53,565 nt of DNA from Patescibacteria group bacterium (GCA_038061715.1 JBBTYP010000004.1:1-53565), one strand, 5' to 3'; positions 1 through 53,565 are shown, counted from the first letter of the stretch. A program made the numbers and translations. Notes: a model not told the origin generated them from the letters alone.

Positions 1-1796
1 GTGATACGGCGCTCAATACTTGGCCTGAACCGATCTTGGGTGTGCGGCTGATTTCGACCACTCAGTACGAACTATGGCGGAGTGACCTCGGTGCCAATAT
101 AAACTACCGCACCGAAGTAGTAGAGTGGCCTACCGCTGAACGAAAAATTGAGCAAAGATACTACTGGCTTTACGTCGACAACAACGCCGTCTTGCCAACC
201 GATCCGTGGCCAGCTGGTGCAAGCGACTTGGGTGAAAGCACGGAGATGACAGCTAACGACGGTGCCTTGGCTTTAGGTGATCAAGTGAGAATCAGAATGG
301 CTTTAAAGATCACAGGAGCGTCGCTGCCCCCTTCGACCGAAGCCTTTAAACTACAATTTGCACCACGTGTGACTACTTGTACGGCTATCACAAGTTGGTC
401 TGAGATCGGCGATGCTTCAAGCACCACGGCGCACTGGCGAGGGGTTAACAATACTCCAGCTGACGGCACGGTGCTTTCGACTGATCCACCGACGGGAGGT
501 GATTTGCTACTCTCATTTTCAACTGTCGCTGGTACCTATGAGGAAGCCAACAATACTGCTACGACGCCGTACCTAGCCTTTCCAAATGATCAAATAGAGT
601 ACGACTGGGTTGTCGAGCACAACGGAGCTAATGACAAAACTTCTTACTGCTTTCGCATGGTTGAATCAGACGGAACAGCTTTTCAAACTTACACTTATTT
701 TCCGACAATCCGGACTGTTGGCTACGAACCACTTGTTACCAACTGGCGTTGGTATGAGGATGAAGGTAGTGTGACACCAGTTACGCCACGCGCTGGAGAA
801 AATATTTCACCGAGCAGTGTCGAAAATCAAAATGCACTCAAGCTGCGTTTGGTCTTACGTGAGAGCTCTGGAGCCGATGGTGTGAATGTTAAATTTGCTC
901 TCCAGTACTCTGAATATGCTGATTTTTCTCAAGGCGTACACACTCTCACTAGCACGACCACCTGTGTGGAAAATTCCTATTGGTGCTTCTATGATGGTGG
1001 TGGAGTGGATAATGGTGTGCTACCAAGCACGGTTATTTCCGATGCCGACAGTTGTGTCGCGGGAGTGGGGGATGGTTGTGGTACTCATAACGAAAGTGCC
1101 ACTTTAGGTAGCACCTTTGATCAATTGGCTCTCACCAGTACCGAATTCGAATTCACTCTTAAACACGCGGGCGCTAGAGTGAATCGAGTGTACTACTTTA
1201 GACTGTACGACCTGACCAACGACGAAGCGGTTGGAGTAGCAGCTACCTATAGTTATCCTTCACTCGTGACTGAAGGTGCCTTACTGGCCTTCTCGGTGGC
1301 CGGCCTAGCGATCGGCACCCTGACCGCTGGCATTACTACCGACGCTAGTTCAACTGCCACCTCGATTAATTTTGACCCGCTGCCTTTTAATACTGAGATT
1401 GAAGGAGCGCAAAGAATTAGTATCAATACCAACGCCACTGAAGGTTATCAAATATTAAAACTAGCCGACAGTCAGTTAACAAATAGTTACGGCGATATTA
1501 TTCCTGCTATCACTGGGACTAACGCGATACCAGCTGGGTGGGCGGGTAGTTGCTCACTTCTAGGTACGGGCTGTTTTGGTTACCATACTACCGACGCCAC
1601 TTTAGCAGGTGGTTCAGCTCGCTTTGCTCCGACTGATTCCTATGCGGCGCTTGATACCGTGCCGCGGGAAATTATGTATAGCTCGGTACCGATCAGTGAT
1701 GTTCAAGATGTTGTATTTAAAGCCTACGTCAGGGAACTCCAAGCAGCGGGAAATTACACCACCAGTCTGACCTACATCGCAGTACCAGTTCATTAA
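1..1796 (+). CDS. Large secreted/cell-surface protein, 5-prime partial; two tandem beta-sandwich-like repeats plus a WxL-like C-terminal domain
   Basis: The frame of ORF 36..1796 stays open back to nt 3 (DTALNTWPEPIL...), so the gene enters from outside the window. Internal ~170-aa repeat: YYWLYVDNN...IRMALKI...FKLQF...YCFRMV versus NWRWYEDEG...LKLRLVL...FALQY...YYFRLY. The C-terminal ~170 aa (TNATEGYQILKL...AAGNYTTSLTYIAVPVH) resemble WxL-type surface domains, judged from memory. Confidence 0.6.
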   Translation, partial: DTALNTWPEPILGVRLISTTQYELWRSDLGANINYRTEVVEWPTAERKIEQRYYWLYVDNNAVLPTDPWPAGASDLGESTEMTANDGALALGDQVRIRMALKITGASLPPSTEAFKLQFAPRVTTCTAITSWSEIGDASSTTAHWRGVNNTPADGTVLSTDPPTGGDLLLSFSTVAGTYEEANNTATTPYLAFPNDQIEYDWVVEHNGANDKTSYCFRMVESDGTAFQTYTYFPTIRTVGYEPLVTNWRWYEDEGSVTPVTPRAGENISPSSVENQNALKLRLVLRESSGADGVNVKFALQYSEYADFSQGVHTLTSTTTCVENSYWCFYDGGGVDNGVLPSTVISDADSCVAGVGDGCGTHNESATLGSTFDQLALTSTEFEFTLKHAGARVNRVYYFRLYDLTNDEAVGVAATYSYPSLVTEGALLAFSVAGLAIGTLTAGITTDASSTATSINFDPLPFNTEIEGAQRISINTNATEGYQILKLADSQLTNSYGDIIPAITGTNAIPAGWAGSCSLLGTGCFGYHTTDATLAGGSARFAPTDSYAALDTVPREIMYSSVPISDVQDVVFKAYVRELQAAGNYTTSLTYIAVPVH

Positions 1797-1801
1797 ATGC
1801 T

Positions 1802-2812
1802 ATGATGATAACTATGAAAAAAACGCTCAAACTCCTTTCACTCACGGCACTTTTGGTCTTCCCAGGACTTACTCAAGCCGCTGAGGTTTCCTTTTCACCG
1901 ACCTTGATTGATCTTGAATTAGAGGCGCGAGAAGTAGTTACTAGAGACATCACTATCACCAACGAAACAGCCAGTAAAATTCATCTGTATGCCACAGTTA
2001 ATGAAATCGACATTGACAACGCTGGTGCTATTAAAGAATTTGTCGCACCAGTGATGGATGATCGCACGACTGCCATCACTAGCTGGATTGAAATTACTCG
2101 CGGCCGCATTGAACTGGAAGCTAATGAAACTAAAACTGTCCCGTTAATTGTTCATGTCAATCAAAATGCAGTAACGGGTGAGTACCACGCCTTTATCGGG
2201 TTAGTTAAAGAGGCGAATCGTCCCTTGGCGGAGGCTAAGGTGATGGCGGGAACGGCCGATGGAATTATTCTTAAGGTTGCCTTGGAGGATAAAGCAGCCG
2301 CTTCACTTAGAATCACATCTTTTCTGGCTGATAGATTTATGGTGCGCGAAGCCAGTCAACAGGTGGAAGTGACCATTAAAAATGAAGGCTCCAAAACGAC
2401 CGCTCCGCTTGGTGAAGTGGTTTTTTATAATTCAAAGGGAGAAGAAATTGCTTCAGAATCACTATCTACAAGCGGAATGAGTCTCGAGCCTGGACAAAGC
2501 GAGACGATGGCTGTAAGAGTTCCTTTCTCTCACAAACTCGGCCGATTTAAGGCCAATCTAGTTGTTCGGTATGGCAAAGATAATCAGCAGGCCGTTTTTG
2601 ACACTACTCAGTTTTATCTTATTCCACCACGCTATTTGATAATAGTTATAGTTTTAGTCATTTCGCTCTCACTTTTGATTACTTACTTGCTCCGCCGGAT
2701 GTTTTATGATGAACTACAGGATGACGAAGACGGTAACGAAGTCCCTCTGTATGTAAGTCCTAACAAGGAGCATATTACACACGACCATGACATTCATCTT
2801 ACAAAGAACTAG
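1802..2812 (+). CDS. Anchored cell-surface protein, DUF916/DUF3324 (WxL-interacting protein)-like
   Basis: 336 aa. Signal peptide MKKTLKLLSLTALLVFPGLTQA. Two beta-sandwich halves (VSFSPTLIDLELEAREVVTRDITITNE; MSLEPGQSETMAVRVPFSHKLGRFKANLVVRYG). C-terminal TM helix YLIIVIVLVISLSLLITYLL. Family assigned by motif memory only. Confidence 0.6.
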   Translation: MMITMKKTLKLLSLTALLVFPGLTQAAEVSFSPTLIDLELEAREVVTRDITITNETASKIHLYATVNEIDIDNAGAIKEFVAPVMDDRTTAITSWIEITRGRIELEANETKTVPLIVHVNQNAVTGEYHAFIGLVKEANRPLAEAKVMAGTADGIILKVALEDKAAASLRITSFLADRFMVREASQQVEVTIKNEGSKTTAPLGEVVFYNSKGEEIASESLSTSGMSLEPGQSETMAVRVPFSHKLGRFKANLVVRYGKDNQQAVFDTTQFYLIPPRYLIIVIVLVISLSLLITYLLRRMFYDELQDDEDGNEVPLYVSPNKEHITHDHDIHLTKN

Positions 2813-4397
2813 TCTTACTCTGATACTAGCAACCATGCTGGTATTTTGGAGTGTTTGGCCAAGTCTTGCCTGGGCGCAATCCTCCGTCTCCTTCAGTGTG
2901 TCACCGACTATTTTTGATATGACTGCCAATCCTGGTCAGACTTGGCAAAGTACCTTACGGATTATAAATCCCAATTCGTTTCCTCTTACTCTTTATATTG
3001 AACGCAACCATTTTATTCCTAAAGAGGAAGATGGAGTGCCGCAGTTTATTCCTCTTGGTCAAAGTCAGGATGACGATCCAAAGCTGGCAGACTGGATGGA
3101 GGTGCCAACCGAGCTGACTATTGAAGCGGAGCAAATGGTTGAATTGCCGATTAAAATTTCCATTCCAGCCGACACGGCGCCAGGGGGACATTATGCGGCT
3201 TTGATGATCAGTACCAGGCCAAACGGAGCCGCTGGAACTAGTATTGTGCAGACATCGCAAATTATTTCGGCTCTAGTCTTTCTACGAGTAACAGGTGACA
3301 TTAGTGAATCAAGCACCATCCGCTCTTTTCGTACAGCAGATTATTTTTTGAGTAAACCAGAGACAACCTTTGAAATAAGGGTGGAAAACAGAGGTAACGT
3401 TCACGTCCAGCCACAAGGAGAAATAAAAATTTACAATATGTGGGGTCAAGAGAGAGGGATAATACCTGTAAATCAAAGAACCTTATTGGGAAATGTTTTA
3501 CCCAATAGCGTTAGGAAGTTTTCTTTTGCTTGGACCAGTAAATGGTCGGTATCGGATATCGGTCGTTATACCGCCGTAGCTACTTTGGCTTATGGAGTTG
3601 ACTCAAGACAATTCATGAGTGCCGATACCGCTTTTTGGATTATTCCCTGGAAAATCATACTTATGCTGATTGCGGTTTTGGGCAGTTTAATTTACATAAT
3701 CACCTGGGCGATAAAGCTGTATGTCAGACATGTGTTAGCCCTAGCTGGTGTCACAGCAGCTGATCTAAGTGTTTCAAATACTGCAACTTTACCGAGAGAC
3801 AAGAAGGGTAAAATACAGCTTAAAGCCAGAGACGTTGCGGCTCCGATTGGAATAAGTATTCTTGATTTGCGCAGTAGGCTTAAAAGAACACATGGTCCTT
3901 GGACAGATAAGCTCCAAATATATTACGGTTTTTTAAAAACTTACTGGAAGTTTTTTACTGGCGTTGGAGCTATTCTTGTTTTAGGCTGGCTCATTGTCTG
4001 GTTTGTTACTGATGCCCTTAGTCCAAGTCGTGACTATGAAGTAACCGATCCAAGCACTGGCACCGTGGTATCAAGCAGCGCCGAGGCAAATCAAGTAGTT
4101 CTAGAGGATGCTCTTGGTTTACCAATTAAATTAGTGGGTCGCACAAAGGAGATTGATGTCATCACCAAAGTGGCCGATAAAGCAGTGTCTGTCGGTTTCA
4201 CCATCGCTACTACAACTAGTGAGATCGGGGTGGGTGAGGAGAAGACCGTCATAGTGTACGATCCAGAAGTCAGTGAACAGGCCCTACTTTTAAGTCGGAC
4301 ACTTAACAACGCATTACTTTCTGCCTTTACTACCATTGCGACATCAACCGAAAAGATAATTGTCTATGTTGGAAAGGATGCCGTGGTCAGTGAATAA
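2787..4397 (+). CDS. Paralogous DUF916/DUF3324-like surface protein with an extra TM and a LytR_C-like C-terminal extension
   Basis: 536 aa, overlapping the upstream gene by 26 nt. Signal peptide ends ...WPSLAWA. Motifs SFSVSPTIFDMTANPGQTWQSTLRIINPNS and VLPNSVRKFSFAW...GRYTAVATLAYG. TM IILMLIAVLGSLIYIITWAI, a basic loop, a second TM FFTGVGAILVLGWLIVWFV, then IKLVGRTKEIDV...TVIVYDPE...KIIVYVGKD. Confidence 0.6.
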   Translation: MTFILQRTSLTLILATMLVFWSVWPSLAWAQSSVSFSVSPTIFDMTANPGQTWQSTLRIINPNSFPLTLYIERNHFIPKEEDGVPQFIPLGQSQDDDPKLADWMEVPTELTIEAEQMVELPIKISIPADTAPGGHYAALMISTRPNGAAGTSIVQTSQIISALVFLRVTGDISESSTIRSFRTADYFLSKPETTFEIRVENRGNVHVQPQGEIKIYNMWGQERGIIPVNQRTLLGNVLPNSVRKFSFAWTSKWSVSDIGRYTAVATLAYGVDSRQFMSADTAFWIIPWKIILMLIAVLGSLIYIITWAIKLYVRHVLALAGVTAADLSVSNTATLPRDKKGKIQLKARDVAAPIGISILDLRSRLKRTHGPWTDKLQIYYGFLKTYWKFFTGVGAILVLGWLIVWFVTDALSPSRDYEVTDPSTGTVVSSSAEANQVVLEDALGLPIKLVGRTKEIDVITKVADKAVSVGFTIATTTSEIGVGEEKTVIVYDPEVSEQALLLSRTLNNALLSAFTTIATSTEKIIVYVGKDAVVSE

Positions 4398-4504
4398 TGC
4401 AGAAGTTAGCACATTTGTCTTGCTTTGTATCGTCAATGATACAAAGACAAGTGAAAAAAGTGGCGACAGGAAAATTGGTGTAGGGTATACTAATTAGACA
4501 GAGT

Positions 4505-4642
4505 ATGAGTCAAAAAACCGTCATATTGACTGCGGTTCTATTCGCACTAATTGTAGTTGGCATGTTTGTCTATGCATCGCTAAAGAACAAAGAAGTGAAG
4601 GAACAAGCAGGAGCCATACTGTCTTCATTTATCCCAGTATAA
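4505..4642 (+). CDS. Small single-pass membrane protein (45 aa)
   Basis: ORF below the track cutoff: MSQKTVILTAVLFALIVVGMFVYASLKNKEVKEQAGAILSSFIPV. Its TAA stop lies 2 nt before the next ATG. TATACT at 4487-4492. Confidence 0.4.
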   Translation: MSQKTVILTAVLFALIVVGMFVYASLKNKEVKEQAGAILSSFIPV

Positions 4643-4644
4643 CT

Positions 4645-5193
4645 ATGAGTCGTTCTGGGATAATCACGCTTGGATTAATGGCGGCGGTAGTTATTATCGC
4701 TCTACTTTATATTGTATTTCGCGACCAAAGTGTAGTACAGAAGAATAACAGTACGCCCGCAGCAACGGCTCTCCTACCAGAGGGCGAAGCCGATACTTTT
4801 AAAAATTTAGCCGGTGAGCCAATCTCTGTCGCAGAAGATTTTGGTTCCATTATAGTGGTCTCATCCTGGGCCAGTTGGTGTCCACAATGTGCTGCCGATT
4901 TTCCCAAATTGGGTGAAGTGGCCGCCGAATTTAAAGACCAAGACGTGGTGGTATATGCGGTTAATCGCGGTGAAGATCCTTATAGTGCCGAGCGTTATCT
5001 GGCGACCATCACTAGACCGGAGCATGTGCAATTTATTTTAGATCAAAGTGACTACTATTTTAAAAACAGCGCTGGCTACGCCATGCCAGAAACCATTGTG
5101 TACAACCAGAAAGGAGAAGTCGTTCTCCAACAGAGAGGAGAGCTGAAACTTGAAGAACTCAGAGCCACTTTACAACTACAAGTAGACAAGTAG
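4645..5193 (+). CDS. Membrane-anchored thioredoxin-fold thiol:disulfide oxidoreductase (TlpA/ResA-like)
   Basis: 182 aa with an N-terminal TM helix and the CxxC active-site motif WASWCPQC. Confidence 0.8.
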   Translation: MSRSGIITLGLMAAVVIIALLYIVFRDQSVVQKNNSTPAATALLPEGEADTFKNLAGEPISVAEDFGSIIVVSSWASWCPQCAADFPKLGEVAAEFKDQDVVVYAVNRGEDPYSAERYLATITRPEHVQFILDQSDYYFKNSAGYAMPETIVYNQKGEVVLQQRGELKLEELRATLQLQVDK

Positions 5194-5309
5194 CCTACTC
5201 TATATCTTATAAGATAATGGTGGTTTTAAGCCAAAATGTGTGAACAAAAGGTCTTTTGTAGGCTGAGTTTACTGGCCTTTTTGGATATTTAGTGTGATAT
5301 TATAAACTT

Positions 5310-6356
5310 ATGAAAAGCGAGAAGGTAAGTCGGCTGGTCGAGTACGCATTCTTTTTTGGGCTGTTGGCACTCTCGGGTTATATGGTGTGGCTCATTATGT
5401 CACCGTTTTTAAGTGCTCTGGCTCTCTCGGCTATTATTGTAACTATCTGTAGCCCACTACATGAGCGCATTAAGACCAAAATGCCAAACCAAAATAAGAC
5501 TCTGGCAGCCCTGATGACTACTCTTTTGGTACTGATAATAATTATTCTACCTGTTATTTTACTTTCTTCACTTTTAGTAAAGGAGGCCGTTGGTCTTTAC
5601 TCGGACATTAGTAGCGGACAGGACATCGCCTTCACACAGCTTCTAGGTGCTACTGAGGGGAAGATTCAACAATTCATTCCAGGCTACCAAATTAATTTAA
5701 CAGATCAGTTGTCAGTAGCTGGACAATGGTTAGCGGCACACTTTGGGGCAATTTTTGCTGGTACAATTTCCACTATTTTTACTTTTATTCTTTCCATCCT
5801 AGGCTCATTTTATTTTTTTAGAGATGGAAAGGAATTAATGCAAGTTCTTATTAAAGCTAGTCCGTTGCCAGATCGTGAAGATCAGGTCATTTTTGATCGC
5901 ATAGCCAAAGCGATAAGGGCCGTCGCTACGGGTACTTTGCTTTTAGCAATTATTCAAGGGACTCTGGTCGCTATTGGATTTTGGATGTTTGGTATTTCCA
6001 GACCAATTTTGTGGGGATCGCTTGCTTCACTAGGAGCCCTCATGCCCGGAGTGGGAACAACGATTGTGACAGCTCCGGCCATTATTTATTTATTTGCCAC
6101 AGGCAGCACTTTTATGAGCGGCGGACTTTTGCTGTGGTCGATTCTTATTGTGGGATTAGTTGATAACCTGGTTGGTCCTTATCTCATCGGTCGTGGTAGT
6201 AACTTACATCCATTTGTTGTACTCATCTCCGTGCTGGGCGGGATTGCCCTGTTTGGTCCGCTGGGCTTTGTCGTTGGACCAGTTATTTCCACTCTCTTTT
6301 TTGTTCTACTTGAGATATACAACCAGTACATTGTAAAGGATAGACCAGTCGTGTAA
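5310..6356 (+). CDS. AI-2E family transporter (PerM/UPF0118)
   Basis: 348 aa polytopic membrane protein. The GSFYFFRDGKEL motif and Gly-rich C-terminal helices are typical of the family. Confidence 0.8.
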   Translation: MKSEKVSRLVEYAFFFGLLALSGYMVWLIMSPFLSALALSAIIVTICSPLHERIKTKMPNQNKTLAALMTTLLVLIIIILPVILLSSLLVKEAVGLYSDISSGQDIAFTQLLGATEGKIQQFIPGYQINLTDQLSVAGQWLAAHFGAIFAGTISTIFTFILSILGSFYFFRDGKELMQVLIKASPLPDREDQVIFDRIAKAIRAVATGTLLLAIIQGTLVAIGFWMFGISRPILWGSLASLGALMPGVGTTIVTAPAIIYLFATGSTFMSGGLLLWSILIVGLVDNLVGPYLIGRGSNLHPFVVLISVLGGIALFGPLGFVVGPVISTLFFVLLEIYNQYIVKDRPVV

Positions 6357-6366
6357 TGATTTAGAT

Positions 6367-6801
6367 ATGAACGAAAAACGACACATCGAATCAATTTTAA
6401 GAGTCAACGGCATTACTTCTGCCGCTCCAGATGAAGAAATTAAAACTATTCTTTTAAGTGCTCGGTTTAATGACGCTGAGGCCGATACTGCTTTGGTAAT
6501 TCTTCGAGAAAATGCTCGAACCAGTGACGTTACAATTGATGGCCTGCACAAGGTTTTTCGAACAGACACTGCTCTCAAACCAGCCGAAGTTTCGCAACTG
6601 TTGGGTATTGATTACCAAACTAGTGGAGCTTACCCTAAACGCACTAGCGGTAGAGACTCTTCATTTTTTGAACTGATTTTATTAAGCCTGGCCTCATCGT
6701 TGGTAGCGATTGTTTGTCTTTTGATGTACATGTACTCTGAAAATGTAGGCCTGTTTCATCCTAGTGCCGAACCAGTCATGGGTTTAACTAAAAGTACTTA
6801 A
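6367..6801 (+). CDS. Hypothetical protein with a C-terminal TM helix
   Basis: 144-aa ORF in operon spacing. TM LILLSLASSLVAIVCLLMYMY. Its stop overlaps the next start (TAATG). Confidence 0.5.
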   Translation: MNEKRHIESILRVNGITSAAPDEEIKTILLSARFNDAEADTALVILRENARTSDVTIDGLHKVFRTDTALKPAEVSQLLGIDYQTSGAYPKRTSGRDSSFFELILLSLASSLVAIVCLLMYMYSENVGLFHPSAEPVMGLTKST

Positions 6802-7928
6802 TGCCAGCCAGGACCATTTTTTTATTGTTAATTCCAATATTAATGGCTCAGGTTTTGTCGCTGCAACCGAGTTGGTTTTTAGTGAAAGAACACTCAGTGG
6901 GAAATCTTTCACAGGTGACAGAAAAGGCAAAGGTATATGTCGCTAAAACATTTACAGAGGCGACCCTAAGTAGTGTAAACTCGATACCTTATGACACCGT
7001 CGTCTTTACTGGCGATGTAATGCTAGGGAGGTATGTCGAGACACTAATGATCGAAAACGGTTCAACTTACCCCTACTCAGCTCTTTCTCTTAATAAACTA
7101 TCCGCCAAGCCAGCGGTGGTGGGCAATTTTGAAGCTGCGATGGCCCTAATTCACACACAAACACCTCACAACACTTTGCGCTTCTCCGTCTCCAATGATT
7201 ACCTGGAGGCTTTTTCTGAGCAATTTACCCATGCTTCACTGGCTAATAACCATTCACTAGACTTCAATGAAGAAGCTTATTTAAATACTGTGCATCTTTT
7301 AGAAAAGCAATCGGTTGACGTTTTTGGTCACAATTCTCGAATCGATAAGTCGTCACTTTCGTATCTGGAAACAAAACGTGGAGTGATTGCTCTTTTGGGT
7401 ATCAACGCTTCACAACATATTCCCGAAGAGTCTGAATTGGTAACACTCACTCAAAAGGCAAAAAGACGAAGTGACTTTCAAGTAGCCTATATCCATTGGG
7501 GCGATGAATACGAACCAAAGCACAGTGACACCCAGGAAGTCTTGGCTGGAGTTCTGGTGACGGCGGGTGTCGATTTGATTATTGGACACCACCCACACGT
7601 TGTTCAAGATATAGATCTTATTAACGGTGTTCCCGTCTTCTATTCACTGGGAAATTACATATTCGATCAATATTTTAGTTCAGAAGTAAAACAAGGTTTG
7701 GTGGTAGCGCTCCGCTTGGAAGAAACACCAGCTCTAGAACTTATACCGGTCTCCAGTAAAGAAAAAAAATCCAGACCGACGCAAAACGATGATCTTAGCC
7801 GTCAGACATTTCTGAATGAACTAGCATCTCGTAGTCATCCGTCACTAAAGGAATCAATTGAAGCGGGCCGAATCAATCTTTTTGAACCAGTTGCAACTTC
7901 TACAAAAATGGCTATTATGTGGCAATAA
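6801..7928 (+). CDS. CapA family (PGA_cap) metallophosphatase-like protein
   Basis: Signal/TM at the N-terminus. Motifs VVFTGDVMLGR, ANNHSLDF, YIHWGDEY and IIGHHPHVVQ are characteristic of CapA-like proteins. Confidence 0.75.
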   Translation: MPARTIFLLLIPILMAQVLSLQPSWFLVKEHSVGNLSQVTEKAKVYVAKTFTEATLSSVNSIPYDTVVFTGDVMLGRYVETLMIENGSTYPYSALSLNKLSAKPAVVGNFEAAMALIHTQTPHNTLRFSVSNDYLEAFSEQFTHASLANNHSLDFNEEAYLNTVHLLEKQSVDVFGHNSRIDKSSLSYLETKRGVIALLGINASQHIPEESELVTLTQKAKRRSDFQVAYIHWGDEYEPKHSDTQEVLAGVLVTAGVDLIIGHHPHVVQDIDLINGVPVFYSLGNYIFDQYFSSEVKQGLVVALRLEETPALELIPVSSKEKKSRPTQNDDLSRQTFLNELASRSHPSLKESIEAGRINLFEPVATSTKMAIMWQ

Positions 7929-7937
7929 TTCTTAATT

Positions 7938-8477
7938 ATGTTCAGAAAATACGAACTTATCGGTGCTGGTATCTGTATCGCAGCCATGGCGGCCGCGCTC
8001 TACCTTATTCAACTGGAAACCCACCAAGCATTGTTTGGAGCTGCCAGACAAAATGCAGCCGTCGCTGATAGTGAAGTGGTGGTCGTGGCGGCAGGTGAAG
8101 AGACCGCGAAACGAACCGAAGCAATTACGCAAGCAGCTGATAGTAATGGTGTTGTTAAATCTATGATTATTGAGGATATTAAAAAAGGAGAAGGGGCTGA
8201 AGTAAAAGCGGGTGACAATGTGTCTGTGCACTACATTGGGACTCTTCAAAATGGAACCGAATTTGATAATTCTAGGAAACGCGGAGAACCATTCACTTTC
8301 ACTGTTGGCGGCGGACAAGTGATTAAAGGCTGGGAAGAAGGACTGATTGGCATGAAAGTAGGCGGACAGCGTATTTTAGTGATCCCACCCGAAAAGGCCT
8401 ATGGCGTAAATGGCGTCGGTCCGATTCCCGCAAACGCCACTCTAGTGTTTGCAATTGAGTTAATAGAAGTCAAGTAA
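7938..8477 (+). CDS. FKBP-type peptidyl-prolyl cis-trans isomerase, membrane-anchored
   Basis: VSVHYIGTLQNGTEFDNSRKRGEPFTFTVGGGQVIKGWEEGLIGMKVGGQRILVIPPEKAYG matches the FKBP core. N-terminal TM helix. Confidence 0.9.
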   Translation: MFRKYELIGAGICIAAMAAALYLIQLETHQALFGAARQNAAVADSEVVVVAAGEETAKRTEAITQAADSNGVVKSMIIEDIKKGEGAEVKAGDNVSVHYIGTLQNGTEFDNSRKRGEPFTFTVGGGQVIKGWEEGLIGMKVGGQRILVIPPEKAYGVNGVGPIPANATLVFAIELIEVK

Positions 8478-8481
8478 AAAC

Positions 8482-8517
8482 AATGCGCCGTCCAAAGACC
8501 TGGCGCATTATTTTTTT
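8482..8517 (+). terminator. Rho-independent terminator after the FKBP gene
   Basis: 8-bp stem AATGCGCC (8482-8489) / GGCGCATT (8502-8509), followed by T7 (8511-8517). Confidence 0.8.
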
Positions 8518-8539
8518 GCGTCACTAGGCCCCATGATTC

Positions 8540-9751
8540 ATGGCAGAAAAACCAGTAACATTTGAAATAATTAAAAAGGATACGAAATCGATGGCTCGGG
8601 CCGGGATTATCCATACCCCACATGGCGACATAGAAACCCCGGCCTTTGTAGTGGTTGGTACTAAAGGTACTGTCAAAAGCATCAAACCCGAAGATATGCG
8701 CGAGTACGTTGGTAATCAAGTAGCTTTAGCCAATACTTATCACCTCTTCTTACAACCAGGTGATGATGTGGTAAAGGATGCCGGTGGTTTGCATAAGTTT
8801 GCTAATTGGGATATACCGACCATTACGGACAGCGGTGGCTTCCAAGTGTTTTCTCTCGGCGCCGCCTTTGGGAAGGGGGTGACCAAATTTGCGGCTGGCG
8901 CCGTGACAGAAGAAACCAAACAGCAATACCATGGTCTCAATGTTTACTCTAAAGAAGCGGCCAGCGAACACGGCAAGCTTTGTATTATTGACGAAGAAGG
9001 TGTTACTTTCACTTCTCACATCGATGGCTCACTACACCGCTTTACTGCCGAACGTTCGATTGATATTCAACACAACATAGGGGCGGACATCATTATCGCA
9101 TTTGATGAATGCACCAGCCCAACGGCCGACTATGAGTACCAAAAAGAAGCGATGGAACGCACACACCGCTGGGCCAAGCGCAGTATCATGGCGCATAAGC
9201 AAAACTACGATGCTATTAAGAGGCAGGGGTTATACGGGGTAGTGCAAGGTGGGCGTCATCTTGACTTGCGTAAAGCCAGTGCCACCATCCTGGCCGCGAT
9301 GGACTTTGACGGTTTTGGAATTGGCGGTAGTTTTAGTAAGGCCGATTTGGGTGAAGCCATAAAAGTAGTAAACGAGATTCTTCCTGAAAACAAACCGCGC
9401 CATCTGCTTGGTATTGGTGAGCCAGAGGATATTTTAGAAGGTGTGCGACTCGGTTGTGATACTTTTGACTGCGTCGCCCCGACTCGTATCGCTCGCACCG
9501 GTACCATTTATGAAATGACAAAGGAAGGTCATCGCCGCACCAATCTTTTAAACGCAAAGTACCAGCGTGATTTTAGTAAACCAGACGGATCTTGCGATTG
9601 TTACGTCTGTACTAACTACACCAAAGCCTATTTAGCTCATCTTTTCCGCTCCAAAGAAATGCTCGGCGCTCACCTAGCGTCCCTGCACAACCTCTACTAC
9701 ATCGTTAATTTCACTAAACGTTTGCGTGAAGAAATCTTGACAAGTCGGTAA
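8540..9751 (+). CDS. tgt: tRNA-guanine transglycosylase (queuine tRNA-ribosyltransferase)
   Basis: 403 aa. Motifs DSGGFQVFSL, LLGIGEPEDI and the zinc site CDCYVC...H. Confidence 0.95.
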   Translation: MAEKPVTFEIIKKDTKSMARAGIIHTPHGDIETPAFVVVGTKGTVKSIKPEDMREYVGNQVALANTYHLFLQPGDDVVKDAGGLHKFANWDIPTITDSGGFQVFSLGAAFGKGVTKFAAGAVTEETKQQYHGLNVYSKEAASEHGKLCIIDEEGVTFTSHIDGSLHRFTAERSIDIQHNIGADIIIAFDECTSPTADYEYQKEAMERTHRWAKRSIMAHKQNYDAIKRQGLYGVVQGGRHLDLRKASATILAAMDFDGFGIGGSFSKADLGEAIKVVNEILPENKPRHLLGIGEPEDILEGVRLGCDTFDCVAPTRIARTGTIYEMTKEGHRRTNLLNAKYQRDFSKPDGSCDCYVCTNYTKAYLAHLFRSKEMLGAHLASLHNLYYIVNFTKRLREEILTSR

Positions 9752-9800
9752 GATTATGACATTTTAGGTTAAACCTGAACCAGCTGAAAAGGAGAATGAA

Positions 9801-10433
9801 ATGCTGGATAGAATTAGGAAGATCTACGGTGGGCGAGAGAATCGTGCCTCGTTCTTCAACATCGTGTCGCGCTACTTTGCGAAAGGAAGTGCCGACTACA
9901 TTTTAATTGAACGTGCTTACAGCACGGCCAAGGATGCCTTCCGCCAGGAGTCACGTGATGACGGTGAGCGTTATTTCGAGCATCTACGAGCAGTAGCACT
10001 CATCCTTATGGTCTATATGAGAGTTATGGATGCTAACGTCATTGCAGCGGGCTTACTTCACGATATTGTGGAAGACATTGAACATTGGAGCCAAGAACGC
10101 TTGGCCACCGAATTCAATCATGATATCGGGGAGTTGGTATGGTGGGTTTCAAAACCATCGCTCGACAAATTTCTCGGAAATAAGGCAGCCCGCAATCGCG
10201 CCTACCACAAGAATCTGAGGCGGGCCCCACGGCGAGCCATCCTCATCAAACTGGCTGACCGGCTACACAATCTGCTGACGCTGTGGAATTGTGAGGAAGA
10301 AAAACAGCGTCGTAAGGTTGACGAGACTCAGCACTTTTACGTTCCGATTGCGGAAGATGAGTTTGTCTTGATCCACGAACTCGAAGCCGCCATCAACGAA
10401 CTCGAGGCGTCCTGGGTAAAGTTGACTGAATAA
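9801..10433 (+). CDS. HD-domain protein, RelA/SpoT-type (p)ppGpp hydrolase-like (no synthetase domain)
   Basis: 210 aa. HLRAVALIL...LLHDIVEDI HD motif. Good SD AAGGAGA 6 nt upstream of the ATG. Confidence 0.75.
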   Translation: MLDRIRKIYGGRENRASFFNIVSRYFAKGSADYILIERAYSTAKDAFRQESRDDGERYFEHLRAVALILMVYMRVMDANVIAAGLLHDIVEDIEHWSQERLATEFNHDIGELVWWVSKPSLDKFLGNKAARNRAYHKNLRRAPRRAILIKLADRLHNLLTLWNCEEEKQRRKVDETQHFYVPIAEDEFVLIHELEAAINELEASWVKLTE

Positions 10434-10444
10434 AGATTTTTAAG

Positions 10445-10475
10445 GAGGCCGGACTAACAACCGGCCTCGCTTTTT
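10445..10475 (+). terminator. Rho-independent terminator
   Basis: Stem GAGGCCGG (10445-10452) / CCGGCCTC (10461-10468), then GC and T5. Confidence 0.8.
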
Positions 10476-10506
10476 ATATTTAACAAATCGAAGTATACTC
10501 ACTTTT

Positions 10507-12528
10507 GTGAAATTTGAAATTTCAACAGACAAAACACCGGCGGGGGATCAACCGCAAGCGATTGAAAAGCTGGTGACAGGTATAAAAGCTGGACATAAGC
10601 GCCAGACCCTTTTAGGTGTGACGGGATCGGGCAAGACCTTTACGGCGGCTAATGTTATACAGCAAGTTCAAAAACCGACGCTTGTCATTGCACACAACAA
10701 AACTCTTGCTGCTCAACTAGCACAAGAGTATCGCGACTTTTTCCCTAACAACGCTGTGCATTACTTTGTTTCATACTACGACTACTACCAGCCAGAGGCC
10801 TACATGCCGACCAGTGATACCTATATTGAAAAGGAATCACAAATCAACGAAGAAATAGATCGACTCCGTCATGCCTCTACCCAAGCCTTGCTCACGAGAC
10901 GAGACGTAATTATCGTCGCTTCGGTTTCATGCATCTATGGTTTAGGAGCACCAGCTGAGTACTTAAAAAAGCACCTTAAGATTGAAAAGGGTTATGAGAC
11001 TACCCGAGCCGACATGATACGCACGTTGGTTGATTTGTATTTTGAACGAACTAACGCCGATTTAACACCGGCACATTTTCGAGCCGTTGGAAACACAATT
11101 GAGATTATGCCGACCAACGAGCGAGTCATTTTTCGACTTGGTTTCACTGGTAACAAGATTACTGAAATTACAAAAATTGACCCGGTCACCCGTGCCATTA
11201 TTTCCGAACCAGAAGCCTTTTTTCTTTTTCCAGCTAAGCACTTTGTGACGCCTGAGAATGAGCGAAAAGTGGCTATTTCCGATATCAAAATTGAGCTTGA
11301 TGAGCAGCTAAAAAAGTTTAAAAAAGAAGGTAAACTGCTTGAAGCGGAGCGCTTGCGCCGTCGTACTGAGTACGACATCGCCATGATGCGAGAGGTCGGT
11401 TATTGCAATGGCATTGAAAACTACTCGAGGCACTTTGATCGCCGTAAGTCGGGTGAAGCGCCGTACACGCTGCTATCGTACTTCCCCCACAATGAGGATG
11501 GCACACCAGACTTCTTGACCATTATCGATGAATCACACGTTACTATCCCGCAACTCAACGGGATGTTTGCGGGCGACCGCTCACGTAAGGATACGCTTGT
11601 CGAATTCGGTTTTCGTTTGCCGAGCGCAGTCGATAACCGTCCGCTCAAATTTGCTGAATTTGAAGAAAGAGTCGGGCAACAAATTTACACTACAGCTACA
11701 CCGGGAAGGTTCGAAATGGCAAAACTCGAAGAAGCGGGTCTTAAACCAGTGGAACAAATTATTCGCCCGACTGGTCTGGTCGATCCAATTATTGATGTGC
11801 GACCGATTGTCGAGAAAGACGCCTACCCTGGGCAAGTGAAGGACTTTATTGACGAATCAGTTAAAGTGATTAAAGGAGGAGCTCGTGTACTGGTAACTAC
11901 GCTCACCAAGCGCATGGCCGAGGATTTGACTGATTTTCTGACTGAAAAGGGAATTAATACTAAGTACATTCACAGTGATGTTGATACTATCGAGCGAATT
12001 GAAATCTTGACCGACTTTCGTCGCGGAAAGTTTGATTGCTTAGTTGGGGTAAATCTTCTTCGAGAAGGGTTAGATTTGCCCGAGGTAGAGCTGGTGGCGA
12101 TTCTTGATGCAGACAAGGCCGGTTTTTTACGTAGCGAAACTGCCCTCATTCAGACCATCGGTCGGGCGGCTCGAAATGTTAACGGCCGCGTGGTTCTCTA
12201 CGCTGACGAAATGACGGGCGCCCTAGAGTATGCGATAGGGGAAACCGATCGCCGCCGCGATAGACAGATTGCTTACAATACCGCTCACGGGATTACACCG
12301 ACTACTATTGCTAAAGAAATTAAGTCTATTACTGACCAAATGCGCTCGGAACATGATGAAACGGTTGATACTCTTTTAAAAATAGACATGGAACTCTTTA
12401 GGAAAAACCCAGTAAAAGTGCTAAAGGAAAAGAGGCGACAAATGGAAGAGGCTGTGGCCGGGTTGGACTTTGAAACTGCCGCCATTATACGAGATGAGAT
12501 TGCCTATTTGGAAAAGCACCGTGCATAG
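10507..12528 (+). CDS. uvrB: Excinuclease ABC subunit B
   Basis: 673 aa, GTG start. Motifs PAGDQPQAI, Walker A GVTGSGKTFT, beta-hairpin YYDYYQPEAY, DESH, and a C-terminal UVR motif DFETAAIIRDEI. Confidence 0.97.
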   Translation: MKFEISTDKTPAGDQPQAIEKLVTGIKAGHKRQTLLGVTGSGKTFTAANVIQQVQKPTLVIAHNKTLAAQLAQEYRDFFPNNAVHYFVSYYDYYQPEAYMPTSDTYIEKESQINEEIDRLRHASTQALLTRRDVIIVASVSCIYGLGAPAEYLKKHLKIEKGYETTRADMIRTLVDLYFERTNADLTPAHFRAVGNTIEIMPTNERVIFRLGFTGNKITEITKIDPVTRAIISEPEAFFLFPAKHFVTPENERKVAISDIKIELDEQLKKFKKEGKLLEAERLRRRTEYDIAMMREVGYCNGIENYSRHFDRRKSGEAPYTLLSYFPHNEDGTPDFLTIIDESHVTIPQLNGMFAGDRSRKDTLVEFGFRLPSAVDNRPLKFAEFEERVGQQIYTTATPGRFEMAKLEEAGLKPVEQIIRPTGLVDPIIDVRPIVEKDAYPGQVKDFIDESVKVIKGGARVLVTTLTKRMAEDLTDFLTEKGINTKYIHSDVDTIERIEILTDFRRGKFDCLVGVNLLREGLDLPEVELVAILDADKAGFLRSETALIQTIGRAARNVNGRVVLYADEMTGALEYAIGETDRRRDRQIAYNTAHGITPTTIAKEIKSITDQMRSEHDETVDTLLKIDMELFRKNPVKVLKEKRRQMEEAVAGLDFETAAIIRDEIAYLEKHRA

Positions 12529-12551
12529 TTGGCCTTGAGACAGCTATGCCT

Positions 12552-12560
12552 TGCTATACT
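12552..12560 (+). promoter_or_regulatory. Extended -10 element TGcTATACT, 6 nt upstream of the ATG at 12567
   Basis: TGCTATACT followed by TAAAGT, then ATG. No SD present. Confidence 0.4.
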
Positions 12561-12566
12561 TAAAGT

Positions 12567-13376
12567 ATGTCAGTGATTGAAGGGAAACGCGTAACGTTTG
12601 TCGGTAGTCAGATACCAGCAACCGAACGCTTACTAAAGGCGCTTAAAACCGAGAGAGCACAAATTTCAAATGTTTCATGCGCTATAACACCAGACAATTT
12701 AAGTCTTTTAAAAGACTCCGATTTAATTATTCTTAATGAGCAAACAGAGAACCAAATCTGTTTTAATCTTCTCGCACAATTACAGAGCTCAAGACAGACA
12801 AATCACATTCCCGTTATAACTTTTGTTAGTAATATTGAAGCCAAAATCAATCAGGTCCTAATGCTGGGAGCAGCAGACTATTTAGTTCCAACAGAAAATA
12901 TTGATTCAATGCTGCAAAAAATAAAAGGCAGTTTTGGTTTTCCAAATACTTATGAAGGCGTTTCCAAAGTTGATCTGACAGAAACAAATCTGTCTCCAGT
13001 TACTGATGGCGTTAAAGTGTACGTGATAGAAGATGATCCACTTTTAAGGGCCCTACTGGCGGCAAAATTTGATATGAGTAGTGTTGTCTACGACTTTTCT
13101 CACGATGGTATAAATGTGGCTGAAAAGATTCGTAACTTTTGTCCCTCGGCTATTCTCTTGGACATTATGATTAGTGCGGTTAATGGTCTCGACATATTGG
13201 AAGTCATTAAGCAAACTCCTGACCTAAGTAAAATACCAGTCGTGGTGTTTTCCAATCAAGACTCTGATGACGAACGTAGACGGGCCGCGTCGCTTGGTGC
13301 AAGTAATTACCTAGTCAAAGCTACCACTGACTTGTCTGATTTGGTAAAAATACTTGCAACGGTATCAAAAAAATAG
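12567..13376 (+). CDS. Response regulator without an output domain: N-terminal pseudo-receiver plus C-terminal receiver
   Basis: The C-terminal half is a canonical REC domain (VYVIEDDPLL...ILLDIMISAVNG...VVVFSNQ...NYLVKA). In the N-terminal half the acceptor position reads DLIILNEQ (Asn where Asp is expected). Confidence 0.8.
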   Translation: MSVIEGKRVTFVGSQIPATERLLKALKTERAQISNVSCAITPDNLSLLKDSDLIILNEQTENQICFNLLAQLQSSRQTNHIPVITFVSNIEAKINQVLMLGAADYLVPTENIDSMLQKIKGSFGFPNTYEGVSKVDLTETNLSPVTDGVKVYVIEDDPLLRALLAAKFDMSSVVYDFSHDGINVAEKIRNFCPSAILLDIMISAVNGLDILEVIKQTPDLSKIPVVVFSNQDSDDERRRAASLGASNYLVKATTDLSDLVKILATVSKK

Positions 13377-13417
13377 TTTATCGACAGTCAAAGTCCTATT
13401 TCGCACTGTAATTGGGC

Positions 13418-13423
13418 TATAAT
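13418..13423 (+). promoter_or_regulatory. -10 hexamer TATAAT, 6 nt upstream of the ATG at 13430
   Basis: TATAAT then CAATTT then ATG. The TTG at 13412 used by the ORF track would lie upstream of the predicted transcription start. Confidence 0.35.
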
Positions 13424-13429
13424 CAATTT

Positions 13430-15853
13430 ATGCCTGTCAGGAGGGTCTCTTTGGATAGTAAAAAGGAACCGGTCAAAAAACCTGCTCTCTCTATGCTCAT
13501 GCCCGACAAAACTCCAAAAGCTGTCGCGGCCCGCAATCTTGCAGTTAAACGGATGTTTACTGCAAGTCCTAAACGGGGAGCCAAAAGCAAACCAGTAGTT
13601 AAAATTTCAAACACTAGGACAATTTCTAAGACTTCAGTTGCCAAAGCTGTTAAAAAATCCACTCCTACTCGAATCAGAACAAGGACGAAATCTGAGATCA
13701 AAATTGAGTCAAAAGTAATAAGCTCGGAGTCTGCAATTACACTGCCTGAACGGATCAGTGTCAGGGCTCAAGAAAAAACTCTGGCAATTTTGAGCACGAT
13801 CACAAAGGATTTTAAACACTCAGCCGAAAGGGTTTCGTACGTTGCTGGCTTCTGTTTTGTAGTATTTGGCTCTTATTTATCTTTATCATTTTCTGGCGCT
13901 TTACCTGACATTCTTACACCCCAAGTGGCACAACTGATTTCTGGAACAAACAGTACCAACAATACAATCATTGCTCCTACCACGTGGATAACTAATTACC
14001 CAAAACCAACCTTTTCTTTACACGACCCGTTACCGCCAGTAATTGAAACAATTTCTAAACACACAATTGAAGTCACTAATGCCGAGCTGACTGATGCGAC
14101 TCTGTATTCAATTGAGACAGGGCAGACTTTTGATGCTCAAATTGAAGAGATTGTCGATAACACCTTCAGGTTGATAATTGACCCTAACGCCTTAGCGCCG
14201 TCACGATACGTACTAAAGGTAAGATTGAGTTCAATTTACGACGACAGTAAGTACATATTTAAAGTAGGTGAGTTTCAAGTAAGACTTCCTGTAACAGCTG
14301 CTCCGACCGAAAGTAATGGAAACAATAGTAGCTCTACTAGCAGCACAACTACAGATACGGATTTAAATTCAAGTGAAACTACCACCGCAAACTCTGATGA
14401 AGCCCTGGATGATGTACCTATCAAGGAAGTACTAACGGTTACAACGGCCGGTTCCGTTTTGAGTGGAAGATCTGCAATACATGTCGTCGCGCCAACTGAG
14501 GCTCGTATAGTTGAACTCTTTGTGCGACCACTGAAGTCTTCGACGAAGCGGTTTATAGGTTTGGCAGAGAAGCACGGCGACTGGTGGCAGTACTTTTTTA
14601 ATACTGTTGACGTTCCAAACGGTGAGTATGAAATAGTGGCTAGAACCAAAGTTGGAAATGAGTTTCTGGAAGACAGCACAGCTCGAATTTTGATTTCAAA
14701 CTTTACGCCTTCTCCCTCAGCGCCTGTAAACCCAACCCCAGAAGATGTGACTGCAATTGAACCAGAAGTGGAGATGGATGCTGACAACAGCCGTTCATTT
14801 TCTGATGCAGCATTCTCTACTGTCGGTAGTGGTGTAAATATTGAGGAGAGTGCCAGTTCAACCGAGTTTGAAACCGCGTTAGACATCGACTCAGTAGTCG
14901 GTACTTATCGTAACGACATTGAAGACGCGTTGAAACGTTATGCGGTTGCCAGACAATCAGAAAACCCTCTCATGCTTGAGCTCGCCGAGCGCGAACTACA
15001 AGAAATGCGAAACATAATAGTGCATGATGTCCTACTTGATTCGACTTTGAGCGATCTTGGTGACGATGTCGACACAATTTTGCAAGAACGTTTTGTTGAT
15101 ATCAAAAACCGGATTGATACTTTTGAGGAACTTCGTCGCACAGCGACAGAACGAGCTTCAGCTTTCGATCGCGATCGCGATGGGATTTCTGACTTCGATG
15201 AGGCCAATTTGTATCAGTCCGATCCAGACAAGTCTGACACTGACAACGACGGAGTCACAGATGGTATCGAGGTGATGGGAGGATTCGACCCGCTTGATCC
15301 GCAGGCAGAAGTGATTGTTGCCTACGAAATGCCGCAAGACACAGTGGGTTTGATCGAAGACGATCTTCTCAAAATTGAAGGTGTTTCACCAGTTATTAAG
15401 ACCGATGATCCGACGGTGGCTCCAACGGTGCAGGCCGAGATTCGCGGACAGGGACTTCCAAATAGTTTTGTTACAATTTATGTTTTTAGTGCTCCGACCA
15501 TAGTCACAGTGAGAACAAGCGAAGATGGTTCATTTGTATATACGTTTGAAAAGGAGCTTGAAGACGGTGAACACGAAATATACGTAGCGGTAACCGACAA
15601 TACAGGTGCAATTATGGCACGTAGCAATCCATTTAAATTTATCAAGAAAGCCGAAGCGTTTTCTCCTGTTGCCGGCCCAGTGATTACTCCACCCGATAAT
15701 ACTCTTAGCGGAATTCAGATTTTCGGTACGTTTAATGTTGCAATCGGTTTGGGAATTTTGGCTTTTGGAATGATTCTTCTTATGCTCGGTGCGACTCTAA
15801 AGGAGCGTCAGGGTTTTTTGATGACATCTCCTAAAAATAATATCAATGCTTAG
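13430..15853 (+). CDS. Giant double-anchored surface protein with thrombospondin type-3-like Ca-binding repeats and an Ig-like domain
   Basis: A basic N-terminal tail is followed by TM VAGFCFVVFGSYLSLSF. Then come a Ser/Thr-rich linker (NGNNSSSTSSTTTDTD) and DRDRDGISDFDE...DPDKSDTDNDGVTDGIE repeats. An Ig-like segment (EIRGQGLPNSFVTIYVFS...EHEIYVAVTDNTG) precedes the C-terminal TM IGLGILAFGMILLMLGA. ATG 13430 is preferred over TTG 13412. Confidence 0.7.
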   Translation: MPVRRVSLDSKKEPVKKPALSMLMPDKTPKAVAARNLAVKRMFTASPKRGAKSKPVVKISNTRTISKTSVAKAVKKSTPTRIRTRTKSEIKIESKVISSESAITLPERISVRAQEKTLAILSTITKDFKHSAERVSYVAGFCFVVFGSYLSLSFSGALPDILTPQVAQLISGTNSTNNTIIAPTTWITNYPKPTFSLHDPLPPVIETISKHTIEVTNAELTDATLYSIETGQTFDAQIEEIVDNTFRLIIDPNALAPSRYVLKVRLSSIYDDSKYIFKVGEFQVRLPVTAAPTESNGNNSSSTSSTTTDTDLNSSETTTANSDEALDDVPIKEVLTVTTAGSVLSGRSAIHVVAPTEARIVELFVRPLKSSTKRFIGLAEKHGDWWQYFFNTVDVPNGEYEIVARTKVGNEFLEDSTARILISNFTPSPSAPVNPTPEDVTAIEPEVEMDADNSRSFSDAAFSTVGSGVNIEESASSTEFETALDIDSVVGTYRNDIEDALKRYAVARQSENPLMLELAERELQEMRNIIVHDVLLDSTLSDLGDDVDTILQERFVDIKNRIDTFEELRRTATERASAFDRDRDGISDFDEANLYQSDPDKSDTDNDGVTDGIEVMGGFDPLDPQAEVIVAYEMPQDTVGLIEDDLLKIEGVSPVIKTDDPTVAPTVQAEIRGQGLPNSFVTIYVFSAPTIVTVRTSEDGSFVYTFEKELEDGEHEIYVAVTDNTGAIMARSNPFKFIKKAEAFSPVAGPVITPPDNTLSGIQIFGTFNVAIGLGILAFGMILLMLGATLKERQGFLMTSPKNNINA

Positions 15854-17171
15854 AAATTACTTTAAAACTGGTCTTCACGTACTGTATAGCAGCAATCGGT
15901 TACTTTTTGTAGTGTCTTTGCTGTTTATTTTTCCATTACTATTCTTGTATATTACAAACACTTTTGCCGAAACAGCAAAACTGAATATTGAGACAGCAGA
16001 AAAAAGGCGAGTGGCTGTGCTGCATGATTCACTTCAGGTTCTGGTCGGCTCGTATAACGAAAATCAGGCCTTGTTGCGTGAATTTCTAACTCTACAACAG
16101 CGCGAAACACCCGACGTAACAGAAATTCGCATTACTAAAAAGACAGCCGAAGGTTACCTGATTGTTGAGTCGTATGACGACCAAAAGGAGGGTTCGTATG
16201 AATCTGTTACTGACATGTACTCAACCGCACAGCCCGGGATAAATAGCTCGCTCATTTTTGAATTTACCAATCATGACGAGCGAACTTGGCAGGTAGTTAG
16301 AGCAATCACTGTCGGTGCAGAAAGCTATTATGTTTTAAGTGAACACACCTTTAAAGACATTGACAGTTTGATGCAGGCTCGTAAGCAGCAATCTTACCTA
16401 GGATTGACGGCTATTTTCGCTTTTCTTATTGCCTTGGCTTACTGGTTTGGTAGACAAATCGATTGGCATAAACGCTACGATATTTTGGCTGCCAAAATGA
16501 AAGAGCGAGATCTTTTTACGACCATGATTGCCCATGAATTTCGAACACCTCTGACAGCCATTCGTGGCTACAATAGCTTTTTGGCAGAGTCCATCTCTAT
16601 CAGTGAACAGGAAAAAACTTTCGTCACTGCTATTTCACAATCTACTGATAGACTTTTGGCATTAGTAAATGATTTTCTTGAAGTTGCTAAGATTCAATCT
16701 GGAAAGATGGATTTAATCAAGAGTACCGTTGATGTACAGCCAATTATCATGGCAGTTTGCGAAGCATTACAACCAATTGCAAGGGAAAAGAAGCTTGAGC
16801 TTTCCTTTCACAAGCTAGCTGTCCCAATTGTCATTAACACAGATACAAAAAGGCTTTACCAAATTTTGCAAAATCTTATTTCAAACGCACTAAAATATAC
16901 CAAGCAAGGTGCGATAGAGGTTACTCTCGACGTCACTCCTAAAACCATTTCAATTAGAATTAAGGATACTGGCATGGGTATCACTGCAGACGATCAACAG
17001 AAACTCTTTGCGCCATTTGCTCGGGTTGGTGGAGTAGAAAAGACGAGCATAACTGGGACGGGACTTGGGATGTGGATTACCAAGCAGTTGGTGGCTGCTC
17101 TTGATGGAACTATCACCGTTGAGTCAATTAAAGACATTGGTACGCATGTCGTTTTAGGGTTTAGACGCTAG
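15846..17171 (+). CDS. Sensor histidine kinase (2 TM, HisKA, HATPase_c)
   Basis: H-box HEFRTPLTAIRGY. N box LISNALKYT. G boxes IKDTGMGI and GTGLGMWI. The start overlaps the upstream stop (ATGCTTAG). Confidence 0.9.
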   Translation: MLRNYFKTGLHVLYSSNRLLFVVSLLFIFPLLFLYITNTFAETAKLNIETAEKRRVAVLHDSLQVLVGSYNENQALLREFLTLQQRETPDVTEIRITKKTAEGYLIVESYDDQKEGSYESVTDMYSTAQPGINSSLIFEFTNHDERTWQVVRAITVGAESYYVLSEHTFKDIDSLMQARKQQSYLGLTAIFAFLIALAYWFGRQIDWHKRYDILAAKMKERDLFTTMIAHEFRTPLTAIRGYNSFLAESISISEQEKTFVTAISQSTDRLLALVNDFLEVAKIQSGKMDLIKSTVDVQPIIMAVCEALQPIAREKKLELSFHKLAVPIVINTDTKRLYQILQNLISNALKYTKQGAIEVTLDVTPKTISIRIKDTGMGITADDQQKLFAPFARVGGVEKTSITGTGLGMWITKQLVAALDGTITVESIKDIGTHVVLGFRR

Positions 17172-17243
17172 TTTGTAATGCTAGTGTTTGTGAGTATAAT
17201 GGTCCAGGTCTGACCATCACTACCAAGTGATGGCAATTACTGT

Positions 17244-19883
17244 ATGTCAAAAGAAAAACCGAAAAAGAATAGCAAAATTGAATGGAGTGCCGATGCGCAA
17301 AAGATTATTGTTCGTGGTGCCAGGACGCACAACTTAAAGAATATTAATGTTGAGATGCCTCGGGGGAAGATTATTGCCATTACTGGTCCATCTGGTTCGG
17401 GTAAATCCTCACTCGCCTTCGACACCATCTTTGCCGAGGGGCAGCGACGTTATGTTGAATCACTTTCACCTTACGCTCGTCAATTTCTAAATAAACTACA
17501 AAAGCCAGATGTCGATGAAATTTCTGGCCTTTCGCCCGCCATTTCCATAGATCAAAAGTCTGCCTCTCGCAATCCACGCTCAACAGTGGCGACAATTACC
17601 GAGATTTATGATTACTTGCGCATTCTTTACGCGCGAGTTGGGCAGCCGTATTGTCTTGATGTTGATGTACCGATTCAGAAACTATCACAAGATGAAATTT
17701 TAAATATTATTTTAAAATCTATTGAGGACAAAGAGGTAAGAGCGGCTAAGAAAAATGAGCAGGTAATGGGCATTGAAGTAAGTAAAGGTCGTGTTTCCAT
17801 CTTTTCGCCCGTAGTGGTTGGTCGAAAAGGTGAATACTATCAACTCCTCTACGACTTGCTGGGCAAGGGTTATGAAGTCGTAAAAATTGACGGAGAGATT
17901 AAGCAGCTACGAGAAAAAATTGAGCTCACAAAAACTAAGCGACACGATATCGACGTTCTGATTGACGAAATTTACGTCAGTGAGTTCACGAATGACCCAA
18001 AAGGCTCACGGGAACGACTATCGGAAGCAGTCGAATTAGCTCTGGTTCTTTCTAACGGCCTAGTGAAAGTCGAAAGTCCAGATAAAACTGAGCGTATCCT
18101 TTCAGCCAAATTTATTTGCCCGATTGATGGATCGTCATTTCCAGAAGTAGAACCAAGACTTTTTTCCTTCAACTCTCCTTATGGTGCTTGTCCCGAATGT
18201 AATGGACTAGGAGTCATAGGTATTTTCCAAAGTGACGAGTGTAATGTTTGCATGGGAGCCAGGCTTAGGCCAGAAGCTTTGCGGATTTATCTTGGTGGTG
18301 ACGGTAAAAAAGATTTGGGTATTAATATAGTAGCTTTTACCGCTATGACAGTGCAAGAGGCTATTTTGTTTATTAATAGTCTTAAGCTTTCAAAAAAACA
18401 GCAAGAGATTGCCTGGCCTGCCTTGCGTGAAGTGATCGAGCGACTTGATTTCATGCGCAATGTTGGAATCGAATATCTGACTCTTGATCGTCGCGCTAAC
18501 ACCCTCTCTGGTGGAGAGGCACAACGAATTAGATTGGCTTCGCAGCTTGGCTCAGGCCTGGTCGGGGCACTATACGTACTTGATGAACCGACTATTGGAC
18601 TGCATCAACGTGATAATGATCGCCTAATTAAAACCTTGCAAGAGCTTCGCGATTTAGGCAATACGATTATTGTTGTAGAACACGACGAAGATACTATCTA
18701 CGCTGCCGACTACCTAATAGACATCGGACCTGGAGCTGGCATTCACGGAGGGAAGGTAATTGTGGCAGATTACTTAGATAGGTTACTTTCGGCCAAAACT
18801 AACGAGTCTGGCTCGGTGACTCTCGATTATCTCCGTGGAGACAAAGCCATAGAAATACCCGAGCGGCGGGGAGGAGAAAAAGGGAAAATTCAAATCAGAG
18901 GTGGAAATGTATTTAATATTAAAAACCTCAATATCGACATTCCTCTGGGGCGACTTATTTGTGTCACCGGCGTATCTGGCTCGGGAAAATCTTCCTTCAT
19001 GTATGAAATTGTCGACAGAAATCTAAAGTCTCGTTTAGAGAAAAAACATCGTACCCCGCACACCTACAACTGCACAACCTTCACTGGTACCGAATATCTC
19101 GGTCGTTCAGTCTTAATCGACCAATCGCCAATCGGACGAACTCCGCGTAGCAACCCAGCCACCTACACTGGAGCCTTTACTCATATTCGCGATATGTTTG
19201 CTGCCACAGGTGAAGCGAAGGCTAGAGGCTGGAAACCTGGTCGTTTTAGTTTTAATGTAAAGGGTGGACGCTGTGAAGCTTGTCAAGGAAATGGTGAAAT
19301 TGCTGTGGAGATGCACTTTTTGCCGACGGTGTATGTAACTTGTGATGTCTGTGACGGTAAACGCTTTACCAAAGAAACGCTGGAAGTCACTTACAAGAAA
19401 AAGAACATTCACGAAGTCCTAAACATGACAATCGAAGAAGCAGAATTATTTTTTAGAGAAGTGCCAAGTATTCAGGAACGTCTACGCAGCATGCTTGATG
19501 TCGGTTTGGGCTACCTTTGTCTTGGCCAAAGTGCCACTACCCTATCAGGTGGTGAAGCTCAACGCGTAAAGATCGCGTCAGAACTGTATCGACCGCATAC
19601 CCAAAAAACCATCTACCTACTAGATGAACCGACCATCGGACTTCACTATGAAGATGTACGCAAGCTGATTGAAATTCTGCAGCAACTTGTCAATCACGGT
19701 AACACTGTAATGGTAATTGAGCATAATCTTGATTTGGTGAAGTGCGCTGACTACGTTATAGATATCGGGCCTGAAGGTGGCAAGAAAGGTGGTGAAATTA
19801 TCGCTAAAGGCACACCAGAGCAAATCGCTGCTAACCCGAAATCATATACTGGAAAGTATCTAAAAAAAATCTTAGAACGCTAA
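17244..19883 (+). CDS. uvrA: Excinuclease ABC subunit A (short form)
   Basis: 879 aa. Two ABC modules (GPSGSGKSSLAFDT, GVSGSGKSS) and two LSGGEAQR signatures. The CPEC and CNVC motifs are only 13 residues apart. Confidence 0.97.
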   Translation: MSKEKPKKNSKIEWSADAQKIIVRGARTHNLKNINVEMPRGKIIAITGPSGSGKSSLAFDTIFAEGQRRYVESLSPYARQFLNKLQKPDVDEISGLSPAISIDQKSASRNPRSTVATITEIYDYLRILYARVGQPYCLDVDVPIQKLSQDEILNIILKSIEDKEVRAAKKNEQVMGIEVSKGRVSIFSPVVVGRKGEYYQLLYDLLGKGYEVVKIDGEIKQLREKIELTKTKRHDIDVLIDEIYVSEFTNDPKGSRERLSEAVELALVLSNGLVKVESPDKTERILSAKFICPIDGSSFPEVEPRLFSFNSPYGACPECNGLGVIGIFQSDECNVCMGARLRPEALRIYLGGDGKKDLGINIVAFTAMTVQEAILFINSLKLSKKQQEIAWPALREVIERLDFMRNVGIEYLTLDRRANTLSGGEAQRIRLASQLGSGLVGALYVLDEPTIGLHQRDNDRLIKTLQELRDLGNTIIVVEHDEDTIYAADYLIDIGPGAGIHGGKVIVADYLDRLLSAKTNESGSVTLDYLRGDKAIEIPERRGGEKGKIQIRGGNVFNIKNLNIDIPLGRLICVTGVSGSGKSSFMYEIVDRNLKSRLEKKHRTPHTYNCTTFTGTEYLGRSVLIDQSPIGRTPRSNPATYTGAFTHIRDMFAATGEAKARGWKPGRFSFNVKGGRCEACQGNGEIAVEMHFLPTVYVTCDVCDGKRFTKETLEVTYKKKNIHEVLNMTIEEAELFFREVPSIQERLRSMLDVGLGYLCLGQSATTLSGGEAQRVKIASELYRPHTQKTIYLLDEPTIGLHYEDVRKLIEILQQLVNHGNTVMVIEHNLDLVKCADYVIDIGPEGGKKGGEIIAKGTPEQIAANPKSYTGKYLKKILER

Positions 19884-19885
19884 GT

Positions 19886-21121
19886 ATGACCAAAGAGAAA
19901 CTCACCAATAAAAAGCTGCCTGATACACCAGGAGTATATTTCTTTCTGGGTGCTAGGAAGAGAATTCTTTACATTGGAAAGGCGACCTCGCTTAGAAATA
20001 GAGTTCGAAGCTATTTTACCGATGATTTGAAAGAAAAGCGGTCGGAACTTATTGAGAATATGGTAGAGGAATCCCTAACTATTGAATTTACGACTACTGA
20101 CAGTGTGCTGGAAGCACTTATTCTTGAAACTAATCTCATTCGCACCCACAAGCCGCACTACAATACGCGCAGTAAAGACGACAAGAGTTACAACCATCTT
20201 GTCATCACCAATGAAGAGTGGCCTAGAGTGCTAGTTGTTCGAGGCAAGGATTTAACCGAACAGTTTAGCGAAGGGGAGATAAAGTACGAGTTTGGCCCGT
20301 TCCCGAGCGGTCTGTTGTTTAAAGAAGCGTTAAAGATCATTCGTAAATTGTTTCAATTTTACGATACAAAGCAGGCGGTGGGTAATGAAAAAACTAAGTT
20401 ATCCCGCGGGAAAATTGATTTTAATCGTCAAATTGGACTTTATCCATCAGCTAACAACAAAGAAGAATACCTTCGCACAATCAACCACATTAAACTCTTT
20501 TTCGAGGGTGAAAAACAACAAATCATTAAAGAGTTAAAAAAGGAAATGTATCAGTTCGCAAAAACTGAAAAGTTTGAAGAAGCTAACATAATTAAAAAAC
20601 GGATTTTCGCACTGACTCACATTCAAGACATCGCACTTATCAAAAATGATTCAAAAATCTACCGCGATGAAAAGAGAGTCCGAATAGAGGCTTATGATAT
20701 TGCTCACATGAACGGAAATGACATGGTAGGAGTGATGACAGTTTTTGAAAGTGGGGAACCAATGAAAAGCGAATATCGAAAATTTAAAATTAAAAGTTTA
20801 AGTGATGCAAATGACCCGGCCGCATTAAAAGAGATAATCCATCGTCGCTTGCAGCATGATGACTGGCCACTGCCACAGATAATTGTGGTTGATGGTGCAA
20901 CGGCTCAAAAAAATGCGGCCGAGACCGTCTTGAAAGCCAATAACGTAGTTATACCTGTAATTGCGGTGGTTAAAGATGAACGTCACAAACCAGTTAGACT
21001 CATCGGCCAAGCTCATATTTTAAAGCGGTATAAGGAAGCAATCCTTCATGCTAATGCCGAGTCGCACCGTTTTGCCGTCACCTATCATCGCAAAAAGCGT
21101 GACAAAATTCCCCGCGAATAA
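19886..21121 (+). CDS. uvrC: Excinuclease ABC subunit C, short form lacking the C-terminal (HhH)2 domain
   Basis: 411 aa. GIY-YIG (PGVYFF...ILYIGKATSLRNRVRSYF), UVR motif (FEEANIIKKRIFAL), 5-prime-incision domain (IEAYDIAHMNG...VVDGATAQ...ESHRFAV). The ORF ends right after that domain. Confidence 0.9.
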   Translation: MTKEKLTNKKLPDTPGVYFFLGARKRILYIGKATSLRNRVRSYFTDDLKEKRSELIENMVEESLTIEFTTTDSVLEALILETNLIRTHKPHYNTRSKDDKSYNHLVITNEEWPRVLVVRGKDLTEQFSEGEIKYEFGPFPSGLLFKEALKIIRKLFQFYDTKQAVGNEKTKLSRGKIDFNRQIGLYPSANNKEEYLRTINHIKLFFEGEKQQIIKELKKEMYQFAKTEKFEEANIIKKRIFALTHIQDIALIKNDSKIYRDEKRVRIEAYDIAHMNGNDMVGVMTVFESGEPMKSEYRKFKIKSLSDANDPAALKEIIHRRLQHDDWPLPQIIVVDGATAQKNAAETVLKANNVVIPVIAVVKDERHKPVRLIGQAHILKRYKEAILHANAESHRFAVTYHRKKRDKIPRE

Positions 21122-21135
21122 CAGTCACTTTGTCA

Positions 21136-21144
21136 TGTTATAAT
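21136..21144 (+). promoter_or_regulatory. Extended -10 element TGtTATAAT, 6 nt upstream of the ddl ATG
   Basis: TGTTATAAT then TAAAAT then ATG (21151). No SD. Confidence 0.4.
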
Positions 21145-21150
21145 TAAAAT

Positions 21151-22113
21151 ATGAAAAGAGTTGCCGTCCTAAGAGGTGGACCCAGTTCAGAATATGATGT
21201 GTCCTTAAAGTCGGGCACTGCCGTTTTAAATGCGCTCCGCAGACTTGAGTATCCGCACAAAGACATTACTATTACAAAAAACGGCGATTGGTTGGAGTCG
21301 GGCATTGTGCGTAGCCCCGAAAATGCCTTAAGCGCAATCGATGTGGTTTTTGTTGCTCTACACGGCGAATATGGTGAAGATGGTCAAGTGCAGCGCATAT
21401 TGCAACGCTTAAAAATTCCCTTTACCGGAAGCAACTCTTTTTCCTCAGCTATCGCTTTTAATAAAGAATTAACTAAAGATACGCTTAAAGACCAAGGAAT
21501 AAGAATGGCTAAACACCGAAAAGTTGACCGCAGTAGCCGCCGTAACCTTCAAACAGAGATCGATTATATTGCTAGCACGATGGAAGGTGAGTTGTTTGTA
21601 AAACCTTTAGCTAGCGGTTCTTCTATCGGTGCTCGCTACGTCAGTGCTCACAGCCAGTTAGCTGCCGTACTGAGTGAACTATTAGAGACTTACGAGACAG
21701 TTATGGTGGAGGAATTTATTCGAGGCAAAGAAGCCACAGTAGGCGTGCTGGAGAATTTTCGAAACCAAAGTATCTACGCCCTGCCTCCAATTGAAATTGT
21801 GCCACCTAGCGGCCAGCCCTTTTTCTCAAATGAAGTTAAGTACAATGGTGCGACTGAAGAAATTGTCCCCGGACGCTTTTCCTACGCAGAAAAAGTAGCT
21901 TTAGCCGATGCAGCAGTTCGTGCTCATAAGGCCCTGCACTGTGACCACTACTCTCGTAGTGATTTTATCGTAAAGAACGGGGAAGTCTACTTTCTTGAAA
22001 TCAACACCCTCCCTGGCTTGACTGACGAGTCACTTTTACCCAAGGCGGCAGCTGCCGTTGGGCTTACTTTCGAGGAGTTAGTACGTCATCTGGTAGAAAC
22101 TTCAAAAGTATAA
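21151..22113 (+). CDS. ddl: D-alanine--D-alanine ligase
   Basis: 320 aa. ALHGEYGEDGQVQRILQRLKIPFTGS and ATP-grasp C-terminal motif FLEINTLPGLT. Confidence 0.93.
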   Translation: MKRVAVLRGGPSSEYDVSLKSGTAVLNALRRLEYPHKDITITKNGDWLESGIVRSPENALSAIDVVFVALHGEYGEDGQVQRILQRLKIPFTGSNSFSSAIAFNKELTKDTLKDQGIRMAKHRKVDRSSRRNLQTEIDYIASTMEGELFVKPLASGSSIGARYVSAHSQLAAVLSELLETYETVMVEEFIRGKEATVGVLENFRNQSIYALPPIEIVPPSGQPFFSNEVKYNGATEEIVPGRFSYAEKVALADAAVRAHKALHCDHYSRSDFIVKNGEVYFLEINTLPGLTDESLLPKAAAAVGLTFEELVRHLVETSKV

Positions 22114-22115
22114 GA

Positions 22116-22143
22116 AAAGCCAGATACTTGTGTATCTGGCTTT
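22116..22143. terminator. Bidirectional terminator hairpin shared by ddl (+) and tRNA-Ala (-)
   Basis: 12-bp stem AAAGCCAGATAC / GTATCTGGCTTT with loop TTGT. T-rich tracts follow on both strands. Confidence 0.75.
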
Positions 22144-22151
22144 CCTCTTTG

Positions 22152-22224
22152 TGGACCCGAGAAGATTCGAACTCCCTGCCTCCTCAGTGCAAATGAGGCG
22201 CTCTACCAAGTGAGCTACGGGCCC
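22152..22224 (-). tRNA. tRNA-Ala: tRNA-Ala (anticodon UGC), CCA not encoded
   Basis: The reverse complement is GGGCCCGTAGCTCACTTGGTAGAGCGCCTCATTTGCACTGAGGAGGCAGGGAGTTCGAATCTTCTCGGGTCCA. It folds as a cloverleaf with anticodon loop TTTGCAC, the G3:U70 alanine identity pair and T-loop TTCGAAT. Confidence 0.93.
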
Positions 22225-22339
22225 AGTGAGATGGGAAGTGGAAGTGCTTGCACTTACATTTGTCCATCGAGCTGGGCCAGAAAGCTTTTGCTTACGGGAC
22301 CAACATGTTCTGGGCACTTAGGAAGTCCTAAGTGGCACT

Positions 22340-22368
22340 ATACTACCGACCTACGAATATGATGTCAA
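22340..22368 (-). promoter_or_regulatory. Sigma70-type promoter (TTGACA-17-TAGTAT) about 110 nt upstream of tRNA-Ala(UGC)
   Basis: On the minus strand, a perfect -35 TTGACA at 22368-22363, a 17-nt spacer, and TAGTAT at 22345-22340. Confidence 0.45.
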
Positions 22369-22495
22369 GCGTTATTTACTTATATTTTGTTGGCAAACAG
22401 TCTTATTGAAATAACGAGATTAGTGGGTCGTAATAGACTATAGACTGATACGTCCTATCTATACCGTAGCTAATTCATACATTGTAACTACCACC

Positions 22496-23257
22496 ATGAA
22501 ATATAAGAATAAAATTATTGTTGGACTAATCATACTAGTCATTGCAGTAGCCGCCCTTTATTTTAAAGAGCAGCTAATTCCAAATAGCTGGATGAATAAA
22601 GAATCAATAAAACCTGCAACACCACGCACTGTTACAATGAAATTCTTTAATCAATGGCTGGAAGAACGAAAAAGTACCACCACGACTCCATATGAGTCTG
22701 GGCTTTTACAAAGTACAGTTCTTACCGATGAAGTACGGTTGCAGATTGAGAGAGCACATGCAAATCGAGTGAGAGGAGACGTTGATCCAGTACTTTGTTT
22801 GCCTAAAATACCAAATCGAATTGATGGCGAAGATATTTCAATAAGTGACAACAAAGCTGTCGTTCTTGTAAAACCAAGAGATAAAAGTATCACCACTGAA
22901 CATCAGGCTGTGGTGAGTTTGACGCTAGTTGGTGATCAGTGGCTTATAACCAAACTTGACTGTATGGTTGGGGAGATGATGGCAGAAAAAGAATTTGATT
23001 TTGAAAAATCTGGCGTTTTGCTTAAAAACAGTATCGAAGCGCCATACAGTAAAGAAAATTGGCATTTAGTGTACGAGCAAGAGACAGAAGCCGGGTATGT
23101 TGTACCACTCACATTTAATACAGAAAGTATTTGTGTCAGTACAGACTCAAAAGAATCTGTCTGTGATACAAATACACTGACAGAGACTACAAAAGTGTTT
23201 ATCCAAGCAGGTATGACTGAAACAGGTGCTGTTGTAAAGCGAATGACGTTTGAGTAG
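22496..23257 (+). CDS. Hypothetical membrane-anchored protein
   Basis: 253 aa. N-terminal TM IIVGLIILVIAVAALYF. No recognised catalytic motif. Confidence 0.6.
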   Translation: MKYKNKIIVGLIILVIAVAALYFKEQLIPNSWMNKESIKPATPRTVTMKFFNQWLEERKSTTTTPYESGLLQSTVLTDEVRLQIERAHANRVRGDVDPVLCLPKIPNRIDGEDISISDNKAVVLVKPRDKSITTEHQAVVSLTLVGDQWLITKLDCMVGEMMAEKEFDFEKSGVLLKNSIEAPYSKENWHLVYEQETEAGYVVPLTFNTESICVSTDSKESVCDTNTLTETTKVFIQAGMTETGAVVKRMTFE

Positions 23258-23380
23258 AGTAAAAGACAATCTTGGGTATTAGTCCGTATTAATTCACAAA
23301 TGAGAATGCAAAGTCCTTTGCCACCACAGCAGCCAAAATAACCTTGCAATAGTATAAAAATTGTGACATAGTTGCAAATA

Positions 23381-24073
23381 ATGAATAACTTTAAATCAGG
23401 CGGGCCGGGAGGTCAGCGAAACCGACCAGAGTTTATGGGTGGCCGACCTAAGTCAGACGCCAACTACGGACCGAAAAAAAGCTTTGATAAAAAGCCATTT
23501 GGCAGTGATAGAGGAGGTAGTCGTGGTGGATTTGGTGGCGACAGAGGTGGACGAAGTGGAGACCGTGGTGGATTTGGTAGTTCACGCGATGGCGACCGTC
23601 GACCAACAGTGATGCACAAGGCAATTTGTTCTACTTGTAGCAAACCTTGTGAAGTACCATTCCGACCTGATGGTTCGAAGCCAGTCCTGTGTAGTGAATG
23701 TTTTGGAAAGAATCGGTCAGATGACCGTAATGGTGTTGAGCGGCGAGATCGGTTCTCAAACGATCGACCAAAGCGTGACTTTGATGCTCCACGTAAGGAA
23801 TCAACTCATAGTCACGACTTTACGGCTATGCAAAAACAGGTAACAGCGCTTGAAGCCAAAGTAGATGAAATTCTAGCTCTCATGAAGGGCACACCAGCAA
23901 ACACTAAGAAAGCAGCCAAGTCCGTGCCAGCAAAGGATGAAGTTATTACTGTTGTCTCTGATATCAAAAAGGCTCCGAAAAAGACAACTGCTCCAGTAGC
24001 AAAGAAGGCTGTTGCAAAAAAAATTCCAGTCAAAAAAGCAGCCCCAAAGAAAGTTACTAAGAAAAAGAAGTAG
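23381..24073 (+). CDS. RGG-rich / CxxC-x17-CxxC zinc-ribbon / Lys-Ala-Pro-rich tail protein (probable nucleic-acid binding)
   Basis: ATG 23381 is preferred over TTG 23372. RGG/RG repeats GGSRGGFGGDRGGRSGDRGGFGSSRDGDRR. Zinc ribbon CSTC-x17-CSEC. Predicted coiled coil QKQVTALEAKVDEILALM. Histone-H1-like tail KKAPKKTTAPVAKKAVAKKIPVKKAAPKKVTKKKK. Confidence 0.75.
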   Translation: MNNFKSGGPGGQRNRPEFMGGRPKSDANYGPKKSFDKKPFGSDRGGSRGGFGGDRGGRSGDRGGFGSSRDGDRRPTVMHKAICSTCSKPCEVPFRPDGSKPVLCSECFGKNRSDDRNGVERRDRFSNDRPKRDFDAPRKESTHSHDFTAMQKQVTALEAKVDEILALMKGTPANTKKAAKSVPAKDEVITVVSDIKKAPKKTTAPVAKKAVAKKIPVKKAAPKKVTKKKK

Positions 24074-24124
24074 ACGTTAGAAAAAGTCAGCGCTCTCGCG
24101 CCGATTTTCTCAATAAATGAAATA

Positions 24125-24159
24125 AAATCCCCAGGAAAACTTTGATTTCTAGGGGTTTT
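24125..24159 (+). terminator. Probable terminator hairpin
   Basis: CCCC (24129-24132) pairs with GGGG (24152-24155), with an inner GGAAA/TTTCT helix, followed by TTTTA. Confidence 0.5.
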
Positions 24160-24160
24160 A

Positions 24161-24169
24161 TGCTAATAT
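24161..24169 (+). promoter_or_regulatory. Candidate atp operon promoter, extended -10 TGcTAATAT
   Basis: TGCTAATAT lies directly after the upstream terminator and ~55 nt before the atpB ATG. Confidence 0.35.
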
Positions 24170-24226
24170 ACCGGCGCAAACGCAAGGTTTAGAGGCCAAA
24201 ATCTCCTTCCAAGCGGATGGATATTC

Positions 24227-25012
24227 ATGAGTTTCATTAATACTGTATACGCAGCCGCAGAGAGTCACGAAGCCAAAGAGGGCATCTCTGTTCACTTGAA
24301 TCCCTATATCGTGGGCCATATTGGCGACATGCCTATTACCGCCACACTCATAACCGTCTGGATTGTGATGGTGCTCCTTACCGTTCTTGCCTTTGTAATC
24401 CGCAAAAATCTTTCACTCGTCCCTGGTAAGCTACAAAGTGTCGCTGAAACTATTATTGGAGGTGGTTATGACTATGTACATGAAGTTTTGGGAGATAAGA
24501 AAATAACGGACAAATATTTTCCTATTATCGCGACTATTTTTATCTTTATCTTAGGAATCAACTGGGTTGGATTGATCCCGGGTGTGGGTGCGATTGGTTC
24601 ATACCATGACGGACACTTGGTACCGTGGCTATACCCAGGAGCCACCGATCTTAATATCACTATTGGTTTGACACTGGTGGCCTTCTTCACGATTGAGATA
24701 GCTGGAGTATTAGCAATGGGTTTCTGGAAATACGCTGGTAAATTTATAAATTTCAAGTCGCCAATGGCCTTTCTGCTTGGATTAATGGAACTAATTAGTG
24801 AATTGGCTCGTCTAATCGCTTTCTCCTTCCGTCTCTTTGGAAACATTTTCGCTGGAAAAACACTACTCTTGGTGGGAATGTTTTTTGTGCCTTACCTTTT
24901 GCCAGTGCCGATTTATGCCTACGAACTATTTGTTGGTTTGATCCAGGCATTAGTGTTTGCGATTTTGACCTTGTTCTTTATTAAATTGGCGATCGAGGAA
25001 CCCCACCATTAG
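24227..25012 (+). CDS. atpB: F0F1 ATP synthase subunit a
   Basis: 261 aa polytopic protein with the essential-Arg motif FSFRLFGNIFAG. Confidence 0.93.
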   Translation: MSFINTVYAAAESHEAKEGISVHLNPYIVGHIGDMPITATLITVWIVMVLLTVLAFVIRKNLSLVPGKLQSVAETIIGGGYDYVHEVLGDKKITDKYFPIIATIFIFILGINWVGLIPGVGAIGSYHDGHLVPWLYPGATDLNITIGLTLVAFFTIEIAGVLAMGFWKYAGKFINFKSPMAFLLGLMELISELARLIAFSFRLFGNIFAGKTLLLVGMFFVPYLLPVPIYAYELFVGLIQALVFAILTLFFIKLAIEEPHH

Positions 25013-25160
25013 ACAGTAGTGGCCAAGAACGAGTCCGCAGACTGTTGACTCGCTTTGTCCAATACTGAATGAGAAAAGGAGCGCAAGCGACTATTTCGAA
25101 TTTACGCCTCAATTCATGGCTTTAGCCCGCCCTGAATTGCTAGACGACAAACTTACTAAA

Positions 25161-25431
<271 letters not shown>

Positions 25432-25463
25432 GAAACTGCCAGATATGCCGCATCTGCGTTGTT

Positions 25464-25524
25464 GCGCTGCATAAATTTTCATTCAATGTACATAAAGCAC
25501 ACCTCATGAAAATTTATTTGCGCG
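25464..25524 (+). other. Long AT-rich hairpin in the atpE-atpF spacer
   Basis: A perfect 12-bp inverted repeat ATAAATTTTCAT (25471-25482) / ATGAAAATTTAT (25506-25517). It is extended by GCGC (25464-25467) / GCGC (25520-25523). Confidence 0.6.
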
Positions 25525-25646
25525 ATCGCGCCCCTTCGGCAGAGCCGTTGGAAGTACCCTCGGGGTGCATCTGTGACATCCTGACGATTTCACAAAGAAA
25601 ACCACTTCTCACTTTACTAACTTTCGATTTTTAACTCGTTCACCCT

Positions 25647-26096
25647 ATGGAGCAACTCATTGAAGCATTTGGTATCGATACTCGCCTAATCTTTCTGCAG
25701 GTTTTTAACTTCGGACTCTTGCTGGTAGTTTTGACGTACTTTTTGTACAAACCGGTACTTAAAGTGCTTAAAGAGCGTGAGGAAAAAATTACTCAAGGGA
25801 TAAAGGATGCGGAAGAAGCTGGTAAGGCAAAAGCTGAAGCGGCTGAAGAGAAAAAAGCTGTTATCTCCGCTGCCAACAAAGACGCTGAAGCCATGACCGT
25901 ACGTGCAACTGAGCACGCTAAAGGGAAGGCTGAACAAATCGTGTCTAATGCTCAAATGAAGGCAGAACAAGTCATCAGAGATGCTGGTGAACGTGGTGGT
26001 GAAATGAAGGCTCAAGCTCTGAAAGAAAGTGAGGCGGAAATCGCCAAGTTAGCCGTACTGGCCGCAGAGAAAATTCTAAAGAAAAACGCCTCATAG
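25647..26096 (+). CDS. atpF: F0F1 ATP synthase subunit b
   Basis: 149 aa. N-terminal TM FLQVFNFGLLLVVLTYFLY, then a long charged helix rich in A/E/K. Position in the operon. Confidence 0.88.
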   Translation: MEQLIEAFGIDTRLIFLQVFNFGLLLVVLTYFLYKPVLKVLKEREEKITQGIKDAEEAGKAKAEAAEEKKAVISAANKDAEAMTVRATEHAKGKAEQIVSNAQMKAEQVIRDAGERGGEMKAQALKESEAEIAKLAVLAAEKILKKNAS

Positions 26097-26099
26097 TTT

Positions 26100-26489
26100 A
26101 TGAAAACACAATACGTACAAGCATTTTTGAAAACTCTAGCCGCTGGCACAACGATTGACGCTGCGCTTAGTGGTCTTAGGGCTGTACTAAAGAGCCGTAA
26201 ACATGAAAAGTTACTGACATCAATTTTGCTTGAGACACTTCGCATTTTAGAAGCCCAAAGTGGGGCTCAAGAAGCGATAGTAAAAACTGTTTCAAGGGCA
26301 GAAGCGACCACTTTAGCCGCCGAAATAAAAGTTGTGCTAGCACAGCTCGGCGTGAGCAAGGGCACGACGGTCAACTATCAGGTTGACGAAACCCTTGTCG
26401 GTGGCTTCGTTGCTACCTTTGATTACAAAGAACATGATCAGAGCTACAAAAAATCACTACACACATTATACGAGTCAATTGTTAAATAA
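26100..26489 (+). CDS. atpH: F0F1 ATP synthase subunit delta (short, 129 aa)
   Basis: Operon position between b and alpha. C-terminal OSCP-like motif ETLVGGFVATFDYKEHDQSYKKSL. Confidence 0.75.
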   Translation: MKTQYVQAFLKTLAAGTTIDAALSGLRAVLKSRKHEKLLTSILLETLRILEAQSGAQEAIVKTVSRAEATTLAAEIKVVLAQLGVSKGTTVNYQVDETLVGGFVATFDYKEHDQSYKKSLHTLYESIVK

Positions 26490-26498
26490 TTATTAAGT

Positions 26499-28049
26499 AT
26501 GAGTACAGAAATCATTGAGCGAATTAAGAAAGAAATTGCATCACTAGGTAGTGCAGCAACTACAACTGAAATTGGTATCGTCACCAACGTCGGAGATGGT
26601 ATCGCGACTATCGATGGACTCCGCTCGGCCCAGATGATGGAAATGATGGTATTTTCTGCCGCGAAGGGAGCTTCACTTGAAGCGCTCCTAGGTGCGGCGG
26701 ACACGCTCTATGGACTCGTACTTAACCTTGAAGAAGACTCGGTCAAGGTAGTGATTTTGGGTAATGCCGACAAGGTAGCTGAAGGCATGAAGGTGTACCG
26801 CACCAAGAAGCTACTCTCAATTCCAGTGTCGGAAGATATCACTGGTCGGGTGGTAAACGCACTCGGTGAAGCTATCGACGGCAAAGCGCCGATAGTGGGG
26901 AAAAGAGACATGCCGATTGAACGGGTAGCCTACGGCGTGATGGATCGTTCGGGGGTGAATGAACCAGTCCACACTGGTATCAAGGCTATCGACTCGATGA
27001 TTCCAATTGGTCGTGGCCAACGCGAGCTCATCATTGGTGACCGCCAAACTGGTAAAACTACCATTGCTATCGATACCATCATCAACCAAAAGTACGAACC
27101 GAAAGAAACCAGGCCTCTTTGTATTTATGTCGCAATTGGACAAAAGCGATCAAAAACCGCCAGTATCATGCAGAAGTTGCAAGACGCCGGTGCAATGGAG
27201 TACACCACTATTGTGGCTACTTCAGCCTCAGAAGCTTCACCACTACTATTCCTTGCACCGTTTGCTGGGATGGCGATTGGTGAATACTTCATGGAGCAAG
27301 GCAAAGATGTACTCATCATTCTTGATGACTTGAGTAAGCATGCTAATGCCTACCGACAAATGTCATTGCTTCTGCGCCGACCACCAGGACGCGAAGCGTA
27401 CCCAGGAGATATCTTCTACCTTCACTCTCGTTTACTTGAACGGTCTGCCAAGCTTTCAAAAGAACTTGGTGGTGGCTCAATCACAGCCCTTCCGATTATT
27501 GAAACACAAGAAGGAGACGTGTCTGCCTACATTCCAACTAACGTGATTTCCATCACTGACGGACAGATCTTTCTCGAAACCGACCTTTTCAACAAAGGAA
27601 TTCGTCCTGCGCTTAATGTTGGTATTTCGGTATCCCGCGTCGGTTCTTCAGCGCAGACCAAAGCCATGAAAAAAGTAGCCGGAAAGATTCGTCTCGAGCT
27701 CGCGCAGTTCCGTGAACTAGAAGCTTTTATGCAGTTTGCCTCAGACCTTGATGAAGACACCAAAGCTCGAATCGAATCAGGTCGTCGCTATGTAGAACTT
27801 CTCAAGCAGCCACAAAACAACCCAATGCCTTTCTACAAGCAGGTAGTGTCTATCTACGCTGCGAACGCTGGGATGTTCAATCTCGTGCCAGTAAGCGATG
27901 TCCGAAAGACCGAAGATTCATTCCTATCCTTTATTGAACGTGACCGCAAAGACATCTTCGATACCATCGAAACTGGGCGTGAGCTCACTGACGAAGTGGT
28001 AGAGAAAATCAACCTAGCCATCGAAGACTTCAAAGTAACTCTTGCGTAA
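26499..28049 (+). CDS. atpA: F0F1 ATP synthase subunit alpha
   Basis: 516 aa. Walker [14 protein letters not shown]. Also ILDDLSKHA and [20 protein letters not shown]. Confidence 0.97.
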
Positions 28050-28057
28050 TCCATACC

Positions 28058-28960
28058 ATGGCGCTCAAACAAATTAAAAACAAAATAATCGCTACCAAGA
28101 AAACCGGCCAGGTCACCAAGGCGATGGAGTCGGTTTCGGCGGTGAAAATGCGTAAGAGCCAGGAGCGAGCATTTCTTGGACGTCCATATGTGCACGCAGC
28201 GTTGCGCATACTAGGTCGCCTCGCTAAAGCCGATCACGGTATGAAGCATCCGCTTACAACTGTGCGAACTGAAGGCAGCACTCTGGCTGTGATTGTAACA
28301 AGCGATAAAGGTCTCGCTGGAAGCGTGAACAGTGCTGTACTTAAGCAAGCAGAAGTTATATTCCGCGAAAATGGAATAACGGATGTGGTGGCGGTTGGTC
28401 GCAAGGCGGTCGAGTTTACCGTTCGTGAAAAGAAAACTCTTTTAGCTTCATACACAAATATTAGCGACGGTGTCACTGTCGAAGATGTTTACGATATGTC
28501 TAGTAAAGCTCTTGAAGCTTTTGCTACAGGTAATTACAAGAAGGTTGTGGTGATTTACCAAAACTTTATTTCCACGTTCGAGCAAATACCAGTAGTTCGA
28601 CAAGTACTACCAGTAGTTGCTGATGAAATAAACGACTTAATGCGTGGCATCAAACCAAAAACTGGAAAGTTCAGTAGTGACCGTGCAGAAGCTGATGTTT
28701 TTGCTCCATATAAAGTCGAACCATCTCCGGAAGAAGTTTTAAGTACACTTTTACCGCAGCTCGTACAAATAATGTTTTATCACGCACTGCTTGAAAGTAA
28801 GGCTAGCGAGCACTCGGCTCGTATGGTGGCGATGAAGAACGCTACAGACAAATCAAAAGAAATGATTAAAGCTCTTACTATTAAGTTTAACAACCAGCGT
28901 CAGGCGGCTATTACCGCCGAGGTGTCAGAGATTACCGCTGGTGTAGAATCTATGAAATAG
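28058..28960 (+). CDS. atpG: F0F1 ATP synthase subunit gamma
   Basis: 300 aa. N-terminal IKNKIIATKKTGQVTKAMESVSAVKMRK and C-terminal NQRQAAITAEVSEITAGVES helices. Confidence 0.95.
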   Translation: MALKQIKNKIIATKKTGQVTKAMESVSAVKMRKSQERAFLGRPYVHAALRILGRLAKADHGMKHPLTTVRTEGSTLAVIVTSDKGLAGSVNSAVLKQAEVIFRENGITDVVAVGRKAVEFTVREKKTLLASYTNISDGVTVEDVYDMSSKALEAFATGNYKKVVVIYQNFISTFEQIPVVRQVLPVVADEINDLMRGIKPKTGKFSSDRAEADVFAPYKVEPSPEEVLSTLLPQLVQIMFYHALLESKASEHSARMVAMKNATDKSKEMIKALTIKFNNQRQAAITAEVSEITAGVESMK

Positions 28961-29083
28961 AAACTTGCGATACGACCCCATATGCTTTGTCGGAAAAAAT
29001 TTTTTGTCAGTCACGGAACGATATGTACCGCTTCCTCCAAAACATTTCCTCCTTCGCGCCTCTGGGGCCGTCTCACAAGTTTC
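28960..29083 (+). other. Long-range imperfect inverted repeat enclosing most of the atpG-atpD spacer
   Basis: GAAACTTGCGATACGACCCCA (28960-28980) pairs with TGGGGCCGTCTCACAAGTTTC (29063-29083) at 18 of 21 positions. Confidence 0.5.
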
Positions 29084-29091
29084 TGAGATAA

Positions 29092-30411
<1,320 letters not shown>

Positions 30412-30492
30412 ATTCTTGATGGAAAACACGACGATAAGAATGAGCAGGCTTTCTATATGAAGGGAGGTATCGACGAAGTTCAAGCTTCATAA
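30412..30492 (+). other. In-frame continuation of atpD after the TAA: 26 sense codons plus a second TAA
   Basis: Nt 30412-30489 translate to ILDGKHDDKNEQAFYMKGGIDEVQAS. This matches the conserved beta C-terminus (E. coli ...[32 protein letters not shown], from memory). Stop TAA at 30490-30492. Confidence 0.7.
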
Positions 30493-30616
30493 TATAGCCA
30501 ATCTACGTCGTTGGCCTGCGGTAAATCATTTCTCACTGTACACCAAGTACAGCTCGCAATAATTTCCTTGTCCGCCTCGTATCTCGACTATCTTACAAAC
30601 CTTGAATATAATAAAA

Positions 30617-30754
30617 ATGAGTATGAAAAAATTTACCGCGAAAAGTATTTATGCAGCCATAGCAGCATTTTTCACAGTCTTATTTCTTGCTGAGACTAAC
30701 TTTAACGGCACCGTTCAAAATCCATTAGATAGCGACCTTGAGGATAATAAATGA
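30617..30754 (+). CDS. Possible small hydrophobic protein (45 aa) in the atpD-atpC spacer
   Basis: MSMKKFTAKSIYAAIAAFFTVLFLAETNFNGTVQNPLDSDLEDNK. TATAAT (30607-30612) lies just upstream. No SD and a TGA stop. Weak call. Confidence 0.3.
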   Translation: MSMKKFTAKSIYAAIAAFFTVLFLAETNFNGTVQNPLDSDLEDNK

Positions 30755-30756
30755 TT

Positions 30757-30850
30757 ATGGCAGAAAAATTACTTAAGCTTAACTTTCAAGCGAGTGAGTG
30801 AAGCATAAAAGTTTACTTTTATAGTTTCGAACGAGTGAAGAAAGACGGCT
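30757..30850 (+). pseudogene. Possible decayed atpC-like fragment
   Basis: ATG GCA GAA AAA TTA CTT AAG CTT (MAEKLLKL) matches the real atpC start ATG AAT GAA AAA [AAC AGA] TTA CTG AAG CTT. The match is 17/18 nt over six codons around a 2-codon indel. It is interrupted by TGA at 30799. The downstream ERVKKDG faintly resembles atpC EVRIKKADG. Confidence 0.3.
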
Positions 30851-30906
30851 TCAGTTCTCAAAAAAATTACACAAATCTAAATAATTTGCTAAGTTTATAA
30901 ACTACT

Positions 30907-31161
30907 ATGAATGAAAAAAACAGATTACTGAAGCTTACAATAACAAGAGTCGACGGCCCAGTTTTTGACGGCGAAGTTATTTCAGTGGCTGTACCTGGTG
31001 TTGCTGGCGATATGCAACTTCTGGCTGGGCACGAGTCAATTATTTCCCCCCTTAAAAATGGAGAAGTGAGAATCAAAAAGGCTGACGGCACTACCGAATC
31101 ATTTCCTCTTACGACCGGAACCCTCGAAGTTAGCCACAACCACGCGACTATCCTGGTGTAG
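30907..31161 (+). CDS. atpC: F0F1 ATP synthase subunit epsilon, beta-sandwich domain only (84 aa)
   Basis: LLKLTITRVDGPVFDGEVISVAVPGVAGDMQLLAGHESIISPLKNGEVRI...LEVSHNHATILV matches the epsilon N-terminal domain. TAG falls where the C-terminal helical hairpin normally begins. Confidence 0.85.
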   Translation: MNEKNRLLKLTITRVDGPVFDGEVISVAVPGVAGDMQLLAGHESIISPLKNGEVRIKKADGTTESFPLTTGTLEVSHNHATILV

Positions 31162-31225
31162 AAAATATCTGCACTACTGTTGAAAAGATTCACGCAAAAG
31201 TGAAAACTGGTCGTGATACACTGTA

Positions 31226-33514
31226 GTGGTGACAGAAGGCTCACTTGAAAATCTAAAGAAAAGCAAACGTTACTTGTCTGTGCGGTCTCGGGTTCTTTTG
31301 ACGGTGTTTTTTGGCTTGGTCATTCTCTATAGTTTTTTATATTTGATGACAAATGAGGTACTTTCGAAAAGTTATCTGGAAATTGAGAAAGAAGAAGTCA
31401 TTCAAGATATTGATCGAGCCACTGAGGCAATAAATGATGAAGTTTACCTGCAGTACGAAAATCTTCTAGACTGGTCGCCGTGGGATGACATGTACTTTTA
31501 CACCGAAGAATATGCTTTAGAGGGAACCAAAAACAGAGAATTTGAGGAAAGTACGATGTTTGCTACCGGTTACATTAGGCAAGATCAAAATGGCTACTTT
31601 GTAACTGATAACGGTGGGAATATTTACTACGCCGTTTATCTAGATCTGGATGAAGAAATCGAAGTCGCTTCTAGTACTATTGTAGATTTCTTTGAGCCAC
31701 AACCAGAACTTATTATAAGAACTGACGAAGCTGATTTTAAATACGGTTTAGTAATGATGCCAGAGGGCCCAGCTCTGTTTGCTTCAAAGCCAAGTTTAAC
31801 CAATGAAGAGACAGGCCCAGTTCACTCTTCAATTGCTCTCTTGCGGTATTTGGATGACGGAAAAATGCAGAGTATTTCTGAAGCGCTTGGTCTTCAAACT
31901 GAAATCTTCGAAGTCACCGCTAGTGATTTACCAGCCGACGTGCAGAATGCTAGAGAACTTCTTTTGTCTGGTGAAAAGTACGTAGTTTCTCCCAAAACAT
32001 TAGCTGAAATACAAGGCTATGCCCTGATTGATGATGTCTATGACGAACCGGCCCTGATTGTACGTATAGAGACGGCCCGACCGATTTTTGCACAGGGTCA
32101 AAAAACTATCTTTTTCTTCCTAATTGGTGGCTTTTTAGCCCTAATCGTCTTTGCTGTCTTTATTACTGGCTTACTGGAAAAGCTTGTCATTAGACGTTTT
32201 GTTCGTCTCTCTAGAGATGTAGAAACAATAAATAAAGAAAGAAATATTGAAAACTTAGTCGAAACTGGACAGGCCGACGATATAGGAAAGCTAGGCATAA
32301 AAATCAATCAAATGCTACTGTGGTTATCTTCCGCTCAAAAAGCCGAGAAATCATCCAAACAAAAAGTGCTGAACCTACTCAAGCAAGTGGAAAAGGGCAA
32401 GGACTACGCTGAGCAGATGGTTATAGAGCGAACAAAAGAACTGGAGACAGAGAAAGCTCGGCTACTGACTTCAATTAATAGTTTGGTTTTCGGATTCTTA
32501 ATAATTGATACCGATAACAAGATTATTCTTCATAACCCAGCCGCTAAATCCATCCTTAGCATCGCTGAGATTCCGGCCAGGATTGACAGTCCAGATTTTG
32601 GCGAGTTGTGTCAAGTTTTTACACAGTTGGTTGTAGACACTAAGAAGTCAAAGACACTGACCGAAATCAAAGAGCAATTGTTCAAAAACTTTTATCTAAG
32701 ACTAGTCTGTGTCCCAGTGCTCGCAATCGATAAGGGCCAAAAGAAGAATGAAATCATTGGCTATGTACTGGTAATAGACGATATTACCGAGGCAAAAAAT
32801 ACAGAAAGAAGTCGGGAAGAATTTTTCTCAATCGCTTCGCATGAGCTGCGTACTCCTTTAACTGCAATCAGATGGAACACTCACATGTTGCTTTCTGAGC
32901 AGGCCGCTGAGTTGGAAGCGAAGAAGAAACAACGTTTGGTTACCGACGTTCACAATGCCAGTATACGTCTGATATCGATTGTTGATGACTTCCTCGAAGT
33001 GTCACGCTTAGAACAAAAAAAGCTAACCGTAACAAAAACAAATTTTGACATGGTTGAATTGGCAAAGCATAATATAGAGACTTACACTGAGTACGCCAAG
33101 CAAAAGAGCATCAATCTTGAGTTTAAATCCTCTTTAGAAACTGCCATGACGTATGCTGACGAAGCCAGAACTAAGCAGGTTCTCGACAACCTCATTGGTA
33201 ACTCACTCCGCTTCACTCATCAAGGAACCATCACCTTGGAAATCACGGCCAACAACAGCACTGTTACAGTTAGGGTTACCGACACCGGACTGGGTATTTC
33301 TGAAAAAAATAAAGGCAGACTTTTTAAAAAGTTCCAACAGGCTGGCGAAGATATGCTGGCCAGGGAGGATAGTCAAAGCACTGGCTTGGGCCTTTATATC
33401 TCAAAATTGGTACTAGGGGAGATGGGTGGTACAATTAAACTTGAGAAGAGCATCTTAGGAGAAGGTAGTACCTTTTCTTTCACCTTACCAAAAGCCAAAT
33501 CGCTTAAATCTTAG
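31226..33514 (+). CDS. Sensor histidine kinase with a CHASE4-like extracytoplasmic domain, HAMP, PAS-like, HisKA and HATPase_c
   Basis: 762 aa, GTG start. Two TM helices flank a ~260-aa domain containing LLDWSPWDDMYFY (CHASE4-like). H-box HELRTPLTAIRWN. N box LIGNSLRFT. G boxes VTDTGLGI and STGLGLYI. Confidence 0.88.
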   Translation: MVTEGSLENLKKSKRYLSVRSRVLLTVFFGLVILYSFLYLMTNEVLSKSYLEIEKEEVIQDIDRATEAINDEVYLQYENLLDWSPWDDMYFYTEEYALEGTKNREFEESTMFATGYIRQDQNGYFVTDNGGNIYYAVYLDLDEEIEVASSTIVDFFEPQPELIIRTDEADFKYGLVMMPEGPALFASKPSLTNEETGPVHSSIALLRYLDDGKMQSISEALGLQTEIFEVTASDLPADVQNARELLLSGEKYVVSPKTLAEIQGYALIDDVYDEPALIVRIETARPIFAQGQKTIFFFLIGGFLALIVFAVFITGLLEKLVIRRFVRLSRDVETINKERNIENLVETGQADDIGKLGIKINQMLLWLSSAQKAEKSSKQKVLNLLKQVEKGKDYAEQMVIERTKELETEKARLLTSINSLVFGFLIIDTDNKIILHNPAAKSILSIAEIPARIDSPDFGELCQVFTQLVVDTKKSKTLTEIKEQLFKNFYLRLVCVPVLAIDKGQKKNEIIGYVLVIDDITEAKNTERSREEFFSIASHELRTPLTAIRWNTHMLLSEQAAELEAKKKQRLVTDVHNASIRLISIVDDFLEVSRLEQKKLTVTKTNFDMVELAKHNIETYTEYAKQKSINLEFKSSLETAMTYADEARTKQVLDNLIGNSLRFTHQGTITLEITANNSTVTVRVTDTGLGISEKNKGRLFKKFQQAGEDMLAREDSQSTGLGLYISKLVLGEMGGTIKLEKSILGEGSTFSFTLPKAKSLKS

Positions 33515-33525
33515 TTAATCATAGT

Positions 33526-33924
33526 ATGAAAAAATTCTTTTTTGCCGCCGAGGATGACGAAATGATGTGCAGTCTATATCAGTTGGCTTTTGAAATAGCC
33601 GGTTGTGAAATTGAAATTGCACACGACGGCGAGGAGGCTCTGGCTAGACTTGGGGCTATGGAAAAGAAGCCCACTGTGGTGATATTGGATATTATGATGC
33701 CCAAGAAAAACGGTTTTGACGTACTCAAGGCGATGAAAGAAGATTCAACTCTTAAAAAAATCCCAGTCATTATGTTGACGAACCTTGCTGGAGAGGAAAA
33801 TTTTGAAAAGGGCATGTCGCTCGGAGCCGCTGGTTATATAATAAAAAGCGATTACGACCCAGACAAGATTGTCGAGAGGGTTCTGACAATTGCCAATGAA
33901 TACGAAAATGGCGAATTAGTCTAA
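33526..33924 (+). CDS. Single-domain response regulator (receiver only)
   Basis: 132 aa. EDDE acidic pocket, acceptor VILDIMMPKKNG, VIMLTN, GYIIKS. Confidence 0.88.
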   Translation: MKKFFFAAEDDEMMCSLYQLAFEIAGCEIEIAHDGEEALARLGAMEKKPTVVILDIMMPKKNGFDVLKAMKEDSTLKKIPVIMLTNLAGEENFEKGMSLGAAGYIIKSDYDPDKIVERVLTIANEYENGELV

Positions 33925-33939
33925 GGGCGAGACGTAAAT

Positions 33940-33968
33940 TTGAGGCCTACCATTTTTGATGCTATACT
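33940..33968 (+). promoter_or_regulatory. Promoter of tRNA-Ala(GGC): TTGAGG-17-TATACT with extended -10 TG
   Basis: -35 TTGAGG at 33940-33945, a 17-nt spacer, and TGcTATACT at 33960-33968. The tRNA starts 10 nt after the -10. Confidence 0.45.
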
Positions 33969-33978
33969 CGGTCCGCTC

Positions 33979-34051
33979 GGGCCCTTAGCTCATTTGGTAG
34001 AGCGCTTCCATGGCATGGAAGAGGCGAGCGGTTCAAATCCGCTAGGGTCCA
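33979..34051 (+). tRNA. tRNA-Ala: tRNA-Ala (anticodon GGC), CCA not encoded
   Basis: GGGCCCTTAGCTCATTTGGTAGAGCGCTTCCATGGCATGGAAGAGGCGAGCGGTTCAAATCCGCTAGGGTCCA. Cloverleaf with anticodon loop ATGGCAT, a G3:U70 pair and T-loop TTCAAAT. Confidence 0.93.
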
Positions 34052-34060
34052 CTGAGGTAA

Positions 34061-34096
34061 AATAATAACCGTCACAGGCGTGACGGTTATTATTTT
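34061..34096 (+). terminator. Terminator hairpin after tRNA-Ala(GGC)
   Basis: Perfect 15-bp stem AATAATAACCGTCAC / GTGACGGTTATTATT with loop AGGC, running into TTTTA. Confidence 0.75.
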
Positions 34097-34465
34097 AGAA
34101 AGCAAACTGCTTTGCTTTCGTGCCTCAGTGGAGGCCGCAGCGATGTGAGTCGCTCCTTCCCTAGGGCGACGAACCGCGAGGCGGGTGAGAAATGGGATGG
34201 GACCCATTTCGCAAGACTCATTCAGTAAGTTTGTGAGTGCATACGAAACAAACTAGCGAATGAGTGGACAGAATCTGTAAGATTCGAGAACACTTAGTAG
34301 ATTGGAAGCGCAGCGAGCCAATATACTTAGTAACTCGTGACCACAGAGCGCACTTTACAAGTTCCACTGCCGCCAAACTAGATTATGAGCGTAGCGAAGC
34401 AATCTGGGTGGCCGCCGTTATGTTCCAACGCTTTGCCCTTAACAATAGGGAAACACCTTAATTTT

Positions 34466-34474
34466 TGCTAGAAT
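34466..34474 (+). promoter_or_regulatory. Extended -10 TGcTAGAAT, 6 nt upstream of the ATG at 34481
   Basis: TGCTAGAAT then AAAGCT then ATG. No SD. Confidence 0.4.
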
Positions 34475-34480
34475 AAAGCT

Positions 34481-35446
34481 ATGATACGTCCCCAAACTAG
34501 CCGCAGCGCAGGCAACCTAGCCGATACAGCAATCCCAACTTGTCGTAAAACAGATATAGCCGGAGGCGTCCTAGCGGTAATCCAAAACTCTATTTCTACT
34601 TTCAGTTCCATAGATTATATCTATGTTCTGGAGGACAATAAACTTATCGGTGTTTTTTCAATCCATGAACTATTTTCAGCACATCCTTCAGCTGAAGTAT
34701 TAGATTTTATGAAAAGTTCTGTTGCTTACGTGCATGTCAATACTGACAGAGAGCATGTGGCACAACTTGCCCTCGCCCAAAGCATAAAGGCTGTACCGGT
34801 CGTTGATAAGGAAGACAATTTTGTTGGTGTCATTTTAGCTGACACGGTATTGCAGATTTTGAATGAAGACCATACTAATTACCTCTATAAAGCTACTGGT
34901 ATTAAAAAAGAGCAAGTGCGTTATGCGGAGCTTAGTCTACCGAGCCAAATCCGCACCCGTCTACCATGGCTTGTGACGGGTCTCTTTGGTGGTATTGCCG
35001 GCGCCATTATAGTTAATTTTTTTGAACACTCATTAGCGGATCAAATATTTATTGCAGCCTTCATTCCAGCTATAGTTTATATTGCCGACGCTGTCGGTAA
35101 TCAAAGTGAAATGTTAGTTGTACGAGCACTTGGCCGCGATCGAGCCTTTTCAATCACACATTATTTATTTAGAGAATGGAGGGTTGGTTTTTTCATTAGT
35201 ATTCTTTTGGGAACATTAATGTTTTTGCTTTCATTTGTTTGGAAGCAGAATGTGATGTTAAGTATTGCTCTTGGACTTTCTATTTTAGCTACAACAATGT
35301 TCAGTGTCACCTTTACAGTACTACTACCGTGGCTTCTTAAACGTTTAAAATTTGATCCCGCAGTTGCGAGCGGCCCTCTTGCTACTGTAATATGCGATGT
35401 TTCAAGTGTAACCATCTATCTTTTAATTGCCACATCACTCCTCTAA
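34481..35446 (+). CDS. MgtE-like divalent cation channel (CBS pair plus MgtE TM domain, no MgtE N-domain)
   Basis: 321 aa. CBS-like segments (YVLEDNKLIGVFSIHEL; AVPVVDKEDNFVGVILADTVL), then 5 TM helices with FIPAIVYIADAVGNQSEMLVVRAL. Confidence 0.75.
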   Translation: MIRPQTSRSAGNLADTAIPTCRKTDIAGGVLAVIQNSISTFSSIDYIYVLEDNKLIGVFSIHELFSAHPSAEVLDFMKSSVAYVHVNTDREHVAQLALAQSIKAVPVVDKEDNFVGVILADTVLQILNEDHTNYLYKATGIKKEQVRYAELSLPSQIRTRLPWLVTGLFGGIAGAIIVNFFEHSLADQIFIAAFIPAIVYIADAVGNQSEMLVVRALGRDRAFSITHYLFREWRVGFFISILLGTLMFLLSFVWKQNVMLSIALGLSILATTMFSVTFTVLLPWLLKRLKFDPAVASGPLATVICDVSSVTIYLLIATSLL

Positions 35447-35583
35447 CTAAATCTTCCGTCTAGTTTAACCCACAGAAATTCTTTAAATACACCGATTGAT
35501 AGGTGTGTTTATTGGAAGCTTCCTATTATTAAATACACACCTAGCGGGGTACTGACGTTATAAACTTGTTACTATATTGGTAT

Positions 35584-36102
35584 ATGATAATATTTCTTAC
35601 GTTAGCCGCGATTATTCAGAGTTTCTCGATTTCACTTGGTGTCGGGTCTTCGACCCTAGCAATAGCTACTTTCTTTGTGGCCATTGCCGACGGCTCGATT
35701 AATCCCGACGAGCGCAAAATGATGGGTGTAGTTTATATCGTGCTACGCATTGCAATGGTGCTAATTTTGACGACTACTCTTATCATTTTAGCAGCCCAAT
35801 ACACTGCAAATAGTTTTGAATTTGCGCCGTTTCTGATCGGACAACTTTTTGTGGTCGTCATATTATTTGTAAATGCCATGCTGATGACTGCACATCTGAT
35901 TCCAAGTAACTTTGGCCCAGCTATTCAAGCTGGCAACTGGTATACGCTGGGAACACTGTCTGCTCTGCTACCGCTTGGACTGACTACTTTTTCCTTTACA
36001 CAATTTTTCATTGCCTACATTACTTGGATTGTTTTGGCGATTGCTATTGTCAACGCAATTATGGCGTGGCAAATGGCCAAGCGAAACAAATTTATAAAGT
36101 AG
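35584..36102 (+). CDS. Hypothetical polytopic membrane protein
   Basis: ~172 aa with 5-6 predicted TM helices. ATG 35584 is preferred over TTG 35566 because TGtTACTAT (35567-35575) lies between them. Confidence 0.55.
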   Translation: MIIFLTLAAIIQSFSISLGVGSSTLAIATFFVAIADGSINPDERKMMGVVYIVLRIAMVLILTTTLIILAAQYTANSFEFAPFLIGQLFVVVILFVNAMLMTAHLIPSNFGPAIQAGNWYTLGTLSALLPLGLTTFSFTQFFIAYITWIVLAIAIVNAIMAWQMAKRNKFIK

Positions 36103-36112
36103 TGACTATTAA

Positions 36113-36141
36113 GAAAAAGGCACCTGCAGGTGCTTTTTTTA
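36113..36141. terminator. Bidirectional terminator between convergent genes
   Basis: Perfect palindrome GCACCTGCAGGTGC (36120-36133), flanked by an A5 tract and a T7 tract. Confidence 0.8.
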
Positions 36142-39100
36142 ATCAGCAAGTTTCTTTTCAAGTTTTCTCTTCTCGGCCCGGTAGTACAAGACCGGCACCA
36201 TAATGAGGGTCAGTACCATAGCAAATGCCAATCCAAACATAATTGCAAAGGCGAGAGGACTCCAAAAATCTGAAATGCGAGAAAGCGGTATCATACCAAT
36301 GACAGTGGTGATAGTCGTGAGAAAAATTGGGCGAAGTCGTGAAGTGGCCGCTTCAGCCACAGTGTGGATTAAATCTTGATCGCCAGAAGATGCTTTGTGG
36401 AAGATCATTGAATCCATCAAAATAATGGAGTGATTTATGATGACTCCCGCTAGCGCTATCACACCCAGCATTGAGGTAAAAGACAAAGGCAGGCCAGCCA
36501 GCGCTAGACCGCCAAAAACTCCAATTAATGAATAGGGCACAGCAAGCAGTAGGTAGAGGGAGTAACGCACCGAGTTGAAAGACAAAACCAAGATGGCCAG
36601 CATGAGGATAATACCAGCTACGATAGCCAAGCCCATTTCAGTAAATGAACGATTGATGTCTTCGGTTTCTCCACCGTAACTAACCGTTACACTATCTGGA
36701 ATCGCAACTTCGTCAGCCCGGCGTTGGAATTCACTAACTATCTCAATTGCGGTGGCGTCGCTCTTAGTGTAAGCAGAAACACTTTCAACTCGTTTTCCAT
36801 CTTCGTGGGAGATGGCGGCATTGGCTGGAGCCAAGGTAGGGGTGATTACACTACCAAGCAAAACTGGTTCACCAGTACGACTGATGACAGTGAGATTGGA
36901 TAGAGTATCGTAACTTACTTCGGGTGTAACTGAGGGGTCAGTAACAGACTGAGAATCAACTTTTATTTTTACCATTACATCAAGATCGTTCGATTTTTCA
37001 GTATAAGTGGTAGCTTTAGTGCCAAAAACTGCACTACGCAAAGTTTGAGCCACGGTAGCTGGAGAAACCCCGGCTGCGCTGGCCTTTGCTTGATCAACTG
37101 TTAAAACATATTCAATAGCATCGGTGTCATTCGTCGTTGCTATGTCGCGTGTTCCGTCTATGCTAGCCAGTAGTTTTTCTGCACTGTTGACGACAGTCGA
37201 TAACTCATCAAGATCATCGCCGGCAAATTTGATCAACACTGGGGCACCTGTAGCCGGTCCGTTTTGTTGTTCTTGAATGATAATTTTGGCACCCTTGATA
37301 GTAAGTAGGCTACTCCGTAATTCGCTAGATAATTCTTGTGAAGTTTGCTCACGATCTTCTTTTAACTCAACTGTGATGTTGGCGTAGCGGCCGCCGGAGT
37401 CTGTGCTACCAGTGAAATAAGAACCACTGCCAGCTGTCGAAGTAAAAGATTTAATATAATCTTGCTCGTAAAGAGTTTCTTCTACTTGTCGTAGTACTAG
37501 ATCAGTTTGACCAACTGGGGTACCTTGCTGAGTCTCAACGCTGACATAAATGTACGGTACATCCTCGGGCGGAAAAAAAATGGTTTTAAGAGCGCCCGTA
37601 ATTGGTAGGACTAATACCAAAACGAAAGCCATGAATAAACCAGTCAGGAAAAAAGTTTGTGCCCTGGATTTGCCCAAGAAAATGATGAGTTTCTCTTTAT
37701 ACCAAAGTTGAGCTTTATGATTCCACTCCTCTTGGAATTTTTCAAGTTTGTTCTCGCCACCTCCAGTCTTGGTAATAGCAAGCGCCAGAAGAGGCACAAA
37801 GCCAAGCGCCACAAAGATAGAGGCAAACAAAACAAAGATAATAGTAAAGGGGATTGATGAAATAAACTGTCCAATCACACCCGAAAGAAAGAAAAGGGGA
37901 GCAAAAACAGCAACTGTAGTCATAGTCCCTCCAATTAGTGGCCACGCGTACTCTAAAATTGCGTTACGTGCAGCCGCTTTTGGGTCACCAAATTTACGAA
38001 TACGCGTATGAATCGCTTCGGTAACTACAATGCCAGAGTCGACCAAAATTCCCACCGCTAGAATGAGAGCAAACAAACTAATAAAGTTGATGGTGTTACC
38101 AGACAAATACAAGCCTATAAAAGCAATTACAAATGAAAGAGGGATAGACATAGCCGCTACCACTGATTCACGCCAGCCGAGAGTCAAGAGAAGGCAAATT
38201 AGAACTAAAATAACTGTTTCAGTTCCCGCTTCAATAAGATCACGCAAATCCTTTCGCACTTGTTCACCACCGTCATAAACAAAGAGAGCTTGTGAGCCAA
38301 ATAGGAGACCACCCTCAGCCTGAAGGATTGTCAGTTTTTCGTGTACGCCGGCTGACATTGCAGTTACGTCATAACCAGATTTTTTATAAATAGATAGAGT
38401 GAGTGCCTTTTCTGATGGAGCGTTATCCACCGAGACACGCGAAATGGATTTCTCTTCCGCCACACCATCAGTTACGACGGCGATGTCACTAATAAAGACT
38501 GGGAAATTACCCTTCGATGTGACTGGTACAGTGCGAATAGAGGCGACATCATCCAGCTTACCTTCGAAGCGAATTGCGTACTCCACCCCATCGGTGCTGA
38601 TACTACCGATTGGTAGAGACAGGTTAGCCCCTTGCAACGCAGCTGTGACGTCTCCGATAGATAATCCGTAAGTAGCAAGTGATGCACTATCGACAGTGAC
38701 CTGGATTTCACGAGCACGAGTACCACTGACATCGACTCTTGCAACACCAGGAACCTTTTTAAATTCCGTCTCTAAATCCTCGCCAAGTTGAGTAAATGAT
38801 ACCGCATCAAGATCGGAGGAGATAGAAAGAACATGGATGGGTTGGTCGGCAAAGTTAACCTCGGTTACAGTCGGATCAAAAGCGTCTGTCGGTAGGTCTG
38901 GCTTGGTCAAATCAACTGCATCTTTTACTTTGTCTATTGATTCGCTAACGTCAGCACTAGCAATGAATTCGACGGTTACCATCGAAACGCCATCTCTTGA
39001 AGTAGAAGTAACCTTTTTTACACCATCAAGATTTTCAAGGTTGTTCTCAAGTTTGTTGGTCACCAACTCTTCCATGTCACTGGCGGAAGCACCAGGGTAA

Positions 39101-39252
39101 ATAGTCGAGACGATACCAATTGGAACAATCACTTCAGGAGCTGATTCCTTAGGAATCAGATATAAGGCATAAAGACCAGCCGCAATCATAGCGACCATAA
39201 ACAGCCAGGTAAATTGGCGTTTCTTTAGAAAAAATAGCCAGAGAGAATGCAT
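36139..39252 (-). CDS. RND superfamily efflux transporter (AcrB/AcrD/AcrF family)
   Basis: 1037 aa. A 12-TM layout with two large extracytoplasmic loops and duplicated halves. Directly follows the adaptor gene. Confidence 0.9.
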   Translation of the reverse strand: MHSLWLFFLKKRQFTWLFMVAMIAAGLYALYLIPKESAPEVIVPIGIVSTIYPGASASDMEELVTNKLENNLENLDGVKKVTSTSRDGVSMVTVEFIASADVSESIDKVKDAVDLTKPDLPTDAFDPTVTEVNFADQPIHVLSISSDLDAVSFTQLGEDLETEFKKVPGVARVDVSGTRAREIQVTVDSASLATYGLSIGDVTAALQGANLSLPIGSISTDGVEYAIRFEGKLDDVASIRTVPVTSKGNFPVFISDIAVVTDGVAEEKSISRVSVDNAPSEKALTLSIYKKSGYDVTAMSAGVHEKLTILQAEGGLLFGSQALFVYDGGEQVRKDLRDLIEAGTETVILVLICLLLTLGWRESVVAAMSIPLSFVIAFIGLYLSGNTINFISLFALILAVGILVDSGIVVTEAIHTRIRKFGDPKAAARNAILEYAWPLIGGTMTTVAVFAPLFFLSGVIGQFISSIPFTIIFVLFASIFVALGFVPLLALAITKTGGGENKLEKFQEEWNHKAQLWYKEKLIIFLGKSRAQTFFLTGLFMAFVLVLVLPITGALKTIFFPPEDVPYIYVSVETQQGTPVGQTDLVLRQVEETLYEQDYIKSFTSTAGSGSYFTGSTDSGGRYANITVELKEDREQTSQELSSELRSSLLTIKGAKIIIQEQQNGPATGAPVLIKFAGDDLDELSTVVNSAEKLLASIDGTRDIATTNDTDAIEYVLTVDQAKASAAGVSPATVAQTLRSAVFGTKATTYTEKSNDLDVMVKIKVDSQSVTDPSVTPEVSYDTLSNLTVISRTGEPVLLGSVITPTLAPANAAISHEDGKRVESVSAYTKSDATAIEIVSEFQRRADEVAIPDSVTVSYGGETEDINRSFTEMGLAIVAGIILMLAILVLSFNSVRYSLYLLLAVPYSLIGVFGGLALAGLPLSFTSMLGVIALAGVIINHSIILMDSMIFHKASSGDQDLIHTVAEAATSRLRPIFLTTITTVIGMIPLSRISDFWSPLAFAIMFGLAFAMVLTLIMVPVLYYRAEKRKLEKKLAD

Positions 39253-39253
39253 A

Positions 39254-40837
39254 TTAGTTTTTGATTGTGATCAACTGACCGTCTTTAAGGCCACGTGCGT
39301 CGGTAACTATACGGGTGGATTTAGTTACACCAGAGGTAATTTCGATGGCTTCACCTAAGAGTTGACCTTGTGTAACTGGCACAGCCACCAATTTCATTTC
39401 ATCATTTACGATAAAAACAAATGCACCATCGGCAGTAATTTTGAGTGCAGACAAAGGAATGATAGTTCTCTCATCAGTTTTTTCAGCTGTGACTTGCGAG
39501 AAAGTGATTTTAACTGTGGCCCCATTGGTTAGCTCGCTGTCTTTATTTACTCCTACTACAACCGCCACCTTACCGTTAGTAGGATCAAGGGCCGCCGCTT
39601 TTGCAGTAATTACACCTGTCGCACCGCCTTCGATTACAACTGTATCTCCGACACTAATGTTTGCACTGTCAATTTCGTTAACAAAAGTCTTAATTTGCAA
39701 ACCCTCATTGTTAGCCACAATTCCAGCCGGCTGACCCAGCGTGGTATAGTCGCCAGCTTTAAGATAAAAAGCATTTACCACCCCTTGAATTGGGGTACGA
39801 ATAATAGTTTTTTGGTAAGCAGCCTGTGCTGCTTGCAGTGAGCCAAGCGCAATCTTAACTTGTGCATCAGAAGCCGACACTGTTCCACCACTCGCCGCGA
39901 GTTGTGCCCGTCTAATGGAATCATTAGCAGAGGCTATCGCTGACAGTGACGCGTCTAGGGATGCGCGAGTGTTAATTAGAGTAGTTCTAAGAGCAGTAAA
40001 GTCGGTGCTAAAATTTTGTAATTCCGCTTCAGTGAAACCTCCACTACCACCTGGCTGAGCAAATAAAGTAATGAACGCGTCCACCAGGGCAATCGTGCGT
40101 TCAGTTTGGTTTTTAGCATAAGCAATCTCGGTCTCCAGGTTACTATTAATGCTAATAGTACTAGAACGACCTTGCCAATCAGTGAGAATTGTTTGAAAAG
40201 CTACCCGCTCGTTATTGAGTTTTGTGGTCATTCCACCGCCATCAATTTTTAGACCAGGTATCGTGGCATTAGGACTACCGAAGAAAGGGTCAATACTATT
40301 TCGTACAATGCTGTTAGCAGTATTGTACGAAGCCCGACAGCTACTTACGGCTCCGTTTAGAGCACTGTTGAGTACTGTCTTTGATTCACTAAGTCCCACT
40401 CCGCTTTGGGCAGAGGCAGCCAGAGCCGCTTCGTAAGCACCTTGAGCCTGCACTACAGCAGCCCGTTCGGCATTGCCCTCAATTGTGGCCAAAACTGTTC
40501 CAGCTCCAATTGACTGTCCGACCTCAACTTGGACCGCTGTCACTCGTCCACTGGCCTCCGCTTGAAGGTTGGCTTCAGACACGGCCTCGACCCTACCAAT
40601 GGTATCGAATTTTGCGTCGGTAGATAGTTCACCGATTGAAAGTACACTAACCTCAGTTGTGGTTGATACAATCGGTGTGTCGGTAGCGTCATTAGCACCA
40701 AAAAATTTAAAGCCCAGCACAATTACAAGCACCAGTAATGCAAAACCACCTAATCGCTTACGGCCAAATTGGGTTTTAGGATTGAAAAACACCCTGAAAT
40801 CCTTAAGCACGTCCAATAATACGTTTGCGATATTCAT
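39254..40837 (-). CDS. Efflux RND periplasmic adaptor (MFP/HlyD family) with an expanded helical hairpin
   Basis: 527 aa. N-terminal TM, lipoyl/beta-barrel motifs (GRVTAVQVEVGQSIGAGTVLATIE; IRTPIQGVVNAFYLKAGDY). A ~200-aa Ala/Ser-rich helical insert lies between them. The stop is 1 nt from the RND start. Confidence 0.85.
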   Translation of the reverse strand: MNIANVLLDVLKDFRVFFNPKTQFGRKRLGGFALLVLVIVLGFKFFGANDATDTPIVSTTTEVSVLSIGELSTDAKFDTIGRVEAVSEANLQAEASGRVTAVQVEVGQSIGAGTVLATIEGNAERAAVVQAQGAYEAALAASAQSGVGLSESKTVLNSALNGAVSSCRASYNTANSIVRNSIDPFFGSPNATIPGLKIDGGGMTTKLNNERVAFQTILTDWQGRSSTISINSNLETEIAYAKNQTERTIALVDAFITLFAQPGGSGGFTEAELQNFSTDFTALRTTLINTRASLDASLSAIASANDSIRRAQLAASGGTVSASDAQVKIALGSLQAAQAAYQKTIIRTPIQGVVNAFYLKAGDYTTLGQPAGIVANNEGLQIKTFVNEIDSANISVGDTVVIEGGATGVITAKAAALDPTNGKVAVVVGVNKDSELTNGATVKITFSQVTAEKTDERTIIPLSALKITADGAFVFIVNDEMKLVAVPVTQGQLLGEAIEITSGVTKSTRIVTDARGLKDGQLITIKN

Positions 40838-40940
40838 ATAAATAATAATTTAACAGCCAATAGTAACACTGAATCACTGAGTTGTCCATATCTTGGACGC
40901 TCTCTTTATAATACGCGGGGTATGTTACAATCTTGCGCAT

Positions 40941-41255
40941 ATGTTTGGCAGACTCAAAAATTTTGCAATTAAAAAAGCACTGGAGACACAAATGAAGAAT
41001 GTTCCTCCCGATCAAAAGCAAATGATTATGGAGATGTTGGAAAAAGACCCAGCTCTGTTTGAAAAGATTGCGAAGGAAATTCAGGCGGAATTAAAAAAGA
41101 ACGGTAACAATCAAATGGCCGCGGCAGCAAAAGTGCTACCCAAGTATCAAAAGGAAATTTTCACTATCATGAGTCCGGAAATGAGAGAAAAACTAATAAG
41201 GATGCAAGCTGGCGCAGGAGGACAGTTCAACCCAAACGGAAGTATTCGCCGCTGA
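40941..41255 (+). CDS. Hypothetical small soluble protein
   Basis: 104 aa from ATG 40941 (the track starts at TTG 40893). TGtTACAAT (40923-40931) lies 9 nt upstream. One of the few TGA stops in the window. Confidence 0.5.
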   Translation: MFGRLKNFAIKKALETQMKNVPPDQKQMIMEMLEKDPALFEKIAKEIQAELKKNGNNQMAAAAKVLPKYQKEIFTIMSPEMREKLIRMQAGAGGQFNPNGSIRR

Positions 41256-41317
41256 GTAAATTTTAATCAACAGGGGCATGTCCTTTGCTAAGCCTTTGGC
41301 GGTTACAATAGCGTCAT

Positions 41318-41899
41318 ATGAAACAAAAGAAAATCGTGATCATTTGCGGACATCCTGATCACGAAACATTTACCGGAACATTACTTGACACCTACGAGCA
41401 CAACGCTGTAGCGGCTGGTCATACCGTAACTAGATTTAATCTTGGACAGTTAAAGTTTGATCCGATATTGCACAAAGGTTACAAAGAAATCCAGCAACTG
41501 GAACCGGATCTCATTACCCTCCAGACTGCAATTTTGGAGTGTGAGCACCTTGTTATTGGCTACCCTAACTGGTGGACAACGATGCCCGCCTTACTTAAGG
41601 GTCTGTTCGACCGTTTCTGGCTACCCGGTTTTGCTTTTAACTTTAACAAACAAACGAAGAAAGTAGAGCAACATTTAGATGGTAAGACGGCACATGTCTT
41701 TGTACTGTCTGGTTCACATAGCCCGTTCAAAACATGGTGGAAGTTTGGTGATTACACCAACGAAATTCAATACGGTATTCTTGAATTCGCTGGCATCAAA
41801 ACTCGCGTGACTACCTACGGGCCCTGTGAACGAGTCGACGGAGTTTGCCGTGAAAATTGGCTTAAGGAGGTCGCTTCCTTGGGCAAGCACGGTACTTAA
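41318..41899 (+). CDS. Flavodoxin-like fold NAD(P)H dehydrogenase (quinone) family protein
   Basis: 193 aa. KIVIICGHPDHETFTGTLL...LKFDPIL...LVIGYPNWWTTMPALLKG is typical of the Flavodoxin_2/KefF-MdaB-like family. Confidence 0.75.
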   Translation: MKQKKIVIICGHPDHETFTGTLLDTYEHNAVAAGHTVTRFNLGQLKFDPILHKGYKEIQQLEPDLITLQTAILECEHLVIGYPNWWTTMPALLKGLFDRFWLPGFAFNFNKQTKKVEQHLDGKTAHVFVLSGSHSPFKTWWKFGDYTNEIQYGILEFAGIKTRVTTYGPCERVDGVCRENWLKEVASLGKHGT

Positions 41900-41922
41900 G
41901 TTGGTGCTACTATAAGCTGATC

Positions 41923-42762
41923 ATGCATCGAACATTTGTTAGAGAGGTTGCTCTCATTGTCACAAAAACAATGGCAGTAGTGGTAACTATGGTTGCGCTT
42001 ATTTTTGCTGCAGTCACTCTTTTTGACGGCAGTCTTGGTATTAGTGACGGTACCTGCAATGTGGCGGTACTGCCAATTGAGGGTGAAATTTGGCCATTCT
42101 ACAGTTATGCCCACCTTCCGACCATTGTTACCCCTGATATGGTAGAGGAATTTATGACTTCGGCTGAGGATGACACGGCAATTGAAGCGGTATTGATCGA
42201 AGTCAATTCGCCGGGCGGCTTCCCGGCTGCTTCTGAGCGCATGGCTGACAGAATCCGCTCCAGTGAACTACCAACTGTCGGTATGATTGGTGATATTGGA
42301 GCTTCTGGTGGCTACATGGTGGCAGCGGCAACCGACTATTTGATCGCTTCACCATTTTCGATTGTTGGTAGCATTGGTGTAAATGCTTCATACGTTGAAA
42401 ACTCAGAACAAAACGAGGAAGACGGCCTTACTTACGTACAGCTCATAGCTGGTAAGTACAAGGACGCGGGTGACCCTAACAAGCCGCTAACAGAGGAAGA
42501 GCGTGCATTAGTGCAGCGTGACCTTGATGAAGTCCACCAGGGCTTTATAGAAATGATAGCTGAGTACCGAAGTTTATCAGTTGAGGATGTGACGACTCTG
42601 GCCGATGGATCAACCGTCACAGGTAGTCGGGCTAAGGAAGTGAAGTTGGTCGATGCTGTTGGCGCTAGAAGTGAAGCCAAGCGGGCTCTAGCTTCTATTC
42701 TCGGTAAATCTGAATCTGATATTGTTTTTTGTGAGTACACGATTCCGATTTTGCCAATTTAG
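41923..42762 (+). CDS. sppA: Signal peptide peptidase SppA, 36K type (S49)
   Basis: 279 aa. N-terminal TM. IEVNSPGGFPAASE, GASGGYMVAAATDYLIASPFSIVGSIGV. Confidence 0.85.
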   Translation: MHRTFVREVALIVTKTMAVVVTMVALIFAAVTLFDGSLGISDGTCNVAVLPIEGEIWPFYSYAHLPTIVTPDMVEEFMTSAEDDTAIEAVLIEVNSPGGFPAASERMADRIRSSELPTVGMIGDIGASGGYMVAAATDYLIASPFSIVGSIGVNASYVENSEQNEEDGLTYVQLIAGKYKDAGDPNKPLTEEERALVQRDLDEVHQGFIEMIAEYRSLSVEDVTTLADGSTVTGSRAKEVKLVDAVGARSEAKRALASILGKSESDIVFCEYTIPILPI

Positions 42763-42797
42763 TTGCTTATTGAGTAAAGTTTGCTAACCTAGCACCC

Positions 42798-43898
42798 ATG
42801 TCATTATCTGTCGGAATAGTTGGATTGCCCAACGTTGGAAAATCAACCCTTTTTACAGCCCTCACTAAAAACGAGGTGCTGATTGCTAATTATCCCTTTG
42901 CTACTATCGATCCAACCGTTGGGGTGGTGGCTGTACCCGACGCTCGATTAAAAACCTTATCAGCAATTTCTGGCTCAAGGGAAATCATTCCTGCCATTAT
43001 AGAGTTCGTGGACATAGCCGGCTTAGTAAAAGGGGCCAGTGAAGGTGAGGGTCTGGGAAATAAGTTTCTGGCCAACATTCGAGAAACCGACATGATTGCA
43101 CAAGTGGTGCGTATTTTTGAAGACAGCGATATTCATCACGTTTCAGGCGGGATCGATCCACTTGGCGATATTGAAACTATCAATCTAGAGCTTATTTTGG
43201 CCGATGCTGAAACAGTGTCGAAGCGGATAGGAACCCTCGAACGCGACGTGCGCACAGGCAACAAAGACGCTGTTGTACTAAAGACCGTGTTAGAAAGACT
43301 TCTGCCACATCTAATTAGCGGTGCCTTGGCTAACTCTCTAGCTATGAATGAGGACGAGAGACTAGCCTTAAAGAGTGTTCACTTGCTTACTTTAAAACCT
43401 TTTCTATATGTATGTAATAAAAAGCAAGACGCCTTTAATTTAGATGAGCACAATGATGATCGTTGGCAAGAGCTGGTAGAATTTTTTGAGACTAGTAACT
43501 CAGAATACGTGATAGTTGATGCGGGTATGGAGCATGAACTGCGAGACATGGTCGAGGATGAAAAAATGGACTTTCGTCGTGAGTACGGTGCCCAAGATAG
43601 TGGGGTGGAAAGCCTAATTAGAGCTTGTTACCATCGGCTTGGCCTAATGAGTTATTTTACTACTGGCGAAATAGAAACTCGCGCCTGGACGGTTCCGATT
43701 GGCGCAACTGGACCGGAAGCTGGCGGTGCCATCCACTCGGATTTTCAAACAAAATACATTCGCGCTCAAGTCGTATCGTTTTCCGATTTAGTAGAGTGTG
43801 GTAGCAAAGCGGCCGCTCGTGAGCAGGGGAAACTTCGAACTGAAGGCAAGGAGTATGTAGTCAAAGACGGCGATGTAATCGAATTTCTACACTCATAA
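42798..43898 (+). CDS. ychF: Redox-regulated ATPase YchF (Obg-like)
   Basis: 366 aa. G1 [36 protein letters not shown], and a C-terminal TGS-like [15 protein letters not shown]. Confidence 0.95.
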
Positions 43899-43903
43899 GC
43901 GAA

Positions 43904-43926
43904 GTGCCCGACACAGGGTCGGGCAC
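43904..43926. terminator. Hairpin between convergent ychF and a minus-strand small ORF (no U-tract)
   Basis: 9-bp stem GTGCCCGAC / GTCGGGCAC with loop ACAGG. Confidence 0.45.
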
Positions 43927-43950
43927 AACGGCGGCCAGGGTAGTCAGGTT

Positions 43951-44082
43951 TCAGGATTTTTCACCAGCTTTCTTCAGCTGGTTTTCCTCATAGGTCGGGT
44001 ACCAACTGAGGAAAGCGATAATTGCGACCCAAGTAACTGGAACAAACAGTACCGCTGCCGCCAGGCGAAGAACATCACTCAT
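43951..44082 (-). CDS. Small membrane protein (43 aa)
   Basis: MSDVLRLAAAVLFVPVTWVAIIAFLSWYPTYEENQLKKAGEKS. Strong SD GAGGAGA 5 nt upstream of the ATG. Below the track cutoff. TGA stop. Confidence 0.55.
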   Translation of the reverse strand: MSDVLRLAAAVLFVPVTWVAIIAFLSWYPTYEENQLKKAGEKS

Positions 44083-44145
44083 CGTTATCTCCTCTAATAT
44101 GAGCGCTTAACTCAATATTGACATATCTAGCAAATAGCGTCAAAT

Positions 44146-44409
44146 TCAACTTGTTGATTTAGGTTTTGGTTGAATGGGGCTAACAATCTTAGGATTCCAG
44201 TCAGCGGCAATCTTACCGTGGTTTGCTTCAAATTCAGTAATTTGATGAGTCAGATATTGCTGCAGTCGTTTCGTATGTTCAGGCGTAAGAGAGTAAATAG
44301 AGGCTTGCGCACCAGAGCTCAAGCCCATGACAAAATATTCTGGCGTATAAGCTATATGAATACTCTCACAAAACAGTTTAGGAGCTTTTTTAATATCTTC
44401 TGGTTTCAT
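44146..44409 (-). CDS. Small conserved-looking protein, DUF3467-like (from memory)
   Basis: 87 aa from ATG 44409 (the track uses GTG 44415). FCESIHIAYTPEYFVMGLSSG resembles the DUF3467 core. TATACT (44422-44417) lies 7 nt upstream of the ATG. Confidence 0.55.
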   Translation of the reverse strand: MKPEDIKKAPKLFCESIHIAYTPEYFVMGLSSGAQASIYSLTPEHTKRLQQYLTHQITEFEANHGKIAADWNPKIVSPIQPKPKSTS

Positions 44410-44416
44410 AATCACT

Positions 44417-44422
44417 AGTATA
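44417..44422 (-). promoter_or_regulatory. -10 hexamer TATACT, 7 nt upstream of the ATG at 44409 (minus strand)
   Basis: The minus strand reads GAAGTATACTAGTGATTATGAAA. Confidence 0.35.
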
Positions 44423-44481
44423 CTTCATTCGCCACAAACTTGCCTTTACAGTAGTTATAACTAGGCGCATACTTAGTTTAT

Positions 44482-45396
44482 ATGGAAAATCACACAGCCA
44501 AGCACTTTGTCTTACAACTAGGTTCTCTTGCTAGCCTTTATTTATCACTGGCATTTTTACTGGTTTTAATTTTCGGAATTATTAACATTTTATTTCCCGA
44601 TGCTGCTGAAAGTTACTGGCAAGTCGACAGCAATCACAGTAGCGTTAGGTTGGGGATCGCGATGGTTCTCGTCTTTTTCCCAACTTACCTTGTTCTTACA
44701 CGCACAGTAAACAACTTACGTCGCGGCGAAGCGGGCGGTGCCTATTTGATCCTTACGAAGTGGCTGATCTACCTCTCGCTTCTGGTTGGAGGAGCTGTTT
44801 TACTTGGCGATTTGGTAGCTGTCGTCATGACGTTTTTGGAAGGAGAATTAACACAACGTTTTTTGCTTAAAGCGTTTGCCGTTCTTCTTGTTACGGGAGC
44901 AGCCTTTCATTACTATCTCCTTGACGCAAAAGGCTTTTGGCTCAAAAACGAGCAAAAATCAATTCTGTTTGCTATTGGAGCCATCATCTTAGTTTTGGCT
45001 GCACTAGGCTACGGCGTCAGTCTGATTGATGCTCCTACCAGTGTTCGTGAACAAAAGCTTGATGCAACCCAAGTTACTGATCTTCAACAAATTCAGTGGC
45101 GCGTCCAGGATTACGCTATGACTACAGGCGCACTACCTGAGAGCCTAACCGTCTTGGCTGAGCCAGCTGTGCCGCAAGCACCTGAAGGGCGCGCGGCTTA
45201 TTCTTACCACCTTACAAAAGATGGCTTTGAGTTATGCGCAACTTTCAAACATGCTTCAACTGACGCTGATAACATCATGTATCCAGCCGTAACCAGCAGT
45301 GACAGCAAAATGATGATTCAAAACCCTGACAACTGGCAACATGGCAGTGGGGAAACGTGTTTTAAGAGAATAGTGAGTAGTCTTCCAAAAAACTAA
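44482..45396 (+). CDS. Membrane protein with 5 N-terminal TM helices and a pilin-like C-terminal domain (DUF5671-like)
   Basis: 304 aa. The C-terminal part (DLQQIQWRVQDYAMTTGALPESLTVL...YSYHLTKDGFELCATF) resembles type IV pilin/pseudopilin globular domains. Confidence 0.6.
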   Translation: MENHTAKHFVLQLGSLASLYLSLAFLLVLIFGIINILFPDAAESYWQVDSNHSSVRLGIAMVLVFFPTYLVLTRTVNNLRRGEAGGAYLILTKWLIYLSLLVGGAVLLGDLVAVVMTFLEGELTQRFLLKAFAVLLVTGAAFHYYLLDAKGFWLKNEQKSILFAIGAIILVLAALGYGVSLIDAPTSVREQKLDATQVTDLQQIQWRVQDYAMTTGALPESLTVLAEPAVPQAPEGRAAYSYHLTKDGFELCATFKHASTDADNIMYPAVTSSDSKMMIQNPDNWQHGSGETCFKRIVSSLPKN

Positions 45397-45443
45397 CTTT
45401 TCGGGCATACTACGCTCTGACTTGGTACAAAGGGGGATGAATA

Positions 45444-45650
45444 ATGGTACAAGAAGCAATCGTGTGCGCCCATTGTGGCTTGGTTGAAGATATAAATATG
45501 CCTGGACAACCGTGCGCTCGGTGTAACTGCGAACTGACAAAAGCCGCCGTCTGCTTGTGTCACTCCTTCAGTTTCATTGAACCTGGAAGCAAGGTATTTA
45601 TTGCTTATCACATTACTACAAACAATCCCAAATGTTTGATTCATAACTAA
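45444..45650 (+). CDS. Small Cys-rich protein (68 aa, putative zinc ribbon)
   Basis: SD AGGGGGA 6-7 nt upstream. CAHC-x12-CARCNC plus 3 further Cys. A hairpin follows 4 nt after the stop. Confidence 0.5.
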   Translation: MVQEAIVCAHCGLVEDINMPGQPCARCNCELTKAAVCLCHSFSFIEPGSKVFIAYHITTNNPKCLIHN

Positions 45651-45654
45651 TGAT

Positions 45655-45677
45655 AGGGTTGCGCCAAGCGCAACCCT
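45655..45677 (+). terminator. Hairpin after the Cys-rich ORF
   Basis: 10-bp stem AGGGTTGCGC / GCGCAACCCT with loop CAA, then TTTA. Confidence 0.55.
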
Positions 45678-45750
45678 TTACGTTGCACAAATCAAAATTC
45701 ATAGCATAATGAGGATTCGTTATTAGTCAGAAGGTACTTACAAGTTGATT

Positions 45751-48612
45751 ATGCATAAGCGTTACAATCACCAGGAATTCGAAAAGAAGTGGCAAGAGAA
45801 ATGGAAGCAAGACGGAACCTACAACATTGGTGCACGCGACACAAGTAAGGAGAAGGAGTATGTGCTTGTAGAGTTACCGTACCCCTCAGGAAACCTCCAC
45901 ATCGGTCACTGGTATGCTTTCGCCGTACCCGATATCTACGTGCGCTATAAGCGAATGATGGGAAAACAAGTACTTTACCCGATGGGCTTTGATGCATTTG
46001 GATTGCCAGCTGAAAATGCTGCCATTAAGCGTAATATAAACCCGCGGGTGTGGACCAAAAGCAATATCGAGTACATGAGAAATCAACTCGATAGTATGGG
46101 GGTAGCTTTCTCCTGGGATAAAACAACTTCAACTATAGACCCCGAATACTACAAATGGACGCAGTGGATGTTCACGCAGTTTTTTGAAAACAACATCGCT
46201 TATCGCGGCGAAGGTGTAGTGAACTGGTGTCCAGGTTGTCACACGGTGATAGCCAACGAACAAGTGCTTCTCGATGGTACTTGCGAGCGCTCAGGGGACA
46301 TGATTGAAAAGAAGCGCATGCCGCAATGGATGCTTCGTATCACTGACTTTGCCGATGCACTGATTGACGATCTAGACACTCTAGGAGACTGGCCCGAACA
46401 TATTAAAGAGGCCCAACGCCAATGGATCGGCCGTAGTGAAGGCGCCGAGATAGATTTCAAGCTAAATGTTAATGGTGCAAGTAGTACTGTTAACAGTACT
46501 ATAACTGTCTTTACGACTCGGCCTGACACTTTGTTTGGGGCGACTTATCTGGTGTTGGCTCCCGAGCATCCGTTTCTTGAACAGAACAGAAACAGTATCG
46601 AAAACTGGAAGGAAGTAGCGACGTACGTGCAGACAGCCAAGCAAAAGAGTGAAATCGAACGCGGGGACAACACCAAAGAAAAAACTGGTGTGAAGCTAGA
46701 AGCCATTACAGCAACTAATCCAGCAAATGGCGAAGAAATTCCTGTCTACATTGCGGACTACGTACTTGCTGGATACGGAACTGGCGCCATCATGGCCGTC
46801 CCCGGCCATGATGAACGTGACAATGAGTTTGCAAAGAAATTTCGACTACCTATCAAACGAGTTGTTGAGCCTCTCTTTATTCAAACGGACGGTGGTAATG
46901 CTTTTCGAGAAACTGACCCTGTCGAGCCACGAGATGCTGTGTGTGTCGTTGTTAGGAACCCTGCAGACAACACTTACCTAGCGTTAGAATGGAAAAAGGA
47001 CCAAATGCATGGGTTGGTTACTGGCGGTATAGATGATGGAGAGGACTTAATCGAAGCGGCTCGGCGTGAAGTTACTGAAGAAACTGGATATAAAAATCTC
47101 AAAGTGGTACGTGATCAGAACTTTTCAATTCATTGTAAATTCTGGCATCGAGTTAAAGAAGTGAATCGACATGCTCGCTTTACGTACGTATTTTTTGAAC
47201 TGGAAAACAACGAACGCAAAGTCGTCTCTGAGTCTGAGCAGGCTTTACATGACTCACAGTGGATTTCAGAAAATGATCTCGATAGTTTCTTTACTGTATT
47301 CGAAGCTAAGTTTGCAGTTACTCTACTTAAAAATCCTGAGTACATACACACAGGCAATGGACTAATCAGTCACTCTGGTGAATTTGACGGCATGGATTCT
47401 GAAGCGGCGAAAATCGTTATTACGGAAAAAGTTGGTGGGCGAATGACGAATACTTATCGCTTGCGTGACTGGTCGATTGGGCGACAGCGGTATTGGGGGG
47501 TGCCGATTCCAATTGTGTATGACCCGCAAGGGAAGGCGCACATCGTGCCAAAAGAGCACTTACCTTGGACACTGCCAGAAGATGTAGACTTCACACCGAC
47601 AGGGGAGCCGCCCCTAGCGAAATCACAAGAGCTCAAAGAGCGCACTGAACATATCTTTGGTGCGGGTTGGTTGCCGGAGGTAGAAACGATGGATACCTTC
47701 GTCGATTCTTCGTGGTACTTTTTGCGCTATCTTGATAACCATAACGATGAAGAGTTTGCGAGCAAAGTTCGCCAACAGGAATGGATGCAAGTGGACATGT
47801 ACTTTGGTGGCGCCGAGCACACCACCATGCACCTCCTGTACTCTCGTTTCTGGCAAAAGGCGCTCCATAAGCTTGGACTGACTGTACACAGCGAACCGTA
47901 CAAAATGCGTATCAACCGCGGCCTCATCCTCGGGCCAGACGGCAACAAGATGAGTAAGTCAAAAGGCAATGTAGTTGACCCAGATGAACAAGTAAAATTA
48001 GTCGGTGCCGACACAGTAAAGATGTACTTGGCCTTTATGGGCCCCTACCAAGGCGCCAACTATCCATTTGACCTAGGTGGTATCGCTGGCATTCGTCGTT
48101 TTTTGGAGCGTGTCTACGGTTTAGAAGAACATCTGGTAGAGGTGGAGTCGAAAGAAACAACCGTTCTTCTGCATAAGACCATCAAAAAAGTTGGCTCTGA
48201 TATCACAGAATTTAAATTCAACACAGCTATTAGTGCGTTGATGATTTTGATGAATCAGTTCGAGAAAAATAATCTTAGTATGCAGAGCTATCAAAAATTT
48301 CTCCTTATATTGGCACCGTTTGCTCCACATATCTCAGAAGAGCTTTGGCACCTGACCGGGCAGTCTAGCAGTATTCATATTGAAAATTTCCCCAACTATG
48401 ATCCTAGCCTTGTTAAAGATGAGGTAGTCACTATCGGTGTTCAAATCAACGGCAAACACCGCGGTGAAATTACCATTGCCGTCAACGCTACTGAAACCGA
48501 AGCCTTAAACAGCGCAAAAGGAAATGCCGAACTAGCAGCAAGGCTAGCAAGGATTGTAATTAAAAAAGTGGTCTATGTACCCAGTCGAATTCTTAATATT
48601 ATTGGAGAATAG
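45751..48612 (+). CDS. leuS: Leucyl-tRNA synthetase with an inserted Nudix hydrolase domain
   Basis: HIGH (PSGNLHIGHWY). CP1 editing motifs (TTRPDTLFGATY, AVPGHDERDNEFA). YRLRDWSIGRQRYWGVPIP. KMSKS (NKMSKSKGN). Nudix box GGIDDGEDLIEAARREVTEETGY at 47023-47091. ATG 45751 is preferred over TTG 45745. Confidence 0.95.
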   Translation: MHKRYNHQEFEKKWQEKWKQDGTYNIGARDTSKEKEYVLVELPYPSGNLHIGHWYAFAVPDIYVRYKRMMGKQVLYPMGFDAFGLPAENAAIKRNINPRVWTKSNIEYMRNQLDSMGVAFSWDKTTSTIDPEYYKWTQWMFTQFFENNIAYRGEGVVNWCPGCHTVIANEQVLLDGTCERSGDMIEKKRMPQWMLRITDFADALIDDLDTLGDWPEHIKEAQRQWIGRSEGAEIDFKLNVNGASSTVNSTITVFTTRPDTLFGATYLVLAPEHPFLEQNRNSIENWKEVATYVQTAKQKSEIERGDNTKEKTGVKLEAITATNPANGEEIPVYIADYVLAGYGTGAIMAVPGHDERDNEFAKKFRLPIKRVVEPLFIQTDGGNAFRETDPVEPRDAVCVVVRNPADNTYLALEWKKDQMHGLVTGGIDDGEDLIEAARREVTEETGYKNLKVVRDQNFSIHCKFWHRVKEVNRHARFTYVFFELENNERKVVSESEQALHDSQWISENDLDSFFTVFEAKFAVTLLKNPEYIHTGNGLISHSGEFDGMDSEAAKIVITEKVGGRMTNTYRLRDWSIGRQRYWGVPIPIVYDPQGKAHIVPKEHLPWTLPEDVDFTPTGEPPLAKSQELKERTEHIFGAGWLPEVETMDTFVDSSWYFLRYLDNHNDEEFASKVRQQEWMQVDMYFGGAEHTTMHLLYSRFWQKALHKLGLTVHSEPYKMRINRGLILGPDGNKMSKSKGNVVDPDEQVKLVGADTVKMYLAFMGPYQGANYPFDLGGIAGIRRFLERVYGLEEHLVEVESKETTVLLHKTIKKVGSDITEFKFNTAISALMILMNQFEKNNLSMQSYQKFLLILAPFAPHISEELWHLTGQSSSIHIENFPNYDPSLVKDEVVTIGVQINGKHRGEITIAVNATETEALNSAKGNAELAARLARIVIKKVVYVPSRILNIIGE

Positions 48613-48697
48613 GAAAGTGTTGACCAATTTATACGCATATGTTATAAACTAGGTCACGCATTGGAGAAGGAAGCAAAGCAGCCTCTAAACGTTAAAT

Positions 48698-49723
48698 ATG
48701 ATTACTTTTAAACCTAAACAAGTTACAAAAACCTTACTCGACGTCTTACCAGACCGAGCTCGTGACGTTCTTGAAAAACGCTATGGTCTTGGTGCCGAAG
48801 GCGAAACCTACACCCTAGAAGCAATTGGCAAATCCTATGGAATCACTCGCGAGCGAGTCCGCCAAATTGAAAACTACGGCCTCCAATCAATTCAAAAATC
48901 TGAGGTCTACAAAAAGAACTACGATCTTTTTCTAGAGATGCAAAAGCTCATTGATCAGCTGGGCGGTGGAATTATCGCGGAACATGTCCTTTTGGACGAA
49001 CTGAGCACTGACGCCTCTGTGCGTAATCATATTTATTTCCTCCTAATTGTCGGCGATCCATTTTTTAAAGCTAAGGAAAACCCTCAATACTCGCACCGCT
49101 GGTACACCGAGCGAAAAATTGCCGATACCGTAGAGAAGGCTTTGAAAAATGTTCATAAAAGTCTTGATAAAGATGCTCTAGTGTCTGAATCTGAAATCCT
49201 TGAACGCTTTCGTAACGAACTGATAGAAATTGCTGACCGCCACGACGAAGAGACTCTCAAGCGCTGGTTGCTAATTTCCAAGCAGATCGGTCGCAACCCG
49301 CTAGGCGATTGGGGACCAGCCGATAGTCCAAATATCCGGGTTAAAGGGATTCGAGATTACGCTTACTTAGCTGTGAAGCGTCATGGCTCACCAATGCACT
49401 TTAAAGAAGTAGCTGAAGCTATTAATGAGCTTTTTGGACATGTCGCTCATGTGGCTACCACTCATAATGAACTTATTAAGGACGCTCGCTTTGTCTTGGT
49501 GGGTCGTGGCCTTTACGCTCTCTCAGAGTGGGGCTACACGGCTGGCGTGGTTAAGGAGGTTCTGCGCCAGATTCTTGAAGTTGATGGCCCACTTTCTCGT
49601 GAAGAGATCATTGATAAGGTTCGCAAGGAGCGATATGTTAAAGACAACACCATCATGGTGAACCTGCAAGACGCAAATCTTTTCAAACGTTTAACGAATG
49701 GTACTTATACCGTAGCCGACTAA
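48698..49723 (+). CDS. Sigma-70 region-4-like HTH protein with a C-terminal HARE-HTH-like domain
   Basis: 341 aa. RARDVLEKRYGLG...YTLEAIGKSYGITRERVRQIENYGLQSI is sigma region 4-like. The C-terminal HFKEVAEAINELFG...DARFVLVGRGLYALSEWGY is HARE-HTH-like. Confidence 0.7.
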   Translation: MITFKPKQVTKTLLDVLPDRARDVLEKRYGLGAEGETYTLEAIGKSYGITRERVRQIENYGLQSIQKSEVYKKNYDLFLEMQKLIDQLGGGIIAEHVLLDELSTDASVRNHIYFLLIVGDPFFKAKENPQYSHRWYTERKIADTVEKALKNVHKSLDKDALVSESEILERFRNELIEIADRHDEETLKRWLLISKQIGRNPLGDWGPADSPNIRVKGIRDYAYLAVKRHGSPMHFKEVAEAINELFGHVAHVATTHNELIKDARFVLVGRGLYALSEWGYTAGVVKEVLRQILEVDGPLSREEIIDKVRKERYVKDNTIMVNLQDANLFKRLTNGTYTVAD

Positions 49724-49734
49724 GACTCATTCAC

Positions 49735-49764
49735 AAAAACTCCCGGAAATCTCCGGGAGTTTTT
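49735..49764 (+). terminator. Rho-independent terminator
   Basis: Stem ACTCCCGG / CCGGGAGT, flanked by an A-run and T5. Confidence 0.8.
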
Positions 49765-49795
49765 GGATTTGATGATACAATAGACAAACTACATT

Positions 49796-51133
49796 ATGGG
49801 TGATTTGTTTAAAGCAATCTTTGGGCAATACGCAGGGAAGCTATTTCTGTTACTTGGTCTCGGGCTGTTGGTGTATATGTTTACCGCTACAGGCGTTAAC
49901 CCAGCACCCGTACTCACACTATTGGTTGCTTTGTCACCGATTTGGATTCCCTTAACACTTTTTCATATTTTCTTTGAACGCTGGCAAGACTATACTGGTC
50001 TTAAATTCCAGGACGACAACGGGCGCGTCACTCTGTGGGTCAAACCACCGCAGGAAGTTTTTAAATCACCTGAAGCAATGGAGGGTATCTTTGCCCAAAT
50101 TTGGAACAGTTACTCAAGAGACAATCTTATACAGACTTATATTGACGGGAAGCGCCCGCTCACTTTCAGTTTTGAACTGGCCAGTGTGAATGGGGAAGTT
50201 CGAATTTATATAAATGTACCAAGAAAGAAAGTTAAAAACGCCATTGAGTCTCTACTGTACGCGAACTATCCAGGTATTGAAGTGATTGAACTACCTGTTG
50301 ATTACACCGCCGAGGTTAAGAACGATTTAAACAAGCACGATTTCATGGGCTTTCACTTTGGAAAAAAAGACGATGAGATATTTCCTATCAAAACTTATAT
50401 TGAGTTTGGTCTAGACCGGATGCCTAAGGAGGAAGAAAAATTTGAACCAATGGCCCCCATTATCGAGCACATCGGCAAGTGCAAACCGCACGAAAGGATT
50501 TGGGTTCAATGGCTTTGTACGCCTCATGTTAAGCATGATTTCAAAAATGGTTTTCTGGAGGTGAAACCTACCTGGGAGGCAGCCGGAAAAGCGAAAATTA
50601 AAGAAATAATGGAGGGAGAGCATTCTGGTGATACTGACAACCCCTTCACCCCGTCGAGATTAACCACTGGCGAGAGAGATAATATTGCAGCCATGGAGCG
50701 CAATATTAGTAAATACGCCTATGAGGTATCGATACGTGCTATGTACATTACCCTCGATAAAGATAAATTTGATGGTGATATGATCGGTCCGATTCTTCGG
50801 GGCATGTCACAATGGGATATGATTGGTCGAAATCAAATCGGTCTTCGCTGGCGAACCGACTTCGATTGGAACTGGATTTCGGATCCATCGGGAACCAAGA
50901 AAAAATATTACAAAAAACGTGAGTTGGATTTCTATAAAAGTCGCAACTGGATCGATGGTGACGCTAAAAAACATTCTGACTCACCAAAAGTAATGTCTTC
51001 CGAAGAATTGGCTAGCATGTTCCACATCCCAGGCAAGACGGTTATTACTCCTAGTCTGGCCAGGGTTGAAGCCATCCGTCGAAATGCTCCGAGCAATCTC
51101 CCAACTGGCGCACCAACTGACTTATGGCAATAA
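49796..51133 (+). CDS. Hypothetical 2-TM protein with a large soluble domain, translationally coupled to mltG
   Basis: 445 aa. TM1 KLFLLLGLGLLVYMF and TM2 LTLLVALSPIWIPLTLFHIFF. Overlaps the mltG start by 10 nt. No enzyme motif recognised. Confidence 0.65.
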   Translation: MGDLFKAIFGQYAGKLFLLLGLGLLVYMFTATGVNPAPVLTLLVALSPIWIPLTLFHIFFERWQDYTGLKFQDDNGRVTLWVKPPQEVFKSPEAMEGIFAQIWNSYSRDNLIQTYIDGKRPLTFSFELASVNGEVRIYINVPRKKVKNAIESLLYANYPGIEVIELPVDYTAEVKNDLNKHDFMGFHFGKKDDEIFPIKTYIEFGLDRMPKEEEKFEPMAPIIEHIGKCKPHERIWVQWLCTPHVKHDFKNGFLEVKPTWEAAGKAKIKEIMEGEHSGDTDNPFTPSRLTTGERDNIAAMERNISKYAYEVSIRAMYITLDKDKFDGDMIGPILRGMSQWDMIGRNQIGLRWRTDFDWNWISDPSGTKKKYYKKRELDFYKSRNWIDGDAKKHSDSPKVMSSEELASMFHIPGKTVITPSLARVEAIRRNAPSNLPTGAPTDLWQ

Positions 51134-52131
51134 ATCCAAACGAAAAAGCCACCTTAGTGATTCAAAACCGGGACAGAAACACTTCGTGGTTACTTGTTAT
51201 AGCCACGTTTTGTTTGATTGCCGCTAGTCTCTTTTTTCTCTTGGTGGCTTTTCTAAATAAACCGGATAAAGAATTTAGCATCCCGACCTCTTTCACTATC
51301 GAGCCTGGCACTAGTGTAAAGCAGATCACTAAAAACTTAGCGAATCTTCATGTCGTCCAGTCAGAACATCTTTTGTATTTTATGATTAGTCTTTTTCATG
51401 ATCCTAAAGATATAAAAGCCAGTACCTACCTTTTTGAGGAAGCCATTACAACTAGAGCGGTCGCCCAGAAATTAGTAACTGGTGATTTTGACAATGATCT
51501 TATCTCCTTTACTCATATCGAAGGAGAGCGAGCCACCCATATTGCAGATGAAGCTGAAAAGACTCTTACGAATTTTGATACCGCTCGTTTTATAGAGCTG
51601 GCCGTACCACAAGAGGGAACGCTTTACCCCGAGACATATAGAATTCCTAAGGACTTTACGGCCGATGAGCTAGTCGGTTTAATGACCAAAACTTTTAGTG
51701 AAAAAACAGCAAAGCTTACTGCTGAAATGACCAGCCACCCACTCGGGCATAAGGGTGTGATCAGCCTCGCTTCTATCGTTGAGCGCGAGGCTAACACAGT
51801 AGAATCTATGAAGATGGTGTCCGGCATTTTACAGAGTCGTATCGAGGCTGGTATGCCCTTGCAGGCCGATGCCTCAATTGAATATGTCCTTGATAAGCCG
51901 TTGAAGCAGCTAACGGCTGAGGATTTAAAAGTCGATTCACCTTACAATACCTATACCAATAAAGGACTGCCGCCCACCCCTATCGGCAACCCAGGTATTG
52001 ACGCCATCATAGCGGTACTAGAGCCAACCCCATCGGATTTTGTTTATTACATCACCGACGAGGACGGTAATTTTCACTACGCAAGAAACTTTGACGAACA
52101 CCGTTCAAATATCGCAAGATACCTACGTTAA
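51124..52131 (+). CDS. mltG: Endolytic murein transglycosylase MltG (YceG-like)
   Basis: 335 aa. N-terminal TM. EGTLYPETYRIP, LASIVEREA, and LPPTPIGNPG near the C-terminus. Confidence 0.9.
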   Translation: MAINPNEKATLVIQNRDRNTSWLLVIATFCLIAASLFFLLVAFLNKPDKEFSIPTSFTIEPGTSVKQITKNLANLHVVQSEHLLYFMISLFHDPKDIKASTYLFEEAITTRAVAQKLVTGDFDNDLISFTHIEGERATHIADEAEKTLTNFDTARFIELAVPQEGTLYPETYRIPKDFTADELVGLMTKTFSEKTAKLTAEMTSHPLGHKGVISLASIVEREANTVESMKMVSGILQSRIEAGMPLQADASIEYVLDKPLKQLTAEDLKVDSPYNTYTNKGLPPTPIGNPGIDAIIAVLEPTPSDFVYYITDEDGNFHYARNFDEHRSNIARYLR

Positions 52132-52167
52132 AACCTCCATGTATCATCAATGATACATGGAGGTTTT
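52130..52167 (+). terminator. Rho-independent terminator
   Basis: 17-bp stem AAAACCTCCATGTATCA / TGATACATGGAGGTTTT with loop TCAA. Confidence 0.85.
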
Positions 52168-52220
52168 AGAATTAATGAATTGCAATAGTATACAGTTTAA
52201 TTTTATGTTAACGTCTTCCC

Positions 52221-53282
52221 ATGAATAGGCACCAGACAGTATTTGTTGGAGTATCCGGTGGAGTTGATTCTTCCGTAGCAGCCCTTCGTCTTAAAAAGCA
52301 AGGCTACAACGTAGTTGGGGTTTTTATTAAAGTCTGGCATCCTGATTTTATGATGTGTAATTGGGAAGCAGAGCGACTCGACGCTATGCGAGTGGCGGCA
52401 CACTTGGAAATACCCTTTTTGACTTGCGATGCTGTAGATGCTTATCGCGATGAGGTAGCTCACTATTTTATAGAGGAATACAAAGCTGGACGGACGCCGA
52501 ACCCAGACGTGCTCTGTAATAAGGAAATCAAATTTGGTGCTTTTTTACGCTTTGCCAAGGAGCATGGCGCCGACTATATTGCGACTGGACACTACGCACA
52601 GAAACTTGAGGTAAGTTCCCAAATAGAATTACATCGAAGCGTAGATAATAATAAGGACCAATCATATTTTCTCTGGTCACTTACACCTGCGCAATTGGAG
52701 TATTCACTTTTCCCGATCGGCAGCAGTGAAAAATCTGTTATACGAAGCGAAGCCGAGAAGGCCGGTCTTCCCACCGCCACCAAAAAAGACAGTCAGGGTG
52801 TCTGTTTCTTGGGTCATATCGATATCAAGGAATTTTTGTCTCACTATACGAGCATTGAAACTGGCGACGTCCTTGACGAAACTGGTGCAGTCATAGGTAC
52901 TCACGACGGAGCCCTAATCTACACGGTAGGGCAGCGTCACGGATTTTACCTTAGTAACAAGGATGTTGAACGCAGCGGTATGTACGTGGTTGCAAAGGAT
53001 CTTACCGCCAACACTATAACGGTGGCAAAGCAAAGATTAGTAACAAACCGAAGTAGTATTATCACTCTAAAAAACGTTGTGCTTAGAAAGGCTCTGAGAT
53101 CAGGAGATACGTTAGAAGCTCAATTCAGGTACCGCCAGTCACCTTTTAAAATATTAGTTACAGCTGTTGAGCCGGATTCACTTTCTCTAGAAACACTGGA
53201 AGCGGTGGAGGCTCCTGCTGCTGGACAATCATGTGTGATTTACTCGGGTTCTCACTGTCTTGGCGGTGGTATTCTTAGCTAA
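52221..53282 (+). CDS. mnmA: tRNA 2-thiouridine(34) synthase
   Basis: 353 aa. PP-loop VGVSGGVDSSVAA. NPDVLCNKEIKF. DSQGVCFLG. Confidence 0.95.
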   Translation: MNRHQTVFVGVSGGVDSSVAALRLKKQGYNVVGVFIKVWHPDFMMCNWEAERLDAMRVAAHLEIPFLTCDAVDAYRDEVAHYFIEEYKAGRTPNPDVLCNKEIKFGAFLRFAKEHGADYIATGHYAQKLEVSSQIELHRSVDNNKDQSYFLWSLTPAQLEYSLFPIGSSEKSVIRSEAEKAGLPTATKKDSQGVCFLGHIDIKEFLSHYTSIETGDVLDETGAVIGTHDGALIYTVGQRHGFYLSNKDVERSGMYVVAKDLTANTITVAKQRLVTNRSSIITLKNVVLRKALRSGDTLEAQFRYRQSPFKILVTAVEPDSLSLETLEAVEAPAAGQSCVIYSGSHCLGGGILS

Positions 53283-53284
53283 GC

Positions 53285-53565
53285 ATGTCACATCCACTAG
53301 TCACTAAAGCCGATGGTACAACTGAATATTTTAAGGTTGAAAAACTTCGGCGATCTTTGCGCCGCGCTGGAGCAACCCCCGGTGAAGTTAATAATATTGT
53401 GTCACAAATTTCGGGAATTATCCGTGACAAAATGCTAACCCAAGAAATTTATCGAGAGGCGTTTACATTACTGCGGGAGCAGCAGGCACCAGCTGCTGCG
53501 CGCTACTCGCTTAGACGTGCTCTTTTTAGTCTAGGGCCGACTGGTTTTCCGTTTGAAGTTTTTTT
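53285..53565 (+). CDS. ATP-cone domain protein, 3-prime partial (runs off the window)
   Basis: ATG 2 nt after the mnmA stop. MSHPLVTKADGTTEYFKVEKLRRSLRRAGATPGEVNNIVSQI... fits the ATP-cone pattern (V.K.DG..E.F...K...SL). No stop before the window end. Confidence 0.6.
   Translation, partial: MSHPLVTKADGTTEYFKVEKLRRSLRRAGATPGEVNNIVSQISGIIRDKMLTQEIYREAFTLLREQQAPAAARYSLRRALFSLGPTGFPFEVF

What the first reader, a model, noticed from the sequence alone, without database searches (positions are those of the whole stretch)
46873..47352. Canonical Nudix hydrolase domain inserted within leucyl-tRNA synthetase
The LeuS ORF carries every LeuS landmark: HIGH, CP1 editing motifs TTRPDTLFGATY and AVPGHDERDNEFA, YRLRDW..RQRYWG, and KMSKS. 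Between ...FRLPIKRVVEP and GNGLISHSGEFDG, E. coli LeuS (from memory) has only about 20-25 residues, whereas here there are ~160 extra residues. These contain a textbook Nudix box GGIDDGEDLIEAARREVTEETGY (GX5EX7REUXEEXGU, nt 47023-47091), preceded by the expected strands AVCVVVRNPADNTYLALEW. There is no stop or frameshift at either junction, so it is one polypeptide.

Aminoacyl-tRNA synthetases generate aminoacyl-adenylates and Ap4A. Both are 'nucleoside diphosphate linked to X'-type or closely related substrates. A Nudix module sitting at the exit of the editing domain could therefore be a built-in clean-up or editing activity. I am not aware of a described LeuS-Nudix fusion.
Basis: partly seen in the sequence, partly recalled or inferred. 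Interest (0 to 1): 0.72.

Follow-up and report, generated by a model that had tools for sequence, protein, structure and literature searches.

The report
Swappable Nudix enzyme cassette inside LeuRS
The leucyl-tRNA synthetase gene of this candidate-phyla-radiation bacterium really does carry a complete, apparently active Nudix hydrolase domain nested in its editing domain, and in this group of bacteria such domains behave as interchangeable cassettes that are swapped, lost and multiplied inside an otherwise highly conserved essential gene.

Summary
One uninterrupted ORF (45751-48612, +) encodes a bacterial LeuRS with intact HIGH, KMSKS and CP1 editing motifs. A 160-aa insert (46873-47352) is a bona fide Nudix domain: Pfam 53.9 bits against a cutoff of 21.1, AF2 pLDDT 93.8, and Foldseek hits to NudI, MutT, Ap4A-hydrolase and RppH folds. 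It is not an assembly artefact. The exact protein lies on 10 contigs, and 91 of the 120 nearest LeuRS (Patescibacteria MAGs) carry an insert at the same site.

New findings:
- The ExxEE catalytic triad is kept in 259 of 268 copies.
- The same Nudix family sits at four or more LeuRS sites, up to three copies per protein. Ser-hydrolase, HAD and Ham1 domains nest there too.
- Insert and core phylogenies are uncoupled (Spearman 0.06). LeuRS genes mostly 86-100% identical in DNA carry Nudix cassettes only about 20% identical, a different domain, or none. Breakpoints lie in the conserved LeuRS flanks.
- Within a cassette type, purifying selection is strong.

The best reading is an autonomous pyrophosphohydrolase cassette hosted by LeuRS and exchanged by homologous recombination. 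A direct role in LeuRS editing or Ap4A clean-up is untested and less favoured. I found no published description.

The parts
45751..48612 (+). Complete LeuRS-Nudix gene (953 aa from ATG 45751; an in-frame TTG at 45745 is the mechanical ORF start; the stop codon is included)
   Evidence: TIGR00396 878 bits; P0001, 100% identity, 953 aa
45898..45909 (+). HIGH signature of the class I synthetic site
   Evidence: H/G/H are invariant in the 99-sequence alignment
46513..46530 (+). CP1 editing-site threonine-rich motif TTRPDT
   Evidence: T255, T256, R257 and T260 (P0001 numbering) are invariant
46777..46821 (+). CP1 GTG...AVPGHDERD motif with the conserved editing Asp residues. It also acts as the left homology arm where recombination breakpoints fall.
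46873..47352 (+). Nested Nudix cassette (aa 377-536 of the 955-aa ORF): a 19-aa leader followed by the Nudix fold
   Evidence: (pLDDT 93.8)
46927..47280 (+). Pfam PF00293 NUDIX match (aa 395-512)
47023..47091 (+). Nudix box GX5EX7REUXEEXGU (G427...Y449). E442, E445 and E446 are predicted metal ligands.
   Evidence: (90-91 of 91 conserved)
47227..47250 (+). Family-conserved SExE..H motif downstream of the box (E496, E498, H502; W506 follows). It is a candidate catalytic-base or substrate loop.
   Evidence: E496 71/91, E498 73/91, H502 60/91, W506 87/91. The functional role is inferred only.
47353..47499 (+). Resumption of CP1 (GNGLISHSGEFDG...) through YRLRDW..RQRYWG. This is the right homology arm for cassette exchange.
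47947..47961 (+). KMSKS signature

Best explanation
The gene encodes a bifunctional protein. It is a normal bacterial LeuRS with intact synthetic and CP1 editing sites, and a surface loop of the editing domain hosts an autonomously folding, catalytically competent Nudix pyrophosphohydrolase of the small MutT/NudI-like type. The Nudix module is not a fixed part of the LeuRS mechanism. It is one of at least nine deeply diverged cassette types that Patescibacteria keep inside LeuRS. Each type is under purifying selection. Cassettes are exchanged, deleted or replaced by homologous recombination between LeuRS genes, with crossovers in the conserved flanks (AVPxHDERD on the left, EFDGM on the right). 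Some lineages stack several types at different LeuRS sites. On this reading LeuRS acts as a constitutively expressed, conserved 'safe harbour' for small hydrolases (Nudix, Ham1, HAD, Ser hydrolase). The Nudix most likely hydrolyses a free nucleotide-type substrate, either NTP/dNTP or NDP-X, as house-cleaning in organisms that depend on salvaged nucleotides. Shown here: the fold, motif conservation, distribution, cassette exchange and breakpoints. Inferred: catalytic activity, the substrate class, independence from LeuRS chemistry and the 'safe harbour' rationale. The stated confidence is for the whole package. That it is a real, nested, motif-intact Nudix domain exchanged as a cassette I put at about 0.9.
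For: Nudix identity and fold: Pfam 53.9 bits; AF2 of the insert gives pLDDT 93.8 and pTM 0.87; AF2 of the full-length protein gives pLDDT 89.7 and pTM 0.80, with the insert blocks at 85-97; Foldseek hits NudI, 2azw, Ap4A hydrolases and RppH at probability 1.00. Catalytic competence: G427 is kept in 91/91 inserts and E442/E445/E446 in 90/91, and ExxEE is intact in 259 of 268 domain copies, including 226 of 231 nested ones. LeuRS intact: the editing and synthetic motifs are invariant in 99 sequences. Real and widespread: the protein lies on 10 contigs; 91 of 120 nearest LeuRS carry the insert; 25 of 29 top GTDB-species loci from Paceibacterota, Parcubacteria, Moraniibacteriota, Berkelbacteria, Adlerbacteria and 'Saccharibacteria'-labelled MAGs have it nested at the same site; 123 representatives at 50% identity score E<=1e-30, nearly all of them LeuRS. 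Cassette behaviour: core and insert identity are uncorrelated, Spearman 0.06 over 4005 pairs. L082 and L083 are mostly 86-100% identical in DNA over the flanking genes and LeuRS but 36-53% across the insert, and syntenic relatives have no insert (L085) or a non-Nudix domain (L084). Breakpoints fall at codons ~353 and ~538-540, inside conserved LeuRS flanks. A second independent pair, L086/L087, shows the same pattern. There are at least 9 types below 35% identity. Within-type purifying selection: pN is 0.078 in the insert against 0.14 in the core. Autonomy: free-standing 160-181 aa homologues with their own starts and stops sit in unrelated neighbourhoods. Scaffold idea: Ser_hydrolase, HAD and Ham1 (201.7 bits) domains nest at recurrent LeuRS sites. 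Nudix occurs at ~aa 211, ~245, 376 and ~626, up to 3 copies per protein. Copies within a protein are mostly 23-50% identical to each other, but 50-64% identical to copies at other sites in other proteins. Nearest characterised relatives are generic NTPases: 2azw 52.6 bits, NudI 48 bits, MutT-like.
Against: No activity or substrate has been measured. The Nudix family is strikingly specific to LeuRS: about 117 of the top 150 representatives are LeuRS or LeuRS fragments. It has entered LeuRS at several sites, which a purely permissive-scaffold model does not predict and which hints at some functional or regulatory link to LeuRS. I could not inspect model coordinates or PAE, so I do not know whether the Nudix active site faces the editing pocket or the tRNA path. 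Synonymous sites are saturated, so dN/dS values are only indicative. I could not test whether genomes lacking the nested copy carry a free-standing one. I also could not exclude a second, canonical LeuRS elsewhere in this genome.
Confidence: 0.55

Rival explanations
1. The Nudix is chemically coupled to LeuRS. It destroys a by-product or mis-product of the adenylation reaction, namely Ap4A or other Np(n)N made from Leu-AMP plus NTP, or it acts on the 5' end or a cap of tRNA-Leu bound to the enzyme. This would be a third 'proof-reading or clean-up' site.
For: The family shows strong and repeated association with LeuRS specifically. Insertions cluster in or next to CP1 and the catalytic body. 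Catalytic residues are conserved. Ap4A hydrolases and RppH are among the fold neighbours, and lupin Ap4A hydrolase is the best single-sequence PDB hit, though weak at 21 bits. An aromatic residue is common 18 aa after the box (Y in 48/91, W or F in 20/91), which recalls the Ap(n)A-hydrolase tyrosine; that comparison is from memory and is only a lead.
Against: Close relatives with the same LeuRS core lack the insert or carry a non-Nudix domain. Cassettes only 20% identical are interchangeable. HAD, Ser-hydrolase and Ham1 domains, which have no obvious link to adenylate chemistry, occupy the same sites. Free-standing homologues exist. Profile searches place the family nearer NudI/MutT-like NTPases than Ap4A hydrolases. 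All specific NCBIfam models score far below cutoff: RppH 27-31 bits against 116-118. Aminoacyl-adenylates have no pyrophosphate bond for a Nudix enzyme to cleave (established chemistry).
Confidence: 0.2
2. The cassettes are conflict modules under diversifying or balancing selection. Examples would be hydrolases that neutralise LeuRS-directed nucleotide-mimic toxins, nucleotide second messengers, or phage- or host-derived modified nucleotides, which would make the locus hypervariable.
For: Four allelic states (two unrelated Nudix types, another domain, and empty) occur among genomes mostly 86-100% identical in this region. Several ancient types are maintained and shuffled. Multi-copy proteins stack different types rather than duplicates. 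An accessory enzyme domain also exists in a related synthetase, as the NCBIfam model name 'ileS_w_GNAT' shows (listed).
Against: No PADLOC model matches the insert or the whole protein. No close relatives occur in viral contigs. PHROGs gives only generic Nudix matches. The gene neighbourhood is conserved housekeeping synteny, not a defence island. Recombination among divergent lineages plus conserved flanks could produce the same pattern without diversifying selection.
Confidence: 0.13
3. The insert is a selfish or neutral passenger. It would be a non-splicing analogue of an intein that persists because imprecise deletion from an essential gene is lethal, and that spreads through the conserved flanks with no benefit to the cell.
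For: It sits in a conserved essential gene, shows presence/absence polymorphism, and moves horizontally with breakpoints in conserved flanks.
Against: Catalytic residues are retained in ~97% of copies, and within-type purifying selection is as strong as on LeuRS itself. Both imply selection on enzymatic function. Clean insert-less alleles exist, so loss is feasible. There are no intein, Hint or endonuclease features.
Confidence: 0.07
4. The insert is an assembly chimera or frameshift artefact joining a LeuRS gene and a Nudix gene.
For: None beyond the a priori possibility in metagenome assemblies. GC is slightly lower in the insert (0.38-0.45 against 0.45-0.52).
Against: The identical protein lies on 10 contigs of 10 kb to >200 kb. 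About 90 homologues from NCBI, JGI, ENA and Logan assemblies have the same architecture. Both junctions are in frame, and the fold is predicted confidently in context.
Confidence: 0.01

Closest known systems
Free-standing small Nudix NTP pyrophosphohydrolases (E. coli/Klebsiella NudI, MutT-like proteins, E. faecalis 2azw)
   Same: Same fold and Nudix box. They are the best profile and Foldseek matches: 2azw 52.6 bits, NudI 46-48 bits, TM 0.6-0.7. They are single-domain proteins of ~140-160 aa. Free-standing members of the insert's own family exist in Patescibacteria.
   Different: Only 13-22% identity. No NCBIfam equivalog reaches its cutoff. Here the domain is nested in frame inside another enzyme's domain and carries family-specific motifs: R396, K471, N474, SExE..H and W506.
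Nudix Ap4A hydrolases and RppH
   Same: They are fold neighbours (4mpo, 4ijx, 3i7u, 1kt9, 4s2w). They would fit the idea that a synthetase by-product is the substrate.
   Different: They are no closer than the generic NTPases. RppH models score 27-31 bits against cutoffs of 116-118. The function is untested.
Idiosyncratic domain accretions in class Ia synthetases (the CP1 editing domain itself, the leucine-specific domain, and IleRS with a GNAT domain as named by NCBIfam NF040702)
   Same: An extra globular module is inserted into or appended to a conserved synthetase body without disrupting it.
   Different: Those modules are fixed, lineage-wide parts of the enzyme. This one is polymorphic among near-identical genes, comes in many types and copy numbers, and is an unrelated metabolic hydrolase. 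What I know of ileS_w_GNAT is only its model name.
Inteins and homing-endonuclease insertions in conserved essential genes
   Same: In-frame insertion at conserved sites of essential genes, presence/absence polymorphism among close relatives, and horizontal spread that exploits conserved flanks.
   Different: No Hint fold, no splicing residues (the insert starts LFIQ and ends IHT|G) and no endonuclease. The domain stays in the mature protein and keeps its own catalytic site.
Bifunctional Nudix fusions such as NadM-Nudix (recalled from memory, not tested here)
   Same: A Nudix hydrolase covalently joined to a nucleotide-handling enzyme.
   Different: Those are end-to-end fusions in a shared pathway. 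Here the Nudix is nested within a domain, the partner is a tRNA synthetase, and no shared pathway is evident.

Membership tests
Nudix hydrolase superfamily (PF00293) | Nudix box GX5EX7REUXEEXGU | tested here: met
   GGIDDGEDLIEAARREVTEETGY at aa 427-449. It is the only regex hit in the window and is conserved across 91 homologues.
Nudix hydrolase superfamily (PF00293) | Profile score above the curated cutoff | tested here: met
   53.9 bits (whole protein) and 59.6 bits (insert) against a cutoff of 21.1.
Nudix hydrolase superfamily (PF00293) | Alpha/beta/alpha Nudix fold | tested here: met
   AF2 pLDDT 93.8, with the box forming the loop-helix at residues 59-71 of the insert. Foldseek gives probability 1.00 to many Nudix structures.
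Nudix hydrolase superfamily (PF00293) | Mg/Mn-dependent hydrolysis of a nucleoside diphosphate-X bond | not testable with these tools
   Needs an enzyme assay. Only conservation of the metal-binding glutamates supports it.
Bacterial leucyl-tRNA synthetase (TIGR00396 leuS_bact) | Equivalog HMM above cutoff; HIGH and KMSKS motifs; CP1 editing motifs | tested here: met
   878 bits against 548. Motif coordinates are and their invariance. Best PDB hit is T. thermophilus LeuRS at E 3e-196.
Ap4A hydrolase subfamily of Nudix | Specific sequence-family membership, plus a conserved Tyr ~16-18 aa after the box (the latter recalled from the literature) | tested here: inconclusive
   No specific model passes. 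PDB Ap4A hydrolases score no better than the generic NTPases. The window has F466/W467 at that spacing, and the family consensus is Y in 48/91.
RppH RNA pyrophosphohydrolase (NF001938/NF001936) | Equivalog HMM above cutoff | tested here: not met
   25-31 bits against cutoffs of 116-118.
NudI / NudB / NudC / ADP-ribose pyrophosphatase equivalogs | Equivalog HMM above cutoff | tested here: not met
   NudI 21-26 bits against 95; NudB 26-30 against 103; NudC 18 against 158; ADPRase 15 against 248.
Intein | Hint fold; N-terminal Cys/Ser; C-terminal His-Asn followed by Cys/Ser/Thr | tested here: not met
   The insert begins LFIQ and ends YIHT followed by G. Pfam finds only NUDIX, and the fold is Nudix.
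Known anti-phage defence proteins (PADLOC-DB v2) | Match to any defence-system HMM | tested here: not met
   No hit for the insert or the whole protein at E<=0.01.

The most novel reading that the evidence does not exclude
LeuRS of Patescibacteria is a 'safe-harbour' locus for a previously unrecognised kind of domain-level mobile cassette. Whole enzyme domains (many Nudix types, Ham1, HAD, Ser hydrolases) are nested in frame at a few permissive sites of an essential, highly conserved gene. They are maintained as ancient allelic types and moved between lineages and between sites, in an intein-like population logic without splicing. The cassettes may tune nucleotide hygiene or counter LeuRS-directed or nucleotide-based attack, according to host or environment.
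Probability: 0.3. Interest if true: 0.85.

Novelty: new variant of a known kind. Interest (0 to 1): 0.66.

Why it matters
Aminoacyl-tRNA synthetases are textbook examples of slowly evolving essential enzymes whose extra domains are fixed and lineage-wide. Here an essential synthetase carries a polymorphic, exchangeable enzymatic module. Near-identical LeuRS genes differ by an entire catalytic domain, and some LeuRS proteins stack up to three different Nudix types or add Ham1, HAD or Ser-hydrolase domains.

If confirmed biochemically, this would give three things:
- A new class of naturally bifunctional synthetases.
- A set of natural, tolerated insertion sites in CP1 and the catalytic body that could be used for protein engineering.
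- A concrete window on how genome-reduced, salvage-dependent CPR bacteria acquire and shuffle accessory enzymes by recombination inside conserved genes.

There is also an annotation consequence. NCBI names several of these proteins only 'class I tRNA ligase family protein', and the nested domains are not reflected in the product names.

Tried and rejected
**Searches that led nowhere**
- The word-index homologue search with the insert alone found nothing. The cassettes are too divergent, so I switched to the full-length protein and to an exhaustive profile search.
- The alignment of all cassette types was too diverse for the search for related loci. I rebuilt it from the window's own type (A3).
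- Model coordinates and PAE are not exposed, so I could not measure the geometry of the Nudix site relative to the editing pocket.

**Hypotheses rejected**
- Assembly chimera: rejected.
- Intein or homing element: rejected, with no Hint features.
- Known defence system: no PADLOC hit.
- Phage origin or carriage: only partial Nudix-box-level hits in viral contigs and generic PHROGs matches.
- 'Fast-evolving, decaying insert': rejected. Within a type, pN is lower than in the LeuRS core.
- Recent tandem duplication as the source of multi-copy proteins: rejected. Copies within a protein are mostly 23-50% identical.
- Assignment to a defined Nudix subfamily (RppH, NudI, NudB, NudC, ADPRase, Ap4Aase): none reaches its cutoff.

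**Literature**
- Five queries ran: Nudix with leucyl-tRNA synthetase, LeuRS, LeuS, tRNA ligase, or Patescibacteria, plus Nudix with aminoacyl-tRNA synthetase and Candidate Phyla Radiation. None returned a description.
- Six other queries timed out.
- Two candidate papers were checked and are irrelevant.
- Subscription journals are not covered, so absence of prior description is not proven.
Full report
**1. What is in the sequence**

The region holds one long ORF, 45745..48612 on the + strand. The public copy of the protein (P0001, 100% identical) is 953 aa, so translation most likely starts at the ATG at 45751.

It is an unambiguous bacterial LeuRS. NCBIfam leuS_bact scores 878 bits against a cutoff of 548, and T. 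thermophilus LeuRS matches at E = 3e-196. HIGH, TTRPDT, GTGAIMAVPGHDERD, YRLRDW..RQRYWG and KMSKS all sit at the coordinates given.

The HMMER alignment to T. thermophilus LeuRS breaks between its residues 363 and 378 and resumes at query residue 536. The window therefore has about 160 residues where the reference has 14. That segment (46873-47352) contains the Nudix box GGIDDGEDLIEAARREVTEETGY at nt 47023-47091. It scores 53.9 bits (in context) and 59.6 bits (alone) against Pfam NUDIX, whose cutoff is 21.1. The Nudix-box pattern occurs nowhere else in any frame of the window.

The insert lies inside the CP1 editing domain. Pfam tRNA-synt_1_2 is interrupted after profile position 142 of 185, and the insert begins 17 residues after the conserved HDERD.

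**2. Fold**

- The insert alone, modelled from an alignment of 26 diverse inserts, gives AF2 pLDDT 93.8 and pTM 0.87 with the beta-grasp-plus-helix order expected of Nudix.
- Foldseek finds 497 PDB chains at E <= 0.001. The top hits are NudI (6dt3, 3oga), E. faecalis 2azw, Ap4A hydrolases (4mpo, 4ijx, 3i7u, 1kt9) and RppH (4s2w, 6vck), at TM 0.6-0.7 and 13-22% identity.
- The full-length protein models at pLDDT 89.7 and pTM 0.80, and the insert blocks score 85-97. The domain is therefore predicted to fold in context.
- Coordinates are not exposed, so I could not measure how the Nudix site is oriented relative to the editing pocket.

**3. Not an artefact, and not a one-off**

- The exact protein is carried on 10 contigs, ranging from 10-20 kb up to 0.2-1 Mb.
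- Of the 120 best LeuRS hits in 5.8 billion proteins, 91 have a 135-163 aa insert at the same position, and nearly all of those carry a precomputed PF00293 hit. They come from NCBI, JGI, ENA and Logan assemblies. Where named, they are Paceibacterota, Parcubacteria, Kaiserbacteria or 'Patescibacteria group'.
- In a scan of one genome per GTDB species, 25 of the 29 best loci have the Nudix nested in LeuRS at the same site. They are labelled Paceibacterota, Parcubacteria, Moraniibacteriota, Berkelbacteria, Adlerbacteria and 'Saccharibacteria'.
- An exhaustive profile search of 1.84 billion cluster representatives found 123 with E <= 1e-30. About 117 of the top 150 are LeuRS or LeuRS fragments.

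**4. The domain looks catalytically alive, and LeuRS looks intact**

- Across the 91 inserts, G427 is invariant and E442, E445 and E446 are each kept in 90 of 91. R441 is kept in 72 of 91, and E433 is E, Q or D in all 91.
- Over all 268 Nudix copies in 270 proteins, the ExxEE triad is intact in 259. That includes 226 of 231 nested copies, and one of the failures is a truncated sequence.
- Further family-specific conserved positions are R396, K471, N474, E496, E498, H502 and W506.
- In the 99-sequence full-length alignment, the editing-site residues (TTRxxT and the HDxRD aspartates) and the HIGH and KMSKS signatures are invariant.
- The parsimonious reading is a bifunctional protein.

**5. Which Nudix?**

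No defined subfamily fits. NCBIfam equivalogs all fall far below their cutoffs:

| Model | Score (bits) | Cutoff (bits) |
|---|---|---|
| RppH | 25-31 | 116-118 |
| NudB | 26-30 | 103 |
| NudI | 21-26 | 95 |
| NudC | 18 | 158 |

A profile of the family against PDB sequences ranks 2azw first (52.6 bits), then NudI (46-48 bits), then MutT-like proteins. Ap4A hydrolases come lower, at 35-41 bits. The best that can be said is a small MutT/NudI-like pyrophosphohydrolase. An Ap(n)A or RNA-end specificity is not excluded.

**6. Unexpected anatomy in relatives**

The same Nudix family is nested at other LeuRS positions, given here in window-protein numbering:
- ~aa 211-214, just before CP1, often as two copies (P0121-P0124, P0127, P0171).
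- ~aa 240-252, at the start of CP1 (P0125, P0157, P0245).
- ~aa 626-642 (P0130, P0216, P0230).

Up to three copies occur per protein (P0121, P0122). These placements come from my own mapping and were confirmed independently by Pfam.

Copies within one protein are mostly only 23-50% identical to each other. Off-site copies, in contrast, are 50-64% identical to site-376 copies in other proteins. Multi-copy proteins therefore collect different types rather than recent duplicates, and a given type has moved between sites.

The same LeuRS sites also host other enzymes:
- Ser_hydrolase / alpha-beta hydrolase: P0100, P0155, P0203, P0219, P0243, P0253.
- HAD phosphatases: P0162, P0204.
- A Ham1/ITPase domain: P0185, 201.7 bits.
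- A weak DUF2204-like nucleotidyltransferase at the window's own site: P0030.
- Two unassigned domains.

**7. The insert behaves as an exchangeable cassette**

- In a core-only NJ tree, insert-bearing and insert-less LeuRS are interleaved.
- Pairwise core identity and insert identity are uncorrelated: Spearman 0.06 over 4005 pairs.
- Extreme pairs include P0003/P0010 (core 96%, insert 21%), P0004/P0044 (96% and 20%) and P0062/P0074 (93% and 18%). Conversely, P0025 shares 56-59% insert identity with P0001-P0005 at only 64-66% core identity.

I fetched the DNA of one tight cluster. L082 (P0003), L083 (P0010), L084 (P0030) and L085 (P0047) are all syntenic with the window: YchF - DUF5671 - LeuRS - Sigma70_r4 protein - DUF8128 - YceG.
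- L082 and L083 are mostly 86-100% identical per 90-nt window through the upstream gene, LeuRS and the downstream gene. Identity falls to 36-53% only across codons ~370-525.
- L085 has a 19-residue loop instead of the insert.
- L084 has a non-Nudix domain.

At fine scale, identity is near-perfect up to codon ~353, just past AVPAHDERD, and recovers at codon ~538-540, at EFDGM. The replaced tract is therefore the cassette plus about 20 and 10 codons of diverged LeuRS flank. This is the signature of homologous recombination with a divergent donor LeuRS.

A second pair from different sources (L086 from ENA, L087 from JGI) shows the same picture. Downstream DNA is 95-100% identical, the insert is 39-54% identical, and a mosaic tract of 68-90% identity covers the 5' half of LeuRS.

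The 90 inserts fall into at least 9 types below 35% mutual identity. The window's type is shared by P0001-P0005 and others.

Within that type, comparing the window with L082, pN is 0.078 in the insert against 0.14 in the LeuRS core. pS is saturated at about 0.74-0.82. The cassettes are therefore old, well-conserved lineages that are shuffled, not fast-decaying sequence.

**8. Autonomy**

Free-standing proteins of 160-181 aa from the same family were found in four MAGs: L017 and L020 (Parcubacteria-labelled), L025 (Saccharibacteria-labelled) and L018 (Bacilli-labelled). They include the N-terminal leader and have their own start and stop codons. Their gene neighbourhoods are unrelated to each other. 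One 1318-aa protein (P0186) combines the family with GNAT domains and an M17 aminopeptidase.

**9. Interpretation**

The best-supported explanation is an autonomous, active Nudix pyrophosphohydrolase cassette hosted in a permissive loop of the LeuRS editing domain. It is one of many such cassettes that Patescibacteria exchange by recombination through the conserved LeuRS flanks.

The house-cleaning flavour of the co-occurring nested domains (Nudix, Ham1, HAD), together with the salvage-dependent lifestyle of CPR bacteria (established knowledge), makes nucleotide-pool hygiene the most likely role. That step is inference.

The striking LeuRS specificity of the family and its repeated entry into LeuRS are real points in its favour. 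Against it stand the interchangeability of 20%-identical cassettes, insert-less and other-domain alleles in near-identical backgrounds, free-standing homologues, and the lack of any specific Ap4A-hydrolase signal.

A conflict-driven hypervariable module is a further possibility. It has no support from PADLOC, PHROGs or viral contigs. A purely selfish passenger is unlikely, given the conservation of the catalytic site.

**10. Novelty**

Synthetases with extra domains and Nudix fusions are both known kinds. A Nudix nested in LeuRS CP1, its multiplicity of sites, copies and types, and its cassette-like exchange inside an essential gene were not found in any paper I could search. Six queries timed out and subscription journals are not covered.

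Public databases already contain the proteins with automatic Pfam hits, and NCBI names several only 'class I tRNA ligase family protein'. I rate it a new variant of a known kind, of above-average interest.

Noticed in passing
Related proteins P0100, P0155, P0203, P0219, P0243, P0253 (Ser_hydrolase); P0162, P0204 (HAD); P0185 (Ham1); P0030 (DUF2204-like); P0200/P0185 and P0135 (unassigned ~145-190 aa domains): LeuRS of this clade hosts many other nested enzyme domains at a few recurrent sites (~aa 244-252, 592-605, 618-644 and ~806 in window-protein numbering). LeuRS therefore seems to be a general scaffold for small hydrolases, not only for Nudix.
   Followed up: partly
P0186 (1318 aa): A non-LeuRS protein carries the same Nudix family between GNAT acetyltransferase domains and ends in an M17 (leucyl) aminopeptidase catalytic domain. 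This is an odd multi-enzyme architecture of unknown meaning.
   Followed up: no
window 45751-48612 compared with T. thermophilus LeuRS: The HMMER alignment jumps from T. thermophilus residue ~593 to 638 at the KMSKS region, with no query residues in between. This LeuRS therefore appears to lack the leucine-specific insertion domain found in T. thermophilus and E. coli.
   Followed up: no
L085 (P0047) and P0039, loop at the insert site: The insert-less alleles keep a 19-aa loop (YQNDGVFRDTENVSANSTY) that aligns with the leader of the window-type cassette (FIQTDGGNAFRETDPVE). This suggests they arose by deletion of the Nudix core rather than representing the ancestral state.
   Followed up: partly
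window 48698-49723 and 49796-51133: The genes immediately downstream of LeuRS are a 341-aa Sigma70_r4/HARE-HTH protein and a 445-aa DUF8128 protein with no Pfam hit above threshold in my scan. They are syntenic in every related locus fetched.
   Followed up: no
window 36-1796 and 2787-4397: Two large ORFs (586 and 536 aa) have no Pfam family at E<=1e-4.
   Followed up: no
window 22151-22224 (-) and 33979-34052 (+): There are two tRNA-Ala genes (anticodons TGC and GGC). No other Rfam family reaches its gathering score in the window.
   Followed up: no
window 36139-40837 (-): An AcrB-type RND transporter (582 bits) sits next to a HlyD-like membrane-fusion protein, in what is otherwise a small-genome Patescibacteria contig. 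UvrA, UvrB, ATP synthase alpha and a CHASE4 histidine kinase are also present.
   Followed up: no
P0149, P0151, P0165, P0172, P0206, P0259: A minority subclade of the Nudix family has E-to-Q or E-to-K at the second catalytic glutamate (..E.xQETGY, often with GQT in the box). These may be inactive or altered-function variants.
   Followed up: no
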